A stretch of DNA of 63,991 bases, filler included, from Barthelona sp. PAP020 (Eukaryota), in assembly GCA_040182905.1 (NCBI GenBank). It is 11 parts of 11 records of this genome, joined end to end, with 100 filler letters (N's around TTAATTAATTAA, not from the genome) between each part and the next. Parts side by side here need not be neighbours in the genome. Positions count along the whole stretch, not along the records: positions 30,010 to 35,836 come from JARQWU010000577.1; 10 more parts are not named here. One strand, written 5' to 3'. The translations under genes were made by a program, and so were the position numbers. Under the pieces are notes generated by a model. The model saw only the letters and a program-made list of their open reading frames with translations, was not told where the DNA came from and did no database searches. Positions 1-63,991 of the stretch are shown piece after piece. Numbering within the stretch: position 1 is the stretch's first letter; the number at the start of each line of letters is the position of its first letter.

Positions 1-627
1 AATGAAAATGAAAACAATCAGAAAATTTGATTCCAATTTTGAAAAAACATCAGAAAATATTGTTTTTGCTTTTTTCTTTAAATCGAAATAAGGCATCCAA
101 AATCAACTGAGGAAAAAAAAAAACTTCAAAAGATTTATTTTCATTTTTGTTTATCTAAACTTAAAGCTACTAGTTGAAGAAGGGACAAAATCTCCTAATG
201 ACAGTGTAGAAAATTTATTTTTAGAAAACAACTTGTCACTTTGAAAAAAAAATTTAAACAATCTATTGTGGGTAAAGTTCAAGGACATTTTATGCACATT
301 CATCGGCAAAGCAATGGTCTCTAATCAGGATTTTTGGAACAAGAAACAATCTTGAGGAATCATGACCTTTTCCTTTCTTTCTCTTCTTGAAGGCAATCTT
401 TATGCATTGAATATGTCACCTTCATTTTTCTTAATGTTTGACTCTAAAAATCATTTTAATTTTGAAAAGAAATGGTTTTTTGTGAGTAAATTGATGAGAT
501 TTTTAAAAAAAATTTTTTATTAAAAATCAATTGAAAAATACGAATTTAGCACTTAATTCTTTATTATCAATTTAAAGAATAATACAGTTGAAAAATAGAA
601 AAAGAAAATCTAAAATTAACAAAAATA

Positions 628-2676
628 ATGGAAAACTACACACATTTAGGGACTATAGGTGAAGGAACTTATGGATATGTACTTAAATGTAAACATAATG
701 CAACAGGACATCTAGTTGCGATAAAAAAATTCAAAAATTTTAAAAATAATGCTCAAAGCAAAAAGAGTGCACTAAGAGAAATGAAAATACTAAGTTTATT
801 ACACCATGAGAATATTGTTGAATTATTTGAAATTTTTAAACAAAACCAAAATTATTTTATTGTTATTGAGTTGTGTAGTGGAAATTTACTTACGAAAATG
901 GGTTTTGATCCACTTACTGATGAAAATTTGATTAATTATGAGGAAGTTATTTGGTATGCATGGCAAATGTGTGAAGGAATAGCCTATTGTCATGACAGAA
1001 ACATTATTCATCGAGATATTAAACCTGAGAATATTTTATTGACTTCACAAGACATTATTAAGGTGTGCGATTTTGGATTTGCCAGATTTCATTCCAACAA
1101 TGCAAATGGGAGATACACTGATTATGTAGCAACACGATGGTATCGTTCTCCTGAATTGTTAGTTGGTTCAACTGACTATGATGCTTCCGTTGATGTTTGG
1201 GCAATAGCTTGTCTAATGTCTGAATTATATTCTGGAAATCCATTATTTGCTGGTGACAATGATTTAGATCAGCTAGTAAAGATTTCTATTTTGCTGGGAG
1301 AGATTCCTAAACATTTTTTAAGCACATTACGAAATAATTCTTACAGTAAAACATTTGATTTAACGTTTTTTGAAGTGAAATCCAGTCCAAAGAAAGAATA
1401 TTCAATCGAAGAAGTGAAAGAACGTTTAAGATTGGTTCATCCAAATGTACTTGATGAATTCATTGATTTTTTGGCTCGATGTCTAAGATATGAGCCCAAT
1501 TCAAGATTAACTATCGTTGAATGTTTAGAACATCCTTTGTTTTCTACTAGAATTATATCTTTCAAAAAAAGGCTGGAAAATATTACCAGTAAAAATGTTG
1601 ATAAACAAAAATTAAGAATGGAATTAAACAAAGCAAAAGAAATCAGACAGATTTTGCACCTGAAGAAACAACAACAGGAAGAAGAAATTCAACGGCAATT
1701 TAAACAGATTCATCCCCCTGAAAAATTAGAAATCAAACAAAGCAAACCATCAGGACATGGAACTCAAGCAAACACAAATACAAATTATCATAGTCAAGTT
1801 CATTCACAAGTTCAACCTTTTAAAATGAATAAACGATTACAAGAATTAAAGGTAGAATTAGAAATACCTCAAAACACTTTGAATTCACCTTTATCCCCTG
1901 AAAATACCAAAGCTATGAAAGAAATCCCTTTGGAGATTATAAAAAACGTATCTTCGACTTTCTTTAACAAGCTCAAATCATCAAGAAGAAATGCTAGCAG
2001 TCATAACAACAGCAATAACAATAAAAGTTTTTCTACCGAGGTATTAATGTCACCTAGTTTGCTTCAAACACCAAGGTTGAATCCTTTTGATGAGAAAGAC
2101 GAAACAGATTCAAAGACTGGCATTGCATTTAATTATTCAAATATCTCGGGACCCAAGAATAGTCTTTTGACTGATCCTGTTCACATTTTAAAGACTTCCA
2201 CTTCTGAAATTAATTTAGTTAATTCGTTTATTCAAAAAAGAAAAAAGAACTACAACAATAAGGAAACGAATGATTTTAATGGTAACTCTCATTTCTCAAA
2301 TGGCTCACATTTGTTGAAGAAATCAAGATCTCTTCCAAAGTTAATCGATTTACATTCTCCTGAAAAGTCAGTATTAGCCTCGTTAGATGAGGGAATTTTT
2401 ATTGCTCCAACAAATGTAGCAAAATCAAGATCCAGAAAAAATTCACTGAACGATGCTGATACTGAAGTGCTCACGAATTTTTCAAGACAAAAAAGTTTTA
2501 ACAGAATAAACAATGGTGAAATATTGGATTTTTCAAGGCAAAAGAGGGGTGATCGAAACGCAGCAGCTAAAAGTATCAGCTTTGCCAAAAATAAACAAAA
2601 TATTTTTCCAGATTCAAAAGGCAAATCTGGAGAACAATCCAACATGTTCAAATTGAGGAGAAAATTTGGTATTTAA
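628..2676 (+). CDS. Cyclin-dependent kinase-like (CDKL family) Ser/Thr kinase with long disordered C-terminus
   Basis: GEGTYG, VAIKKFK, HRDIKPEN, DFG and YTDYVATRWYRSPELLVG (TDY activation loop typical of CDKL). Confidence 0.9.
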   Translation: MENYTHLGTIGEGTYGYVLKCKHNATGHLVAIKKFKNFKNNAQSKKSALREMKILSLLHHENIVELFEIFKQNQNYFIVIELCSGNLLTKMGFDPLTDENLINYEEVIWYAWQMCEGIAYCHDRNIIHRDIKPENILLTSQDIIKVCDFGFARFHSNNANGRYTDYVATRWYRSPELLVGSTDYDASVDVWAIACLMSELYSGNPLFAGDNDLDQLVKISILLGEIPKHFLSTLRNNSYSKTFDLTFFEVKSSPKKEYSIEEVKERLRLVHPNVLDEFIDFLARCLRYEPNSRLTIVECLEHPLFSTRIISFKKRLENITSKNVDKQKLRMELNKAKEIRQILHLKKQQQEEEIQRQFKQIHPPEKLEIKQSKPSGHGTQANTNTNYHSQVHSQVQPFKMNKRLQELKVELEIPQNTLNSPLSPENTKAMKEIPLEIIKNVSSTFFNKLKSSRRNASSHNNSNNNKSFSTEVLMSPSLLQTPRLNPFDEKDETDSKTGIAFNYSNISGPKNSLLTDPVHILKTSTSEINLVNSFIQKRKKNYNNKETNDFNGNSHFSNGSHLLKKSRSLPKLIDLHSPEKSVLASLDEGIFIAPTNVAKSRSRKNSLNDADTEVLTNFSRQKSFNRINNGEILDFSRQKRGDRNAAAKSISFAKNKQNIFPDSKGKSGEQSNMFKLRRKFGI

Positions 2677-3308
2677 TCTGTAAATAAATCATGCTTTCTT
2701 TTTTTTTTTTCGTTTTGTTACGTTTTATTTTTCTTCTTGTACGAACCTTTACCAGAACTTACCCAAATTAGAGGCTGGGAAACTCAGTTGACTAATAAAT
2801 AATAAACCTTAATCTTCATTCTTTTCGGGAGGTGCCTTGTTAAAGGGGTATTGTGTTACAGTGTGGTATCAGAAATGAAAAGAAACGTTCCGCAAGGGTT
2901 GTCTAATAATAATATTTACCCTTATGAAGAGTGGGTTCAACTCTTCACTGAATTTATTTTTAGGAGACAAAAAAGGAGAATTCTGACAGTAGATTCACCT
3001 TTAAAAAAAGGGATTGCGATAAAAACAAGAAATACCACGAGAATGCAGTCAAAATAGCCAGACTGTTCAAACGATATTGCCCCTCTAAAGTAACCACAAT
3101 AAATTTTGCAAAATTAATAAAGATTGTGACTGCCCTTGATCTTCTTTTTAAGCCAAATATATAGATGTACCTTTTTCAAACACAACAAAAGACAGTTCAC
3201 TCTTTGCATTAGCAAATGAAAGAATTATGACCCTTTATAAAATGAAAAGGTAAAACCTTGGAAATCACCATCTGCTGATGAAAAAGAAATTAGTGACACA
3301 AAGACAAT

Positions 3309-4366
3309 TTACACCACGCATAAAGCCATCAGATCCTCAAAGCTACATATTGCTAAATCTGTGGCCAAGACAGAGAACTCCAAAAAAGCATTTCTCATTG
3401 TTTCAGCGATCGATTGATATTTGGAGATATACATTTTGATGGAAAGGTCAATGAATTCATCAAAGTTCTCACGATTAACAGGTCGGTTGAGTAAAATTGG
3501 TATACAAAGGGTTTCAATGATGGGAATACCTTGAGACACAGATCACGATCAACACCATCAAACATGTTCAAAGAGCTGGTTGAAATGAGACCAAATGGGG
3601 TTGGTCCAAGAAGACAGATTGATATTTGGACCCGATGGATGAGGCAATGAAGAATGAAATAACTCAGTGAACGTAGGGTTGATTCTTCTAAATCATCATC
3701 AAGTTTGAATGATCCCCCATTTGTTTCGCCCATAAAGTTGAAACTAGTGGGATTATCAACAAGCCAATCAATGAAAGAGAGCAGAGTCAATGGTTCAGAA
3801 AAATCACTGAGTTTGAACATAATGTTCTTGGACACATTGCCAATGGTAAAGCAACGTTCAAAGAAAGAGCTGAATTGTTCATCCAAACGTTGCTCAACAA
3901 TCAACGGTTCACCTACTTCTAGGTTAAAGTTGAAACTTTCAAGAACATCCACAATGTGAATTGAACACCTTTCCTGAGTAGCAGATTTGTGCAAGTCATG
4001 TATTTTTTGTTCAAGTTGCCTCAAACTGACACGTTGTTTGATGTTCTGAGTGATACATTGAAGAATGATTTCATAGAGTTCATCAGTTTTATCAGCCCCT
4101 GCATTTTCGAAGCAGTTTTGTATGGTGATAACGCTTTCTTGCAAAAGAGTTGGATAAAACATACGAATCAGTAATTTACCTAAAGCGAAAATATCCATTG
4201 AAAAGTCAATATTTGCACTTACTAATGAGATTGGATCCATGTAAAGCGCCGTACCCTGTATCATAGTACCACTGGACATTGTACCTTCAGTTTGATATGC
4301 TGTTGCAAAATCACAGAGAGCCACACGTGAAGAAATAATTTTTTAGAACAGAAAATTCTCAGTGCA
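3309..4366 (-). pseudogene. Degraded kinase C-lobe fused to a HECT-like N-lobe
   Basis: CTENFLF*KIISSRVALCDFA...GTALYMDP...DIFALG has an in-frame TAA at 4343-4345 and no N-lobe. Downstream TLRSLSYFILHCLIHRVQISI and, after a frameshift near 3530, RPVNRENFDEFIDL...AETMRNAF...CSFEDL resemble HECT consensus blocks. Confidence 0.5.
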
Positions 4367-4403
4367 TCCCCAAAATGATGTTTTGGATCATTTTTCCAAC
4401 TAA

Positions 4404-5609
4404 TCAATCATCAATTTCATCACTTTCATAATCACTTTGTTCATTGAAAAATGAGTGCATATTTCCACCCTTCATTTCATTAATGTCAATCAAGTCCCAA
4501 CATGTGTCAACAATCATGTTATATTCCTCTTCATTCATGCAAATACCTGCAGCTACCAATTGTCTTATGAGTTGAGTATCAATATTCAAAGCCATAAGAT
4601 TCGACAATACATAGCCACCATCCCTTGACAATCGAATGAGTTCCGCCTCATGTGAGGGGTTATAGTCAAAGACAATTGAATAGATTTTGATGACATTCCC
4701 TGCACATTTTCCACACGCTACTTGTGTGTTATCAGGGGATATAGCAAAGGAAAAACCGAAAGAGTTACAACCACAATGCACCTTTTGAATTTGATGATAG
4801 GTTTCAACATTGAATGAGGTAATATAACCATCACCAGACATAATAAGCAAGATATAGGGTGATAAGAAATGAAGACACCATATTTCACCACCCATATTAA
4901 ATGTATGAATGAGTGATCCGTCCTCCATGTCCCAGAGTTTGACTTTGTTTGAACAATCACCAACAGCAATCATTCTTTCAGTTGGGTGGAAATCAATAGT
5001 TCTAATTTCGCCATCTTGATGGAATGTACGAACAACAGACAAATCATCTGGGTCAACCAACTTGGCAATACCATCACCACATCCAGTCAAAAGATATTTA
5101 CCATCCGTTGATAGTTTCACTCTCCAAATAAATCTATTCGAAATTCTCTTTTCCAAGACAATTTCCCCACTATGTGTATCACTTTTCGTAAGAGTTCCAT
5201 TGCTATCACCATAATATACATAATTTGAACAAGAAGAAAAACAAATTCCATTAATATAATTTCCACCATTCAATCTACACAAGATGGAGAAATCTCGAAA
5301 GCTGTGTACAATGATAGACTTATCACGGGAACATGTTGCCAACTTCTGCCCATTTGGTGAAATGGCAATTTCATAAACTTGGTTTGTATGCTCTTTCAAT
5401 GTGCGATTCAATATTCCAGTTGCTACATCAATGACATGAACAGCTTGATAACTACCAACAACCAATTGTTTACCATTTGGCAAGTATTTACAGTCATACA
5501 AATTATTAGAAATCACATTTTCAATTTCACCTACACTATTTTCATCAATCTTTAGAGGAAATAAACCACGTAAAAATTCTCCTATTTCACCACTTGATTC
5601 AACAGACAT
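4404..5609 (-). CDS. WD40 beta-propeller protein with a conserved, unrecognised C-terminal domain
   Basis: WD repeats (EHTNQVYEIAISPNGQKLATCSRDKSI; DFHPTERMIAVGDCSNKVKLWD). The last ~80 aa match the C-terminus of the ankyrin protein at 18048-19808. Confidence 0.88.
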   Translation of the reverse strand: MSVESSGEIGEFLRGLFPLKIDENSVGEIENVISNNLYDCKYLPNGKQLVVGSYQAVHVIDVATGILNRTLKEHTNQVYEIAISPNGQKLATCSRDKSIIVHSFRDFSILCRLNGGNYINGICFSSCSNYVYYGDSNGTLTKSDTHSGEIVLEKRISNRFIWRVKLSTDGKYLLTGCGDGIAKLVDPDDLSVVRTFHQDGEIRTIDFHPTERMIAVGDCSNKVKLWDMEDGSLIHTFNMGGEIWCLHFLSPYILLIMSGDGYITSFNVETYHQIQKVHCGCNSFGFSFAISPDNTQVACGKCAGNVIKIYSIVFDYNPSHEAELIRLSRDGGYVLSNLMALNIDTQLIRQLVAAGICMNEEEYNMIVDTCWDLIDINEMKGGNMHSFFNEQSDYESDEIDD

Positions 5610-5923
5610 AATAAACTAACAAAAAAAAGAAATAAATGGAAATGGAAAATAGAAATTGACGATTGACCAGAAATTTTCAAAAATCTTCCAAAATCCAAAT
5701 TGCAAATATTCACCTCATGTAAATGAACGATGTTGACAAATATTCATTGCATGTAGTTGTTTTGTTTTTAGATTTGATTGGACTGCTCTTTCTATAATAT
5801 TTACTAAACTATGAGCTATACAACCTATTCGGGTGATTAAGGGTTATGGTATTAAATTATGGCTATTTTCTCTGTTTATTGGGTGGAATTGATGTTTGTA
5901 ACATTACACATTTAAATAAACTT

Positions 5924-6023
5924 NNNNNNNNNNNNNNNNNNNNNNNNNNNNNNNNNNNNNNNNNNNNTTAATTAATTAANNNNNNNNNNNNNNNNNNNNN
6001 NNNNNNNNNNNNNNNNNNNNNNN
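5924..6023. other. Artificial contig-joining spacer (44 N + TTAATTAATTAA + 44 N); first of 10
   Basis: Identical 100-nt spacers at 5924, 11944, 17946, 23936, 29910, 35837, 41751, 47663, 53553 and 59436. The core has stops in all six frames, and intervening contig lengths fall monotonically (5920, 5902, 5890, 5874, 5827, 5814, 5812, 5790, 5783). Confidence 0.98.
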
Positions 6024-6119
6024 GATGATTGTTCCATTGAAGAAGATGTTTTCCAAATCATTCAATCTTGGGAAGATGAAGTTCAAGCCTGTGATGTTGT
6101 TTCTTTCACCAAGGTTTGA
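6024..6119 (+). CDS. Translation elongation factor 1-beta, C-terminal fragment (contig edge)
   Basis: Manual translation DDCSIEEDVFQIIQSWEDEVQACDVVSFTKV* matches the eEF1B GEF C-terminus (..EDYVQSCDIVAFNKI). Confidence 0.75.
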   Translation, partial: DDCSIEEDVFQIIQSWEDEVQACDVVSFTKV

Positions 6120-6273
6120 TTTTGTTTTTTTTTTCTTTTAGTTTATAAATTCTTTCAAGGAAATTTGAACTTTTTTTTAACTGCCCTGTAAGGTGTTTTG
6201 AGAGTTTAGTTTTTTCTTATCGGAAAAACAAGAGATTAAAAAAGAAGAAAAATTTATACAATTTTGAAATAAG

Positions 6274-6732
6274 TCATTTGTTTTGCTTTTTTGAGATGAT
6301 ATGATATGGTAAATTTATTGAATACTCTCTGTTATGTGGTACACAAAAAGATGGATTCTTTTTTGAAGAGGAGAACTTGTATTCTTTTCTCAATAAATGA
6401 TCTGACAATGCAAAGGACCCAGAAGGATTATAATCACAACGTCTTTTTGGCTGTGGAAATTTATCTGGAATAAAACCTTCAGAAACAGGAAAAGTTATAT
6501 GTGTAATTCTTGAATCATGATCTGTTAATTTTAACCATTTTTCACCTCTTTTTTTATGTTCATTTAAAATCCTTTTGTGCTTTCTTAAAGGATATTTTAA
6601 ACCGTTTTTAGAATAAATTATCCGATTCTTTGTAAGCCTTTCATAATCAATATCAAAAAGCGATTTTTTCGAAATCTTATCAGTATATGTGTCTACAATC
6701 ATGAGCGATGCAATTAATATGTCATTACACAA
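6274..6732 (-). CDS. Hypothetical basic protein (start uncertain)
   Basis: 152-codon ORF divergent from RPL37; no recognisable motif. Confidence 0.35.
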   Translation of the reverse strand: MCNDILIASLMIVDTYTDKISKKSLFDIDYERLTKNRIIYSKNGLKYPLRKHKRILNEHKKRGEKWLKLTDHDSRITHITFPVSEGFIPDKFPQPKRRCDYNPSGSFALSDHLLRKEYKFSSSKKNPSFCVPHNREYSINLPYHIISKKQNK

Positions 6733-6808
6733 AGTTTTGTTGGTAAAAAAAAATGTTTCAAAATTTATGAAAATATTGTTACATAGTTTTTTCCTAATAT
6801 TTCTTTAA

Positions 6809-7178
6809 ATGGTATGGTTGTCATGATTATATAATGTTATTCGATGTTGTGTTGTTTTCCTTTTTGTTGTTTTTAGCCTTTATTTCTAATATTTAGTCCA
6901 AAGGTACTCCCGCTCAAGGTAAGCGTAATCGTCACTCTCACACTCTTTGTCGTCGTTGTGGACGCCGTTCTTTCCATGTTAGAAAAAGCACTTGTGCTTC
7001 TTGTGGATTCCCCAGTCCAAAAATGCGTGATTGTATGAATTTTTTGTTTGTCCATATCTAATTTATAGTCAACTGGGCTCTTAAGAACAACCGTCGTCGT
7101 TCCACTGGAACTGGCCGTTGTCGTTATTTAAGAGTTGCCAATCGTATTGCTCAAAACGGTCACTCTTACAAATTATAA
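6809..7178 (+). CDS. RPL37: 60S ribosomal protein L37 (eL37); exons 6809-6811, 6897-7032, 7069-7178
   Basis: Spliced translation [67 protein letters not shown]... contains the CxxC...CxxC zinc ribbon; missed by the ORF track. Confidence 0.95.
6812..6896 (+). other. Spliceosomal intron (85 nt) directly after the RPL37 ATG
   Basis: GTATGG...CTAATATTTAG; removal gives M-SKGT. Confidence 0.85.
7033..7068 (+). other. Spliceosomal intron (36 nt) in RPL37
   Basis: GTATGA...CTAATTTATAG; removal restores MRDFNW. Confidence 0.9.
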
Positions 7179-7495
7179 CTTTCTTAACTCGGCATTAAGT
7201 TCTTTGGTCATCATGTTTGTCATTTATTTTTTTGATAAATTTTGATAAAGAGATATACATTTTATTTTTCTTTCAATTTTTCTTTCACCATTGCATGAAG
7301 GTTGTGTTTTTTTTCGAGTAGAAATGGTTGACTAGAATAATCTATCAATGAATGATTATTTCAGTCTTTTTGTTTTGAAATTGTCTTTATTTTGATTGTA
7401 TGGCAATAATTGATAAATATATTGATATTTATGGTGAATATTGAGTTGATTTTAATTAAAGGATTGTTTTCACATTCATTTTCTTTTGTTCGTAA

Positions 7496-8506
7496 ATGAT
7501 TGATAAATTCCAGAATTATTTTAATACTTTTAGTGGGATGCTGTACTTTAAAAATGGTGAATTCTTTACTGACACTAATTTTTCTGTCACAAATGAATTA
7601 GGGATTCTATATGGTACAGGTATTTATGAAATCATTCCTGTATGTGATTCTAATTGTTTCAGAGCAAAGAAACATATTCAAAGATTTATTGAAAATTGTA
7701 GAAAAATAGATATGGATTTGGAATTTGATGATGATTATTTGGAAGAACAAGTGAATCTTCTTGTGCAAAAGAACAGTATTGGATTAGGTACTTGCACATT
7801 ATTGGCGACTCCGGGTAATTATCAGGGTGGTTATTGGTTCATTCCAGATAAATTTGAGCCAAATTTATTTATTTCTTGTGAAAACAGATGGATTCCAGAG
7901 CTTACAAACGAACCTGCCATTAGAGTAGCGCTTTGTCCTGATCCAAGAGCCTATACATGTGATATTAAATCAACCAGTTTATTACCCTCTCTTTTATTAT
8001 TGAAAGATCTTAAATCAAAGGGTTTTGAAGATGTGATTTTTTTTGACCGTCATAATGACAATGTCTTTCAATCATCACATGGTAACGTTTTTTTAGTCAA
8101 AAATGATGTTTTGTTTACACCCCCTGTAGGTCCAAAAGTGTTTGATGGATTCACAAGACAAGAAATAATAAAGATTGCGAATAAATTGGGTCTGATCTGT
8201 CGAATTCAAAATTTTTCCACGGATTTGCTGAAACGTTGTGATGCAGTTTTCATTGTTTCTTCAACTCAAATGGTATTGCGGGTAAGAATGATTGATGATA
8301 TTGAAATTCCTGAGGAAAACAGAATTGTTGAAGCAATTGAAGATGCTTATTTAGACATCATGGTGTCTGAGTGTTCAAAAGTTAATCAAATTTCTGAAAA
8401 AATTCCTGTCAGTACTCAGCTTCAAGTGGAAGATGCAATTCCAACAAACGAAGAAAAGGTGATCAAAGAGAAGGAAGAACCATTTGCTGGTATTGGCATC
8501 AAATAG
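7496..8506 (+). CDS. PLP fold-type IV aminotransferase, D-amino-acid transaminase-like
   Basis: GILYGTGIYE, HIQRF, CDIKSTSLL (catalytic Lys, cf. bacterial Dat CDIKSLNLL), GNVFLV, DGFTR. True start may be the ATG at 7538. Confidence 0.82.
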   Translation: MIDKFQNYFNTFSGMLYFKNGEFFTDTNFSVTNELGILYGTGIYEIIPVCDSNCFRAKKHIQRFIENCRKIDMDLEFDDDYLEEQVNLLVQKNSIGLGTCTLLATPGNYQGGYWFIPDKFEPNLFISCENRWIPELTNEPAIRVALCPDPRAYTCDIKSTSLLPSLLLLKDLKSKGFEDVIFFDRHNDNVFQSSHGNVFLVKNDVLFTPPVGPKVFDGFTRQEIIKIANKLGLICRIQNFSTDLLKRCDAVFIVSSTQMVLRVRMIDDIEIPEENRIVEAIEDAYLDIMVSECSKVNQISEKIPVSTQLQVEDAIPTNEEKVIKEKEEPFAGIGIK

Positions 8507-8666
8507 CTCAAAATAAGTTTTGTAAAACATTATTTTATTTTTAATGGATGATTAATTATTTATGAATATATTTGTATGGTTGCAAAGCCTTATTTTGAAT
8601 TGACACGATGAGAAGTCAAAAAAAAAAAAAAAAAAAAATTCTTTTTTGTTGGTATTTCTTTTACAG

Positions 8667-9359
8667 CTATTTTTCATCAAATAAATCGAGTAATTTTTTG
8701 ATTGTTTTATCATCTTGAATAGTTTCATCGCCTAAATCTAAAACGTCATAGGATTTAAATGAATTGATTTGCTTGAAATGTTCAATTTTATCATTCATAT
8801 CTCTGAACGACTTTTGTAATAATTCTGTCTTTTCATCTAATAACAACATCTTTTCAGAATAACATACCTTTTCAGTTAACTTTTTTTTTAACGCGTTTAA
8901 TTGTTCAAGTCGATCCCTTAAAATATTATTCTTTTCTTTCAAATATAGTATTTTATCATTAAGAATCTTCTTTTTTTGTCGTAAATCAATTATTTTATCT
9001 TCTTTGATACTATTTTCATTTTCATACTTCTCTGTATTTTCATCAATGTTTTCACTGATAATATCAGGAGGAGCAGGATACAACCATCCAACACCTCTTT
9101 TAAATGCTTTAGATATGCGAAGATCCCAAATATCAAAACATCCATCAAATCTGGGTTTTATCATTGAATTTATCTCTAAAAATCCATTTGAAATATCATC
9201 TTTTGAAAATCTTCCTTGTTCAATGTATTTTTTAACATATTCAATATTTGTCAATGTCTTAATAGATTCATTCAAAGAACTACGAAAATAAAATGTTGAC
9301 ACGTTAAATATATCGTTAACATATTGAATTGGATGTAATTCATGCACAAAATTTGACAT
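8667..9359 (-). CDS. Putative kinetochore protein Mis12-like, with C-terminal coiled coil
   Basis: HPIQYVNDIFN and DDISNGFLEINSMIKPRFDGCFDIWDL follow the Mis12 pattern (P..fidDiiN ... eIe.G...l...l...fDkfE.y); size ~230 aa fits. Confidence 0.5.
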   Translation of the reverse strand: MSNFVHELHPIQYVNDIFNVSTFYFRSSLNESIKTLTNIEYVKKYIEQGRFSKDDISNGFLEINSMIKPRFDGCFDIWDLRISKAFKRGVGWLYPAPPDIISENIDENTEKYENENSIKEDKIIDLRQKKKILNDKILYLKEKNNILRDRLEQLNALKKKLTEKVCYSEKMLLLDEKTELLQKSFRDMNDKIEHFKQINSFKSYDVLDLGDETIQDDKTIKKLLDLFDEK

Positions 9360-9462
9360 CACTAAAAAGATCGCCAATTTTTTTTGTCTCTATATCAATG
9401 TGTTGACTTGAATATTATCCTATTTTTGTTCTTTTTATCAAAAATATCTATTACTTATCTAA

Positions 9463-10844
<1,382 letters not shown>

Positions 10845-11363
10845 GATGAAATCATCTCGAAATTTTTGTAAACTTTTTTCGATTTTTCTCTTCTTTTTTT
10901 TTTTCCATTTTCTAGCATTTTTTCATAAAATATCAAATTCAAAAATAGCACAAGTTTTTGATTAACAAAAAACTGCAACTTTTATTCTAAGTATGGTTTT
11001 AAAATTCATCGTTTCTTTTTTGAAATTACTGTTTCACACTTTTGAGAGATATAGTAATCAATGACCTGTATTAAATGATCTTTTTTTTATTGGGAGAACT
11101 GTAGTTACAACAACAGATGGAGTTGTTGCATTTGAATAAAAAGAATTCATCATTAGAAAAAGGTTGGAATGTTTGTTGGAAAATAGCAACATCCGTAGAA
11201 TTTTCTTTGGAAGAAATTCGCTGTTTCAAATTGAATGGACAAAATCTTCAAAAATTTCTTTGTGACCTTCAATTGAATTCTTCTTTTGGCAAGGTTAAAA
11301 CATTTTGAAAAAAAAAAAAAATCGATACATGTTGTTTACTTGATTTCAAAATTGTCCATTAAA

Positions 11364-11942
11364 TTAGTATCTATAGGCACCAATACCCATATTGGGGTTC
11401 ATGTTCATGTTATTATTCACACCCATATTCATGTTAGGATTCATGCCCATGTTCATGTTATTATTCATACCCATATTCATGTTAGGATTCATGTTAGGAT
11501 TCATGCCCATATTCATGTTAGGATTCATACCCATATTCATGTTAGGATTCATACCCATATTCATATTAGGATTCATATTAGAATTTATGCCCATATTCAT
11601 GTTAGGATTCATACCCATTCCCATATTAGGATTCATTCCCATATTACCATTCATCGATTGATTCATTCCGTTCATCATACCAGTCATCATATCCATGGCT
11701 TGATTCATTTGATTGCCCATTTGCATACCCATTTGTTGTCCCATTTGATTACCCATACTCATATTCATGTTAACTTGAGGTTTGGGAGCACTCATTCTCA
11801 TGCCTCCATTCATATTCAAGTGATTACCAGTATTCATTTGTTGACTCATCATAGGTTGAGAATGCATTTGACTTGGTTGGGGAGTATAAGTCATATTAGG
11901 CATGTTTCTATTTTGCATTGTGGTAAAAGGTAAAGATTGAAC
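11364..11942 (-). CDS. C-terminal part of a protein with a Met/Asn/Gly/Gln/Pro low-complexity tail (5' truncated)
   Basis: Frame is open to the contig edge; repeated MNPNMNMG units. Confidence 0.65.
   Translation of the reverse strand, partial: VQSLPFTTMQNRNMPNMTYTPQPSQMHSQPMMSQQMNTGNHLNMNGGMRMSAPKPQVNMNMSMGNQMGQQMGMQMGNQMNQAMDMMTGMMNGMNQSMNGNMGMNPNMGMGMNPNMNMGINSNMNPNMNMGMNPNMNMGMNPNMNMGMNPNMNPNMNMGMNNNMNMGMNPNMNMGVNNNMNMNPNMGIGAYRY
11385..11645 (-). repeat. Coding tandem repeat, ~24-nt unit (ATGAATCCTAACATGAATATGGGT)
   Basis: Recurrent cccatattcatgttaggattcat on the + strand. Confidence 0.85.
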
Positions 11943-12044
11943 GNNNNNNNNNNNNNNNNNNNNNNNNNNNNNNNNNNNNNNNNNNNNTTAATTAATTAAN
12001 NNNNNNNNNNNNNNNNNNNNNNNNNNNNNNNNNNNNNNNNNNNT

Positions 12045-12194
12045 GGCTTCAAGATTAATACCAAAGAAAGGGTAATTAGCTTACCAAAGGAAAAAAGAAA
12101 TGCAATGCTGGATATGCTAAACGGATTAACAATTCAAGGAGCAATCTTGCTCAAAGGAAAATTTCAATCAGTCAGCATTATAGGAAAGATTTAA
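12045..12194 (+). mobile_element. Fragment of a DIRS-like reverse transcriptase
   Basis: GFKINTKERVISLPKEKRNAMLDML..LTIQGAILLKGKFQSVSII* aligns with GFKINTKDKKIWLPMDKRKKMLDLC..ITIEEALSLQGKLQSASIV in the element at 32176-35836. Confidence 0.85.
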
Positions 12195-13196
12195 AATTAA
12201 ATTTTATCCCCCAAAAAAAAATTAAATGAACAAGCATAAAAAAAGACTTTCGACATTCACAGAATGATGCCCATTAAACACTATTATCATATCATAAAAT
12301 AACCAACAAATATCAAATAATACTAAAATAGTGATAGAAGAGGAGAAAGGAAATTTAAAAAAAAATTCAAACAAATTCATTTTCAATTGTGATTGTACCT
12401 TTTAAAAAATTCAAAATGATGTCCATTTATTCCTTAAAAAAATACTTCTTTGATTCATGAATCACTCTTTTTCCGAATTTCAACTATCAACTCAAATTTG
12501 TGATGATTCAACAAAACAATTCATTTATTTTATATTTTAAAGGTGAAATATTGATTACTAATTGGAAAATATTTTTTTCATAAAAACCAAAATTAAAAAG
12601 AATAAATAATTGTTTTGCAAAAGCTTGAAAAAGATGTTTGGAAAAATATTTGGTCATAATTTTGTGAAAAAGGTATCTTTGTTTTTAAAATTTGAACCAA
12701 TCAACATGCAAAACAACAAAAGCATTCATTTTCAAAAATTATTGGTGAATGAAATAAAAGTTAACTGTTTAATTGAATGTTTTTGGTTGCTTTTAAATGT
12801 GCTTATTTGTTGTTACCAAATCGCACGCATCTCAATTGTACCAAAAATTCTTTAAAAAAAAAAGTTACTCTCATCAATTGTTTTCCAAAAAACATTGGAA
12901 GTCGACCAAAATTATCTTTCTTTTTTCAATATTCATTTTTTGAATTTGGGAAAATTTTCAATATGCAAAAATTAAATGAATTTTTCAAATTTTTTTCTAG
13001 GGTGTAAAATTATTTTTCACGCAAAAACTGAAAAAAAAAAAATTTTGTTAATTTTATATATATCAATTACAAAGTGATCAGTTAATTGGTTGATAGTATT
13101 TTTTTACTTTTTTTTGGGGGGAAAAATTGAAAAAAAAATGTCGACCAGATTATTGCTTTTCACAAATCAACTTCTTTTTTTCTCTCTTTATTCAGT

Positions 13197-16100
13197 ATGA
13201 AAAATTTGGAAAAAAAAGGGTTTTATCTTTTCAATGACAATGCTTACAACCCAAACAAGTTGCTATTTAACTTTTGTGACACTAAGATTTTCATGGCAGT
13301 ACCTTTCTCAACCAAGGGAATAGAGTTTACAGGCTCAAATAGGAAGTTCCATGATGTGAAAGACATTTTTGTTGCTGGATTTGGAACTTCTCAAAATAAC
13401 ATTTCAAATTTTGCAAGCAAATTTGAAGGTGGTTTTTGTTATATTCTTGAAATTACTGATGATGACGTTTTGATTAATTATAAAACAATCCCCAAAGAAA
13501 ATATCAGAGTTTTGACTCCAAACAATATGAATATGATTAACACTTTTGATAAAACAATTAATTCCATGTATCCTAAGCTAATGGAACGTCAAGATCATTT
13601 ATTTCATCAAAAATTAGAAGTTAACTATGATAACCAGCAAATAACAATCGATAGAAAAAGTAATTTCAATGAGAAACTTACAACTATCATTCAAAAGTTA
13701 TCATATGTTTTAGGTATAAGTACAGCGTATTTCTTGTGCAAAAATGTGGATGACTTCACTGTTTACTTCAGGCTGTACCAACTTATCACTGAAGATCTTG
13801 GTATTTATCAATTTAAACCATGTAGTATTCAGGAAAATGATTCATTGACGACAAACATATCTAAAAAAACCGAATTTGAATATTTTAAAAACAATTTATT
13901 AATGAGCTCGATTCCTTTTAAAAATCGACAAATTGGTGGAGTTTTGCAAGAATTATACTTTAGAGGTTGGGCCAATGATGAGCCAGTTGATCTTCAAGCT
14001 TTAAAACAGTTCTTTTCAAAGTCCGTTAAATGTTTTGCTAATCGCAATTCGGATAATTTTTTTGATTTTTTTGAATATTCAAAGAAATTAATAGAGCATA
14101 TTGAAAGGCATGAGGATTTGAATCAAAAGTTAATTTTCTACAATTATGGATTGTTAAAAATTGATGAAGATATTCATTTTGTTCATGCTGATGAACTTGA
14201 AGATCTGAATAAATGGTATGATTTTTCCATTTATCGAATCACCTGCAATGTGTTGGACATTAATTTTTTGGGTTATCATAACGATGAATTACCGAATGGA
14301 TACTTCAAAATAGATGATGAAAAATTGATCACAATCAATTTGAAAGATGAAATTGTTGATCACAATATTTTGAAATATTTTAGCTTTCCTAAACCTGAAG
14401 ATTTAACCAATTTATTTATTTATCGAAAGGAATTATTTGAAGAAGTTGAAGAAAAAGAGCAATTTTTTGAATTGATAAATTATTTTCTTTTGTCTGAACA
14501 ATCTTATTATCAACGAGCAAAATCTTTGGTTTTTAATAGAAATTTACTTGATAAATGTGATATTATTGCTCGAAAATATACAAAATACATACGTAAGCGG
14601 TCCAACTACTTTGAAGGATTACCAATTTACTCTTCAAACAAATCAGTGTTGAAAATGTTTAAGGGAATGAAATTTGATGAACGAGAGATTACAAGTGTTA
14701 TAGATCTTCTTTATGGTTCTGGTGCTCAAGATTTTAGATCGAATTGTGAAAAATTAAATTTGGCTTATGACACTGCATCAATAAAGAAGCTTGAAGCATT
14801 TTTTGAATTATTTACTTTATTCAAATTTATTGAAGCAAAGAATAATATCATTAGATTGATAGATGATCACAAAGGTAATTTGGAGAGAATGGTCTGGACA
14901 TCTTTTTTTACTGATACATTTGAAAAGAATCAAACATTTGAAAGAATAGCAAACAACAAACACAATACTGTAAATGGATATTTTGAAAGAAAGAAAAATG
15001 AAGCTGGACTGTTGGACATTTTAAAAAACAGCAAATTTCCAAAAAAAAAATTCAAGAAAATAAGAGGTCTTTTATTTGATTCTGCTAATAGATACATGAA
15101 AATTATATTGATGAAACAGAAGATCATTGCAAAAAAACGTTTTTTGCAAAAAGAAAGAAAAGATTTCAAGTTAATTGCCATGAAGTTTTATGGTTTAAAC
15201 AAGCTAACAAATGGAATCGTTGAACTGGCATTCACAATTCCAATTGAACAGGAAGTTCAAAGGATTTTAAAGGGTGGTTTGTTTTTACTTGTTTCTTTAA
15301 AGCAATTTTTATCCCAAGGTGATAAATCAAGTGAATTGATTAAGTTTGGACTTTTATCCATAGTATCAGCGGTTTCGTCACAGGTTGTCATTTTTCGAAC
15401 ATGTACTGAATTTTCAAGGCCTGAATTTTTTACTGACCTTGAAACAGACAACATGAGTTATGTTGTTCCAATTAAATGCATGTCACAGGTTGCTTATCGA
15501 AATTTTAGAAATTTTCATGCTCATCTTCAAAGAGATGCTGAACCAAATAAAGGTATCAGGCATTTTAAATGGTGTGGTTTACCACCCAGTAATATATCTT
15601 CAAATGAATATTTGAAAATGAATAATAATTTTTTGACAAATAAAATTTGGAGAAAAGACAAGCCTAATGGGCAAAACACGTATGAACAATTAACAGATAT
15701 GCAAAAATTTGTTTTGATTAAGTTAATACTGACATTTTCGAAGCTGAATTCCTTTTTAAACACAAAGACGTTGAATATCAAGTTTTTGACTTCAATTTTG
15801 TGTCCTGCAGGTTCTGGTAAGTCTAGATTGTTAGGAATGACAATGGGATATCTTTTGAAAGAAAAGACCATCGATTTTTTGTGTCTTGGACCAAATTACA
15901 AGTCAATTGAAGCATCTGTGAAAAATATCTTTGATAATGTTGAATCAACCATCAATTACATACTGTTTTATCATGAAATCAATGAAAACAAAAGGATTGT
16001 TAATTATTCTAAATCAAAAAAGAAAAACCCTACAAAATACAATTCTGATTGTAGTTTTGTGCTGGATTTATGCTTGGGTGTGGAAAAAAATATTCATGAC

Positions 16101-17945
16101 ATGATTAAAAAGCATTTTGCGTCTGATTTAACCATATGTTGGAAACATGCCAATTTACCACCCAAACAATTTCCCTATATGCACATTGTCTCGTCATATC
16201 AAGACAAAGTTGTTGAGACACTTGTCTCAAAGATGAATTACAAGCATATTAATAATCCTTTTAACGATTTTGAAGAAGTTTTCACTTCTAAAAGGAATAT
16301 ATCAAACAATGTGATCCGTAAAATTTTACAAAAATATAAAGATTACAGTATTATAAAAGATTTTGAGGATTTAATTAAGATTTTGCTGGTTTTAGGCATG
16401 AAAACTGAATTTCGTCAAATATTGAAGCAAATAACTGTGCTTGTGGATAGCATTATTAATATTTCCAATATTTCTCATCTTTCAAACCGTAAAAAAATGG
16501 GCATCATCATGGCGCATGAGTTTATTGTGGATAAACTTAATGATTTTTCATTTCCAAGAATCATGGATACAAAAAGAAACAATGCCAAGATTTTTTGTTC
16601 AACAATTGATAGTTTTACAGGAGATATTACTAGGTCCATTATCTTAATGGATGAATCTTCCAAATCAGCATTTTGCAATGACTTAGCTTTGTTGTGTTGC
16701 TTTAACAGACCGTGTGTTTGTGTTTTTACAGGAGATACAACTCAATTGAAACCAAATATGGGAATTTCAGTGAGTAGAGCTTTGTTTACTGAATGTCTCG
16801 TTAAACATTTTGAAATTTCTGGTTTGGAATTGTTGAGTAAAATGTTGCTTCCTGCGCAACAATTTGCCTTTATTGATAATTTTCGATCTCATGAAATCAT
16901 AACAAGTTTTAATAGTGCCTTATTTTACGGAAATTTATTGAAACCAGGCACGCCCTTGAACTTGTTACCAAAAAGAATTGATAATGATTATCCTCTACAG
17001 TTTTTTAATATTAGTAGCTCGTGTGGGACAAGCATAAAACCAAAGAAGGGATATTCCTCATATCGTTTGGTTGAGTGTTATTTTGCCGTTAAAGTAGCGT
17101 ATGATTCTATTGTTAAGAATCGTTCTTGGAGATGGGAATTGGAAAGATTGCCAGAAAATGCTTTCACAAGTCATATTGGAATTATTGTTCCGTATAGAGA
17201 ACAAGCAAATCAAATTCAAGAAATTTTATTAAATGTTGCTTCTAGAAATCCAAATGGATTTGACCCAGAAATAACTCGTTACATGGATAAGATAAAAGTT
17301 GAAACTGTTGATAGCTTTCAAGGGGCAGAAGCTTCAATGATCATCTATTCGTTTACCAGGAGTTCGGGTAGATTTTCAAAGAATCAACTATCAGTTGGAT
17401 TCTTAAATAATTTTCACCGAATGTGTGTTGCTTTCACCAGAGCAAAATCTAAATTTGTTTTTGTTGGGGATTTTGACACTTTTCAAAGAGTTCCTACATT
17501 TGAGTTATTTTTCAACGGAATAGAATGTACAAATGGAAGCATCACTGGAAAGTCAGTATTCAAGGTTATGAAAAGCCATGGGAAGATGTTCAATGTTAAG
17601 CCTCATGATCATGAAAAATTCTTATTTAATTCTCAGTCTAAAATAGATGTGGATGAAAACTACGAAGAGAATGGGTGTTTGCAAGGTATTTCAGAAGTTG
17701 TGAAAGTTATGAAAAATTGTATCAATGAGCAAACAATGAATTTAAAGAAATGGACAGATGAACCAATGGAGAACCGGAAGTTAAAAGAAAAAATACCCAA
17801 CAGCAATGATTTAAAGAAATCACCATCTTCAAACAAGTCAAAAGATTGTTTTGTTTCTGTCAAAGAGAAAGAAGAATCTCAGAAGAAAAAAAAAAAAAAA
17901 GGAAAAAAAAAAAAAAAAAAAAAAAAACTGAAAAAAATTGATCAA
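13197..17945 (+). CDS. Superfamily 1 helicase, Upf1/DNA2/NAM7-like, with large unrecognised N-terminal region (3' truncated)
   Basis: CPAGSGKS (motif I), MDESSK (II), GDTTQLKP (III), NFRSH (IV), TVDSFQGAEA (V), RMCVAFTRAK (VI). Confidence 0.88.
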
Positions 17946-18047
17946 NNNNNNNNNNNNNNNNNNNNNNNNNNNNNNNNNNNNNNNNNNNNTTAATTAATTA
18001 ANNNNNNNNNNNNNNNNNNNNNNNNNNNNNNNNNNNNNNNNNNNNTC

Positions 18048-19808
18048 TATTTTGCAGCGCTTGAAGGTAATCTTGAAGTTGTCAAGCAATGTATTAAAGC
18101 TGGCGTTGATGTGAACAAACAAGGTAAGGAAGGAAGGACATCGCTTTGGGGAGCTTGTTTTGGTGGTCATATTGCAGTTGTTGAGTTTTTGTTGGATTTT
18201 GGTGCTAATGTTAATTTGAATATGAATGGGGGATATTCTTCGTTATATGTTAGTTGTCAAAATGGTCATCTTGATATTGCTAAAATTCTCTTAGATCATG
18301 GGGCTGATATTAATTTGTGTAGGGACGGTGGATATTCTTCATTGTACGTCAGTTGTCAAAAAGGCCATCTTGATGTTGCCAGAATGCTCTTAGCTCATGG
18401 GGCTGATATTAATTTGTGTATGAATGAAGGTGCTTCTCCATTGTACATAAGTTGTGAACTTGGTCATCTTGATGTTGCCAAAATGCTCTTGGATCATGGG
18501 GCTGATGTTAATTTGTGTGATAATGAAAGTTTTTCGCCATTGTACATCAGTTGTCAAAATGGTCATCTTGATATCGTCAAAATGCTATTGGATCATGGAA
18601 CTGATATTAATTTGTGTATGAATGAAGGTGCTTCTCCATTGTACATAAGTTGTCAACTTGGTCATCTTGATGTTGCCAAAATGCTCTTGGATCATGGAGC
18701 AGATGTTGATTTGTGTAAGGATGGTGCTTCTCCATTGTACATTAGTTGTGAAAAAGGTCATCTTGATGTTGCCAAAATGCTATTGGATCATGGAGCAGAT
18801 GTCAATTTGTGTCCTAATGATGGTGCTTCTCCATTGTACATCAGTTGTCAAAAAGGGCATCTTGATGTCGTCAAAATGCTATTGGATCATGGAGCTGATA
18901 TTAATTTGTGTCCTAATGATGGTGCTTCTTCATTGTACATCAGTTGTCAAAAAGGTCATCTTCATGTCGTCAAAATGCTCTTGGATCATGAAGCTGATGT
19001 TAATTTATGTAATAATTATGATGCTTCTCCATTGTACATAAGTTGTCAACTTGGTCATCTTGATGTTGCCAAAATGCTCTTGGATCATGGAACCGATGTT
19101 AATTTGTGTATGAATGAAGGTGCTTCTCCATTGTACATAAGTTGTGAACTTGGTCATCTTGATGTAGCTAAAATGCTCTTGGATCATGGAGCTGATGTTA
19201 ATTTGTGTAAGAATAATGGTGTTTCTCCATTGTACATCAGTTGTCAAAAAGGCCATCTTGAAGTTGCCAGAATGCTTTTGGATCATGAAGCTGATGTTAA
19301 TTTGTGTAGGGACGGTGGATTTTCTCCATTATATGTCAGTTGTTACAATGGTCATCTTAATGTTGCCAAGATGCTTCTAGATTGTCCCGAAATAAACCTA
19401 TATGGTGAAGATATGCTGTTATTTTTCAATATATTGTATACTTATGATGACCAATGGAAAAAAAACAAATACAGCATTTTGAGCTGTCCCAATTTAAAAC
19501 AACAATTGGAGAGTGGCGAGCCTGTTGATTTGAAATTTGAGCATTTGTCCAAATCCGAGTTGATTGAATTGGTGAAGGATAAGGGTTATCTTCTATCAAC
19601 ACTTGTTGAAATGAAGGTTGACAGTGTCATCATTCGAGAATTTGTCAGTGCTGGAGTTTACATGAATCAAAGAGATTTTGACATGTCAATCAACTTATGT
19701 TGGGATTTGATCGACATCAATGAAAGGAATGGTGGTAATATGCGTCAGTATATTGATGAAGAGATGGAAGATGATGACAGTGATGAGAGTGATGTCAATG
19801 ATGATTAG
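18048..19808 (+). CDS. Ankyrin-repeat protein (at least 14 repeats, 5' truncated) with a conserved, unrecognised C-terminal domain
   Basis: Frame is open from the contig edge (YFAALEGNLEVVKQCIKAG); repeats of SPLYISCxxGHLDVAKMLLDHGADVN; tail shared with the 4404-5609 protein. Confidence 0.92.
   Translation, partial: YFAALEGNLEVVKQCIKAGVDVNKQGKEGRTSLWGACFGGHIAVVEFLLDFGANVNLNMNGGYSSLYVSCQNGHLDIAKILLDHGADINLCRDGGYSSLYVSCQKGHLDVARMLLAHGADINLCMNEGASPLYISCELGHLDVAKMLLDHGADVNLCDNESFSPLYISCQNGHLDIVKMLLDHGTDINLCMNEGASPLYISCQLGHLDVAKMLLDHGADVDLCKDGASPLYISCEKGHLDVAKMLLDHGADVNLCPNDGASPLYISCQKGHLDVVKMLLDHGADINLCPNDGASSLYISCQKGHLHVVKMLLDHEADVNLCNNYDASPLYISCQLGHLDVAKMLLDHGTDVNLCMNEGASPLYISCELGHLDVAKMLLDHGADVNLCKNNGVSPLYISCQKGHLEVARMLLDHEADVNLCRDGGFSPLYVSCYNGHLNVAKMLLDCPEINLYGEDMLLFFNILYTYDDQWKKNKYSILSCPNLKQQLESGEPVDLKFEHLSKSELIELVKDKGYLLSTLVEMKVDSVIIREFVSAGVYMNQRDFDMSINLCWDLIDINERNGGNMRQYIDEEMEDDDSDESDVNDD
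18210..19380 (+). repeat. Array of highly similar ~99-bp ankyrin-coding units
   Basis: Recurrent ggtcatcttgatgttgccaaaatgctcttggatcatgg. Confidence 0.9.
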
Positions 19809-20016
19809 AAAGGTCTTTTGTTTTGTTATATGTTTATTCTCTTTATGTTTTGTGGATAATTTTTCTTTTCATATAAATCATAGTTTATTTGTTTTTTGAT
19901 ACAAAAAAGAGAAAAAGTTGTTTATCTAATGGGTGATTCAATGAATTTTGCAATGGTTCATTTTGGGATTATCAACCTCACTTTAAACTTCCTCTTTCAT
20001 TTAATACAAAGCTCTC

Positions 20017-20138
20017 ATCGTTCAAATTACACTACAGTCCCTTAATTCCTCCACCCCTGAGGTTTTGACTGAAATTTGCCAGGAGGAGTTTTCTGAGTTT
20101 ACTTTCTCTGTGAATAAATATAGTTGTTTCACAACTAG
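20017..20138 (+). repeat. Dispersed intergenic repeat, short copy A
   Basis: atcgttcaaattac...gagttttctgagtttactttct...aataaatatagttgtttcac, also present at ~31597-31709 and ~41629-41750. Confidence 0.85.
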
Positions 20139-20346
20139 AAAAAAAATTCCACAAGTCTTATTTTCGGACTCTATACAACAAGCTTTCATTCTTAGATTAT
20201 TTTCTTCTTTTTCTTTTTAAGAAGGCTTCTCATTTATGCTCAAAACAAAATAAGCGGGCCCACTGAAGCCTCCAAACTCATAGAAACAAAGTCAATAAAT
20301 TAAAAAATACAATGAAATTTATCAAACAAAACGATTAAAACATCAA

Positions 20347-22866
20347 CTATGAAAAATCAGAAAAAATACTCTGAAAGTTGGCCATATCAACAAATTCTAA
20401 CTCTCCAGCAAGACTTTGATCAACAGAAGCTTTTATCTGACTGTAATTGTTGTTGTAATTAGAATTGGAAGCAGATGTAGGATTCAATGTCAATAATTGG
20501 TCAATCATATCATTTCTACGTTTGTTGCTGTTTAATTCTCTCATTCTTGCTTCATTCTTCTTTGTAATTTCAATAATTTCTCGTTCAGCAGTTGTTGGTC
20601 TATTGCTGTACATGGAGTCAAAATTGTTGACGTCTGTGAAGTGATGATTCTCATAATTACTTAAATCTTGACGTTGCTTCTGTATAATCAACTGTTGATG
20701 TTTTAGCTGATCTCCAGAATTTAAAACTTGTCGTGTTTCTTGTGGCAATGCATTTAGTAAATAATTGAACTCATTGGTGGCTTTTTCTTCCAATTGCCTT
20801 TGTTCTTGTTCATGTAATAGGCGATTCCGTTCATCTTTTCGAATCATATCCTCTCTTTGTCTCTTTTCATGCTCTTGTAAAGATCTTTTCAACGATTTCA
20901 ACTCATTTCTCAGGTCATCATTGTCCCTCTCAAGTCTTTCATATAATCTAAAGATTTCATTGTTATTGTTTGAAGATTTGTTGTAGTTTTCATAAGGATT
21001 CACCATTCCATCGTTATTTATCATTGGTGCACCTACAGGACCAGAAAACAATCCTACATTTGAAGGGAACATAACATTTGATGATTCAACGACTTTTGGA
21101 GGCAATGAACCTTCATTTTCATTAATAACGGGATTGACTTGACTTTCAATAACTTTAGCTTCAACAATCTTAGCTTCAACAAAGATCGGTTTTTTAACAA
21201 CTTCTTCAGATAATTTGTTAGGACTTGTTTCAGAAACCATTGCTTCACTGCCATTTGCTGATCCTTGCTTTCCCTTTTTCTTCTTTTTGCCAGCTCCACC
21301 AGTTCCCAATGCATCAAGACCAAATTGTCTTTCATACTCCAATTCTTTCTGATGCTTTCTAGCCAAGTCTTCGGCATCCCGTCGAATTCTTTGTTCTTCC
21401 TCATATTCTTCTTGTTCAAGTCGTCTCTTTTCTTCTTCTTTCCTTCGTTTACGTTCAGCAATCTGCAGTTCAAGATCATTCTTCAGTTCATCCTGTAATC
21501 CTTTTTGGAAATTCTCCCCTCTCTCAGAAATACCTTGTAAAGCATTTCCTCCACTAGGTCTCCCATAATTGACTCTGTTTGGACTATATTTTGAGCTTGA
21601 ATTCGAATAAGCATCTTGAGTTTTTTGTTCAAAAGCAGTTTGACTCATTTCAGTAGCTTTAGCAAATTGATTAACTTCATTGTCTCTTGACTTTGAAAAC
21701 TCTTCCATGTTATTCATATTACCGTTTCTGAAACCATTTCTACTTGGAGATGTTCTTAAATTAGCAGCAATCTTTCCATTTGAATCTCGAATTGGAGCGC
21801 CTGCACCTGGTTTTCCAAACGGGTCATAACTTTCAATTTCCTTTTCTTTTTCCATCTCCCATTGTTCCAAACGCTTTTTTTCTGCCGCTTTTCTTTGTTC
21901 TTTCATCCTAATTTGAGCAGCCAATTCATCAGCATAATTTTGAGAAGTTGTCTGACTCCTTGGTCCATACTTTTTCCCAACAGAATTGTTTGCAGTTTGT
22001 TGTTCATGATATTCGGTTTGATGATATGCATTATAAGTATTCAGATGTGAGGGTTGATTATCATAATCATAAGATGTTGGAGTTTGTACTATTCTTTTTT
22101 TGGCTAAACGTTCCTGAACTTGACGATCTAACTCACGGCGATAATCTTCAATTGGTTTGTCGACAGTTCGATCTGCCAACCAGAAACCTTCATCCTGAGT
22201 ATTTACAACTTGTCTATTATTAATAGCACGCATTTTGAGTTGCTCATCAAGCATTTGTCTCTGATTGCTGACATTTGGTTTTCTCGAATTTGACTCACCA
22301 AACATTATCCCATTTTGTGGGGATCTTGCAAATGCTTCTGCAAGAGAATCCTTTTCATTCACTGATTGTGATGGAGAATTAAAGTACTTTCCATACTTCT
22401 CATCTAATTCTCTATTCCTTTCAACAGAAGGAGGTCTTCTTTCTTTCATATTTGAATATATTTCATTTTGTCTTGCATTAAGGGCATAATTCTGTTCGTT
22501 TGAAACATGTTCTGTAGGAATGGTTTGTTTTGGCAATATTGTATTAATTGGTGGTTTTACATAAGAAGATGGATTTTGTGCTTTTTGTTGATATTGTAAT
22601 CGTTTTTGTTCCCATATTTGATCTCTTCGACTAATATTTGAATCAAATGCAGAATTAACATGCATAGTATTTGAAACAGATCCTTGATTTGGTTGCAAAT
22701 TCTGAATCGAACCCAGTGTTTGTCTTGGTTCAACAATATTAGGTCTTGAATTGGCCATTACAACTTTGGGTTGATTTATTTGTGTAGATAAACTCGCTGG
22801 AATCGATATCATAGATGTTTTGTTTGGAATCGATCCATTTGATATAAATGGATTTGAAGTTGACAT
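20347..22866 (-). CDS. CSPP1/CCDC66-like centrosome and cilium coiled-coil protein
   Basis: YADELAAQIRMKEQRK...YDPFGKPGAGAPIRDSNGKI matches the CSPP1 motif YNPWGKGGGGAPLRD; alternative start at 22893. Confidence 0.7.
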   Translation of the reverse strand: MSTSNPFISNGSIPNKTSMISIPASLSTQINQPKVVMANSRPNIVEPRQTLGSIQNLQPNQGSVSNTMHVNSAFDSNISRRDQIWEQKRLQYQQKAQNPSSYVKPPINTILPKQTIPTEHVSNEQNYALNARQNEIYSNMKERRPPSVERNRELDEKYGKYFNSPSQSVNEKDSLAEAFARSPQNGIMFGESNSRKPNVSNQRQMLDEQLKMRAINNRQVVNTQDEGFWLADRTVDKPIEDYRRELDRQVQERLAKKRIVQTPTSYDYDNQPSHLNTYNAYHQTEYHEQQTANNSVGKKYGPRSQTTSQNYADELAAQIRMKEQRKAAEKKRLEQWEMEKEKEIESYDPFGKPGAGAPIRDSNGKIAANLRTSPSRNGFRNGNMNNMEEFSKSRDNEVNQFAKATEMSQTAFEQKTQDAYSNSSSKYSPNRVNYGRPSGGNALQGISERGENFQKGLQDELKNDLELQIAERKRRKEEEKRRLEQEEYEEEQRIRRDAEDLARKHQKELEYERQFGLDALGTGGAGKKKKKGKQGSANGSEAMVSETSPNKLSEEVVKKPIFVEAKIVEAKVIESQVNPVINENEGSLPPKVVESSNVMFPSNVGLFSGPVGAPMINNDGMVNPYENYNKSSNNNNEIFRLYERLERDNDDLRNELKSLKRSLQEHEKRQREDMIRKDERNRLLHEQEQRQLEEKATNEFNYLLNALPQETRQVLNSGDQLKHQQLIIQKQRQDLSNYENHHFTDVNNFDSMYSNRPTTAEREIIEITKKNEARMRELNSNKRRNDMIDQLLTLNPTSASNSNYNNNYSQIKASVDQSLAGELEFVDMANFQSIFSDFS

Positions 22867-23121
22867 TATTTGGAAAAAAAAAAAATGGACCATTTATTCT
22901 TAAAATAAAATATTGATTGGAAATTGTTGAAAGATTGATTATTTGTATTACTTAATCCCAATAAACATGCTCATTATTCAAAAATTGTCAAACAAATTTT
23001 CTTCCATTTCTTTCTTCATCTCCGGTTTGTTTCACAACTTTAATATTTGTTTGTTTGTATGCAACTTATGTAAAAAATTATTGTTCATCTTTTGTCCATA
23101 TTTCATTTTCAATTTTTTACT

Positions 23122-23775
23122 ATGAAAACCAAATCTATTACGTTGAAGTTTCGAACAGCTTTGAAAAATCATCATTTAACTCAAAACGGATATGATCCAA
23201 ATACTTTTCCAAATGAATTGCGAAAAATTTTCAGTCGTGAGGAATATATTGAAATAACCAAGCTAATTTCTGATAATGCTAGCTTAAAAAGTGGTGATAA
23301 TGTGTTATTATTTGTGATTTTGATGTGTTTAGCATCAATCTTGTTTTTTTGTGGAATTTTTGCTGCTATATTTATTTCTCTTGGTGCATGTATGTTGATG
23401 TATGTTATTTCATTTATTGTTGGTTTGTTGGGACTTAGAATTATGACTTTAGGAAACAAACATGGAGAAATGGAATTTGAGGGCATCATAAGTCAAATCA
23501 ATGGCGTTTTAATTGATCACTGTATTTTTTTTGCAGTTGTTAATATTAATGCTGAAAAAGATTGTAGATTTGATGTTCGTGTAACATTTCCGGTTTCATT
23601 AGATAGACAAGAAGAGTTTGGTCGGTTAATTACTTCACTTCACAGGTTGAATCAACAGCAATACTCACAAGTCCAACCAAACTCACAAGTTTATTCCAAC
23701 ATGCAAGTAGAAACAGATTTTCAAAATATTGACAAGTTTGAACAGCAACAGACTTACCAACCATTGAGTTTTTAA
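23122..23775 (+). CDS. Hypothetical membrane protein (two adjacent hydrophobic helices)
   Basis: Hydrophobic stretch VLLFVILMCLASILFFCGIFAAIFISLGACMLMYVISFIVGLLGL; Gln-rich tail. Confidence 0.65.
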   Translation: MKTKSITLKFRTALKNHHLTQNGYDPNTFPNELRKIFSREEYIEITKLISDNASLKSGDNVLLFVILMCLASILFFCGIFAAIFISLGACMLMYVISFIVGLLGLRIMTLGNKHGEMEFEGIISQINGVLIDHCIFFAVVNINAEKDCRFDVRVTFPVSLDRQEEFGRLITSLHRLNQQQYSQVQPNSQVYSNMQVETDFQNIDKFEQQQTYQPLSF

Positions 23776-24035
23776 TATTGTAAATTTGTAGATCATTTAT
23801 TTTCAAACAAAAAAACAAGCGTTTTACTCATCATTATTATCATCTCTTTCAATGAAATTGTCTATTTGTTCTGGAGTATACTGTACAATTCCTTCTTTAT
23901 CACACAGAATCAAGTCAATTTGATCACTTTTCAACNNNNNNNNNNNNNNNNNNNNNNNNNNNNNNNNNNNNNNNNNNNNTTAATTAATTAANNNNNNNNN
24001 NNNNNNNNNNNNNNNNNNNNNNNNNNNNNNNNNNN

Positions 24036-24114
24036 CCATTTCTTCACCTTTATTGGGACATAACTGAATTTCTTTAATATAATTCATAAGTCCTCGAGAA
24101 TATATCGATGTCAT
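24036..24114 (-). CDS. Adaptor complex large subunit (AP-2 alpha-like), N-terminal fragment
   Basis: MTSIYSRGLMNYIKEIQLCPNKGEEM resembles alpha-adaptin MRGL..FISDIRNC.NKE.E; truncated by spacer. Confidence 0.55.
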
Positions 24115-24321
24115 GTTCTCTTTAAGTATATAAAAAAAAAGATTAGTTTTTTTTTTCAACAAAAAAATATTTTATAATGACATTACAAGCATAAAAATAT
24201 GTGGAATAAGGTGTTAAAACATAAAAACGAAGGTTGGAATGATTTCTGCTTTCTTTGCAAAAAGTGTTAAACTCATGTCAAAAATGATGAAATAAATCGA
24301 ATAATAAAATAATGAAATTGT

Positions 24322-25593
24322 TTATAGTATGAATTCTCTTTCTGAAAGATGAGTTGCAGTAAGATACCAAAAAACTCTGTTTGGAATTTCTGCAGGTCTG
24401 AAATCCAAACAACTATAAATATCTTTCAAAGTAATTTTTTTACGATCTTTCACAGGTTGAAAAGCATTCCATATATAACCAAATCTATCTCTACATTGAG
24501 TTGGATAATGATTACCAGACCCAAACCCAAAATTTGAAGAATCCAAATCTTCATGCATTTCTTTCAAAGTTGGGCGGTTTTCCATATGTACTTCGGCAAC
24601 TTTCTCAAAATTGCGTAAGAATAGCATCACATCATCCATAGTCCAGTAACCCTTGGATTCAATATCAACAATCTCAAAGATCATCTTATATGTTGCCTTT
24701 TGAGTTGGAAAACTTCTCAACAATTGGAAGTTCAAATAATTCTCAAAATCAATTCCAATATCACCATTCTCATTTTTTGAATGAAATTCATCGAAATATC
24801 CCTGCATGAACAACTGATTTCTATCACCTAACTTGATAAATGTTTCTTGCTTTATCAAATTTGTAATTTTATCTTTGGTTTGATTGAATTGATTTTCAGT
24901 TACCACAAAACGCTGGGGAGAAAACAAATTTCTTTCAGGATACATTGTGTCAAAAGCATCAAAAAATTGCTGAAAATGTTCATTAATCATCAGATCAAAT
25001 ATGGAATAATGATTCTTTTTATTAAGCAGAAAACTAAATATTACATACGCATATTCTGCATAGGGTTTGGCACTAGAACGATCAGTTTCTTTAGTTTTAT
25101 AGAAATCAGCAAAAAAATTTTTTAAAGACTCTTTTGAAACAATGTTATTTAAGTCTGAATATTTGACAAGTTTTAATACATTTAATAAAGTTTTGGAACG
25201 TTTAAACAAAACAGTTTTTAACAAATACTTACTGATTGAATTCTCTTCATCAAAAAATATCAATCCTTCTGAAAAATTGTAAATAGATTGAATTTTTTGC
25301 ATAAAAGGTTCATTTAAAATTCCTAAAACATCTTTATAATTCATATCAATAGGTAGCGCGTTGAAACGCTCCATAAAAAAAAATTCAAAATCAATCAAAG
25401 CATCATTCAATTCTAATAAATTACTTTTAAGTATTTTTTGATAAAGGGTATTTGAATTATTGTGTGGAATTCTTAATTGAAGCAAATCTTCTTTTGAATA
25501 TTGAAATATTAATTCTTCAAAGTTATTACTTTCATATGTGTTTTCATTATTCGTTATATAATTATGCAACAATTTTGCATTGTTTGTGGACAT
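24322..25593 (-). CDS. PP2A regulatory subunit B''-like EF-hand protein
   Basis: IDFENYLNF...YKMIFEIVDIESKGYWTMDDV...FQPVKDRKKITLKDI matches the PPP2R3 C-terminal pattern; start set at MSTNN to avoid overlap with the divergent gene. Confidence 0.65.
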   Translation of the reverse strand: MSTNNAKLLHNYITNNENTYESNNFEELIFQYSKEDLLQLRIPHNNSNTLYQKILKSNLLELNDALIDFEFFFMERFNALPIDMNYKDVLGILNEPFMQKIQSIYNFSEGLIFFDEENSISKYLLKTVLFKRSKTLLNVLKLVKYSDLNNIVSKESLKNFFADFYKTKETDRSSAKPYAEYAYVIFSFLLNKKNHYSIFDLMINEHFQQFFDAFDTMYPERNLFSPQRFVVTENQFNQTKDKITNLIKQETFIKLGDRNQLFMQGYFDEFHSKNENGDIGIDFENYLNFQLLRSFPTQKATYKMIFEIVDIESKGYWTMDDVMLFLRNFEKVAEVHMENRPTLKEMHEDLDSSNFGFGSGNHYPTQCRDRFGYIWNAFQPVKDRKKITLKDIYSCLDFRPAEIPNRVFWYLTATHLSEREFIL

Positions 25594-25666
25594 GTTGCGA
25601 TGCAAAAAAATTTTTTTATTGCCATTTCCATAACATTTTTTTTTTGTGATTCGAGCAATATTTTCT

Positions 25667-26875
25667 ATGTCTATTATCGTTAATAACAGTTTAGACGGTT
25701 TAATTGTTAAATTTGTCGTGAAACATTTCGGGCTTGAACCGATTTTTGAAAAACCCATTGTGGAAGATAATAGTCTGCCATCTTCTGTTTTTGTTGAACA
25801 AGGAAATATTACTAATTATGGTTGTTTATCAATATTAACAAAACTAGCAGAATATTTGCCTGCTTCTTTTCTTTCTTTTGATTACAAAGATTCCAATCTC
25901 AAAAACTTTGATAGCATTAGATATTCATTGATTTCTCAATACACAAATGATGCTATCAACTGTTCGAATTCAAATGAACATGCTTTTACTTTTTTAAATG
26001 AATTGAACAGAATTTTATTGGACCAAACCTTTTTATTGGGTTCTGAAATGACTTTAAGTGATATTGCAGTTGGTTTACTTGCTCATGAATGGTATTGTCA
26101 ACATGATTTGGGAAAGAACCCTTTGTCGGGTATTGTCAGATTGATTTTCTTTTTGCAACAATTGCCTGCATTTTCGGTAATTGGTTCTCCTATTCCTATG
26201 GAATTACATTCATTTATTCTTCCAAAGCCCAAGGGTAAAAATACTGATTCCCATAAGGATGGTAAGGAAAAACAAAAAGGAAATGGCGAAAAAAATGAAA
26301 AAAAAGAAAAGAAAGAGAAGAAAGAAAAAAAGGAAAAGAAAGAAAAGCCACCTAAAGCCCCAAAAGTTACAGCTTTGCCTGAACAACAAGTTAAAATTAT
26401 TATTGGACGTGTTCTCAGTGTTCAACCTCATCCTGACCCTGAAGCAGGTAAAACTTGGATGGAAGAAATTGATTGTGGAGAAGGAAAACCCCGAGTCATT
26501 CTTTCTGCTTTGAGAGAACATGTAACAGAAGAAGAATTTGTTGGAAAATTGGTGGCAGTTGTTGCAAACCTTGAACCAAGACCGTTAAAAGGCATCACTT
26601 CATATGGTATGGTTTTATGTGCTGCAAATGAAGATCACACTCATGTTGAGTTATTAAATATTCCTGAAGATTGTGAAGTTGGAGAAATTATTTCTATTGA
26701 AGGTGTTGAGGCCCAACATGAGGAAAAATTAAAAACCAAAAAGAAAGTTTTCCCCAAATTTGCTGAAAATTTAGTCACAGATGAAAACAAGATGGTTGTT
26801 CACGACGGAAGAAGATTATTGTCCTCAAAAGGACCGTTATTTGCTCCCACATTAGCCAATGTCCATGTTTCATAA
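25667..26875 (+). CDS. Arc1p/AIMP1-like aminoacyl-tRNA synthetase cofactor (GST-like C domain + Lys-rich linker + EMAPII-type tRNA-binding OB fold)
   Basis: LNELNRILLDQTFLLGSEMTLSDIAV; IIIGRVLSVQPHPD...EEIDCGEGKPRVILS...VANLEPRPLKGITSYGMVLCA. Confidence 0.85.
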   Translation: MSIIVNNSLDGLIVKFVVKHFGLEPIFEKPIVEDNSLPSSVFVEQGNITNYGCLSILTKLAEYLPASFLSFDYKDSNLKNFDSIRYSLISQYTNDAINCSNSNEHAFTFLNELNRILLDQTFLLGSEMTLSDIAVGLLAHEWYCQHDLGKNPLSGIVRLIFFLQQLPAFSVIGSPIPMELHSFILPKPKGKNTDSHKDGKEKQKGNGEKNEKKEKKEKKEKKEKKEKPPKAPKVTALPEQQVKIIIGRVLSVQPHPDPEAGKTWMEEIDCGEGKPRVILSALREHVTEEEFVGKLVAVVANLEPRPLKGITSYGMVLCAANEDHTHVELLNIPEDCEVGEIISIEGVEAQHEEKLKTKKKVFPKFAENLVTDENKMVVHDGRRLLSSKGPLFAPTLANVHVS

Positions 26876-26949
26876 ATGTTTGTTCTTTGTCTTGATTTGA
26901 AGATCGTTTTTTTTTTCATTTTTTAAATTTTTTATCGTTCAAATTAATT

Positions 26950-27363
26950 ATGTCAGACGAATCTAAGTTGAAAAATACCAAACAATACATAGAAGATAAC
27001 CATATTTTCACACTTTTCCAGACATTATCAAAAAGTGTTTTATTTAAAGTTTCACAAGGCCATTTTTCTCCTGATTTAGATTTAAAAACATTATTTTTAC
27101 AAGAAATTAACGAAAGATTGGCTCAAAGAAAAACAGGATATTTTAAACCTCTTTTGGATGAACAAGAATTGAGAGTCTATTTTCAAGAATGTGATTTGAC
27201 AAAATCGGGGCATTTAAGCAAGAGCGTAGCTGAGACAGCAGTCAGAGACTTACAAATTGGAAAATTCATGGAAATTCCCGAAAAAGGTTGTACTGAAAAT
27301 GAATTTGTAAAGATTTGCGTTGACGGCTTTCAAGAAATGTATTCACAAATATTTTCTCTTTAG
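26950..27363 (+). CDS. EFCAB10-like protein (RIIa-type docking helix + EF-hand)
   Basis: YIEDNHIFTLFQTLSKSVLF; YFQECDLTKSGHLS. Confidence 0.6.
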   Translation: MSDESKLKNTKQYIEDNHIFTLFQTLSKSVLFKVSQGHFSPDLDLKTLFLQEINERLAQRKTGYFKPLLDEQELRVYFQECDLTKSGHLSKSVAETAVRDLQIGKFMEIPEKGCTENEFVKICVDGFQEMYSQIFSL

Positions 27364-27531
27364 TTTTATCCGGAATATATTTTCATTCCTCCCTCTTTTT
27401 TTTTAAATGTGCACTTTCTCTTTGTAATTTCAATTTTTTATCATAAATACTTTATTTGTTTATTTATTTGAAGGAAGTTTTTAAATTGATCAATTTTTCT
27501 TTCTCCTATTTTTTAAAATTTCAGTTCAGAA

Positions 27532-28665
27532 ATGAGTGTGTCACATTCAGTTCATTCCAGTCGATCGGGAGCTGTTGTTCCAAAATATTATTTACCATGG
27601 AGAAATGAAGAAGAAGATGCAGAAGAAGTTGAAGATGAAATTCGATTTATAACAAAGAATAATGAATTTCTTGCATTTGAAAATACATTATTGAATGCGT
27701 TTTTGAATCAAAATTTGGGATCAATATCTTTTTATGATGAATCGAATTTAAATACTCGTTCTCAGGCAAATCAACGGAGAAGAAGAAACAAAATACCTTT
27801 TATTACATTTCCTCAAAGAATAGAAATCGCTACTAAGATTATTGATTCTTACAAGGAAGATATTGTAAAAATTGAAGATGATTCTGAAAAAATGGCAGAA
27901 AGATTGACATGTATGTTGAAAGCAACAAAAGAAAGAATTGTTGAAATTAAAAATGAAGCTTTTCAGTTCAAAAAAGATTGTTTGCCTATTAACAAAAAAA
28001 ATGATTTGAAATCCATGGATTCATTGCCTACAATTACGCCTAATTCAAGAACAACAACAAATCCTAGAAATGTAGACACATCCATTCAAGCTGAAAAGAT
28101 TATTCGACATTTGGAGAATTTGATCAAACAAAAGACAAATAAAATTGAAAAAACCAGATTATCTATCACTGCCAATCGCTCAAAAGCATCTAAAATGCAA
28201 ACACAGATTGCTCAAAAAGAAAGGTTTGGAGAAACTTTTCAAAGAATCGATTATGAAGAATTAAAAATTGAAAAAAGGCAATTTGAAGAGACTTTACAGA
28301 AAAAGAACAGTGAATTGTTAAACTTAAAATTGATTGCAGGTAATAGCATCACTCAACTTCAAAGTACAAGAGATATATTGAATAAATTGGAAACAGAAGC
28401 CAACGCCATCAAATCAAATATTAAAAATGAATCCAACTTGATTGCTAAACTCAACAATGACATTAAACAGGTGTTGAATGAAAATGAAAAATTGAAACAG
28501 AGAATAAAGGTATTAAAATTACAAGCAGAAAAAGGACATGGTCCTGGACCGGAAGATTATAGACAACTAATTAGAACCGCTGCAGAACTTGAAAAAGAAA
28601 TTGCCACCTTAAAAAGACAAGTCAGCATTCATGGTGGTGTTGAAAAAAGAATTATCAGTGAATAA
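27532..28665 (+). CDS. CCDC113: Ciliary coiled-coil protein CCDC113/CFAP263
   Basis: QKERFGETFQRIDYEELKIEKRQFEETLQKKNSELLNLKLIAGNSITQL matches the DUF4201 core. Confidence 0.75.
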   Translation: MSVSHSVHSSRSGAVVPKYYLPWRNEEEDAEEVEDEIRFITKNNEFLAFENTLLNAFLNQNLGSISFYDESNLNTRSQANQRRRRNKIPFITFPQRIEIATKIIDSYKEDIVKIEDDSEKMAERLTCMLKATKERIVEIKNEAFQFKKDCLPINKKNDLKSMDSLPTITPNSRTTTNPRNVDTSIQAEKIIRHLENLIKQKTNKIEKTRLSITANRSKASKMQTQIAQKERFGETFQRIDYEELKIEKRQFEETLQKKNSELLNLKLIAGNSITQLQSTRDILNKLETEANAIKSNIKNESNLIAKLNNDIKQVLNENEKLKQRIKVLKLQAEKGHGPGPEDYRQLIRTAAELEKEIATLKRQVSIHGGVEKRIISE

Positions 28666-28822
28666 TTTTATCAGTGTAAAGATGTTAAATTCATATAAAG
28701 GAAGCTGTATTTTTTCAGAATTTTTTTTTTTTTGACCAAAGACCAAAATAGAGGAAAAAAAAGTGTGGTTTAAAACAAGGATTTATTTTGAAGAACAAAA
28801 AAATTGTGGTTTTCAAAAGAAA

Positions 28823-29269
28823 TCACAATTCAATAAATTTGATTATTTCTTCCCCGCAAACTGGACATTCTTTGTCCAATGGTATTAATTCTTCAACTAC
28901 ATCACAGAATAAGCATCCACAAGGGAATGATATTAAAAACCGGTTGTTGTCATTTGAATACTTTTCTTGAGTCAAAGGACAATACCATCCACTCATATCA
29001 TTCGATGTAGAATAAACATTAACACTAACGTAATCATCATTCAAAAGATGCTCAAATTCTTTTGGAATTTCGTTTATTTCTTTAGCTATTTCGATTGATT
29101 TTAGATTAAAGAGGTCTCCATTGTTATCAATAACAACAGGTAATTCTAATTTCTGGCCAGTTAATTTGCATTCCTTAGGATTTGTATGTTTTTGTAAATA
29201 ATTGTTATTTGAGGACAAAGTTGTTTTAAAATCTTTGCTTTTCAACCTAATTCCACCATCAGCGCCCAT
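28823..29269 (-). CDS. RTF2: Replication termination factor 2 (Rtf2 RING-like), compact
   Basis: MGADGG start, CKLTGQKL..PVV, YCPLTQ, PCGCLF, CPVCGE. Confidence 0.75.
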   Translation of the reverse strand: MGADGGIRLKSKDFKTTLSSNNNYLQKHTNPKECKLTGQKLELPVVIDNNGDLFNLKSIEIAKEINEIPKEFEHLLNDDYVSVNVYSTSNDMSGWYCPLTQEKYSNDNNRFLISFPCGCLFCDVVEELIPLDKECPVCGEEIIKFIEL

Positions 29270-29469
29270 ATACAAATAGAACAATGATTTTAAAAGAATA
29301 TATCAAATTAATTTATGAAATTTTAATTTTCTTGTGCAAACACAAATTTTTAGATGAGTTGACTGAATACCCTATTTTTAATGTTAATAATAAATTGGTA
29401 AAATGTGTAAGATTTGAATTATTCATCAAAATTCAACGGAAAAAATGACACAATTTTCCTTTTATTCAA

Positions 29470-29909
29470 ATGAGTCAAGAAAAAAAGGGTATTAATGTTA
29501 AAATGGCATTAGCCATTACGGGTTTAAAAAATTTCTGTGATTTAATCTAACAATTTTAGGGATGATGATCTTTGGGACTGGAACTATGGTTTCATCCAAA
29601 ATGCAAATGCAAATGAAAGCTTTTGGACGTAATCACCATCGTCATTTTTTTGAAAAGCCCTGGTTTCAATCCACATCAATGTTTTTGTCCATGTCTATTT
29701 CTATGATTGTTTATTTTATTGATAAAGCTATGTCTAAGAGCAGTTCTAAAAAAGTTGATGCTACTCCTTTAATTAATGCTTCACAAGAAAGTCAGGAATC
29801 GGAAAAGGATAACTCTGCTTTCTTTTTAATTGGAGTGCCTGCTTTGTTTGATCTATTGGCTACAACTTTAATGTCATTTGGTTTGATATTTATCAATGTT
29901 TCCATCATG
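29470..29909 (+). CDS. SLC35F6-like drug/metabolite transporter, N-terminal part; exons 29470-29521 and 29560 onward (3' truncated)
   Basis: GMMIFGTGT, FEKPWFQSTSMFLSM, VPALFDLLATTL; 38-nt intron 29522-29559 (GTTTAA...CTAACAATTTTAG). Confidence 0.75.
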
Positions 29910-30426
29910 NNNNNNNNNNNNNNNNNNNNNNNNNNNNNNNNNNNNNNNNNNNNTTAATTAATTAANNNNNNNNNNNNNNNNNNNNNNNNNNNNNNNNNNN
30001 NNNNNNNNNCAGCTGATGTCAAGGGAAGAAGAAGGGCCAGAGACAAAAAGGCTCAACCACCAGTTTTACCCTTCAAATAAGCATCCATCGTTTTTATTTG
30101 TTATCCTTTAAGCCAAGAGATTTAAGGTTCGGAATTCTAGTCAATAAACAAATTTTTGCCATTTTTTATTCATACGGTCATCACACATTGCTTTTCAGTT
30201 CGTCTTGTCACTCTTTTGTACCATGTACAACTCCAGAACACAGAAAAACATTTTGAAAAATGTGTATTTTTTTTCTTTTTCGACGATTTTTTAATAAAGA
30301 AGATACAATCAATTGATATTTAAGATACAATTGAATAAATTTTTATGGGAAAAAGTCAAGATTTTTTTTCACCGAGAAAACAATAATAATTCAAATTGAT
30401 CTTTTAATCATATTTTCTAATATATA

Positions 30427-30999
30427 ATGGTACATTCTTTACCTCTTGACGCTTCAGTTGATGATTATGAACTTGAAATTTTAATGGCTAATCTTTACAA
30501 AGTCCAACACCAATCTGAAGAAGGTTTGGGCAGTTTTCTTGGAGAACGTTTTTATGCTTTTGTTTGTAAGAAATTTGATCTTGATAAAAATACAAAGCGC
30601 ACAGCTCAAGAACTTCAAAAGATTCGTGATCATCTTACTGAATTAGATTTTGAAGCTGGCCAAGCATGTATTCCCATTCAATATTTTAATGAATTTGTTG
30701 AGAAGGATTTAAAGCCTCATATTGTTGAGAAATTTTGTGAAGCTGATGAAAGCATTCCACGCAACAAACTTTTTGAAATATCCAGTTACATTTTTGCTTT
30801 GGATGAAAATATGACTGAAGAAGAAATTGCTGAAGAAAAGGAAGCCATGGAAACTGAATTCTATGATGAATTAACTGAGGGAAACGACAAATTGTATTTT
30901 GATAATTATTGGGATGTTATGGGAAGCATGATAATTGAAGCCGCCTTTTTGGGAGATGATGATAGTTATGACGATATTGGTGATGACTATGAAGATTAA
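30427..30999 (+). CDS. Hypothetical acidic protein
   Basis: 190-codon ATG-initiated ORF with host-like codon usage; no motif recognised. Confidence 0.6.
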   Translation: MVHSLPLDASVDDYELEILMANLYKVQHQSEEGLGSFLGERFYAFVCKKFDLDKNTKRTAQELQKIRDHLTELDFEAGQACIPIQYFNEFVEKDLKPHIVEKFCEADESIPRNKLFEISSYIFALDENMTEEEIAEEKEAMETEFYDELTEGNDKLYFDNYWDVMGSMIIEAAFLGDDDSYDDIGDDYED

Positions 31000-31398
31000 A
31001 GAAATTTTGTCACTCACTTTGATTTTTATTTGTAAGAAGTAAATTATTGAAAATATTTTTTTAAATTTTGGTTGTCAAAAAACCCACTTTTCTTCATTGA
31101 GTTTCGGTATTTTGTTAAAATGGACAATGATTTCTTTCTTAAGAGTTTGGAATTTTTGTTTCATAAAGGGGTTGTCTATTTTATACATTTAAATATTTTT
31201 ATAATAGTCAAATAATGGAATTGTGCAAAAAAAGAATTATCAGATAAAATATGAGGTATGAATTGTTCAGTGAATAGCGAAACGAGTTAGCTTAAGGTTT
31301 GGGAAAAACTGACGTGGATTCAAATGCCCAACTAACTTAAAAAATTGGACCCAAAGGTGGTCAAGAAACAACAAATAAAGGAAGTGATATTTGATGAG

Positions 31399-31826
31399 TT
31401 ATTTCCAAGCCAAGAAGCACTGTGCGTATGAGTGAATAAAAAAGAATAGCGTTTATTTGGTTAAAGGCTTTCGAGGCCCGATTGATCTGTTGAAAAATTT
31501 TAGATTTTCTAAGGTAATGTTCAAACTTCAAAATTTTGCTTTTGCAAAAATTCAAAAAAATAGGAATGAAGAATTTTGGAGAAATTCTCCTACTTGATCG
31601 TTCAAATTACATTCCAGTCCCTCAATTCCCCTCCTAGGATTTTGACCGAAATTTGCTAGAATGAGTTTTCTGAGTTTACTTTCTTTGTAAATAAATATAG
31701 TTGTTTCACTTCTAATAAATTCTTTTCATAAAGCATGAACTTCCACAATATATCATAAATATTATTTTCAAGCTAAGAAGCACTGTGCCCATGAGCGAAT
31801 AAAAAAAAAAATTGTGTTTATTTGGT
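31399..31826 (+). repeat. Dispersed repeat, copy B (31399-31709), plus a restarted partial unit (31762-31826)
   Basis: ~310-bp similarity to 41433-41750; the head ttattt.caagc.aagaagcactgtgc recurs 363 bp later. Confidence 0.85.
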
Positions 31827-31949
31827 ATTATTGTAAATATTAATAATATTTAATTTTTACAAATTTCTCCTTTTTATGAATTTAAATAATATTCAAAATT
31901 AATATTAAAATCACAAAATTAATATGTTTTGTCCCAAATCACTTTCAGT

Positions 31950-32021
31950 TCTTTCGTAGTGTAGTGGTCATCATTCAAGCCTGTCACGCTTGGGACCGGG
32001 GTTCGATTCCCCGCGAGAGAG
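31950..32021 (+). tRNA. tRNA-Asp (GTC)
   Basis: Acceptor TCTTTCG/CGAGAGA, anticodon stem CAAGC/GCTTG with loop CTGTCAC, T-arm CGGGG-TTCGATT-CCCCG, discriminator G, TTTT terminator at 32024-32027. Confidence 0.95.
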
Positions 32022-32029
32022 AGTTTTGA

Positions 32030-35000
32030 ATTGAAGTCTTGCAAGAACAGGATCGAGTCTCACATTTCATAATCATTCACTGGACAAAAGAAACAACACA
32101 AAACAAAATTTCACGTTAGACGAAAGGGCAAAATTAAAGGCTTTAATTTATATTTGCTAACTGGGGTTGGGGAAATTACTCCATGGTATCTTTGCTGTTT
32201 TGGTCAACCGATTCAGAATTCTTTGAGTCCATATCGTTCTGAATCGGTCTCACAGTAAATGACTTTGCCGCATAAAGTCTTACCATTTCGTCTGTTTTCC
32301 AACCACCAATAGCCTTTAAGTATTCGAGATCGCCACCTTGTCTTCCGAATCGACTTGTTTCGTCGGTAGCTACCTGAAATAATTCTCTTGCTCTCCCTCT
32401 TCTGAATGAGTGTAAGGTCAATGGGTAATCGAAGTTGTGATGTTTCGAAAACCTTCTCATAACCGTTGCAAGCTTGTCATTAATTTTTCTAATCTCTTCG
32501 TAGTTGTTTGTTAGTGCTAAAATCTTTTGATTTTCCAGGCGTTTGAGATATTTTCCAAATGTTGCGCTGATCTTACCGTTGTGTAGTGTCCGTAACAGTT
32601 CGTCTTTGAAAATCACTACTTCTTTCACAGATTTGACCTTTTGACAGTATATGAAAATGACCACTGTTTTCTTTCCTAATCTGTAAGAAATGTTTCCTCC
32701 CTCCAGATCTGACCTCCTGGAACATGTGAAGTATAAAGTAACGGCTGTCTCAATCATGTGTCTTTTAGTATCTTCGTCCTCATTGACTTCTTCTTGGATA
32801 TATTTTGATAGCATGAGAAGCTGTCTTTTTGTCATGGCTGTTCGAGGTATGTGCTCTTCAGCTTTTGGTGGTCTTAATCTTTTGTTTCGTTTCACAACCA
32901 TCCCATGCAAGCTTTCATAACCAGGACTTGGTGACCATCCCGCAGCTTTCCAAAAGAATGTCACACCTGTGTACATTCTAGCCAGTGTTTCTGTCTTCAT
33001 TCTGTATTTTCCATCTTCAGTCCTTTTGTCTCCTTCTTCCGTAATGAATTTGTGTAGTAATAATTCAGTAAATTGATCGATTCTGTCATGTTTGTCGTCT
33101 TTACCATTTTTTCTGCAGTAAGAAAGGAATCTTGTAAAGTATGCTTCGTATTGTCTCCATGTTGATTCAGCAACACTTTCTTTCATATTCTTAAATACGA
33201 ACGGATCCATCCAAGTACATAAATCTTCTTTCTCATCTTCTACCTCATCAGCTATAAATTCTCCATTGGTCGTACTTCCTTTGACTTCGATTCCTCTTCC
33301 ATTGTCAAACTTCTCCACCAAAGGATACCAAGCCGGATATGTATGTTTACTAACTCCTCTGACTGAAATGTTCTTTCCAAATCTTACAGCTCGCAACATC
33401 AAATCAAGTACCATATTTTCTTCTGTTTCCTTGTAGTAAAGCTTATCTCCAATCTTTGTTGTAGCTGTGTAAAACAGAATGGAATCGTATCCTATAGTCG
33501 CAAAATCGTTATCATTGGCTAGTGGATCTTTTCCGATTTCTGGCAATGTTTCTTCAGTAGGATCTTCTTTTACCTCTGCTACTTCCTTCCATAAATCTTC
33601 AGTTATCATTTGAGGAAATTCTCCAGTTCTGATTCTTTCCCTGTCTACCAATCTTCGAATAGTCTTTGATTTTCCTTGTAAACTTCTTCCGGTTCGATTC
33701 TTAAATGTCTTACATTTTCTCAAAGACGTAAATGAGGGATAAGCGTAATCTGGGATAACAAACTCATCTGGACATAAAGTAATGTCTGAGAAAACTCCTC
33801 TATTGGGAAGAGTTATCGTCTGGTTCCTCGATAGCAAATCTGCAAACGTGTTTCTTTCTGTAGGAATCCATATCGGGTATATGTGACAGTTTAGTTTCTC
33901 ACACATTGCCCAAACATCTCTAGCAATTTCTTGCAGTTCAGCTGAACCACTCTTTTGTTTCCTAAAAGCAGCCAAAGCGTTCTGATTGTCCACAAGCCAA
34001 GCCCAACACGCGTCTTTGGCGTTAGTTTTCATATGTGTTAAGGCTTCTTTGAGAGCTATCATTTCTAAAGCTGCAATATTGTTGGGTAACCCTTTGTTTT
34101 TTGTACTTTTCTGCAAGCTTTTAACAACCTGACTAGTTTCTAAAACTGCACCTAACCCTTTTAGTGATGCATCTGTTGCTATCACTCCAGTAACCACACG
34201 TGGTGATAAATTTCCATCAATTCTCACCTCTAATAGATGGCGAATCTTATCTGTAAGATGTTTTGTTTGTCCTAGTTTCACTTTACCAAAAAACTTAGCT
34301 AGTTCTTTCATATCACTACATCCTAAATAATGCTTTTTGTGATGTATTGCGTTTCCTAGTTCTAAGCTCATACTTCGGTATCTTTGTGAAACTATTGAAG
34401 CTGATTGAAGTTTTCCTTGTAGTGATAATGCTTCTTCGATCGTAATTTCTTCAGTACATAAGTCCAGCATCTTTTTTCTCTTATCCATTGGCAACCAAAT
34501 CTTCTTATCTTTTGTATTGATTTTAAATCCTAAATATTCTACTTCTGTGGTAGGATTTTGAATTTTTGAGGTTTTTACTTTAAAACCAACGTATTTTAGT
34601 ATGAGCAAAACTTTTTCCAAATTCTCTTTGCATTCCTCCAATGATTCTCCTCCAATTAGAAGATCATCAACATACTGTAGAACAAAAATTCCTGATGCTC
34701 TTGCAAATTCAACTGGGACCTGAAGTGCCAACGAGAACAATTGCGCTGAAATTGATGAACCAAAAGGCAACTTAACAGCTCCATATTCCTTTCCTTTTAC
34801 GTTAACAACCGTATTTTCTAGCCATTCAGGGCTTAATGGAATATGGGTGTACCCGCTCTCAATATCAATAACTGCTGCGTATTTTGGAATGAGAGGGAAG
34901 TATCTACCTACATTGATTTCATGAGGCCAAATTTCTGAGACTGCATTAAGAGGAGTTGTATCTAGGATGGGTCTAACAGTTCCGTCTTTCTTTAGCACAG

Positions 35001-35836
35001 CACCCAGTCCCGCTTCTCTTTTTTTCTCCCCCTTAAAAGGTTTTAAAACACCTTCTTTTATCCATTGCTGGAGAACTTCTTCTGTTTTTTCCCCAGCCCA
35101 ATTTTTAACCCCTTTTATTATGCCCGTTTCGTCCAACAAGGTTGGTGCACCATTAACCACCTTTTCCAACGACTCTATTTCTTTTTCGTCGTACTTCAGG
35201 TGCAGAGCCAAGTTCTTAAAGCCTTCAGGATTCCATTCTCCTTTTGCTTTGGCAATTTCATTCCAGATTGTATCTGGGCTTTTGACATCATCAACCATTT
35301 GAATCTTTTCTTTTGTTTTTTCCAATAATGGTTGAGTTACTTGGTTCTCTTTCTCCTTTTCTTTCTTCTTCTTTTGAGCTTTCCAATCTCTGGTGAAAGC
35401 TTTCCTCAATCTTTTTATTTCGTTCTTTTCCCGGCAAAGACGAGTGTTTTCTTTCAATAATTTTTGAATTGTCCTCTCTCCAGAGGGCCGGGAAAAATAA
35501 ACGGAATCTTTTTTTTGATTGAGTGCTGGATATGGCACCGTAACTCCATGATCCTTTCTCAAATCACGAGCGAATGTTTTTAATTCGTCGTTCCACATTT
35601 CGAGTGTTTCAAACTCCTTTGTTGTTTCTAAGAGAATTGGGATGATTTCATTCATATTAATTCCTTCAATATTGGCAGCTTTTAAAAAATCTCCAATAAA
35701 AAGCATGATCGGAATATAAACATTAGCCTTTTTGAAAAGAAATTTCCCCTCATCGAAATTTCGGTCGGGTTTTCTAAATTGAACCCAACCAAAAATTTCC
35801 TTCATCCATTTTTGATGTCGAACCAACTTCTTGAGT
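32030..35836 (-). mobile_element. Tyrosine-recombinase (DIRS-order) retrotransposon, 5' truncated; 3' boundary approximate
   Basis: Encodes RT, RNase H and tyrosine recombinase; visibly less AT-rich than its flanks. Confidence 0.9.
32176..35835 (-). CDS. Polyprotein: RT + RNase H + possible degenerate methyltransferase + SAM-like domain + tyrosine recombinase
   Basis: DIESGYTHI, LPFG, YVDD (34663-34674), YLG; TDAS, LEMIAL, VDN, ADLLSR; STWRQY; catalytic R (CSRRSDL), HSFRRG, GGWK...RLY; frame is open to the contig edge. Confidence 0.92.
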   Translation of the reverse strand, partial: LKKLVRHQKWMKEIFGWVQFRKPDRNFDEGKFLFKKANVYIPIMLFIGDFLKAANIEGINMNEIIPILLETTKEFETLEMWNDELKTFARDLRKDHGVTVPYPALNQKKDSVYFSRPSGERTIQKLLKENTRLCREKNEIKRLRKAFTRDWKAQKKKKEKEKENQVTQPLLEKTKEKIQMVDDVKSPDTIWNEIAKAKGEWNPEGFKNLALHLKYDEKEIESLEKVVNGAPTLLDETGIIKGVKNWAGEKTEEVLQQWIKEGVLKPFKGEKKREAGLGAVLKKDGTVRPILDTTPLNAVSEIWPHEINVGRYFPLIPKYAAVIDIESGYTHIPLSPEWLENTVVNVKGKEYGAVKLPFGSSISAQLFSLALQVPVEFARASGIFVLQYVDDLLIGGESLEECKENLEKVLLILKYVGFKVKTSKIQNPTTEVEYLGFKINTKDKKIWLPMDKRKKMLDLCTEEITIEEALSLQGKLQSASIVSQRYRSMSLELGNAIHHKKHYLGCSDMKELAKFFGKVKLGQTKHLTDKIRHLLEVRIDGNLSPRVVTGVIATDASLKGLGAVLETSQVVKSLQKSTKNKGLPNNIAALEMIALKEALTHMKTNAKDACWAWLVDNQNALAAFRKQKSGSAELQEIARDVWAMCEKLNCHIYPIWIPTERNTFADLLSRNQTITLPNRGVFSDITLCPDEFVIPDYAYPSFTSLRKCKTFKNRTGRSLQGKSKTIRRLVDRERIRTGEFPQMITEDLWKEVAEVKEDPTEETLPEIGKDPLANDNDFATIGYDSILFYTATTKIGDKLYYKETEENMVLDLMLRAVRFGKNISVRGVSKHTYPAWYPLVEKFDNGRGIEVKGSTTNGEFIADEVEDEKEDLCTWMDPFVFKNMKESVAESTWRQYEAYFTRFLSYCRKNGKDDKHDRIDQFTELLLHKFITEEGDKRTEDGKYRMKTETLARMYTGVTFFWKAAGWSPSPGYESLHGMVVKRNKRLRPPKAEEHIPRTAMTKRQLLMLSKYIQEEVNEDEDTKRHMIETAVTLYFTCSRRSDLEGGNISYRLGKKTVVIFIYCQKVKSVKEVVIFKDELLRTLHNGKISATFGKYLKRLENQKILALTNNYEEIRKINDKLATVMRRFSKHHNFDYPLTLHSFRRGRARELFQVATDETSRFGRQGGDLEYLKAIGGWKTDEMVRLYAAKSFTVRPIQNDMDSKNSESVDQNSKDTME

Positions 35837-36405
35837 NNNNNNNNNNNNNNNNNNNNNNNNNNNNNNNNNNNNNNNNNNNNTTAATTAATTAANNNNNNNN
35901 NNNNNNNNNNNNNNNNNNNNNNNNNNNNNNNNNNNNATTGTCAAAGCAAAAAATGTTCAGGAATTGGAAGATTTTGAATCTCAAATTGCAACAATGATTC
36001 AAAAGTTGGAGGAATTAAAGATCTTTGTTTAACTCAGCTGATATGTTTTTTTAAAGAAAAGATTGTGCTTTCACTTTACAAATCATAAAAAATTTGTGTT
36101 ATGTTTCTTTTTTTTTTTTGCAATTCAAGAAAATTTAAAAGTTAAAAGAATAAATTTCTTCCAATATATTTAGAACCCTATATTGTCAAATACAATCTTT
36201 TCACAAATTTAGAAATATTTCTAAAAACATTGTTTATTTATCATAACCAAATAAAAGAAGCATCCAAGTGTTTTGAGGGAAATATTAAACTAAATATAGT
36301 GTTTTGTAAAAAAAAGGGGTCTTCAACTTTTTTTTTTTGTTTCATTTAGATTGTAATATTCTTACTTTATACAGTGTAAGATTGAAAGAAACATATTGAA
36401 CAAAA

Positions 36406-39400
36406 ATGACAAACACCAATCTATCAGTTGATTCAAAAATTCTGGAACAACAGCGATTAACCGAAGAATTTATTGAGCAAACTAAAAAGAGTGCAAAAAT
36501 TATTGAAAATTCACGAAAAGAAATAATAAAGATAAATAATAAATGCGAAATTTTACAAGATACTTTGGATAAGAATGTTCAAATATTTCAAAGGGTTGAA
36601 TATGCAAATTATCAAAAAATAGCTCAAGGCAGAAAAAATGTCACCAAACTGAAAATTTTGGTCAAACAAATTGAAGATATTGCTGACAATTTGGCTGAAA
36701 TTAGTGTTAAAACGGACGAATATAGTGATGAAGTTCATACGGACTTTACTAATATCAATAAAAGTTTTGAGATTTTATCTATCTCTTCAGAAAAGGCGGT
36801 TAAAATTGTTAGTGATCATGTAAGTTCTGCAATAGCAAAAAGTATTAGAAATTATTCGACTGCAGTTGGTGATTATCCTGCTGGAGGACAAAATATATTT
36901 CATTTTGTACAAAATTTACAAAACAGAAAGATTGATGGTTTAAAATTTAATGACCACAGAGAGTTAATGAATTTTGAATTGAACCAAAATCAATTTGGAT
37001 TTAATTTAAAAATTCAGGGTTTTGAAACTACTCCTGATGCTAAACACATACGTAATGTTACTTTAGATCGTATAGTTCCATTATTTAATGATTTTTTTGC
37101 TTATTTACAAAATGATATTCCAATTATTCAAGCCGCCGAAAGTGACCCAAAATTAGCTGAGGATGTTTTCAAAATTGTCGTCAAATCTTTTCATTTTGAT
37201 ATGGAGTTTAAATTGTGGGTTTTTCATTATTTTGACATATATTGTCTTTTACAAAGATTGAGAAATGAAAACTTAACGTCTGCAGGTGTTACGAGTTCAT
37301 TAAATCGGGCTGATCAGAGAGAAGAATTTCTATCAAAATATTTGTTCAATTTGGAATGCTTATTGAATGCTTCACAAAAAATATTTCCTGCTAATATTTT
37401 ACCTCATTTTATTAATAAGTTGAATCAATCAGTTATTACTGATTTAGACAGCCTATTGATGAATGTCATTGATGGAATGAACGATACAGAAGAATTTTAT
37501 CGTAAAGAAATGATCTCTGCCTTGAAACCTACTTTTAAAAAGATTGAAAATACACTAATGTCAATTATTAAGAGTATTTTTTTGTATATCAGTAGAGTTA
37601 TACCTGATGTCCCACCAAAAGATATATGTATTGAAGTGAGTGATGAAATTGAAACATTTATCAAGACGTTACATTCAAATTTGACGAAATGTTTGGTTTT
37701 ACCCAGTAATGATCACAAAATTATTTTATCAAATGTTGAATGGCCTCTGTCTAATCCTGAGAAACGGATTGTAATCACTGTATATCAAACTGTTCAAAGC
37801 AGAATAACCGAAATTGCCGGAAAGATAAGGATGCCTTTAGTATCAATTATTGAAAAGGAAAGAAGATCAAATACCTTTTTGTCTTCCTATTTGATTCCCA
37901 AATATCCTCTAATTGCCAGTTATAACTTTTTACAAGATGAAATTGTTGAAAATATCAAGCAAATTTTAAAAGCTGTAAAAAGTAGTTGTGATATTGAAGA
38001 AAATTTAAGAAATACATATATATCTAGAATTCAAGAATTGTTTACTATTTGGGAGAATCGTATCTATGTTGAAAATGTTGGTAAAAAATTGGATTTTTAT
38101 CAAATTAGTTCAAATATTCGAACATTTGCAACAACTTTCAAATTTTTTAAAAGTTGTTTAGATAAGTTATCCAAATCTAATGTTAGATTTGATGAAATTC
38201 ATGAAATTAATTCACCCAATTCTATTTTTTGGTTGATTTGTCAGTCTTTCCTTTTTAATCAAATGCAAATATACGAAGTGATTGTTTTTAATACCATTTC
38301 TTCATTTATTTTAACTGATTCATCATATTTATTGACTCCTGAATTTAATTTTCAAACAAACGATTTTTCAAATGCTGTACCAGAAACAACTGAAAAATAT
38401 CGTAGAGAACAATTGAAAAAGATTATTTCAAAGTTAGGATTAACTTGGAATAAATTCAACAGTCAATTGCTTCAAAGAAAATCAAAAATGTTATGGAAAA
38501 AAGTTTTATTTGCTGGAAGAAATGACAGAAAGATACTTTATCAAAATGATTTATTATTACATGTTACTGAAATGTTAGATCAGTTGGTGAATGCATTAGA
38601 ATGGAAACATCCATCTGTATTTCAAGGTCATTCATTAGCTTTTACAGAAATATTGGAATTTTACACATTAACAGCTATATCTGCTCAATTCTTTTTGGAA
38701 TTTTATTTAAAATCAATGTTGGAATTGATACTTTATCAAACGTTTAAAAATCGGTTTGATTTATTTCATTTGGAACAACCTGTGAGATTGTCAACGCTTT
38801 TTAATTTCATCAATATATGTATGGGATTAATGGACAGGAAAAACAGTATGGAATTGCATAAAATGATTGAAAAATCAATTCCAGTTAATTTAGGTTCCGC
38901 AAATACAAAGAATGCTTGTATTAGACCAAAGATTGCTTTACATGAAACTTGTAAATTTTGTTTATATGCTGCAAAACAATTAGCAAGCCAACAATTGGTG
39001 CAAATTTATTTGGATGTTATCAGAATTGGTTGGGAAAATGCTGATATTGGTTTATGTGCACAATATTTAAATAAAGAAGAAGTAGAAAGATCAAATATTA
39101 ATATTTACAAAACTTTTGAAATTTTTGATTTGGATCATTTGAATAGAAGTGAAGAGATTTCCATTATTGAAAGTGATAAGTTGTTTTTGCCAAGGACTGA
39201 TCGATTGTCAGAAGTGATTTTGATTTGGGCTGAATTGATACAATCACAAGAATCAAAGATTGATTTTAAAGATTTGAGTGAGATTTTTAGCAGAGTTTGT
39301 GAATTTATGGTAAGTTTATTATTTCAATGGATATGTTGTTTGGCAAACTTGAATTTGTTATATTGTTTTTCAGATTCTAAATATTTGATTGTATTTTTTG

Positions 39401-40626
39401 ATATGATAGAAAAGATTATTGAATTATTTGTAGTGAAGAAGTTTATATCTGCTGAAATTAAAAACGATATCAGACTTATTAAATCATTCATACACAATAT
39501 GTATAATAATCAACAGGCTAATGGAATTCAAACGGTAAATTTTTTGAGTGAATTAATTTTCAAAGGTTTCATATCAAAAGAATTCTTTCATTATTTACCA
39601 AAACTTTTCAATTTTAATATTGATGAAAATTACACTCACAATGTTGAAAATATCATTCAAAAAAATTTTGAAAAAAGTTTTGTTCCAATTAATAACAAAT
39701 TTTTGAATTTTGATCCAAAAAAATTGAAATTTTCAAATTTTATTGATTTTTTCAATTACTTGAGTAACATTTTCTTTGAAATTAAGTCAAATACTACTGG
39801 TTTAAATAATTTCTTTGACAATTATTTGTACAATATTAACAATAATTCACCAAAAGAATTCTTCAAGGATAATGAAACTGACAATTTTTCATTAACTGAG
39901 TTGGATCGTGAAAGTTGTTTAAATATGGGCAATAGAAATTTATTGATACATATCAACCGAAGTATGAATGAAAGAATTAGATTGGGACCTTTTATGAGTC
40001 CCAGTTGTTGGAAGGTTACTCCATATTTTTATTTTTATCAGAATTTGTTAGCTGGTAAAAAAGTTGACAATAAATTTGGTTTTATAATCAGTGAAATTAT
40101 TATTAATGCTTTAGTATCATCTATACCTGTGTGGAATGATGCAAAAATCAAAAGTATTTTAAATTTTATTCATCAACCTCAAAATATTATCAGCAAAGAT
40201 TTTGCTACATTTAATAGTTATCAAAGATCTGATGAAAAAATTGCTAAATTATTAAGAGGTGAGTCTTTGAGTGAAAATGATGTTTTTGACGAAAATGATA
40301 AAGCCAGAATTAGACAACAAATGACTGCTTTTGTTAAAGTAATTGCAAGTACAATTATTGATGAAGTTGAAGAAAAGAAAAAGAAAAGTAATGATAAAGT
40401 TAAAGACGATTTCTTCAGTAAATTATTTTCTGGTGCTAAGAAAATATTAAAACAAGATGAATCAATATTCAGTTTATTAGAAGAAAAAATTGAGGAAATT
40501 CCTTTATTTGTTTTTGATATTCCTGTTATCTATTCTTTTTTTAGTGTTTTTGTGGATAAATACAAAAATATGTGCAATGCTTACAATATCAACAGTCAAA
40601 TACTTGATAACATCATGATGTTGTGA
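36406..40626 (+). CDS. Large helical protein with N-terminal coiled coil; possibly a CATCHR-type (exocyst Sec10-like) tethering subunit
   Basis: 1406-codon ORF; family guess rests only on overall architecture. Confidence 0.6.
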   Translation: MTNTNLSVDSKILEQQRLTEEFIEQTKKSAKIIENSRKEIIKINNKCEILQDTLDKNVQIFQRVEYANYQKIAQGRKNVTKLKILVKQIEDIADNLAEISVKTDEYSDEVHTDFTNINKSFEILSISSEKAVKIVSDHVSSAIAKSIRNYSTAVGDYPAGGQNIFHFVQNLQNRKIDGLKFNDHRELMNFELNQNQFGFNLKIQGFETTPDAKHIRNVTLDRIVPLFNDFFAYLQNDIPIIQAAESDPKLAEDVFKIVVKSFHFDMEFKLWVFHYFDIYCLLQRLRNENLTSAGVTSSLNRADQREEFLSKYLFNLECLLNASQKIFPANILPHFINKLNQSVITDLDSLLMNVIDGMNDTEEFYRKEMISALKPTFKKIENTLMSIIKSIFLYISRVIPDVPPKDICIEVSDEIETFIKTLHSNLTKCLVLPSNDHKIILSNVEWPLSNPEKRIVITVYQTVQSRITEIAGKIRMPLVSIIEKERRSNTFLSSYLIPKYPLIASYNFLQDEIVENIKQILKAVKSSCDIEENLRNTYISRIQELFTIWENRIYVENVGKKLDFYQISSNIRTFATTFKFFKSCLDKLSKSNVRFDEIHEINSPNSIFWLICQSFLFNQMQIYEVIVFNTISSFILTDSSYLLTPEFNFQTNDFSNAVPETTEKYRREQLKKIISKLGLTWNKFNSQLLQRKSKMLWKKVLFAGRNDRKILYQNDLLLHVTEMLDQLVNALEWKHPSVFQGHSLAFTEILEFYTLTAISAQFFLEFYLKSMLELILYQTFKNRFDLFHLEQPVRLSTLFNFINICMGLMDRKNSMELHKMIEKSIPVNLGSANTKNACIRPKIALHETCKFCLYAAKQLASQQLVQIYLDVIRIGWENADIGLCAQYLNKEEVERSNINIYKTFEIFDLDHLNRSEEISIIESDKLFLPRTDRLSEVILIWAELIQSQESKIDFKDLSEIFSRVCEFMVSLLFQWICCLANLNLLYCFSDSKYLIVFFDMIEKIIELFVVKKFISAEIKNDIRLIKSFIHNMYNNQQANGIQTVNFLSELIFKGFISKEFFHYLPKLFNFNIDENYTHNVENIIQKNFEKSFVPINNKFLNFDPKKLKFSNFIDFFNYLSNIFFEIKSNTTGLNNFFDNYLYNINNNSPKEFFKDNETDNFSLTELDRESCLNMGNRNLLIHINRSMNERIRLGPFMSPSCWKVTPYFYFYQNLLAGKKVDNKFGFIISEIIINALVSSIPVWNDAKIKSILNFIHQPQNIISKDFATFNSYQRSDEKIAKLLRGESLSENDVFDENDKARIRQQMTAFVKVIASTIIDEVEEKKKKSNDKVKDDFFSKLFSGAKKILKQDESIFSLLEEKIEEIPLFVFDIPVIYSFFSVFVDKYKNMCNAYNINSQILDNIMML

Positions 40627-41432
40627 TGTATTATTTCAAAGAATTTACATTTTCTATGAGGATTTAATACAAAACAAACACAATGCTATTTTTTCTTGGA
40701 CCAATGCAAAATTGCTTTATTGAAGTTTATGTGTTTGTGTATTGTAACAAAAGGCCAAATGCACGAGTTAAAAGCTAAAAATCTAGAATAGTTTTGCAAT
40801 CATTGATAAAATAAAAAATTGTTATTTTTTTTGGATCTGAGAATGGTCACATTCAAAATGGTAAGTCACACCTCTCCTTCATCTCACCTTTTTTCAAATA
40901 TTTGATGAGTCCTAGGCTCAATATGTGTTTTGGCTTGATATTCAAAGAGGACAAATTGAGTTATCTTTCGGGGATTTTGAAGGGAAGAACCGGAGATTTT
41001 ATCAACTGTGAGCTTCTGCAAAATTTGTGTTGTTACGGAAAATGTCAACGATGTGCAGGCAAGAGGAGTAATCACAAAAATCATGCATGTTAAGATGAAA
41101 TCTCTTCAAAGTTATATAAATCACCAAATATTTGTAATTGAAGAGATATAATGTGGATTACAATAGGTGGAGGGAGTTAGTTTATGTTGGCTACTGCCCA
41201 TTCTATGAATCTGAGGAAAGTCCAGCAGCTAATTTCTGTCAATTAGAAGTTTAGATGACCTAAAAACTTCAAATTCTGCTTTGGTGTGGTTAGTTTTCAT
41301 TCTTTGAACCTAGAATTGAATGAAGATCTTTATAGGCTTGTTGTTTGGCTGTATAAAGAAGGTTTTAATGACCATTAGTTAATTTGAACTGTTCTTCATT
41401 TTGAACTAACATACATAACTCTTCAAATTCAA

Positions 41433-41750
41433 TTATTTCTAAGTCAAAAGCACTATGCGTATAAATGAATAAAGAAGAATGGTGTTTATTGGGTTAAGGG
41501 CTTTCGAGGTCTGATTGATCTGTTGAAATACTTTGGGTTTTTTGAAGTAAAATTTAAACTTTGAAATTTTGCTTTTTCTGAATACAAAAGAATGGGAATG
41601 AAGAATTCCTCCGAAATTCTCACACTTGATCGTTCCAATTACATCTCAGTCCCTCAATTCCCCTCCTGGGATTTTGACTGAAATTTGCTAGAATGAGTTT
41701 TCTGAGTTTACTTTCTTTGTAAATAAATATAGTTGTTTCACAACTGGACC
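41433..41750 (+). repeat. Dispersed repeat, copy C (runs to contig end)
   Basis: Aligns with 31399-31709 and 20017-20138. Confidence 0.85.
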
Positions 41751-42414
41751 NNNNNNNNNNNNNNNNNNNNNNNNNNNNNNNNNNNNNNNNNNNNTTAATT
41801 AATTAANNNNNNNNNNNNNNNNNNNNNNNNNNNNNNNNNNNNNNNNNNNNTTGTTTTGGATGGCAAAAGATTAATAGGTTTAAGCAGTTTTCATTGTGAA
41901 CCGTATCTGTTCAATGGCTCCCCATATTATACAAATATAGCGTCATTTTGTCCATAATGAATGTGTTTCTTCTGCTATCAATCTTCATTTTTGTTGATAT
42001 TCCCAACATTTGAATATTCTTTTCCATTTATAGCTCGCAAGCTAGTGTTAAAATTTTTCATCAAATTCATTTGATTACGCTCCAATGATTCCATTCATTG
42101 CATTTTTTTTTTCTCTCTTTTTTGGGAAACTGTTTGTAATTTGTTGTGTCTAAATAAAATAGAAGAAATAATTACTTTTTGACAATACAGATCCCATTTG
42201 TTGATAAATGATTTAGTTTTTTTTTTGTTCACTTTTTAAGTCATTCTGATCAAAAATAAGTTTCTGAGTGTTGTCGTGTGAAACTCTTTGTTCAATTGAA
42301 AGAAACATCTTTTCTTTCTGTTATTTATGAATTGATAAGCCACAAAAAAAAAAAAAAATACATATTTACATTATCAGTTGCAAAATCTAATTTAATAAAG
42401 GAAATACAATTGCC

Positions 42415-44697
42415 TCAAGGATTGTTAAACCGATCTTGACAATACAATAATTGATTTAAAACATTAACAAAATGTAGTTGGCCATTCAATAATTTTTCAA
42501 TTTCATCATGAAGCAATTCAATCGTCGTTTCTTTTTCCTCAGTTTCTTCAGTTTCTAAGATATCTTCCAACGCCTTCATTTTGTGATAACATTGAACAAA
42601 CACATCAGAACCAAGAGCTTCCTCCAAATAAATATAAAGAGATTCAATTCTAGCCAGTAAACTAGTGTTATCATCTTGTTTTGGTAATTTTAAAGTTTTT
42701 CCTAACATTTTGAAGTGTCCAGTTTCATTTAAATCAACTTTACGGTCAAAAGCAAAATGATCCATCATTGATTCTTCGTCGATTTCTTCAGAATCACTCT
42801 CACTTTCATCATCTTCATCCTCTTCATTTTCATCCTTGTCATTCACTCCAACACGACGTTTGGCTTCCTCTTTTGCAAACTTTTTATCAACGGCTTCAAT
42901 TAGATCTTCCATTTCTAAAATCATAGTAGTCATTGCTTTTGCATTTTCTTCTTCAACCTCACTGGAAACCTCATCATTTTGAACATCATTGATTTCTTGT
43001 TCTTGTTTTTGTTCTAAATCTTCTTCAATATGAATTTCTTCTTTCACTGCTTCATTGACAATCAATTTATTTGATACAATTTCATTTTGGACAATTTTTT
43101 CATCTTTCGCTTCATTAGCAGTGATATTTCGATTAGGCTCAACATTAGAAATTCGTTCTTCATGTTCATTTCTCGGTGAAACAGATGAAATAGATTCAGG
43201 TCTTTTGTTATTGTTTTCTAATTTTGAAATCAATTTTCTGCGACGTTCAGCATCTCTTTGTTGTTGACGAATTCTTTCTTGTTGTTGTCTGATATAATCG
43301 TTTCGTGCTTTCCTTTGTCTTTCTTCTTCTTGTCTTCTTCTCTCTTCAAGAATCTTTTCGCGTTCTTGTTTGACACGAAGCTGATGTTGTTCTTTATCTT
43401 TTCGCATCTTTTCCAAGGCTTGTTGGGCAATTAAATGTGGTTCCATTTGAGCACGTCTTTTATTTTGCTCAGCAAGTTTCTTATTTTCTTCATACTGTTT
43501 TCGAGCAGCAATTCTTCGTTGTTCCTCCAATAACTGTTGATGACGTTGTCTATCTTCAGCACGTTTGGCTTTTTCAAGTTGTTCTTGTTCTCTTCTTTTG
43601 CGACGTTCTTCTTCCAATCTTTGAATTACCGATTGTCGGGAAATTGGTCGAGGAATATTATTCGCTTTTGGAATAGATTTTTGAGCAACATTAGCAACAT
43701 TGGCAACGTTAGACCTTTTTACAGCAGATGCAGCATTACTATTTTTATTTGGTTGTTGTCTTTGAAGTTGTTGTTGACGACGATAATCAGGATCGAGTCT
43801 TGCAACGCTATCAGGCAAATCAGCATTATTCATGTCAATTCCTTTATTATGAATAATTGTGTGACTGAATTCTGCTCTAACTAAAGTTTGTGAAAGCAAA
43901 GAACGCACACGTCTTTGAAGAGCAGGCATTCTTAACAACTGATTGATTGAAGGTCGTGAAGCAGGATTTCTTTGTAACATAACAGAAATTGTTCTGCTTA
44001 ATTCAGGGCTATATTTTGAAGAAATAGGAGGATATGAACCTTTTAAAATTCGAGCAACCAATCCTTTCATAGAATTTGCGGTGAAAGCATGTTTTAAAGT
44101 GGCCATTTCATATAAGACACAACCTAAAGACCAAATATCAGATTTATTATTGTAAGGCTTGTCCTCACATATCTCGGGTGACAAATAATATGGGGTGCCG
44201 ATGGCCGTATGTGCACAATCCATTGTATTCTTCAAAACTCTGGCAATACCAAAATCACCCATTGCCACGTTTCTATCTTTCGTTAAAAAGATATTTTGAG
44301 TTTTCAAATCTCTATGTAATATCTTTCTATCATGAACATGTTTCAAAGCTAAACACATTTGAACAAACCAAGTCCAAATTTGATCTTCTGAAAATAAAAC
44401 ACCTCTCGTGGATCTTTCTTTGATCATCTTATGCAAATCTCCTTTTTCTGCATAATCCATGACAATATGTAAAACTCGATTTTCAACAAAAGAATCACGA
44501 TACCTGACAATAAATGGATGGTTTAATTGTGATAGAACTCGAATTTCATTCAAAGCTTCACGTCTTTCATTAGCTCCCATGTTCTCAATTTGAATTGTTT
44601 TGATAATATATTGTTTTCTAGTTTCTCTGTGCCTAACAAGCTTAGCTTGACCAAAAGAACCCTTTCCAACGGTCCTCATTACTTGATAAGCATTCAT
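42415..44697 (-). CDS. NIMA-related kinase (NEK1/3/5-like)
   Basis: GKGSFG, HRDLKTQNIFL, GDFGIARVL, GTPYYLSPE, PYNNKSDIWSLG; coiled coil; NEK1-type C-terminal RIESLYIYLEEALG. Confidence 0.93.
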   Translation of the reverse strand: MNAYQVMRTVGKGSFGQAKLVRHRETRKQYIIKTIQIENMGANERREALNEIRVLSQLNHPFIVRYRDSFVENRVLHIVMDYAEKGDLHKMIKERSTRGVLFSEDQIWTWFVQMCLALKHVHDRKILHRDLKTQNIFLTKDRNVAMGDFGIARVLKNTMDCAHTAIGTPYYLSPEICEDKPYNNKSDIWSLGCVLYEMATLKHAFTANSMKGLVARILKGSYPPISSKYSPELSRTISVMLQRNPASRPSINQLLRMPALQRRVRSLLSQTLVRAEFSHTIIHNKGIDMNNADLPDSVARLDPDYRRQQQLQRQQPNKNSNAASAVKRSNVANVANVAQKSIPKANNIPRPISRQSVIQRLEEERRKRREQEQLEKAKRAEDRQRHQQLLEEQRRIAARKQYEENKKLAEQNKRRAQMEPHLIAQQALEKMRKDKEQHQLRVKQEREKILEERRRQEEERQRKARNDYIRQQQERIRQQQRDAERRRKLISKLENNNKRPESISSVSPRNEHEERISNVEPNRNITANEAKDEKIVQNEIVSNKLIVNEAVKEEIHIEEDLEQKQEQEINDVQNDEVSSEVEEENAKAMTTMILEMEDLIEAVDKKFAKEEAKRRVGVNDKDENEEDEDDESESDSEEIDEESMMDHFAFDRKVDLNETGHFKMLGKTLKLPKQDDNTSLLARIESLYIYLEEALGSDVFVQCYHKMKALEDILETEETEEKETTIELLHDEIEKLLNGQLHFVNVLNQLLYCQDRFNNP

Positions 44698-45001
44698 CTC
44701 AAATATAAAAAAATAATTTTAAATTCCAACCCAAAGTTTTTTGGCTCTATCGCTGAAGAATTTTTTTTTATTTTGTAAATATGCTGATTTGAGTGAGTTT
44801 TGTTATTTTGAGTTGCTTATTTCATCCAAATTTTTGCATGAATTCTCAGTCACACAATAAAAATGAAAAAAAAACATTAAGAAAAAAAAACGATTTATAA
44901 TAAAATATATGACAGACTACCAATTAAACAATATACATTAAAAATAAAAATGAAAATTTCAAACTTTGACCGATTGCAAATTTTTGGGTTTCATTTTGGT
45001 T

Positions 45002-46144
45002 TTACTCATTGACACCATCATTTTTATGTTGTTTCAACATTAAACGATCAAAATATGAAAAAGTGGAAGGTGGTTCAATGATAGTAAAATGTTTTTCTTT
45101 TGCTACAACAGGTGGTCCACCATAGGGAGATTCTTCAAAAGTTTCCAAAGCTTCAAAGTTTGATTCATTAGACAATAATTCTTCAGAAGATATTTCATTG
45201 GATGATTGACCAATATTTATTGTTTTTCTTTCAACGTTTTCTTCTTCGGTAACAAAATGTTGTCGAATACCATTTGACATTGTTAAAAATGGAGGAACCC
45301 ATTGATTTCCATCAGTATTATTTAAAATGCTGTGAGATAAAATTTCATTTTCTATTCCTTTGTGTTTAGAAGATTCGTTGGTTTCAATTGTAGATATTGT
45401 CATTTCTTTTCCATTGGGTGGAGGCGCATTTAAAATATCAGCATTAATTCCTGTACTTTCTACAAATTCACCTTCGAATATTGAAGGATCTAATGGTGTA
45501 TCATCACCAACAGAACAACCACCAACATTCGTTGATTCATAATTGTCATCTGTTCTCAAAGTATTGCGCGCTCTTACATTTTCAATAATTTCATCTGTGT
45601 AAGAAATCTTAGATTCTCTTGAATCCGCTCTTGATGATTGTCTTGATGAACTACGTGAAGAACTTCTTGCACTTGTTAAATATTCTTCTCGTTTCTTAAT
45701 CTCCATTCTAGACAATTTTTTTCCACTTCCAATAATTATTTTTGAAGAGTTGAGTTGTAAATCAAAGTCAATTTTGGATTTATTGGTATTTAAAGGTTTT
45801 CTACTTGAGTTAACAGCACTTCTTCTATTATTTGACAATGGTGGTTTACTTTTTGCAGCACTATCAGTATTACTTTCAGGAGAAGAAATGGAAGACGATT
45901 TTGAATCAAACGTGGACAGATGATCTTTTAATTCAACAAAATGTTCAGCTTTATACATTGGTTTGTCATGTTTTGCAGTACTCCAATAACCTTTGCCACC
46001 ATGGCTCTTTAAAGATCGTTTCTTTTTCTCCAAAGACATTCGTTTTTTTAAAATTTCTAATTGTTGAGCCATCAATTGATTTTCTTCTGCAAGAAGATTG
46101 TTTTCAAATTCTAATTCTTGATTAGATCTTTTTGAAGGTGCCAT
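45002..46144 (-). CDS. Hypothetical Ser-rich, largely disordered protein with N-terminal coiled coil
   Basis: Long ORF; start at MAPSK assumed (ORF track starts at 46210). Confidence 0.65.
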   Translation of the reverse strand: MAPSKRSNQELEFENNLLAEENQLMAQQLEILKKRMSLEKKKRSLKSHGGKGYWSTAKHDKPMYKAEHFVELKDHLSTFDSKSSSISSPESNTDSAAKSKPPLSNNRRSAVNSSRKPLNTNKSKIDFDLQLNSSKIIIGSGKKLSRMEIKKREEYLTSARSSSRSSSRQSSRADSRESKISYTDEIIENVRARNTLRTDDNYESTNVGGCSVGDDTPLDPSIFEGEFVESTGINADILNAPPPNGKEMTISTIETNESSKHKGIENEILSHSILNNTDGNQWVPPFLTMSNGIRQHFVTEEENVERKTINIGQSSNEISSEELLSNESNFEALETFEESPYGGPPVVAKEKHFTIIEPPSTFSYFDRLMLKQHKNDGVNE

Positions 46145-46289
46145 AATACAAAAAAAAGTGTCTTTCATTTTGTCAAGTCCAGAAATTTTTCTGACCATAC
46201 CTATATTCATTTAACCATTTTAGCTTTATACATTTGATAAATTTTGTTCATAAATTTTTATTTATTCATTTTTATTCACATTTTTTATC

Positions 46290-47297
46290 ATGCAAAAAGA
46301 CATAATTGTTACCGTTAAAAACATCGAACAAGCGATTTCTTATCGAGATTTGAACTGTACTCACTTCAGAATCAATTCTTCACATATTCCCACCGTAGAA
46401 TTGTTGGAACAATTTGTGAATGAATATGCACAAGACTCCAAATTGTGTAAAATACCATTATTTGTTGATTTACAAGGTTGTAAATTTCGTTTAACAAGTT
46501 TTCAACCCATTTTTGATCTCAGCGAAAATGATGAAGTTATTTTATGCTTTGAAGATGAATCGAATGATTTACATGATAAAAATATTCTGTTTGTTGAACA
46601 CAGGGTTTTACAATATATGAATGAAGTTTCTGAAATTTCAATCAATGACGGAAAGGTTTTATTAGGGGAAATCAGGGAAATCGACGGTATTTATAAGGCT
46701 AATGTTCTCAAAGGTGGAAAAATTTTGCCCAGAAAGGGTTTTAATATTAGTCCTCATCCTTTGCAACGTGTTGAATTAACTCAAAGAGATATTGATTTTG
46801 TTAATGTCACTAAAAGGTTTGATTTTATTCGTTATTGTTTATCTTTTGCATACAATGTTGAAGAAATCACACATTTGAGGTCAATCGCAGGTAATCGCCA
46901 TATTTGTTCCAAAATTGAGCGAGAAATGAGTTTAGAACGCTTGACACAACTTACGGATATTTCAGATTCAATCTGGATTTGTCGAGGTGATTTAGGTGCT
47001 CAATTAAAAGAAGAATTACCAATTTTTTATCATCATGTGATTTTGAATTTTATGAAAAATTATAAAGGTAATGTCCCTGTTATTATGGCTGGAGAAGTGT
47101 TGGAGCATATGGCAGAATCAATTGTTCCCACCAGGTCTGAAGTTTGTCATCTTACTGACTTGTATTATTACGGTTTTGCTGGAATTGTTCTTTCAAACGA
47201 AACAGTTTCAGCCCATAACGTTGAGCATGCTGAAAAGATTGTGAATACTGCATTCAATACTTTTAACACTCTCAGCAATTATGATTATAAGGCTTAA
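46290..47297 (+). CDS. Pyruvate kinase, short form lacking the C-terminal regulatory domain
   Basis: RINSSH, DLQG.K.R, NDG, KGFN, SKIE, RGDLG, PTRSEV, LSNET; ends shortly after the barrel (335 aa). Confidence 0.85.
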   Translation: MQKDIIVTVKNIEQAISYRDLNCTHFRINSSHIPTVELLEQFVNEYAQDSKLCKIPLFVDLQGCKFRLTSFQPIFDLSENDEVILCFEDESNDLHDKNILFVEHRVLQYMNEVSEISINDGKVLLGEIREIDGIYKANVLKGGKILPRKGFNISPHPLQRVELTQRDIDFVNVTKRFDFIRYCLSFAYNVEEITHLRSIAGNRHICSKIEREMSLERLTQLTDISDSIWICRGDLGAQLKEELPIFYHHVILNFMKNYKGNVPVIMAGEVLEHMAESIVPTRSEVCHLTDLYYYGFAGIVLSNETVSAHNVEHAEKIVNTAFNTFNTLSNYDYKA

Positions 47298-47766
47298 TTT
47301 AAGATAAATTATTTGTTTATTGTTGGCAATTCTGTGAATAAATAGGATTTTTTTTCTTCAAAGGTCTCATCTATTTATTGAAAATATCTTTTAGCCAATG
47401 AAAAATCGAAAGTGAAGACTTTTCTTTGTTTCATTAATTTTCAGCTACCTTTTTTGGGTCTGTTCGTTGTTTAGAATTTTTTGAAATTGTGTTCAAACAG
47501 TATTAATCGGAAAAACGGCCAAAAAAAAAAAAACCGAAAGATATTTATTAATTATCAACTTTGTGAGTATTCTTCATCATCAACAAAGGCATTCTTTTGA
47601 ATTAAATGTGTGCAATTTTCTTTATGATTGTTCATTTCATCAATATCCAAGGAAACAAACCCNNNNNNNNNNNNNNNNNNNNNNNNNNNNNNNNNNNNNN
47701 NNNNNNTTAATTAATTAANNNNNNNNNNNNNNNNNNNNNNNNNNNNNNNNNNNNNNNNNNNNCAAA

Positions 47767-48222
47767 ATGGGTCGTATGCATTCTAAAGGAAAGGGTATGT
47801 CTGGTTCAGCTACCCCTTTTTCTCGTCGTGTTCCTTCTTGGTTTGTTAGAACTCCTCAAGACATTATCGAAGTTGCTTGTGATCTTGCCAAAACTGGTAT
47901 GACTCCCTCTCAAATTGGTACTATCTTAAGAGATTCTCATGGTGTTGGTCAATTTAAAACCGTCACTGGTAACAAGCTTCTCCGTGTCCTTCGTGTTAAC
48001 GGTTTGGCCCCCAATATCCCTGAAGATCTTTATCACCTCATCAAGAAATCCCTTGCTATTCGTAGACATCTTAACACTTTCCGTACCGATAAGGATGCTA
48101 AGTTCCGTTTGATTTTGATCGAATCTCGTGTTCACAGATTAGCCCGTTATTATAAGAAGAGTGGTCAATTAAAGCCCAATTGGAAGTACAATCATCGTAC
48201 TGCTGCTCGTCTTATTGCTTAA
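47767..48222 (+). CDS. RPS13: 40S ribosomal protein S13 (uS15)
   Basis: [12 protein letters not shown]...PSQIG...PEDLY...[16 protein letters not shown]. Confidence 0.98.
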
Positions 48223-49132
48223 GGTTAAAATAGTTTATAATAAATGATTGATGATCTTGATTTTTTTTCATGTTTGAGTCTAATTCAATGGTATAGGGAT
48301 TTTATTATGTTTGTTCATTGGGTTATTTTGATTTAAATGTTAAAATTTAAAAATACAAACAGAATGAGAAACAGATTCATTCCTTTTGTCAATTCAAATA
48401 AAGAAAAGCGAAAATTTTATTATATTTTGGATTTGACGGCTCCACCCGTTTTTGAACTTCTATTAGACCACGACACATAAAGCGATCGTTTAGACTATTG
48501 TAACAATTTTATTAAATGAATAGAACCAATTTATTGTGGTTTTGTAACAACAATCGTGTTCATTATCTTTTGAGAGATATCTGATGAAGTAAATTTTCCA
48601 GGGAATCGAAATTTGATTTTGCTATCAGTGCTTCCATAAACAGCAAAAACTTTATGGTTACAAAGAAGAGAATTTGGTGTTGTTTATGGCAATGGCAATT
48701 TAATGCTAAAAGGAAGAATTTTATTGCATGGAAGACTTTGAATTGAGGCAAATAAGCGTTTTCTTGTCCAAAAAGTCAGGTATTGTGTGTTTTGGCTATA
48801 TTTTTGGTTGAAAGATGATTTTTTGAATGTGTTTATTACATGTAAAGATGTTTCTAGTGGAAAACAATTGGCAACTAGAATAAATAACGAAATGAAAATG
48901 GCTTCTTAAATTTACAAACATGTCAAAATAACAAAGTATAGAGATTAAAACAATATGATGTGGTGATGTAAAAGCAGAATAAATTATTGAAATTTCAAAA
49001 ATTGAATCCAACAAATTCTTGGATTGGTACATTTTCATCCCAGCTTTTCCAACAACAACATAACAAACGAGTACCATCATGACTAAGGGCCATGTCAAAT
49101 ATCTTAAAGGGTACACATACACTTTGCAGTAT

Positions 49133-51000
49133 TTAACTTGTTTGTCTTCGAATAACTTCAAAAGATTTGTCAATAGAGCCAAAATAGATCAATGAACTGT
49201 CTTGAGAGAAAATAATTGAAAAAATTAATTCAACATGAACCTTGTACTTTCCCAATAACTCTCAAGATTCGACATTAAATATCCTAATTAAACCAAATTC
49301 GTCACCTATTGCCCAATACACACTATCTGGTGAAAAATAACCTGCTTCTACCCTATTTTCATCATGACTCCACATGTAAAGCTCTTCATAAGTCTCCAAA
49401 GAAAACAATTTTAAAAAATCCATCTTCACTAACAGAAGCAAAGTACTTCATTTCAGGGCTGATATATACAGATCTGACATGATCTTCATGTGCTCGAGAT
49501 TCATGCAACTTCTGTCCTTCAATTGTGTATATGGCCATGAAACCATTCCATATACCAAATGAAAGCAATTTTCCATCTGATGAAAACGACATACCTGTCA
49601 CATTCTTGACCATATCATTGATCACTCTTATTGTTCTCCATATTTCAATCTCAACAATATGAATTGCTGGACCATATCCACCAACAGCCAACAGTTTGGA
49701 GTTTGGACTAAAATTGAGACTCAATGCCATTATATACTGCTCTTCATGTGTAATTTCATGTGCTTTAGCGCTGTAAACTCTGAGTAATTTATTGTTTAAT
49801 CCTGCAACCGCAAAAAATCGTCCATCAAAACTATAATCTATATTCCAAACATCTGTATCAGGAAAATCCTGATTAAACACAGAGTTTTCTTCAAACTTTT
49901 CAATTGCACGAACTTCATTACTATTTATGCCAATTGTTTATTCATCATTGCTGCTCAAAAATTCATTTAGTTGCTGAGTTAAACGATCAACTTGATTGGT
50001 TAATTCGTGAAATCTTGTTTCATACCCATTTTTATCCAAAAGCCAAATTTTTTTTTCTTCTTTCAGCTTGGCATTCACCTTCACTAATCGCTTTTCATCA
50101 AAGCCTAAACCCTGAAAACGCACAATCAACATTTGCAAATACTCCGCAATCTCACCAAAAATTGGCCTTTCAGCGGGATCAACTCTCAAACAGTTCTTAA
50201 TAATTCCAAACCCTGGTATTGTATCCAACAATTCCTTGTTATATGGAAGTTGCCTCTGAATCAATTCTGCCATGAATTACAATTCACTGAACCCTTCAAA
50301 AGGAATAAACTCAGATATAACATGTGTTAACGTGACACCAAATGACCAAGTATCAACAGCTATCCTTATTATATTTTCCTCTTCATTAGCCAACTCAGGA
50401 TCAGCGTATCTTGCAGCACCCATCATTGAATTGGCTGAATTCCTGCTTGTATCAAAAACAAGCCCAAAATCAGCAATAGCCGGTATATACATTCCAGTAG
50501 ATTCACATTTTAATAAGATATTGTTTGGCTTAAGATCCCTCTACACCACACTTTTTTTGTGGCAAAACTCAACTGCAGCGGAAACTTGCTTCATAATAAC
50601 TAATTTCTCCTTCAAAGACAACTCAGGTATCATGTCTTCAAGAACAGCATCACAATATTCCATTTTAATACCCTTTTTGCCTTGAACCTCAGTCACCCCC
50701 AAAGACTTGCCAAATAAATGGGTGATTCAAAAGCATTGCAAAACATTCTCCATCAAGTTCATCTTTTTCAATTATTCTCGTAAAGAATTTAATTATGACA
50801 AGTTTTCCAAGTCGCTCTGCAATGTTTAAAAGAGTCCCACTTCCTAATGCAACATTATTTTCAACTATTTTAAACTAACTTCCAGGTATTTTAACATCGT
50901 TCGATCCGATAAACTTTTCCAATTTGTCAAAAGCATATTCTTTTGGTTCTTCAACAATTTTCCTCTGCTTTTTCGCGCGTTATTCCAATTCTTTTAATCC
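49133..51000 (-). pseudogene. Kinase + coiled coil + WD40 fusion pseudogene
   Basis: ORFs 50277-50492, 49938-50273 and 49386-49880 share one frame, broken by TAG 50541-50543 (VV*RDLKPNN), TAA 50277-50279 and TAA 49938-49940. Frameshifts occur near 50710 and 49400, and WD repeats continue to 49133. Confidence 0.8.
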
Positions 51001-51414
51001 CTTACATTCTTAAAAGGTGAACATGGGAAAAGTTATAAATGAAAAACATCTATTTCTTTTTTTACTTTCAAACAGATTTCAATTATTTGTGTGATTCAAG
51101 GAAATGACGAGTTATATTTATAAATTGCTTGAAAAAATATCTTTAAAAAAAAAAATTTGATCTCTTTTAAAAGAAAAAAGAAGCTACTGCTGATGATAAA
51201 CTTTTCAGACATTTTAAAATGCTTCTTTTTTCGAAGAAAGTGCCTTAACAACGATAACTTTTTTAAGGTTGGGGTTGAGAATCAATCAATAACAATAGAA
51301 GCATAAAACAACAAAACTTTTATCATTCCAAAAAAGGAAAAGAAAAAAATATAATTGTTTTAATTTTTATTTTTTTAACTATTTTCACCAAAAAAAAGAA
51401 GTGAATGAAACTTT

Positions 51415-52275
51415 TCAACCAAATTTTGCTAAAATAGCCATAAAAGCAAAACCTAAGCAAGGTGTGACAATAATATTTTCTTTGATGGTGTCGTAGAGCA
51501 CTTCAAAAAATCCGACATATAAAAATGTTCCAGCAGAAATGGAAGTGAGATAAATTGAACCAAGCTTTGATAAAGCCAGTTTGGATCCAATAAATATTCC
51601 AGTTGGAGTGGAACAACTAAAAAAAAGAACAAAAACTAAGAGGGTAACAAATGAATACCTGGATTTGGCCAAAACAACTCCCAAAGCGAAAGCTGCAAAA
51701 AATTTATGAGACAAAATACAGACGACCATAATTTTCATGGTCGATTCATCTTCTTCAGCACCAAGAGCGGTACCTGCGAGAAAAGAATGAAACGTCAAAC
51801 CAAAAAGCAAAAAAATACTGGCAATGATAGAACCATTCTTCAAATCAATATGGTCATGTTCATTTTTTTCTTTTTGTTGATCCGTTTTTTCTATCTCTTG
51901 ATTATTATTGGGTAATTGAATGTCCAGATTCATTGAGGAATATCCAATGTCTGGTTCAGTTTCTTTTTTTTTATTTATGCAGTTACCATGTATAAAAATA
52001 AAGAATTTTTCAAGTATCAACAATAATAAACATGTAGACCAGGCAAATAGTTGTGGAAGCGGATAATCAATATCAAAATCTTTATTAAATTCTGAAACAG
52101 TTTCAGCTAAAAGATGTAAAGTTCCACCACCAAGTAATATCCCTCCTGAAAAAGCAGAACCATACTTTAATATATGTTTAAATTTTTGATTATCACTTTT
52201 TGTTATTAAATATGGTAATATTCCTCCAGTAAACCCAAATAAAAGGATAAATATACTCGAAACAATCAAAAACAT
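51415..52275 (-). CDS. ZIP family zinc/iron transporter
   Basis: AFSGGILLGGGTLHLL, LTFHSFLAGTALG, ILSHKFFAAFALG, STPTGI, SAGTFLYV. Confidence 0.92.
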   Translation of the reverse strand: MFLIVSSIFILLFGFTGGILPYLITKSDNQKFKHILKYGSAFSGGILLGGGTLHLLAETVSEFNKDFDIDYPLPQLFAWSTCLLLLILEKFFIFIHGNCINKKKETEPDIGYSSMNLDIQLPNNNQEIEKTDQQKEKNEHDHIDLKNGSIIASIFLLFGLTFHSFLAGTALGAEEDESTMKIMVVCILSHKFFAAFALGVVLAKSRYSFVTLLVFVLFFSCSTPTGIFIGSKLALSKLGSIYLTSISAGTFLYVGFFEVLYDTIKENIIVTPCLGFAFMAILAKFG

Positions 52276-52718
52276 TCAAAAATAAAAAATAATAAGATAA
52301 TAAAATGTTGAGACCCATGTTTGTTATCTCAATCAATCAGTGTTAAATTATGAAAATCAATTGTTTTTGTTCAATAAATAATAACTTTTGACCAATCATC
52401 GTTGAAAGGAAAAATTAGATTATCAATTTAAAAATAAAGACCGAACATGACCAAATAATAAATTGTATTCATTTCTTCACTTCAACGATTTATTTTAAAT
52501 ACAGTTGTCTTACACTCTATATATTCAATCTTTTGAAATATTGAAAATTCTTATATGGATTTTGGTTTCCTCATTCTTCTCTTCTTTTAAAAAAAACCTC
52601 TCAAATAAAGCAATCCGAATAAAAAAATGATGAAGACAATAATAAAATTAACAATTAACTATAAAATTTATGAAAACAATATTTTTTTTAATTTGAACAT
52701 CAATATTAATCAACACAA

Positions 52719-53552
52719 TTAAAAAGGAATAATAACACCATCAATGTCTTTAACAGCATCAATAGCAATTTGAATATCTTCGTTAAAAGTATATTCATCA
52801 ATTTCCTCTTCACTAAGACCGTTGTAAGAATAATCAGCCCCGATAGTACCGCGATTATCAGCAATAAATTCATCAGTAACAATACCACTTAATTTAACAA
52901 GAGCATAATTCAAACTTTCAACGAGTGAATCTGTACATCTTTGATTAGCAAGATCAGCAAGGTATTTGATCTTTTTTAACACAAGATCAACTTCAGTAAT
53001 CTGATAAAATTTAAGACGTCTGGAATACCAGTCAGATTCAAGAATAGATTCACGAGAGAACAATTCACGATATTCACTATCATGCAATTGATAACCACCA
53101 AACGATTCATCATCAGATACCATCATGTGAACAAGAATGCGAAGAGGAGGAACAAGTAAATCAACAGTACCATCACGAATATAGGCTTGAGCAACCTTTA
53201 AATGGGCTTCACAAATGTTTTCGATTCCATCAACATAACTGGGAAGGCCTTGTTCTTCAGGACGTAAAAGAACATCATTGAAGACAATGTTAGGTGTGTC
53301 AAAGAGACGACCAAGGAATTCTTTAAGGAAACGAGAGTTAATTCTCCAACCAAGACGAGAACCTTTGACATTGCGACCTTTGTAAGGAAAATCGTCAACA
53401 CGTTCCATAAATCCATTATCAATAAGATATTTGGCAGAACGTTCATATGGCAAAAGACGAGACCAAATTTCAGGAACCAATAATGAAATGTCGTGAGACA
53501 CTTCATAATTATCACCGATGTATCCAGCAGCAGATGAAAAAGCATCATAACC
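52719..53552 (-). CDS. Pyrophosphate-dependent PEP carboxykinase (PPi-PEPCK), C-terminal part (5' truncated)
   Basis: GYDAFSSAAGYIGDNYEVSHDISLLVPEIWSR, SRLGWRI, FLGRLFDTP, LRPEEQ, YVDGIENI, PPLRIL, SDWY are characteristic of PPi-type PEPCK; strongly biased codon usage. Confidence 0.8.
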   Translation of the reverse strand, partial: GYDAFSSAAGYIGDNYEVSHDISLLVPEIWSRLLPYERSAKYLIDNGFMERVDDFPYKGRNVKGSRLGWRINSRFLKEFLGRLFDTPNIVFNDVLLRPEEQGLPSYVDGIENICEAHLKVAQAYIRDGTVDLLVPPLRILVHMMVSDDESFGGYQLHDSEYRELFSRESILESDWYSRRLKFYQITEVDLVLKKIKYLADLANQRCTDSLVESLNYALVKLSGIVTDEFIADNRGTIGADYSYNGLSEEEIDEYTFNEDIQIAIDAVKDIDGVIIPF

Positions 53553-53653
53553 NNNNNNNNNNNNNNNNNNNNNNNNNNNNNNNNNNNNNNNNNNNNTTAA
53601 TTAATTAANNNNNNNNNNNNNNNNNNNNNNNNNNNNNNNNNNNNNNNNNNNNT

Positions 53654-53962
53654 GTTACAAAGTTTTTGGCAGCCACAAACTTTGGGAAAGTGTTTCTATT
53701 TGACATTCTAAATTTGGAATCCAAAGTCACGATATTTGAAGGAAATTCGTGTATTACAAAAATGTCTAGACTAAGAGATGCCATTTTTCTTGCTACAGCA
53801 TCAGAAGGTGTTGTTCAACTGACGGATGTGGTTAGTGATAATGTTAAAGCTGAAATCATATTCAAGTATTTCACCAGTCTTTCAAATAGCGATGTCAATG
53901 CAGTTTCTGATGAGTTGTTATTGGTAGGTGATGATCAATCAGTGCATGTTTTACAAATATAA
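53654..53962 (+). CDS. C-terminal fragment of a probable WD40-like beta-propeller protein
   Basis: FLAATNFGKVFLFDI, LATASEGVVQLTD, LLVGDDQSVHVLQI*; open from the contig edge. Confidence 0.5.
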   Translation, partial: VTKFLAATNFGKVFLFDILNLESKVTIFEGNSCITKMSRLRDAIFLATASEGVVQLTDVVSDNVKAEIIFKYFTSLSNSDVNAVSDELLLVGDDQSVHVLQI

Positions 53963-54232
53963 AAGTGAATTGTTTTTTCTTCCATTTATTTTGTAAAAAA
54001 AAAAACTTTTAAATGGCTAAATTGGGTTTAAAGTGATATGTGAGTCTTTAAAGGGAATCTTGAAACACCTGAAACGGAAAATGAATAATTTTTAAAAAAA
54101 ACAATAAAAACATAATATAACAGCATTTTAGACACAATTTTTATCAGCAAGTGAAAATTTATGTTTTTGTAAAAACAACACAGTTTGAATGAACTTTTGA
54201 TTTTTTTCTTTTCTTTGAAATCTTCATTTATC

Positions 54233-57200
54233 ATGTCAAATACTCTTGAAAAATTTTCACAAACGTTGTTAGAAGTTGGTAATAATAATTTTTGTAATTT
54301 TATTGATACAATCAAATCTGTTGATTTTCTTTCTGTGTTTAGTTGCCTTTGTCAAACTGATATTCCTATTTTTGAGATTACTATGTCGATGGTATCTAAT
54401 TTTGTTGATCATCAAGAAGCTAATGAAGAAGCGATTATTCTTTTTTTTAGAGTTGTGTGGTTATCGACTGCATTTGAAGAATTATTGGAGACACGAGCCG
54501 AATTGGCAAATGATAGAACATTTCAAAAGTGTTTGAATCAATTCTATGAGAATTGTACTGTTGCCTCCAATATTATTAAAAAGACAACTGAACGTAGCTT
54601 TTTAGGCAAGTTTGTATTTGGAGGGAAGGATTTAGAAAATATTACAAAGTTACATGGAAAATTCGACAGTATTAATGGGGATCTACAACTAATACTGAGT
54701 TCAAAAATAGCAACTTTTCCAGAAACAATTCAACAACATATCACGACCCATCTAAATGACATGAATCAAAAGTTAATGGAAGAATTGCAAAAAAATTATA
54801 ATAAGATGGAGGATAACCACAAGGAGCTTACTAACACGCTTTCCTTAATCTTGACCAAATTTGATTCGATGGAACGTAAGAATAAATTGCAAACTTTGCT
54901 GGGAAAAATTGAAAATAACGTAAATCTTAATGATTTACGAAATTTTAACATTCCAGTTATTGATTCTAAAGAAATTTCTTATTCTAGAGAGCTTGGAAGA
55001 GGAGGTTATGCCACCATTCTGAAGGGTAGATATAAGCGATGTGATGTTGCTGTTAAAGTACCTTATAATGCATCTAAAGAGCAAGTATTGAATGAGTGCA
55101 TTTCTATATCATTTATTCATCGATTTATTTGCAAAATTTATGGAATTACCCAGAAAGACGGACAATGGAGCATAGTTATGGAATACTGTCCAAGTACACT
55201 TGAAAGAAAAATGAAAACAATGACTGTCATTGAGAAGCTTGAAAGTCTTATTCAACTGGCAGATGCATTAAGTTGTTGTCATGATAAAGGGATCATTCAT
55301 CGAGATGTCACTCCTAAAAATGTATTAATCAGAGAAGATGGAACTGTTGCATTGTGTGATTTTGGCCTTGTACGCAGTCTAGAAAGAAACAGTGCATTAT
55401 CAACGTTTGGGACTGTCCATTATATGCCACCTGAATTGTTCACTGAAGAAAACCCTGTTGCACATCCTGGAATTGATTCATGGTCGTTTGGTGTTACTTT
55501 TTTTGAAGTGATGAGTGGTTGTACTCCTTTTGAAGGAATTGCTCATCACTTAGTCAATATGAAGCTTGCTTCTGGCAAAAAACCTTTTGAAAATATTGAT
55601 TGGATTGTGGGTTATGAATTTATTTTCAAGTGCTTCAACTCCGAAGCCAATAATAGACCAATGTTTCATGAAATCATAAAATATTTGGAAAGCACATTGA
55701 ATGATATGGAGAATGTTGTTGATGTGTATACAAACAAGTTGATACTACCTAAGACTCCCAATGTTGTTGTCGATATTACCACTTCTAATTATCAAAGTAT
55801 GATCACAAAGTATGCTATTGATGTGGCTGATGATCTTTCTAGTGATTTTGTGATTGATTCCAGTGATTTTTTTGATATTGCTGTGGGGAAAATCCAGGAG
55901 GGCGATATGACATTTACTAAGCAATGCATCAAAGCTGGGTTGAAGTTGAATACACAGGATAATCAAGGAGTTAGCCTTTTGTATGTCGCTGCTAAAAATG
56001 GATATGTTGATATTGTTAGGATGCTTATCGATTTCGGGGTCAATATCAATGTATGCACAAATGAAGGACATTCCCCTTTGTTTATATCATGTAAAAATCA
56101 ACATATTGAAACCGTGAAAGTTCTTCTGAATTTTGGAGCAATTGTTGATTGCAGTCTTAATTTTGATTGTTCTCCAATATACACTGCTTGTAATCAAAAC
56201 CAATACGATATGGCTTGTCTTTTGCTGGATTACATTCAAAATATCAATCAAATATATCAACCTAATGACCTTTCCTTGTTGTATATTTGTTGTGAAAAGG
56301 GGTATTATGATATTGCTAAGCTTTTGTTGGAACGTGGTGCCAATGTAAATCAAACTATTGCACAAGGCTGTACTTGCTTGTATGCTAGTTGTTATTTCAA
56401 CCATAATCGCATTGTTGAGTTGCTTTTAGATAATGGGGCCAACGCTGACAGCTCCAAAAAAAACTTCTTGCCTTTATTTGCTGCTTGTAGTTTTGGAAAT
56501 TTTGAAATTGTCAAATTGCTTTTAAAATATGAGGCCAACGTGAATCAAATGAGAAATGATGGATATTTTGCATTATACTGTAGTTGTGATAATGGTCATT
56601 TAGAGATTGTCAAATTGCTATTGGATCACAATGCTAATATGAATCAAATAACCAATGAAGGTTTTTCTTCGTTATTTATTAGTTGTCTAAAAGGACACTT
56701 AGAAATAACTAGATTATTAGTGGAGCGTAAAGCCAATATCAATCAACTTACAAATGATGGTCGTTCTCCATTGTACTGTAGTTGCGAGAAAGCACACTTA
56801 GAGATTGTCAAATTGTTGTTGGAACATAATGCCAATGCCAATCAACTTACAAATGATGGTCGTTCTCCATTGTACTGTAGTTGCGAGAAAGGACACTTAG
56901 AGATTGTCAAATTGTTGTTGGAACATAATGCCAATGTCAATCAACTTACTGATGCTAATTTTTCTCCATTGTACTGTAGTTGCGAGAAAGGACACTTAGA
57001 AATTGTCAAATTGTTGTTGGAACATAATGCTGATGCAAATTACATCACTTTTGAAGAATGTTCTTGTTTATATGTTTGTTCTTATTACAATTTCGAGAAC
57101 CTCGTCAAATTACTTTTACATCATGGAGCTGATGTTAATTTGACTGGAAATAATTTTTCTCCTCTGATTGCTAGTTGCTCTCAGGGGCACTTTGAAATTG

Positions 57201-57856
57201 TGAAATTGCTTTTGGAAAATGGGGCTCATGTCAATGAACTAAATGAAGATGGGAATTTTCCCTTATTTACCAGTTGTATGAATGGACATTACGAAATTGT
57301 CAAGTTACTCTTGGACTATGAGGTTGATTTGAATCAGTTATCAAAGGAAGGTTCTTTTGCATTAAAAATAAGTTATGAAAAAGGTCATCATGATATTTTC
57401 AAATTACTCTTGGAACATGATGTTGATGTGAATCAAAAATCTAAAGATGGTTTTTTCTTGTTATACGACTGTTGCTGTGCTCAACGAGATGATGATGTCA
57501 AATTGCTTTTGGAACATGGAGCAGATCCAAATCAAACAGTAAATGGTGGATTTACTTCCCTGTATGCTGCATCTAACGATGGAAGTTATAATATTGCCAA
57601 AATGCTTTTGGAATATGGTGCTGATGTCAACCATCTGGGAAATGATGGTTATTCATCTCTCCATATAGCCTGTTGTGAAGGTCATTATGACATTGTAAGA
57701 TTGCTGTTACAGAATGGAGCTGATGTGGATATTTTGAGTTGCAAAGATCAAAAAGCTATTGACATGGCAAAATCAAGGAATTTCACGAACATTGTTGACT
57801 TGTTATCAGAGCCATTGTCTGCGCAAGAGAATAATATTTGTTGTTCTATTCAATAA
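54233..57856 (+). CDS. MLKL-like N-terminal four-helix bundle + TKL-type kinase + ~19 ankyrin repeats + C-terminal CaaX
   Basis: NTD ~54365-54697 (..IIKKTTERSFLGKFVFGGKDLENITKLHGKFDSINGDLQLIL); kinase GRGGYA, VAVK, HRD, DFG, DSWSFG; ANK ~55900-57800; ends CCSIQ*. Kinase and ANK are certain; the MLKL-NTD call is by eye. Confidence 0.88.
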   Translation: MSNTLEKFSQTLLEVGNNNFCNFIDTIKSVDFLSVFSCLCQTDIPIFEITMSMVSNFVDHQEANEEAIILFFRVVWLSTAFEELLETRAELANDRTFQKCLNQFYENCTVASNIIKKTTERSFLGKFVFGGKDLENITKLHGKFDSINGDLQLILSSKIATFPETIQQHITTHLNDMNQKLMEELQKNYNKMEDNHKELTNTLSLILTKFDSMERKNKLQTLLGKIENNVNLNDLRNFNIPVIDSKEISYSRELGRGGYATILKGRYKRCDVAVKVPYNASKEQVLNECISISFIHRFICKIYGITQKDGQWSIVMEYCPSTLERKMKTMTVIEKLESLIQLADALSCCHDKGIIHRDVTPKNVLIREDGTVALCDFGLVRSLERNSALSTFGTVHYMPPELFTEENPVAHPGIDSWSFGVTFFEVMSGCTPFEGIAHHLVNMKLASGKKPFENIDWIVGYEFIFKCFNSEANNRPMFHEIIKYLESTLNDMENVVDVYTNKLILPKTPNVVVDITTSNYQSMITKYAIDVADDLSSDFVIDSSDFFDIAVGKIQEGDMTFTKQCIKAGLKLNTQDNQGVSLLYVAAKNGYVDIVRMLIDFGVNINVCTNEGHSPLFISCKNQHIETVKVLLNFGAIVDCSLNFDCSPIYTACNQNQYDMACLLLDYIQNINQIYQPNDLSLLYICCEKGYYDIAKLLLERGANVNQTIAQGCTCLYASCYFNHNRIVELLLDNGANADSSKKNFLPLFAACSFGNFEIVKLLLKYEANVNQMRNDGYFALYCSCDNGHLEIVKLLLDHNANMNQITNEGFSSLFISCLKGHLEITRLLVERKANINQLTNDGRSPLYCSCEKAHLEIVKLLLEHNANANQLTNDGRSPLYCSCEKGHLEIVKLLLEHNANVNQLTDANFSPLYCSCEKGHLEIVKLLLEHNADANYITFEECSCLYVCSYYNFENLVKLLLHHGADVNLTGNNFSPLIASCSQGHFEIVKLLLENGAHVNELNEDGNFPLFTSCMNGHYEIVKLLLDYEVDLNQLSKEGSFALKISYEKGHHDIFKLLLEHDVDVNQKSKDGFFLLYDCCCAQRDDDVKLLLEHGADPNQTVNGGFTSLYAASNDGSYNIAKMLLEYGADVNHLGNDGYSSLHIACCEGHYDIVRLLLQNGADVDILSCKDQKAIDMAKSRNFTNIVDLLSEPLSAQENNICCSIQ
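56741..57030 (+). repeat. Three near-identical 99-bp ankyrin units
   Basis: Units start at 56741, 56840 and 56939 (aatcaacttac...tctccattgtactgtagttgcgagaaag.acacttaga). Confidence 0.9.
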
Positions 57857-58262
57857 TCTTTTTTTTGAAACTGTAATTTCTCATGGAAAGAGCAGTGGAC
57901 TTAAATTAACCTAGATAAATGAATTTTATTTTTTCTATGTGTGGAATCCTTTTCGACTTTTCCAAACTTGAGATTAGTCTCTCATGGGATTATTAGCAAA
58001 TAATAATCCTTAATCTTTAATTCTATTGAAGTCCAGCATTCCTTTTGGGAATCCTTCAATCTTAAAACTTTCATTTCTTGGGCTATCATGTGGAAGCTGG
58101 TGTATATTCCAAAAGAAACATTCCTCATTCTGCTTAGGGTCGATCAATTGCTATTTTTTCACAGAGTTATACAAAAAACAAACTAACTAAAATTTACATG
58201 CAAGAAAAAAATACTTAATAAACATGTATTGAAAAGAAATATAACCCCACAAACAGACCTTC

Positions 58263-58490
58263 CTATTCATCAGCGTCATACTCATCATCTTCTATCTCTT
58301 CATCAATTTCCTGACGCATATTGCCACCTTTTTTTTTTTTTTTAATGTCGAGCAAATCCTAACAATCGTTGATTGACAGGTCAGGTCAAAATCTCTATAT
58401 ATTCATGTAGAATCCAATAGTGACAAATTCTCAAATGATGCCACTTTTTGCTTTCATTGCAACAAGTGTTGATAAAAAATAGCCCTTGTA
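58263..58490 (-). pseudogene. Decayed relic of the shared C-terminal domain
   Basis: KGYFLSTLVAMKAKSGII*EFVTIGFYMN...SINDC*DLLDI...GGNMRQEIDEEIEDDEYDADE* aligns with 19581-19808, and similarity continues past the stop codon. Confidence 0.85.
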
Positions 58491-58840
58491 TGTAAATTTT
58501 TTCTGTGTTAATTGATCAAAATATGGAGAAGACCCCGAATTTCTCGAAGTTTATCTTAAATGGCTCAAATTTCTGATAATTTACTTATAAATGGACCAAA
58601 ATTTTGAGAAAGTTAATGACAATGAAAGAACAGAAAGATTGGATCTCGTAAAAAGAAACGCCTCATCAAAAACTCTCTCATTTTTAAAGAAGTAAAAAAA
58701 GCCGAGATTAAATTATTTTTATTATAATGTTGCCCAAAAGTTCAACGTGCAGAAAACAATAAGTTTTTGGCGAACATTTTTTTTTTTTTTTGAATGAAAC
58801 AAATCTTTCAAGAAAACCACTCAATAAAAAAAAAGCACAG

Positions 58841-59435
58841 ATGAATATTGAAAATTTATTGTCTTTAAACCCAAATGCTATGTGGATTGATCTTTTTAAA
58901 GCAATTCCCAGTGAAAGTGACGACACTTTGTGCTCATTTTTTTCCAAATATCTTTCTCGTGGAAGAGATTATCGTTTCAAATCTTGCTCACCAAAATGTT
59001 TTGAATTATTGGTTCTCCATCATCATACAAGATATGTTCAATTGTTTTGTGAGTATCATATTGTATCTGAAAATTTGTCATTTTTGCCTTTAAATAAAGG
59101 TTATCTTGATATTTATGCGATACTATATCTGTACGAGAAAGATAGCGTCAGATTGGACAAATTACCATCTTCAGAAAAATTTCAATCACTTAGTTATCAC
59201 AAAAATGCAGTTCAAAGTCTTGCTTTGAATGAAGATTACATTGTTTCTGGATGTTATGAAGGGAAAGTCAATGTATTTGCAATAAAGGATGAATTTTCTC
59301 GAGTATTTTCGATCAATATTTGTAGTTTCATCACTAAAGTCAAGATAACTTCGCGATATGCGTTTGCTGCTACTCATTCTGGTATATTATATGTTGTTGA
59401 TCTTCAGTTAATGAAATGCTTCAATCATTATATTG
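58841..59435 (+). CDS. Protein with helical N-terminus followed by WD40 repeats (3' truncated)
   Basis: YHKNAVQSLALNEDYIVSGCYEGKVNVF. Confidence 0.65.
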
Positions 59436-59560
59436 NNNNNNNNNNNNNNNNNNNNNNNNNNNNNNNNNNNNNNNNNNNNTTAATTAATTAANNNNNNNNN
59501 NNNNNNNNNNNNNNNNNNNNNNNNNNNNNNNNNNNACAATTATAAAACGACTATAAATAC

Positions 59561-59698
59561 CTTATCAGTAGCATCCTCAGCTTTGTTCTTATCAGGATGA
59601 TATTTAACTGCAAGCTTTCTGTAAGCTTTGCGAATGTCTGCTTTGGACGCATTGGGTGAAACACCTAAAATATCATAAAACTCAGTTTCTGCAACCAT
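59561..59698 (-). CDS. DnaJ/Hsp40 (DNAJA/Ydj1-like), first exon
   Basis: [38 protein letters not shown], followed by a GTATTT donor; truncated by spacer. Confidence 0.88.
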
Positions 59699-59912
59699 TA
59701 TAAAAAGAAATTAAAAAAAATAATTGAACAAATAAAAATAAAAAAATTGTGGTTGAGAAATAACAACTTTTAGGAGATTGCTACCATCAATTAACTCCAG
59801 CTCAATTTAAAATGAATAACATCTTTTATTGTTAATTTCTCTATTTTTTTAAAAACATGCCAAGAAATCAAAAAATAAATAAAATTGTGAGAAATTTATG
59901 AGGTCAATTCAT

Positions 59913-62168
59913 TCAACTCATTTCAAAAGAATCATATATGGAATTAAATTCTTTAAGAGAATCAAACGAACAAGGAGTGAAGGGATTTTGTTTGTCAAAA
60001 AAATCACAGTAACTTGAGAATATTTTTTTCTTTTCAATGTTGGGTTCTGTATTGGGAATAATTGAAAAGGATTTGCTTCTTTTCTTTCTAGATTTTTTTA
60101 AGACATAATCAGTGTCATTGATTTTTTCTTTGACATCTTTTTCTTTAACATTTTCCGTAGCAACATTGAAAAAACCAAAAAATGGAAGAAAATCATTTAA
60201 AAAAACCAACTGATCTGTTTCGTACAACTCTTTAAATCCTCGATTTAAAGATCTTATCACGTTTTTTCCTTTGATGATACATTCTTGAATTTCTACTAAA
60301 GGATGTCTAATTCCCCAATATAAGGGTAACTGCCACCATGATTGATCAATTAGATCCAATTTAACTGGGTTTCCAGGTCCAGAGTTATGTAAGATAGAAT
60401 CATTTTCGAGATCTGATATTCCAATTCCTTCAGCAGTAGGGATGAACTTCAATTGAAGTAAATTCATTCCATCTTGCTTTGCTTGATCTGTGAATGTATT
60501 TGAATAAAAACGTTGTATGGTTGTGAAAAATTTAAACCGTTTCTTGGATCCTGCATGAAGTTTATCGTGAGCATTTGATCCACCATATTGTAAAGCTAAT
60601 GCATCACCCATTGCTATATATAAATCATTTAAAACTTGTTTAGTTTGTATACAACTTTCAAAATCCAAATCAAAGAGTTCAAATTGTTTCTTAAGCAAAA
60701 TACCACCAGCTGCTATTTGAAAAGTCAATGTTCGATCCAAGCAATCAATACAATTTGTTCGAACAATTCCCTTTTGAAGAGAAATAAATTCAAACTCATC
60801 TTTTAAAGGCTTCTTTTGAATATTGAACAAATTCACTCTTTCCAAAGAATCCATCGCCAAATAACCAAGAGTGGCATTGATATCTTCACCCGCCTTTTTT
60901 GCTGCAGCAAAATCATACCTTCTCACCAACACTCTATTTTCAACAGGTAATAGAAATTGATTCATTTGCTTCAGAGCACGTTTGTATAACTCACTCAATA
61001 AAGATTCTCTACCAGATGTTTTTGGAACTTCCTTCATCGAATTCTTCGTATTTTCAGCATTTAAATCATCATCACTGTATTTAGAATAATATAATCCTGT
61101 CTTTACAAGATCTAGAACAATAATAGGTGAGCCGTATCTATAGAATAAATCAGAAAAATGTAATCTAAGGGCAATAGCTTGATAATCCAAGTTATTAATG
61201 ACTATTGGAGGTGGTGGAATGAAATTATCACCATGTCCCCAAAATAAAGGGATACTACCTCTGTGAGTTACATGTGATGTCAACTGAAACTCACCAAAAT
61301 CACTATAACAGTTACCGGACCAAAAAACTTGTTCAGTTTCAACATCATTGGCTACATGTCCATTTGTTGTAATTCCTCGCTTTAAATATCTTGTTCCAGC
61401 AAAAAATCGCGATCTACGAGCAATTAATGCAATGGAATACAAAGAACTTCCATGGTAAAAGTGATGAATTCCAATATAACCATGTAAAACAGGTGTAATC
61501 CAATCAATACTCACAAAATCCAAAACAGGTTCAAGTAAAGAATGATTCCAGCAAAATTGAGGATTGTATAAAGATAAATTAAATACTTTTCTCCGGTGAT
61601 TAATATTTGAACTACTAAAATTCACTGATTTCTTGTTTTCTGTTTCAATAGGTTGTTTATTAAATAACCACTGAAAATTTCGGGTCAAATCCAAAGTTGA
61701 ACAATACAAATCACCATTTTGCAAAGTATATATTATTAAATTCTTATAACGTTGTTCTTCATCAGATACATCTTTATAGTTGACAGGATTAATGGGAAAT
61801 AAATTTACATCGTTAATAGATGAAACCCTGTGATCTAGGATGAAACCAATTTTTTTTAAATCACTTCCAAGAACAATATACCACGTATTAAATAATAAAA
61901 TAAACCCTAATAATCTCTCAAACGTTAATATTTTAGAGAAATATTGGGGAGACAAATAGCTGTAAGTTTCCAAAACATTTATGAGTTCTTCTTTGTTGTA
62001 TAAATAATCATCTTCTATTAATAATTCATTGATTGAACTTCCGATCAATCTTCTAACCTTTAAAATTCGAAATTCTTTGCTATATTTATATCTTCCAACA
62101 ATTAAAAAGGTTTCACTTGTGGAATACAAATCAAATTCACAAAAATAATCTTCATCTATACTACTCAT
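59913..62168 (-). CDS. FIG4: SAC-domain phosphoinositide phosphatase, FIG4/SAC3-like
   Basis: ARRSRFFAGTRYLKRG, VANDVETEQ, RGSIPLFW, RTNCIDCLDRT (CX5R), GDALALQYGGS, RFYSNTFTD..KQ. Confidence 0.85.
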   Translation of the reverse strand: MSSIDEDYFCEFDLYSTSETFLIVGRYKYSKEFRILKVRRLIGSSINELLIEDDYLYNKEELINVLETYSYLSPQYFSKILTFERLLGFILLFNTWYIVLGSDLKKIGFILDHRVSSINDVNLFPINPVNYKDVSDEEQRYKNLIIYTLQNGDLYCSTLDLTRNFQWLFNKQPIETENKKSVNFSSSNINHRRKVFNLSLYNPQFCWNHSLLEPVLDFVSIDWITPVLHGYIGIHHFYHGSSLYSIALIARRSRFFAGTRYLKRGITTNGHVANDVETEQVFWSGNCYSDFGEFQLTSHVTHRGSIPLFWGHGDNFIPPPPIVINNLDYQAIALRLHFSDLFYRYGSPIIVLDLVKTGLYYSKYSDDDLNAENTKNSMKEVPKTSGRESLLSELYKRALKQMNQFLLPVENRVLVRRYDFAAAKKAGEDINATLGYLAMDSLERVNLFNIQKKPLKDEFEFISLQKGIVRTNCIDCLDRTLTFQIAAGGILLKKQFELFDLDFESCIQTKQVLNDLYIAMGDALALQYGGSNAHDKLHAGSKKRFKFFTTIQRFYSNTFTDQAKQDGMNLLQLKFIPTAEGIGISDLENDSILHNSGPGNPVKLDLIDQSWWQLPLYWGIRHPLVEIQECIIKGKNVIRSLNRGFKELYETDQLVFLNDFLPFFGFFNVATENVKEKDVKEKINDTDYVLKKSRKKRSKSFSIIPNTEPNIEKKKIFSSYCDFFDKQNPFTPCSFDSLKEFNSIYDSFEMS

Positions 62169-62678
62169 TGAAAATATTCATTAAACTTCAAACAAAAAAA
62201 TCAACTCAAAGAAAAAGAAAAAATTTTCTTTGAAAATTGTTTTTAACAATAATAAAATGTTGTAAATGTTATCTTAATCTTAAAATTGAAAAAAAAAAGA
62301 TATGAAAAGATTTGAGAGTATCCAAATTCTACTTTTTTGCGAAACAATTTTAAAATTTCATAGCATGCCATATGATCAGTTTAAATTTAAAAAAAAGTTA
62401 AATTTTTGTGTTTATATTAATTGAAATGATGAAAATAATCGCTTTTTTGGTCATTCTTTTGTTATGAAAGTAAAATAGCTCAATTGGAAAAAAAAAGTGC
62501 TTCATATCAAGCAAAAATCCGATAAAAGGATAGTTTTAACAAAAACAGATACGTGACAAAACCATGAGAATAAAAAAATTGAAGGGCATTTTTATATCAA
62601 ATAAATTTTTTAAAGAATACCATAAATGAAGTATGTTGATAAAAGAACTTTGTTTTTCGTTGTTAAGTTTTTGTGTTT

Positions 62679-63042
62679 TTACTGTTTTTGCCCAAACTTT
62701 CTGTGATAAAAGTCATCCATTCTAGATGATGAAATATTTACAATTCTAGGACATCCATCACGATCTCTTCCTAGTAAAATGCAATTCTCACAATATTGAG
62801 CATATGCAACACAATCTGCGTTTCCACAAACAACACATCGGTCTTTATGGGGTCCAGTTGAACATTGGTCACATACATGCGCTTGTTTTCGAAGATTAAC
62901 ATAACTTTCACAAATAACACATTTTCCATCACATTTTTCACAAACTAAACCAATGGCAGTTCCTATTAGTCGGCGACAATGTAAAACATCTTTCACTATA
63001 AATTAGTAAATATTTTAATGATAAAATACAGTGTTTGGACAT
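62679..63042 (-). CDS. PHF5A: PHF5A/Rds3 SF3b subunit; exons 63042-63030 and 62995-62679
   Basis: MSKH...GTAIGLVCEKCDGKCVIC...DRDGCPRIVN; 34-nt intron 62996-63029 (GTATTT...CTAATTTATAG). Confidence 0.93.
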
Positions 63043-63192
63043 GAAAAAAAAAAGCTTTTTGCTTTTAGAAGTTGTTTCACAACAAAATGTTTATTTTTTT
63101 TAATTTATGTATTTAAAATTTGTATATGAAGTTAATAAAATGATCAAAATTAAAAACCGATTCAATACGGATTCACCTTTTTTTGTATATTT

Positions 63193-63732
63193 ATGCCTGA
63201 AGTTCATTTTTTAGGACGAATATTAAATTGTTTTGGATTTGAAGGAAGCGGTTTTTGGGCAAGATATTCCATACATATGGGTGAACAATGGCAATGCATA
63301 TCTGGAGTCATTCAGGGTCAAACACACATTGATTTTCCTATTGTTGGTAATAATGCGATATGGTCACATCCAATAGATTGGCATTTTTCGACCAGTTCTT
63401 TGAAGGGATGGCCAAGAATATTTATTCAAGTTTTTCAAAGAGATATTTATGGTAGAGATGATTTATGTGGTTATGGTGTCAGTTTTTTGCCTTCCGAGCC
63501 GGGGAATTATGAACTTGAGATTCAATGTTGGCAACCAGTAGGAACATTATCACAAAGAATTCAAGCTTTTTTTGTTGGTGGAGCACCTCAATTGGAGGAT
63601 GATTCCTTTGCTTTCACTGATAGTTCTCGTTTTCAGTTGGAAAGCCAAACGACTGGTATTGTACACATTGACATTAACATGATTGCACGTAATTTTAGAC
63701 CTCAAGGAGTGCAACTTTCTTTAAAACCATAG
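63193..63732 (+). CDS. B9D2: B9 domain protein 2 (ciliary transition zone)
   Basis: MPEVHFLG, GQTH, WSHPID, GWPR, DIYGR...GYG, FFVGGAPQL. Confidence 0.92.
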   Translation: MPEVHFLGRILNCFGFEGSGFWARYSIHMGEQWQCISGVIQGQTHIDFPIVGNNAIWSHPIDWHFSTSSLKGWPRIFIQVFQRDIYGRDDLCGYGVSFLPSEPGNYELEIQCWQPVGTLSQRIQAFFVGGAPQLEDDSFAFTDSSRFQLESQTTGIVHIDINMIARNFRPQGVQLSLKP

Positions 63733-63991
63733 TTTATTCAATTTTTTTTTTTTTTTTTTTTTTTAAATTTTAATTTTTTTTTTTTTATTTTTTTTTTTTT
63801 TTTTTTTTTTCAAATGTGAATTGTATTGTTCAAATTTTTGAGTTATTTTTTGAAGTTTATGTGTATCTGCAAAAGATGTCATTCAAATGTCATAAATGAA
63901 TAAATTCTTTTTTTTTTTTTTTTTTTAAGGATAAGTTTGCCCCCATTTTCTTTTTAAAAAGGTCAAAAAAAAAAAAATATTTTCTTTTTTT

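Follow-up and report, generated by a model that had tools for sequence, protein, structure and literature searches.

A constant helical domain at the C-terminus of diverse repeat proteins in Barthelona sp. PAP020 and its possible role as a docking module

Why do a WD40 protein and an ankyrin protein, encoded on different contigs of the metamonad Barthelona sp. PAP020, end in the same stretch of about 70 residues, and what might this shared tail do? The stretch of DNA in which both genes lie, here called the window, comprises 63,991 nucleotides and is composed of 11 AT-rich pieces of about 6 kb each with 10 spacers between them. The first carrier of the tail is encoded by an intron-less gene at 4404..5609 (-), recognized by its ORF, Pfam, the predicted structure and a fold match. 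Its product of 401 residues consists of an N-terminal amphipathic helix (residues 3-16, 5562..5603 (-), predicted structure), a WD40 propeller (residues 19-314, 4668..5555 (-)), the new C-terminal domain (copy 1, residues 318-391, 4437..4658 (-), delimited by tblastn, a 58-copy profile and the predicted structure) and an acidic C-terminal tail (4407..4436 (-), ORF and predicted structure), the last being modelled with low confidence. The seven-bladed β-propeller in the N-terminal part is confirmed by both Pfam (WD40, E 3e-27) and a fold search, in which residues 22-311 superimpose on the WD40 chain 5yzv_A with Z 39.3 and an rmsd of 1.8 over 282 aligned positions. Within the new domain, the alignment of 58 copies defines a conserved core (residues 345-387, 4449..4577 (-)) that contains all six invariant residues. 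The domain starts about 15 bases earlier than had been proposed, as its first helix begins at residue 318, i.e. at position 4658.

The second carrier is an ankyrin-repeat gene at 18048..19808 (+) (ORF, Pfam), the 5' end of which is cut by a spacer. It contains tandem 33-residue repeats (Pfam Ank, 13 stretches, E 1e-95) and closes with the same tail domain as the WD40 protein (copy 2, 19548..19763 (+), tblastn and 58-copy profile), followed by an acidic tail to 19805. In a tblastn search of the window the WD40 and ankyrin tails are identical at 38 of 81 positions (E 5e-24), the best match that is not a copy having an E-value of 0.009. Both tails described in an earlier note on this DNA are present where it had placed them, and its claim that they align without gaps holds for the 70-codon core, but not for the acidic tail, in which there is one gap. 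The third, decayed copy that it had reported turns out to be a pseudogene of the ankyrin-type tail at 58263..58487 (-) (tblastn, 58-copy profile, DNA alignment), which matches the ankyrin tail with E 3e-20 and carries small indels and four in-frame stops, two of them at the codons of a conserved R and W. The DNA of this copy is 74% identical to that of the ankyrin copy (243/328), the 3' flank included, and weaker DNA similarity covers 58151-58602. The stops, the indels and the extension of DNA identity into the 3' flank identify it as a decayed duplicate of the end of an ankyrin-type gene. When all six frames of the window were compared with the 58-copy profile, exactly these three loci matched (E 5.7e-36, 3.1e-31 and 2e-10; next E at least 3.3).

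Further genes lie around these copies. A kinase C-lobe remnant without an intact N-lobe (3395-4342 (-)) is located about 60 bases behind the WD40 gene, and the ORF at 13197-17993 (+) encodes a protein of about 1600 residues in which a long N-terminal part without annotation accompanies an AAA_12 domain of a superfamily-1 helicase (E 3e-32). One ORF at 32176-35826 (-), cut by a spacer, resembles a DIRS-type retroelement: besides a reverse transcriptase (E 2e-18), it weakly matches RNase H and tyrosine recombinases. The ORFs at 7496-8506 (+) and 46290-47297 (+) encode an aminotransferase of class IV and a short protein with a pyruvate-kinase barrel. The gene at 54185-57856 (+) codes for a kinase followed by about 17 ankyrin repeats, with a faintly MLKL_N-like N-terminus (E 0.11). 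This protein lacks the new tail and terminates in CCSIQ, which we take to be a CaaX-like motif. Its first repeats are the closest match of the cut ankyrin ORF at 18048, which may therefore likewise encode a kinase-ankyrin protein.

How large is the family to which the three copies belong? A search with the WD40 tail as single query gave six relatives among 14 candidates. None of the 27 candidates returned for the ankyrin tail was a relative, which reflects a miss of the word index, since a profile afterwards recovered ankyrin carriers. This 8-row profile yielded 35 relatives among 7,994 scored candidates (annotated as WD40 in 30 cases, as ankyrin in four and not at all in one), one of the 35 being 93% identical to the WD40 tail of the window, and 41 relatives, 28 of them new, among 1.84 billion representatives. 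In total, 63 relatives were collected, or 68 if cluster members are counted, and at identity levels of 90, 80 and 70% these 68 collapse into 61, 58 and 56 clusters, respectively. The large family that had been suspected from three copies in 11 contigs thus amounts to 56-61 distinct proteins. Of the 63, 26 were traced to their origin, and all 26 belong to Barthelona sp. PAP020 in EukProt, as do five additional cluster members; the remaining 37 comprise 19 with a EukProt label and 18 for which no source is shown. No relatives of the tail were found in the viral, metagenome and prokaryotic contigs searched, and the ESM Atlas gave no usable tail match, with the relative P0010 returning only unnamed or propeller-driven matches. 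Two giant-virus metagenome contigs carry genes for an Elongin C-like protein and for a Skp1 without introns (L001:136-633 and L004:441-926, respectively). As the large databases were searched in a single pass with a narrow 8-row profile, the confinement of the family to one barthelonid lineage is provisional. Given 6,305 predicted proteins in Barthelona sp. PAP020 (PMC11316075), tail carriers make up about 1% of the proteome, a loose figure as it mixes transcript and genome counts. In the passages of the literature on Barthelona, Skoliomonas and related terms that were examined, no description of the tail family was found, and the main text of the barthelonid genome paper never mentions ankyrin, WD40, cullin or ubiquitin.

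The layout of the carriers is strikingly uniform at one end and diverse at the other. In 70 of 70 proteins (the 68 and the two window copies) the tail is present once, always C-terminal, ending 2-26 residues before the C-terminus, and in 51/58 copies the residues behind the GGN motif add up to a net charge of -4 or lower. After removal of the tail, the 67 proteins longer than 200 residues were sorted by their N-terminal parts into groups that lack mutual similarity at E 1e-6, resulting in 50 WD40 proteins, eight ankyrin proteins, two pairs and five singles. The N-terminal part of P0044 resembles the armadillo repeats of importin-α (E 5.5e-8), and this protein has only the tail in common with the ankyrin carrier P0055 (E 2e-10; next 0.18), which, judged by eye, starts with a kinase-like region. 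Three long carriers, P0057, P0058 and P0064 (877-961 aa), gave no match to a propeller profile; the label "double propeller" used in the tree was assigned by eye. Accordingly, the idea of interchangeable N-terminal partners was borne out and extends beyond WD40 and ankyrin to armadillo-like and unclassified scaffolds. A tree of the tails (58 rows at less than 90% identity, two fragments excluded) unites the three ankyrin rows in one clade (100/98), but only 4 of its 55 inner branches are well supported. The ORF at 58790-59434 (+), cut by a spacer, has a layout like that of some carriers, i.e. a helical N-terminus followed by WD40-like repeats, and shows no BLAST match to tail carriers at E 1e-3.

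Such repeat proteins with a common end might also be the parts of a signalling system, similar to the use of death-fold or TIR domains, in which the repeats would sense ligands and the tails would oligomerise or recruit a single effector, as in immunity. Birth-and-death evolution including a pseudogene would suit this reading, as would the kinase-like and ankyrin regions of P0055, the former judged by eye, and the fact that the cut ankyrin ORF is best matched by the first repeats of the kinase-ankyrin protein of the window, whose N-terminus faintly resembles MLKL_N (E 0.11). However, the tail is never found twice in a protein and never at the N-terminus (70/70), no full-length stand-alone adaptor was found, the two matches of 59 aa looking like transcript fragments, and no nucleotide-binding sensor domain occurs among the carriers scanned. 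We therefore regard a signalling or self-association role as unlikely.

What is constant in the tail is best seen from the 58 copies. R349, G355, L373, N377, G382 and N383 are invariant in all of them, and D372 (57/58), G381 (55/58), W371 (54/58) and C370 (50/58) are nearly so; the motif CWDLIDINE..GGNM, which the earlier note had called invariant on the basis of the window copies, does not persist as such across the family. Pairwise identity of the 58 cores ranges from 18 to 88% with a median of 38%. As six residues are invariant in 58/58 copies at a median identity of only 38%, a recent gene conversion is ruled out as the origin of the similarity, and instead of a few copies produced by one such event without purifying selection we find 56-61 diverged proteins. 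Across 50 aligned propeller proteins, 1134 of the 1225 pairs show higher conservation in the tail than in the propeller, and 18 of the 74 columns of the tail, as compared to 15 of 296 propeller columns, are conserved to at least 80%. For the two intact copies in the window, dN amounts to 0.37 and dS to about 2.0, the latter being near saturation. Purifying selection on the tail is supported by these sequence comparisons.

The polar character of the invariant set (R, D, N, N) and its clustering around a Gly-Gly loop would be compatible with an active site or a site for a ligand or metal, e.g. in a stand-alone E2-recruiting ligase module that is targeted by the repeats. With about 70 residues the domain is small for an enzyme, though, and its only conserved Cys, C370, is replaced in 8/58 copies, which rejects a catalytic Cys; an EF-hand is rejected likewise, the canonical pattern being present in 0/58. 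We consider a role of the tail as catalytic or ligand-binding site very unlikely.

Does the tail belong to a domain family that already has a name? No profile of Pfam, PHROGs or NCBIfam matched any of 42 tails at the cut-off or with a convincing E-value, and neither these collections nor PDB sequences and fold searches gave a clear, let alone strong, match to a named domain, in agreement with the initial impression of an unrecognized domain. F-boxes start with an LPxE-type motif, which is found in 0/58 tails. Using the BC-box consensus from PMC13342108, we found this motif, searched anywhere in the last 100 residues, in 1/58 tails; L324 and S328 are found in helix 1, but where a BC-box has its last hydrophobic residue there is a Gly, together with a predicted loop. 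The Cul5-box (LPxP) is present in 0/58 tails, the Cul2-box (hydrophobic-Pxx-hydrophobic-xxx-hydrophobic; PMC5216831) in 3/58, and there is no conserved proline. Moreover, the Pfam profiles of SOCS, VHL, F-box and PRANC match none of 42 tails at E-values up to 10. With both motifs and profiles absent, membership of the tail in the SOCS, VHL, F-box or PRANC families is rejected, which for the SOCS-box consensus had already been noticed from the window copies.

The one Pfam family with a recurrent signal is UBA_BIRC2-3 (PF21290), which matches 5 of 42 tails, always in one register of about 42 residues and always below threshold (best E 0.0011, 19.5 bits as compared to a cut-off of 27.2). Helices 2-4 might accordingly form a divergent version of the UBA bundle with affinity for ubiquitin or ubiquitin-like domains, in which case the carriers would act as receptors for ubiquitin or as shuttles towards the proteasome or Cdc48. 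UBA domains typically contain an MGF loop motif, MG[FY]. This motif occurs in 0/58 tails (a loose form in 7/58), no other UBA or CUE profile matches, and the match does not extend to the invariant N377 and GGN, so that we assign a UBA-like function only a slight probability.

Structure prediction adds a fold to these patterns. In the model of the 401-residue protein the domain consists of five helices (318-328, 334-340, 345-353, 360-379 and 385-394). Five helices are likewise obtained if the tail is modelled alone (pLDDT 80, pTM 0.64), whereas the whole protein reaches pLDDT 94 and pTM 0.88, with 87-97 for the tail and a disordered acidic end. A Foldseek search with the tail model in PDB and BFVD gave no E-value below 1, whereby the model may miss a helix supplied by the N-terminus. 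VIA returned only weak, unrelated helical matches among 48,161 chains (best Z 4.2), and a best Z of 2.4 on the 43 chains from Foldseek. No entry for SOCS, F-box, UBA, bromodomain, SAM or death-fold domains is among the best 50 fold matches listed for the tail. Matches at this level neither identify the fold nor demonstrate that it is a new one. Full-length fold searches are dominated by propellers, and none of the 50 chains listed extends past residue 344.

The rise in pLDDT of the tail from 80 in the isolated to 90-97 in the full-length model, although the alignments differ too, would be expected if the tail were a structural cap or a localisation tag, possibly derived from a decayed ankyrin pair or half a bromodomain, without any shared partner. 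The tail also shows weak sequence matches to ankyrin-1 (E 0.74) and to the C-terminal half of the BAZ2B bromodomain in PDB sequences (E 0.07, and 0.46 with eight rows). Bromodomains are four-helix bundles with a ZA loop and a conserved Asn. The bromodomain match is lost with the 42-row profile, and Pfam finds no bromodomain in 42 tails. As to the ankyrin pair, the similarity of the profiles is within the range of column shuffles (hhalign probability 1.65, exceeded by 2/40 shuffles, which reach 4.67), and this origin is rejected. Finally, a cap would suit neither propeller, ankyrin and armadillo scaffolds alike, nor would it be expected to be more conserved than these scaffolds, making a mere cap or tag highly improbable.

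The model hints at where the tail lies relative to the propeller. Given the strands at 19-29 and 306-314 and the order of strands in the WD40 topology, both termini should exit on the bottom face, suggesting that the tail domain lies there and leaves the top face free. The N-terminal helix 3-16 likely packs against the tail domain; it has hydrophobic residues at I/V9, I/L/V13 and L/F17 across the family. Loops of the top face vary more than those of the bottom face (p 9e-5). An entropy of 3.6 bits is found two positions before strand a, and the hot-spot ring of the propeller is mostly aromatic or Arg. More variable top-face loops are common among WD40 proteins. Variability and hot-spot ring fit a diversified target binding, to which they lend weak support.

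In summary, the tail is a genuine, unnamed domain family. It is small, present once per protein and has a clear invariant patch, and it sits on scaffolds that duplicate, diverge and decay, the family itself showing both duplication and loss by pseudogenization. For a constant, constrained terminal module on interchangeable scaffolds, docking to a shared partner is the simplest explanation, and we consider it probable that the tail is the docking site for one common partner. In such a scheme the helical tail would plug dozens of diverse repeat proteins into one shared machine: its five helices are predicted to be held rigidly against the propeller, each paralogue would select its own target through the variable top face or the ankyrin or armadillo groove, and the common partner would be bound by the invariant R/W/D/L/N/GGN residues, although these could be structural instead. 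As the best-known systems of the same layout are substrate receptors of cullin ligases, ligase recruitment is, by analogy, the most likely form of docking, and we tentatively suggest, at somewhat less than an even chance, that the tail docks its carriers onto the ubiquitin-ligase machinery, most likely of the cullin type. Against this count the missing BC-box, cullin-box and F-box motifs and profiles as well as the fact that conservation peaks in the C-terminal half of the domain and not in the first helix, where a BC-box would lie.

A bolder variant, which we regard as possible but rather doubtful, is that barthelonids have invented a new class of ligase-recruiting box that has no relation to the F-, SOCS-, VHL- or H-box and was attached to proteins of the WD40, ankyrin, armadillo and kinase-ankyrin types. 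The carriers, about 1% of the proteome, would then constitute a private repertoire of substrate receptors, and the ligase on which they dock would be rewired or independent of cullins, all this in a lineage with relatives that have lost much of the canonical machinery. To our knowledge, only a handful of docking boxes are known for cullin-type ligases. If the docking reading is true, it would demonstrate, in a deep-branching anaerobe, that re-invention of the substrate-receptor layer is possible, and would provide a direct handle on the control of protein turnover in metamonads. The narrow range, one lineage, limits the significance, but even if the tail oligomerises or binds ubiquitin, it would still be an uncatalogued domain on roughly 1% of the proteins of one lineage. 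As for the ligase background in metamonads, the literature is mixed: one survey found neither Skp1 nor Cullin1 in Giardia (PMC7029713), Skp1 is reported in all metamonads examined (PMC6759080), and Carpediemonas is described as having BTB-Kelch fusions that resemble Cullin 3 adaptors (bioRxiv 10.1101/2021.03.14.435266).

Compared with known systems, the tail family is probably a new variant of a known docking scheme, so far limited to one lineage. Its layout is that of SOCS-box proteins (WSB, ASB; CRL5) and VHL-box proteins (KLHDC, FEM1; CRL2), i.e. an interchangeable propeller or ankyrin domain with a constant C-terminal helical box (PMC10591846, PMC5216831, PMC4353913), KLHDC10 being described as a propeller followed by such a box (PMC10591846) and the ankyrin-SOCS and PRANC proteins as ankyrin repeats with a C-terminal box (PMC4353913). 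In contrast to these boxes of about 40 aa, the tail domain has about 70 residues, lacks the consensus of either the BC-box or the cullin-box and contains a conserved CWDL-D-N-GGN segment, followed by an acidic tail, that has no counterpart there. With the poxviral and rickettsial ANK-PRANC/F-box proteins, which are reported as ankyrin proteins in multiple copies that possess a linker as well as a C-terminal box (PMC4353913), it shares the general architecture, but it has no PRANC or F-box profile match and no LPxE, and its carriers are mostly WD40 proteins. To the IAP-type UBA domain (PF21290) it is related only by the sub-threshold similarity over about 42 residues in 5/42 tails, and differs in lacking the MGF loop, in having two additional helices and in the location of invariant residues beyond the matched part. 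The expansion of ankyrin-RING E3 ligases in Giardia, with 30 such proteins reported (PMC7029713), offers a further parallel: the barthelonid module, which lacks a zinc-ligand pattern, is not a RING, yet in both cases metamonad repeat proteins have multiplied with a constant module at their C-terminus.

Follow-up and report, generated by a model that had tools for sequence, protein, structure and literature searches.

A divergent DIRS-order tyrosine-recombinase retroelement that ends within 154 bp of a tRNA-Asp gene in Barthelona sp. PAP020

RESULTS

The tRNA-Asp locus

The stretch of Barthelona sp. PAP020 DNA analyzed here ("the window," 63,991 nucleotides) consists of 11 contigs of 4.5 to 5.9 kb each, joined via N44-TTAATTAATTAA-N44 linkers. 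The retroelement and the tRNA-Asp gene that concern us share the contig at 30010-35836. Coding sequence makes up ~72% of the non-linker DNA, as estimated with a rough open reading frame (ORF) mask over the whole window. Host genes in the window include those for kinases, WD40, TIP49, and ankyrin proteins and a B9 basal-body protein, a gene content that shows the source to be a eukaryote with flagella and the standard genetic code. The main features of the locus are as follows.

31399..31712, plus strand: one copy of a dispersed, unrelated repeat of ~310 bp, lying upstream of the tRNA (86% to 41433-41741, 85% to 20017-20132)
31762..31826, plus strand: partial second copy, the start of the ~310-bp dispersed repeat (85% to 31399-31461)
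31950..32021, plus strand: tRNA-Asp(GTC), intron-less, with a 7-bp acceptor stem and a G discriminator (Rfam RF00005, ARAGORN)
32022..32175, no strand: 154-bp interval from tRNA to stop codon, which must contain the element's 3' untranslated region (UTR) and right junction
32024..32027, plus strand: T4 run, likely Pol III terminator (sequence)
32176..35835, minus strand: one open frame with N-terminal region, reverse transcriptase (RT), RNase H, linker domain, and tyrosine recombinase (YR); first ATG at 35805
35837..35936, no strand: artificial contig linker, at which the element's 5' end is lost

An earlier note on this DNA had described a tyrosine-recombinase retroelement lying tail to tail with a tRNA-Asp gene, the sole tRNA of the window, with 154 bp between the tRNA end at 32021 and the element's stop codon, and our results bear out this arrangement. 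The gene was recovered both by Rfam RF00005 (58.8 bits, E = 3.9e-10) and by ARAGORN (bounds 31949-32022), and no second tRNA was found in the window by ARAGORN or by Rfam even at E ≤ 5. Directly 3' of the tRNA come AG and then the T4 run, its likely Pol III terminator. The stop codon, a TAA, occupies 32178-32176 on the minus strand, leaving 32022-32175 as the gap.

The element and its protein

The open frame comprises 1,219 codons and is open up to the contig end; its first ATG lies 31 bp downstream of that end, and from this ATG the ORF encodes 1,209 amino acids (aa). Because complete relatives measure 1,208 and 1,209 aa, the ORF itself may be whole. The claim that this is the only intact element in the window may thus hold for the ORF; the element's 5' end lies off the contig, as would any upstream, gag-like ORF1. 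A second family member in the window, at 12045-12188, is decayed. Four domains follow one another in the frame, listed here from the N-terminal side.

34519..34884, minus strand: RT core with D324 and YVDD 388-391 (Pfam RVT_1, E = 2e-18)
33826..34185, minus strand: RNase H domain with D555, E591, D616, and D666 (Pfam RT_RNaseH, E = 0.013, below cut-off)
33208..33825, minus strand: linker domain of ~200 aa, family-conserved (family alignment)
32260..33207, minus strand: YR with R1040, H1142-x-x-R1145, W1179, and Y1188 (Foldseek, Pfam, residues)

The identification as a YR retroelement is carried by RT, RNase H, and YR standing together in this ORF, all catalytic residues included. In a profile search, the best PDB match was 4ol8, an RT/RNase H (E = 2.9e-12), and the RNase H motif residues are conserved in the alignment. 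A Foldseek search with the structural model, which has a mean pLDDT of 57 and higher values in the YR part, returned Cre (E = 1.7e-6) as well as XerH, XerA, and lambda Int. The catalytic R, HxxR, W, and Y are conserved in three of three proteins, and Pfam Phage_integrase also matched three of three (E = 0.014 for the window protein, 2e-15 for the best). The element protein gave no match to the rve (DDE integrase) domain, and its N-terminal ~200 aa had no family match in the Pfam scan. A Dam-like methyltransferase was not detectable in the linker (hhalign probability of 0.3%), though a strongly decayed remnant of one may persist there. The low-confidence model of the linker (pLDDT of 50) had no Foldseek match to PDB at E ≤ 0.001.

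Relatives and placement of the element

Among 1.84 billion representative proteins, only P0002, P0003, and P0009 were found at E ≤ 1e-30, and all three are labelled as Barthelona sp. PAP020 transcripts. Over its entire length, the window ORF shares 37 to 39% identity with the ORFs of two Barthelona transcripts, and the window element together with P0002, P0003, and P0009 represents at least four diverged subfamilies. The next matches cover the RT-RNase H (RT-RH) portion only, with E values of 7e-28 or weaker, and are mostly of DIRS type. Pfam Dam matched 12 of 36 of these proteins that were scanned; in 3 of the 36, RT and YR are fused in one protein, so fusion alone does not make the family unique. 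A profile of the Dam-like region matched 119 of the 160 RT-RH relatives collected, while it had no match in the window protein and reached iE values of only 11 and 3.2 in P0002 and P0009.

An RT-RH tree was built from 84 of the 160 sequences, without labelled references, the others having failed the motif cut or been cluster duplicates. In this tree, the family's four sequences form one clade with a support of 1.0, on a stem of 1.45 with a parent node of 0.76 and no resolved sister. The element falls into a family of the DIRS order that is both narrow and divergent, and it displays features of this order in its LTR/DIRS-type RT and RNase H with catalytic residues and in a YR that replaces the DDE integrase. 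At E ≤ 0.001, a YR-only profile had no match among 2,717 candidates and yielded no stand-alone or close prokaryotic relative. Related-locus scans of viral contigs, metagenomes, and GTDB genomes gave no confirmed relative, and exact tRNA-pattern scans of the viral, metagenome, and GTDB collections gave zero matches. The literature searched, mostly freely accessible main texts, holds no description of this YR family; the main text of one Barthelona paper that mentions transposable elements does not contain "retrotranspos," "tRNA," or "reverse transcriptase."

One further trace of these elements lies at the start of another contig of the window.

12045..12188, plus strand: decayed RT fragment of a sister subfamily (tblastn E = 2.6e-8)

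Of 49 aa in the relic, 41 are shared with P0009, which points to a Barthelona-like metamonad as the probable host, and no tRNA was found in the 5.7 kb that follow it (ARAGORN, Rfam at E ≤ 5). Since it is truncated within the RT and belongs to a sister subfamily, it constitutes little test of targeting.

When an ORF of this size was allowed to mutate in simulation, it stayed open in 41 of 400 runs at 1% substitution, in 7 of 400 at 2%, and in 0 of 400 at 4%, and the copy is therefore either young or under selection. Selection would be expected if there had been no recent insertion at all and the ORF were a domesticated single-copy gene; alternatively, the adjacency might be a misjoin in an assembly that is indeed fragmented. 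The contig crosses the junction and 3.7 kb of the element unbroken, as would be expected at low copy number. However, the four or more diverged subfamilies and the decayed relic in the window are what one expects of mobile families, and every RT, RNase H, and YR catalytic residue has been kept. We regard domestication or misassembly as very unlikely.

The interval and the element's 3' end

Three sequence features in or near the 154-bp interval were considered as possible signals.

32037..32046, no strand: 10-bp palindrome TCTTGCAAGA, at chance level (shuffles and window count)
32131..32149, no strand: inverted repeat with 9-bp arms and a 1-bp spacer, weak candidate cis element (shuffles)
32207..32248, no strand: inverted repeat within the unconserved ORF tail, with arms of 12 bp and a spacer of 18 bp (shuffles)

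The palindrome, to which the earlier note had drawn attention, is present but lends targeting no support. The window holds 88 perfect 10-mer palindromes (0.21 expected per 154 bp), and we rejected TCTTGCAAGA as a targeting signal because 156 of 1,000 dinucleotide shuffles of the interval contain such a palindrome. We also put down to chance a match of 13 nt that links 32048 and 43788, for which a rough hand estimate gives ~0.4 expected. In RNA folding, the interval does not stand out (z = 0.04). Its GC content is 34%, compared with 38% for the ORF and 15% for the 150 bp lying upstream of the tRNA; 18% of 1,172 non-coding 154-bp windows are as GC-rich, and GC content thus cannot place the element junction.

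Prokaryotic tyrosine integrases that integrate at tRNA genes provide a YR-driven precedent, in DNA elements without an RT. A phage-like att integration of the present element would require a circular cDNA whose core equals the tRNA 3' end or terminator, so that the tRNA is rebuilt and a duplicate of the core comes to lie at the element's 5' end. The predicted Cre/Xer/lambda-Int-like fold of the YR is compatible with such a route, as is the moderately GC-rich sequence that starts directly after the T4 run, in contrast to the 15%-GC upstream flank, although the frequency of equally GC-rich non-coding windows makes this contrast nondiscriminating. The contig at 30010-35836 carries no duplicate of the tRNA 3' end, and no tRNA piece longer than 10 nt was found to recur in it, but the far end of the element lies off this contig. 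The sole tRNA match inside the element is a B-box-like 10-mer at 33691-33700, which we rejected because it has an E value of 2.5 and sits within conserved codons; the motif occurs 14 times in the window versus 8.2 expected. The failure of the YR-only profile to find a close prokaryotic relative also argues against a phage-like origin of the reaction. Starships, on the other hand, target 5S rDNA by sequence (PMC11162782), and the lack of canonical DIRS or Ngaro 3' repeats, documented below, would leave room for a simpler, att-like end. On these grounds, att-like integration appears improbable.

Canonical terminal repeats were sought by comparing 31930-32500 with the contig. Direct exact matches reach 11 nt at most, with no Ngaro-type split repeats, and the inverted matches are the 19-nt hairpin and the 12-bp arms, both local, with no DIRS-type ICR. 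No complement of at least 26 bp between ICR and right terminus occurs in the visible 3' end; according to PMC3266345, the right ICR of DIRS1-like elements complements the right terminus, rICRs being 58 to 88 bp long among the table rows. The visible 3' end is therefore either minimal and non-canonical or clipped. Arms of 9 bp with a spacer of ≤8 were reached in 13 of 1,000 shuffles of the 154-bp interval. The hairpin at 32207-32248 is the window's only inverted repeat with arms of ≥11 and a spacer of ≤30, and arms of 12 bp were reached in 0 of 500 shuffles of 32022-32320, a region drawn after the hairpin had been seen. This hairpin is the best candidate for a terminal cis element.

The gap and its other repeats

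At 1,176 bp, the gap at 31000-32175 is the largest among the non-coding runs listed in the window, partly because the tRNA and the element's own UTR lie inside it. It also carries 1.2 copies of the unrelated dispersed repeat. That repeat terminates in a hairpin plus CTRR, an end that recalls Helitrons. Such an end tells against a model in which the tRNA would be cargo within the element, with 31762-31826, 31462-31761, and 31399-31461 representing a Ngaro-type B1-A2-B2 arrangement and the copies at 41433 and 20017 being solo repeats. The geometry does match A1-[ORF]-B1-A2-B2 (PMC8547959), and solo-like copies of the repeat are present in the window. Yet the two B-like copies are just 85% identical, whereas the ORF would close beyond ~2 to 4% neutral change and the split repeats published in PMC6681497 are 96 to 100% identical. 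We find the cargo model barely credible.

DISCUSSION

The best explanation of the locus is, in our judgment, an untargeted insertion by a likely young DIRS-order element that has been retained in a repeat-tolerant gap, a reading to which we give slightly more credence than doubt. A single copy is visible, and on that basis a landing by chance is somewhat likelier than tRNA targeting. Other repeat copies share the 1.2-kb intergenic gap, the sister-family relic is followed by 5.7 kb without a tRNA, the palindrome is at chance level, and the contig holds no second occurrence of any tRNA piece above 10 nt. Against this stand the small chance probability of the adjacency (0.9 to 1.8%) and a distance that falls inside the insertion windows of TRE3 and Skipper-2.

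How such an insertion might have come about can be sketched from DIRS-1. The element RNA would be reverse-transcribed to single-stranded cDNA, which would then be circularized and receive its second strand (PMC7192593, PMC3266345). The YR would recombine the circle junction with a few matching chromosomal bases, leaving no target duplication, as is suggested by DIRS biology; in DIRS1-like elements, integration takes place where 3 bp match (PMC3266345). End restoration or recombinase binding may involve the hairpin at 32207-32248. The DIRS replication model requires repeats that are absent from the visible 3' end, and this mechanism is therefore borrowed by analogy. In a ~72%-coding genome, insertions would survive mainly in larger gaps, and the 3' flank of a tRNA would be a harmless place; we propose that the insertion behind the tRNA was retained because the gap tolerates insertions.

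The alternative suggested by the adjacency is that metamonad-specific, single-ORF YR retrotransposons integrate at tRNA 3' flanks, either through tethering to Pol III or through recombination, phage-style, at a core of tRNA origin. For a locus chosen post hoc, in a scan in which many neighbors of this kind are picked out, the probability that a random element end comes to lie no more than 154 bp from the window's single tRNA is 0.9% on one side or 1.8% on either side (17,464 non-coding bases). Since this calculation uses the tRNA density of the window, which is probably an overestimate, the true chance may be lower. A rough Bayesian reckoning on our own assumptions, with a prior of 2% (no precedent having been found) and an adjacency by chance of 2 to 4%, or lower if tRNA genes are rarer, leaves targeting a possibility that we are inclined to doubt, within a range that runs from unlikely to evenly balanced. 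That YR elements of eukaryotes are able to target Pol III genes is seen in Starships, 23% of whose 222 sites lie in 5S rDNA (PMC11162782).

In its position-specific form, targeting would involve a complex tethered to TFIIIC or Pol III that inserts just downstream of tRNA genes, with the linker or the N-terminal domain serving as the tether. YR integration requires a sequence match at the crossover, a need more readily served by a sequence target than by a distance window. No known tether domain was detected in the element protein, though a family-specific domain of unassigned function is present. The adjacency, with a post hoc p of about 0.01 to 0.02, speaks for a tether, but it comes from a single locus picked after the fact, and the relic at 12045-12188 has no tRNA downstream. 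The junction here lies 0 to 154 bp from the tRNA end, a distance consistent with the downstream insertion windows of TRE3 (40 to 150 bp) and Skipper-2 (8 to 136 bp across species) (PMC5006619, PMC5911963), whereas the element is oriented opposite to the tRNA and TRE3 is co-oriented with it. The genome is compact, and in dictyostelids such targeting arose at least six times (PMC5006619); in Cafeteria, ORF1 appears to steer Ngaro site choice (PMC8547959). In sum, we consider tethered insertion unlikely, if less so than the att-like route.

The two outcomes would carry different significance. If targeting were true, this would be the first tRNA-targeting YR retrotransposon found in the literature searched, mainly freely accessible main texts, in which we found no report of one; a passage of Table 1 in PMC5911963 lists Ty3-gypsy and L1 elements. 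It would be convergent with Dictyostelium TRE3 and Skipper-2 and with prokaryotic tRNA-att integrases, and it would add YR as a third enzymatic class of retrotransposon, after integrase and endonuclease, that uses the tRNA safe harbor. It would also define a target for the YR of a eukaryotic retroelement, an enzyme whose specificity has been called experimentally uninvestigated (PMC7192593), and would provide a compact single-protein RT-recombinase. If the adjacency is due to chance, we are left with a DIRS-order family that is divergent and comes from a group of protists on which little work has been done; its fused ORF is unusual and its 3' end non-canonical.

Within the DIRS order, the element resembles several known systems and can be filed in none of them, because distinguishing features of the DIRS1-like, Ngaro/PAT, and VIPER groups each failed to appear. 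It shares with DIRS1-like elements (DIRS-1 of Dictyostelium; PMC3266345, PMC7192593) the order of RT-RNase H and then YR, and its nearest RT-RH matches outside the family are mostly DIRS1-like. It differs in having one ORF and a long RT-RH branch, with no Dam-like methyltransferase detectable after the RNase H and no right ICR in the visible 3' end. Ngaro elements (Cafeteria burkhardae types 1 to 4; PMC8547959) likewise have RT-RH followed by YR without a methyltransferase, and some types show a site preference, but they have separate ORFs and, as do PAT elements, carry split direct repeats (PMC8547959), whereas here a single fused ORF is followed by no B1-A2-B2 repeats. VIPER/TATE elements of kinetoplastids also lack the methyltransferase, two Bodo saltans TATE copies are single-ORF, and TATE is site-specific, in telomere repeats (PMC6681497). 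Their YR ORF precedes RT/RH, however, while the YR here is C-terminal and no split repeats were seen.

Outside the order, the likeness to TRE3 and Skipper-2 of dictyostelids lies in an element end ~150 bp or less downstream of a tRNA in a compact genome (PMC5006619, PMC5911963). TRE3 is an L1-type LINE and Skipper-2 a Ty3/gypsy chromovirus; neither is a YR element, and their targeting has been shown on many copies. Starships in 5S rDNA (PMC11162782) offer the parallel of YR-driven insertion at a Pol III gene, but they are DNA elements without an RT, and their sites are inside the 5S gene. For cryptophyte polinton-like viruses, PMC12220804 reports no tRNA genes near the insertion sites, and some CryptonV families target microsatellites (PMC8869645; see also PMC13565253).

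Conserved domain of the element and related fusion proteins

The family alignment delineates one further conserved domain in the retrotransposon, lying between its RNase H and tyrosine recombinase (YR):

33208-33825 (-), conserved domain of ~200 aa

Its invariant motifs are CP, PxY, RxC, and NRT, and it had neither a family nor a fold match in a comparison with the Dam-like methyltransferase profile and a PDB fold search (E<=0.001). Reverse transcriptase (RT) and YR are likewise found in a single protein in three distant matches (P0011, P0056, and P0093), the last of which additionally carries a Dam-like domain.

Decayed relative and dispersed repeat

Comparison with P0009, a Barthelona transcript related to the element, identified a remnant of the P0009 subfamily:

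12045-12188, decayed RT fragment

The initial 34 aa are identical to P0009, 8 of the following 15 differ, and a stop and AT-rich DNA come after these 49 compared residues.

Comparing the window with itself also revealed a dispersed repeat of ~310 bp, with copies about 86% identical:

31399-31712, copy
31762-31826, copy
41433-41747, copy
20017-20139, copy

The three longer copies have the termini CTAA, CTGG, and CTAG, preceded in two of them by a short terminal hairpin, ends that we take to be reminiscent of non-autonomous Helitrons.

Other repeats and effects of window construction

Three repeat-bearing features lie elsewhere:

54173-57856 (+), fusion of a protein kinase with numerous ankyrin repeats
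17994-19808 (+), second ankyrin-repeat protein, in a linker-touching ORF
11383-11645, tandem repeat (84-bp period, units 77-87% identical), within overlapping ORFs on both strands

The repeat DNA of the second ankyrin-repeat ORF has a 99-bp period and is about 64% identical to that of the kinase fusion. The 11 contigs were artificially joined from longest to shortest by linkers with stops in all frames, and linker-touching ORFs (e.g., 13131-17993, 17994-19808, and 52719-53600) are cut or artificially lengthened.

What the first reader, a model, noticed from the sequence alone, without database searches (positions are those of the whole stretch)
32176..35836. DIRS-type retrotransposon with RT, RNase H and tyrosine recombinase fused in one uninterrupted ORF
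Seen: at least 1216 codons with no stop, running from a possibly gag-derived N-terminal region (open to the contig edge) through RT (YVDD), RNase H (TDAS/E/D/D), a SAM-like domain and a recombinase with R, HxxR, W and Y catalytic residues. Established: canonical DIRS, PAT and Ngaro elements usually encode the recombinase in an ORF separate from, often overlapping, pol. Inference: this is an intact, possibly active and structurally atypical lineage. No protease motif is visible in the sequenced part, so RT and recombinase may act as one chain.
Basis: partly seen in the sequence, partly recalled or inferred. Interest (0 to 1): 0.75.

Follow-up and report, generated by a model that had tools for sequence, protein, structure and literature searches.

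The report
Barthelonid one-frame recombinase retrotransposon lineage
A jumping gene in an oxygen-avoiding single-celled eukaryote (likely a barthelonid) keeps its RNA-copying enzyme and its DNA-inserting recombinase in one unbroken reading frame, as do three divergent relatives, so the fusion is likely this lineage's normal design; one-frame versions are already reported in other groups, so it is a new variant, not a new kind.

Summary
Confirmed: 32176-35836 (-) is stop-free for 1219 codons and open at a contig edge. It encodes RT, RNase H, a ~205-aa linker of no known family and a Cre-like tyrosine recombinase (YR). All 13 catalytic positions are kept. The fusion is not a one-copy accident. 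Two complete Barthelona sp. PAP020 transcript ORFs (1208 and 1209 aa, 39-41% identical) have the same layout, and so does a far more distant Barthelona family (967 aa, different YR type) that groups with them by RT (99/98). Against: the closest relative (60%) is a 508-aa ORF that ends in the linker, probably a broken copy. The DIRS/PAT methyltransferase is absent, no DIRS or Ngaro terminal repeats lie in the sequenced 3' part, and gag is unproven. The surprise shrinks on two points. All YR retrotransposons lack a protease, and same-frame or single-ORF layouts are in print (fungal Ngaro, Bodo TATE). The ORF stops 153 bp from the 3' end of a tRNA-Asp gene (one case; a lead only). Verdict: new variant of the DIRS order; superfamily unresolved without named Ngaro, PAT or VIPER references.

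The parts
32176..35836 (-). Single stop-free ORF (P0001, 1219 aa plus stop), 5'-open at the contig edge; by weak alignment to P0002 roughly 40 codons are probably missing
35242..35836 (-). N-terminal region (aa 1-198): poorly conserved first part followed by a lysine/arginine-rich stretch; gag-like role unproven
   Evidence: 17-19% identity to homologues, 5 of 198 invariant; no CCHC; no atlas hit of 0.9 or more for the P0002 equivalent
34192..35241 (-). Reverse transcriptase with thumb/connection (aa 199-548), D324 and YVDD 388-391; DIRS/PAT-like type
33820..34191 (-). RNase H (aa 549-672), D555/E591/D616/D666
33205..33819 (-). Conserved ~205-aa linker of no known family at the place where DIRS/PAT elements carry the methyltransferase
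   Evidence: 34-36% identity, 48 of 205 invariant; hhalign to a methyltransferase profile of 90 relatives: probability 0.3%; no atlas hit; pLDDT mostly under 50
32836..33204 (-). Recombinase N-terminal core-binding (SAM-like) domain (aa 878-1000)
   Evidence: Ndc10_N E 1e-4; aligns with DIRS-type YR N-terminus; Cre fold match
32260..32835 (-). Tyrosine recombinase catalytic domain (aa 1001-1192): R1040, K1066, H1142-x-x-R1145, W1179, Y1188
32207..32248 (.). Perfect 12-bp inverted repeat (arms 32207-32218 and 32237-32248) in the unconserved last codons; candidate cis signal for priming or end-joining (inferred)
   Evidence: longest such repeat 12 bp against 6-8 bp in 11 of 11 other 300-nt tiles of the ORF; 1 of 300 shuffles reaches it; RNA fold z -3.35 on a window chosen after seeing it
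32023..32175 (-). 153-bp spacer between the ORF stop and the tRNA; probably the element's 3' end plus the tRNA terminator; no ICR or split direct repeat in it
   Evidence: 35% GC against 13-29% in 22 of 24 host 3' flanks; longest exact repeat with the contig 11-12 bp
31950..32022 (+). Intact host tRNA-Asp(GTC) gene, tail-to-tail with the element; possible insertion target (one case)
12044..12190 (+). Truncated relic of a sister family at another contig edge (RT thumb fragment)
   Evidence: 41 of 48 aa identical to P0020, 51% to P0001

Best explanation
This is a tyrosine-recombinase (DIRS-order) retrotransposon, likely of a barthelonid host, whose reverse transcriptase, RNase H, an unknown linker domain and Cre-like recombinase lie in one reading frame and are predicted to work as one uncleaved protein that would copy the element's RNA and then insert the copy. 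Shown: the frame, the domains, the full catalytic sets, the same layout in three divergent transcript-derived proteins, absence of the methyltransferase, and a separate long RT branch. Inferred from the DIRS-1 model (PMC7192593): RNA is reverse-transcribed to cDNA, the ends are joined into a circle, and the recombinase crosses the circle junction into a short target without target-site duplication. Inferred here: translation as one chain fixes RT and YR at 1:1 without frameshift or splicing and would hand the recombinase its own cDNA in cis, as LINE ORF2 proteins couple RT and endonuclease. The 12-bp hairpin at the ORF's end is the best candidate priming or joining signal. The fusion is old: it likely predates the split of the two Barthelona families, one of which then likely changed its recombinase.
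For: 1219 open codons. P0002 and P0003: 99% coverage, 39-41% identity, 'complete' transcript ORFs, RT and YR in one chain. P0064 (967 aa, same organism's transcriptome, 4 accessions at this length) also RT-RH-YR in one chain. The two families group on RT/RH at 99/98, SH-aLRT 100 on RT alone and 99.6 after Dayhoff-6 recoding. 13 of 13 catalytic positions are invariant over about 60% divergence, which implies selection on both enzymes in the fused frame. Cre fold. Only 3 of 1.84 billion representatives score under 1e-30, all from Barthelona. A sister-family relic lies in the same window. No protease is expected in this order.
Against: P0020, the closest relative (60%), is a 508-aa ORF ending in the linker. 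No second copy of this exact family, no termini and no reads were seen, so mobility and activity are unproven (searches found nothing). No ICR, ITR or split direct repeat was found in the sequenced 3' part. The two Barthelona families are long branches: FastTree gave only 0.66 and RNase H alone did not join them directly. Their linkers and YRs do not align significantly, so the fusion could have arisen twice. Cleavage by a host protease cannot be excluded from sequence.
Confidence: 0.75

Rival explanations
1. It is simply a divergent Ngaro-like (or methyltransferase-less PAT-like) element with the YR in frame, a state already noted in fungal Ngaro; nothing beyond a new host. The mechanism would be the same and only the novelty would drop.
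For: No methyltransferase and the order pol then YR fit Ngaro. [quoted passage not shown] Loss of the methyltransferase in a PAT lineage is reported (PMC4157794).
Against: Most of the 150 best RT/RH hits carry the methyltransferase, 90 with a clear motif, so the RT is DIRS/PAT-like by similarity. No B1/B2 repeat pair lies between the ORF and the tRNA. The conserved 205-aa linker has no counterpart in any relative found. No named Ngaro sequence was available for a direct test.
Confidence: 0.35
2. The ORF is a true polyprotein that is cut into RT-RH and YR by a host protease, or by the unknown linker acting as a cryptic protease, so the enzymes act separately as in other DIRS elements.
For: Acidic, variable stretches flank the conserved linker core, as cleavage sites often do (own knowledge). 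Cre-type recombinases act as tetramers (own knowledge), which is awkward with a 140-kDa chain. The linker has invariant Cys residues.
Against: No aspartic-protease motif. No protease family hit in Pfam, NCBIfam or PHROGs. The distant family has a shorter, unalignable linker.
Confidence: 0.2
3. The locus is no longer mobile: an orphan copy without termini, or a domesticated host gene derived from such an element.
For: No terminal repeats seen on the 3' side; no near-identical second copy in the window.
Against: At least four sub-families at 40-60% identity plus a relic copy; GC 38% against 30% on the rest of the contig; the ORF runs into a contig break, as repeats usually do in short-read assemblies (own knowledge); all catalytic residues kept.
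Confidence: 0.1
4. Assembly artefact joining a pol gene and a separate recombinase gene.
For: The assembly is fragmented; reads could not be examined.
Against: Independent transcript assemblies give the same colinear fusion over 99% of the length, including the linker.
Confidence: 0.02

Closest known systems
DIRS1-like retrotransposons (Dictyostelium DIRS-1 and kin; PMC3266345, PMC7192593, passages read)
   Same: LTR-type RT plus RNase H, Trp-type YR (hhalign 93%, E 2.8e-7 to five DIRS-type YRs), no protease or DDE integrase; nearest RT/RH hits are of this kind.
   Different: No methyltransferase; YR in the pol frame rather than in a separate, often overlapping ORF; no ICR or ITR in the sequenced 3' part; extra 205-aa linker.
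PAT-like elements (PAT, TOC, Kangaroo; PMC4157794, PMC3266345, passages read)
   Same: Same enzyme set; the RT falls in the unresolved DIRS/PAT-like group.
   Different: PAT elements carry the methyltransferase, split direct repeats and a separate (sometimes inverted) YR ORF; none is seen here.
Ngaro elements, especially fungal Ngaro with in-frame YR (PMC3783388 section 15; PMC8547959, PMC9210276 passages)
   Same: No methyltransferase; order RT-RH then YR; same-frame YR is reported.
   Different: No B1-A2-B2 repeats between ORF and tRNA; RT resembles methyltransferase-bearing elements; conserved novel linker; the paper does not say whether 'same frame' means stop-free. Not tested by tree against named Ngaro.
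TATE of Bodo saltans (VIPER-like; PMC6681497 passages and section 9)
   Same: Two copies hold all genes in one ORF of about 1464 aa.
   Different: The paper lists the TATE genes as gag, YR, RT/RH, whereas YR is C-terminal here; kinetoplastid-restricted.

Membership tests
Order DIRS (YR retrotransposons) | LTR-type RT plus RNase H with intact catalytic residues | tested here: met
   groups with YR-element RTs apart from Ty3/gypsy at 100/100
Order DIRS (YR retrotransposons) | Tyrosine recombinase instead of DDE integrase; no aspartic protease | tested here: met
   R-K-H-R-W-Y set, Cre fold; no rve or protease hit
Order DIRS (YR retrotransposons) | Upstream gag-like ORF | tested here: inconclusive
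   5' end beyond the contig edge; N-terminal 200 aa has no family hit or CCHC
DIRS1-like | Dam-like methyltransferase after RNase H | tested here: not met
   profile of 90 relatives: hhalign 0.3%, no hmmsearch hit in the linker, while eroded remnants were detected in other relatives
DIRS1-like | Inverted terminal repeats plus internal complementary region | tested here: inconclusive
   no inverted match above 12 bp between the last 378 bp and the contig; 5' end missing and 3' boundary unknown
DIRS1-like | YR in a separate, often overlapping ORF | tested here: not met
   one frame; the longest other stop-free stretch on the coding strand is 90 codons
PAT-like | Methyltransferase domain | tested here: not met
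PAT-like | Split direct repeats | tested here: inconclusive
   none between ORF and tRNA; an 85%-identical 65-nt pair beyond the tRNA belongs to a dispersed repeat; A1 unsequenced
Ngaro-like | No methyltransferase; RT/RH before YR | tested here: met
Ngaro-like | Split direct repeats A1-ORFs-B1-A2-B2 | tested here: inconclusive
   no B1/B2 pair in the 153-bp spacer or the ORF tail; copy may be 3'-truncated
Ngaro-like | RT within the monophyletic Ngaro clade | not testable with these tools
   no named Ngaro sequence was returned by any search; the reference alignments of PMC6681497 are .fas files that cannot be read
VIPER/TATE | YR placed between gag and RT/RH | tested here: not met
   YR is C-terminal; the order in VIPER/TATE is taken from the gene listing in PMC6681497 and recall

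The most novel reading that the evidence does not exclude
A barthelonid-specific, superfamily-level fifth lineage of tyrosine-recombinase retrotransposons that runs on one uncleaved RT-RNase H-recombinase protein, has replaced the methyltransferase by a new domain, has swapped recombinases (Cre-like Trp type in one family, phage/Xer-like His type in the other), lacks the known terminal-repeat layouts, and inserts just downstream of tRNA genes, which no YR retrotransposon is reported to do in the papers searched.
Probability: 0.25. Interest if true: 0.75.

Novelty: new variant of a known kind. Interest (0 to 1): 0.5.

Why it matters
How DIRS-order elements express and coordinate RT and recombinase is open: even for DIRS-1 a frameshift fusion is only a suggestion (PMC5006619), and the recombinase's specificity had not been studied experimentally (PMC7192593). 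A compact natural fusion of about 1200 aa needs no frameshift or splicing, so it is an easy construct for testing RT-to-recombinase hand-over and target choice, and possibly a basis for RNA-templated insertion without double-strand breaks. It also extends YR retrotransposons to the BaSk metamonads; my searches found no description there. If the tRNA adjacency proves general, it would add YR elements to the list of tRNA-targeting retrotransposons of compact genomes.

Tried and rejected
Methyltransferase remnant in the linker: suspected by eye, rejected. Single-sequence fold of the C-terminal half: useless, pLDDT 38. With a 4-row alignment the linker stayed under pLDDT 50, so its fold is unknown; no VIA-align comparison was obtained. 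ESM Atlas: no usable hit for the linker; best 0.82 for the P0002 N-terminus, which is chance level, including a flexivirus capsid row that I do not count as gag evidence. Stand-alone recombinase relatives: only P0020 among 4975 shorter candidates and 0 of 3240 candidates with a 3-row YR profile. Genomic context of relatives: no locus in IMG/VR, JGI metagenomes or GTDB, so the tRNA link and the termini could not be tested on other copies. The 65-nt direct-repeat pair at 31399/31762 as B1/B2: rejected as unlikely, because the copies are 85% identical, lie beyond the tRNA, and belong to a repeat found at two other places. Seven other RT+YR single-chain hits (P0021, P0073, P0104, P0141, P0142, P0150, P0157) were not counted as precedents. 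Five are named springtail or Dictyostelium gene models and two are unnamed; several lose the end of the methyltransferase at the join, which suggests predicted splices across overlapping ORFs. This is inferred; their DNA was not seen. No complex prediction was run.
Full report
Observation. The minus-strand frame 35835-32176 has 1219 codons and one terminal stop; chance at this composition is about 2e-42. The window is a concatenation of 11 short contigs joined by N-linkers; the element sits at the right end of contig 30010-35836 and is cut by the edge. The neighbouring long ORFs read as intron-poor eukaryotic genes (kinases, ankyrin repeats, a ribosomal protein, names from recall). The element is 38% GC against 30% for the rest of its contig. 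No other stop-free stretch above 90 codons overlaps it on the coding strand.

Anatomy. N-terminal region aa 1-198, RT 199-548, RNase H 549-672, linker 673-877, recombinase core-binding part 878-1000 and catalytic part 1001-1192. Pfam support in P0001 itself is strong for RT (E 2e-18) and weak for RNase H and YR (E about 0.01). The homologues give YR at 1e-6 and 2e-15. An AlphaFold model of aa 651-1200 from a 4-row alignment folds the YR part mostly at pLDDT 70-90; Foldseek ranks Cre structures first (E 4.7e-7) and phage integrases in the viral library. Thirteen of 13 catalytic positions checked are identical in the three full-length members. There is no D[TS]G motif and no CCHC knuckle in P0001.

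Is the fusion general? The word-index search scored 7990 candidates and returned 18 hits. Two cover 99% of the query region at 41% and 39% identity (P0002, 1208 aa; P0003, 1209 aa); the other 16 match only the RT region and carry Ty3/gypsy- or retrovirus-type domain sets. Both are 'complete' ORFs from the Barthelona sp. PAP020 transcriptome in EukProt. The exhaustive search of 1.84 billion representatives found 8169 proteins at E up to 0.001 but only 3 under 1e-30: these two and P0020, also from that transcriptome. A YR profile built from 7 of my own hits and run on the 171 proteins then held matched 11, the three full-length members included. One of them, P0064 (967 aa), is again a Barthelona transcript ORF with RT, RNase H and YR in one chain. 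It starts about 50 residues before RT and has a His-type 'LGH' recombinase that scores better to phage/Xer models and does not align significantly with the window's YR (1.5%). The other seven are gene models or unnamed records whose joins I could not check (see Tried and rejected). Against the fusion: P0020, the closest relative (60% identity), is a 508-aa 'complete' ORF that starts inside RT and ends inside the linker. Being broken at both ends, it reads as a defective copy or isoform, but that is inference. A relic at 12045-12188 is identical to P0020 at 41 of 48 residues. This shows a second sub-family in this genome and makes a barthelonid host likely (taxon-level inference).

Placement. 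Most of the 150 best RT/RH hits carry the Dam-like methyltransferase of DIRS/PAT elements. A profile from 90 such tails finds eroded remnants in several relatives but nothing in the Barthelona linkers (hhalign 0.3%). The linker is nonetheless conserved (34-36% identity, 48 of 205 invariant) and has no family, atlas or fold assignment. A FastTree of 135 rows put both Barthelona families together at 0.66. An IQ-TREE mixture-model tree of 38 rows, picked by hand from those 135, joined them at 99/98 on a long stem, inside the YR-element group (100/100 against six Ty3/gypsy-type rows), whose base is unresolved. RT alone gave 100, Dayhoff-6 recoding 99.6, and RNase H alone placed P0028 between them. 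Partial rows, among them the named Dictyostelium protein P0150, were left out. No named Ngaro, PAT or VIPER/TATE sequence was in any tree, so superfamily membership is open. Long-branch attraction is reduced but not excluded.

Ends and surroundings. The stop lies 153 bp from the 3' end of an intact tRNA-Asp(GTC) gene on the other strand, the only tRNA in the 64-kb window. The spacer is 35% GC; 22 of 24 host 3' flanks are 29% or less, so it probably belongs to the element. It holds no ICR or B1/B2 repeat: the longest exact matches to the contig are 11 bp direct and a 12-bp inverted pair inside the last codons. That hairpin exceeds all 11 other tiles of the ORF (6-8 bp) and 299 of 300 shuffles, and folds at z -3.35 (window chosen afterwards). 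With some 30 intergenic gaps in the window and one tRNA, adjacency has a rough post-hoc chance of a few per cent (my estimate, no call); it is one case. Known 3'-of-tRNA inserters are Skipper-2 and TRE3 at 8-150 bp, and the table rows shown from that review list no YR element (PMC5911963, passages). Five collection scans found no locus of a relative. No whole genome or reads were available, so copy number, termini and targeting stay untested.

Mechanism. Shown: both enzymes are complete and selected within one frame in several divergent, transcribed families. Taken from DIRS-1 work (PMC7192593, passages): RNA to single-stranded cDNA, restored ends, circle, recombinase-mediated insertion; a 3' hairpin was proposed as primer. 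Inferred: the chain stays uncut, as no member of the order encodes a protease (PMC3783388), giving 1:1 RT:YR and cis delivery. Cleavage by a host protease is the main rival. The linker may serve as nucleic-acid-binding or spacing domain in place of the methyltransferase; untested.

Comparison with print. The usual layout is three ORFs, often overlapping (PMC3266345, PMC4157794, PMC8547959, PMC9210276, PMC5890265; passages read). [quoted passage not shown] DIRS-1 itself may make a pol-YR fusion by frameshift, untested (PMC5006619, passages). Unchecked notes of this scan report giant single-ORF YR elements in dinoflagellates. Searches for single-ORF YR elements, tRNA targeting and metamonad or barthelonid elements (PMC11316075 passages) found no description of this lineage. 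PMC8869645, PMC2685390 and PMC13465315 passages added nothing on fusion. The Kangaroo paper was not held. The Goodwin/Poulter/Butler reviews and Repbase were not seen, and the .fas supplements of PMC6681497 were unreadable; any of these may hold further single-ORF cases or the nearest reference.

Verdict. Real, intact, and a lineage-wide trait. It works like a DIRS-order retrotransposon and belongs to that order, but fails the DIRS1-like, PAT-like and VIPER/TATE tests and is unproven as Ngaro. New variant of a known kind; interest 0.5.

Noticed in passing
window 31399-31709, 41433-41741, 20017-20132, 31762-31826: A dispersed non-coding repeat of about 311 bp with copies 85-86% identical. Three copies share the same right boundary (31709, 41741, 20132) and one extra 65-nt left-end piece lies beside the tRNA. 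It may be a MITE-like element or a solo terminal repeat.
   Followed up: partly
window 12044-12190 (+): Relic RT-thumb fragment of the P0020 sub-family at a contig edge, ending abruptly in AT-rich DNA.
   Followed up: yes
protein P0064 (not in the window): Second Barthelona YR retrotransposon family with a His-type (LGH) phage/Xer-like recombinase fused to a related RT; suggests recombinase exchange within the lineage.
   Followed up: partly
window 13131-17945 (+): Long ORF of about 1600 aa, open at the contig end, with superfamily-1 helicase-like motifs (by recall) in its C-terminal half.
   Followed up: no
window 4404-5615 (-) and 18046-19808 (+): A WD40-like protein and an ankyrin-repeat protein end in a similar ~70-aa C-terminal module followed by an acidic tail, suggesting a shuffled lineage-specific domain (by eye).
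   Followed up: no
window 54173-57856 (+): Protein kinase fused to a long ankyrin-repeat array behind a helical N-terminal domain (1227 aa, by eye).
   Followed up: no
window 5924-59535: Ten N44-TTAATTAATTAA-N44 linkers join contigs of about 5.9 kb; adjacency across them is artificial.
   Followed up: yes
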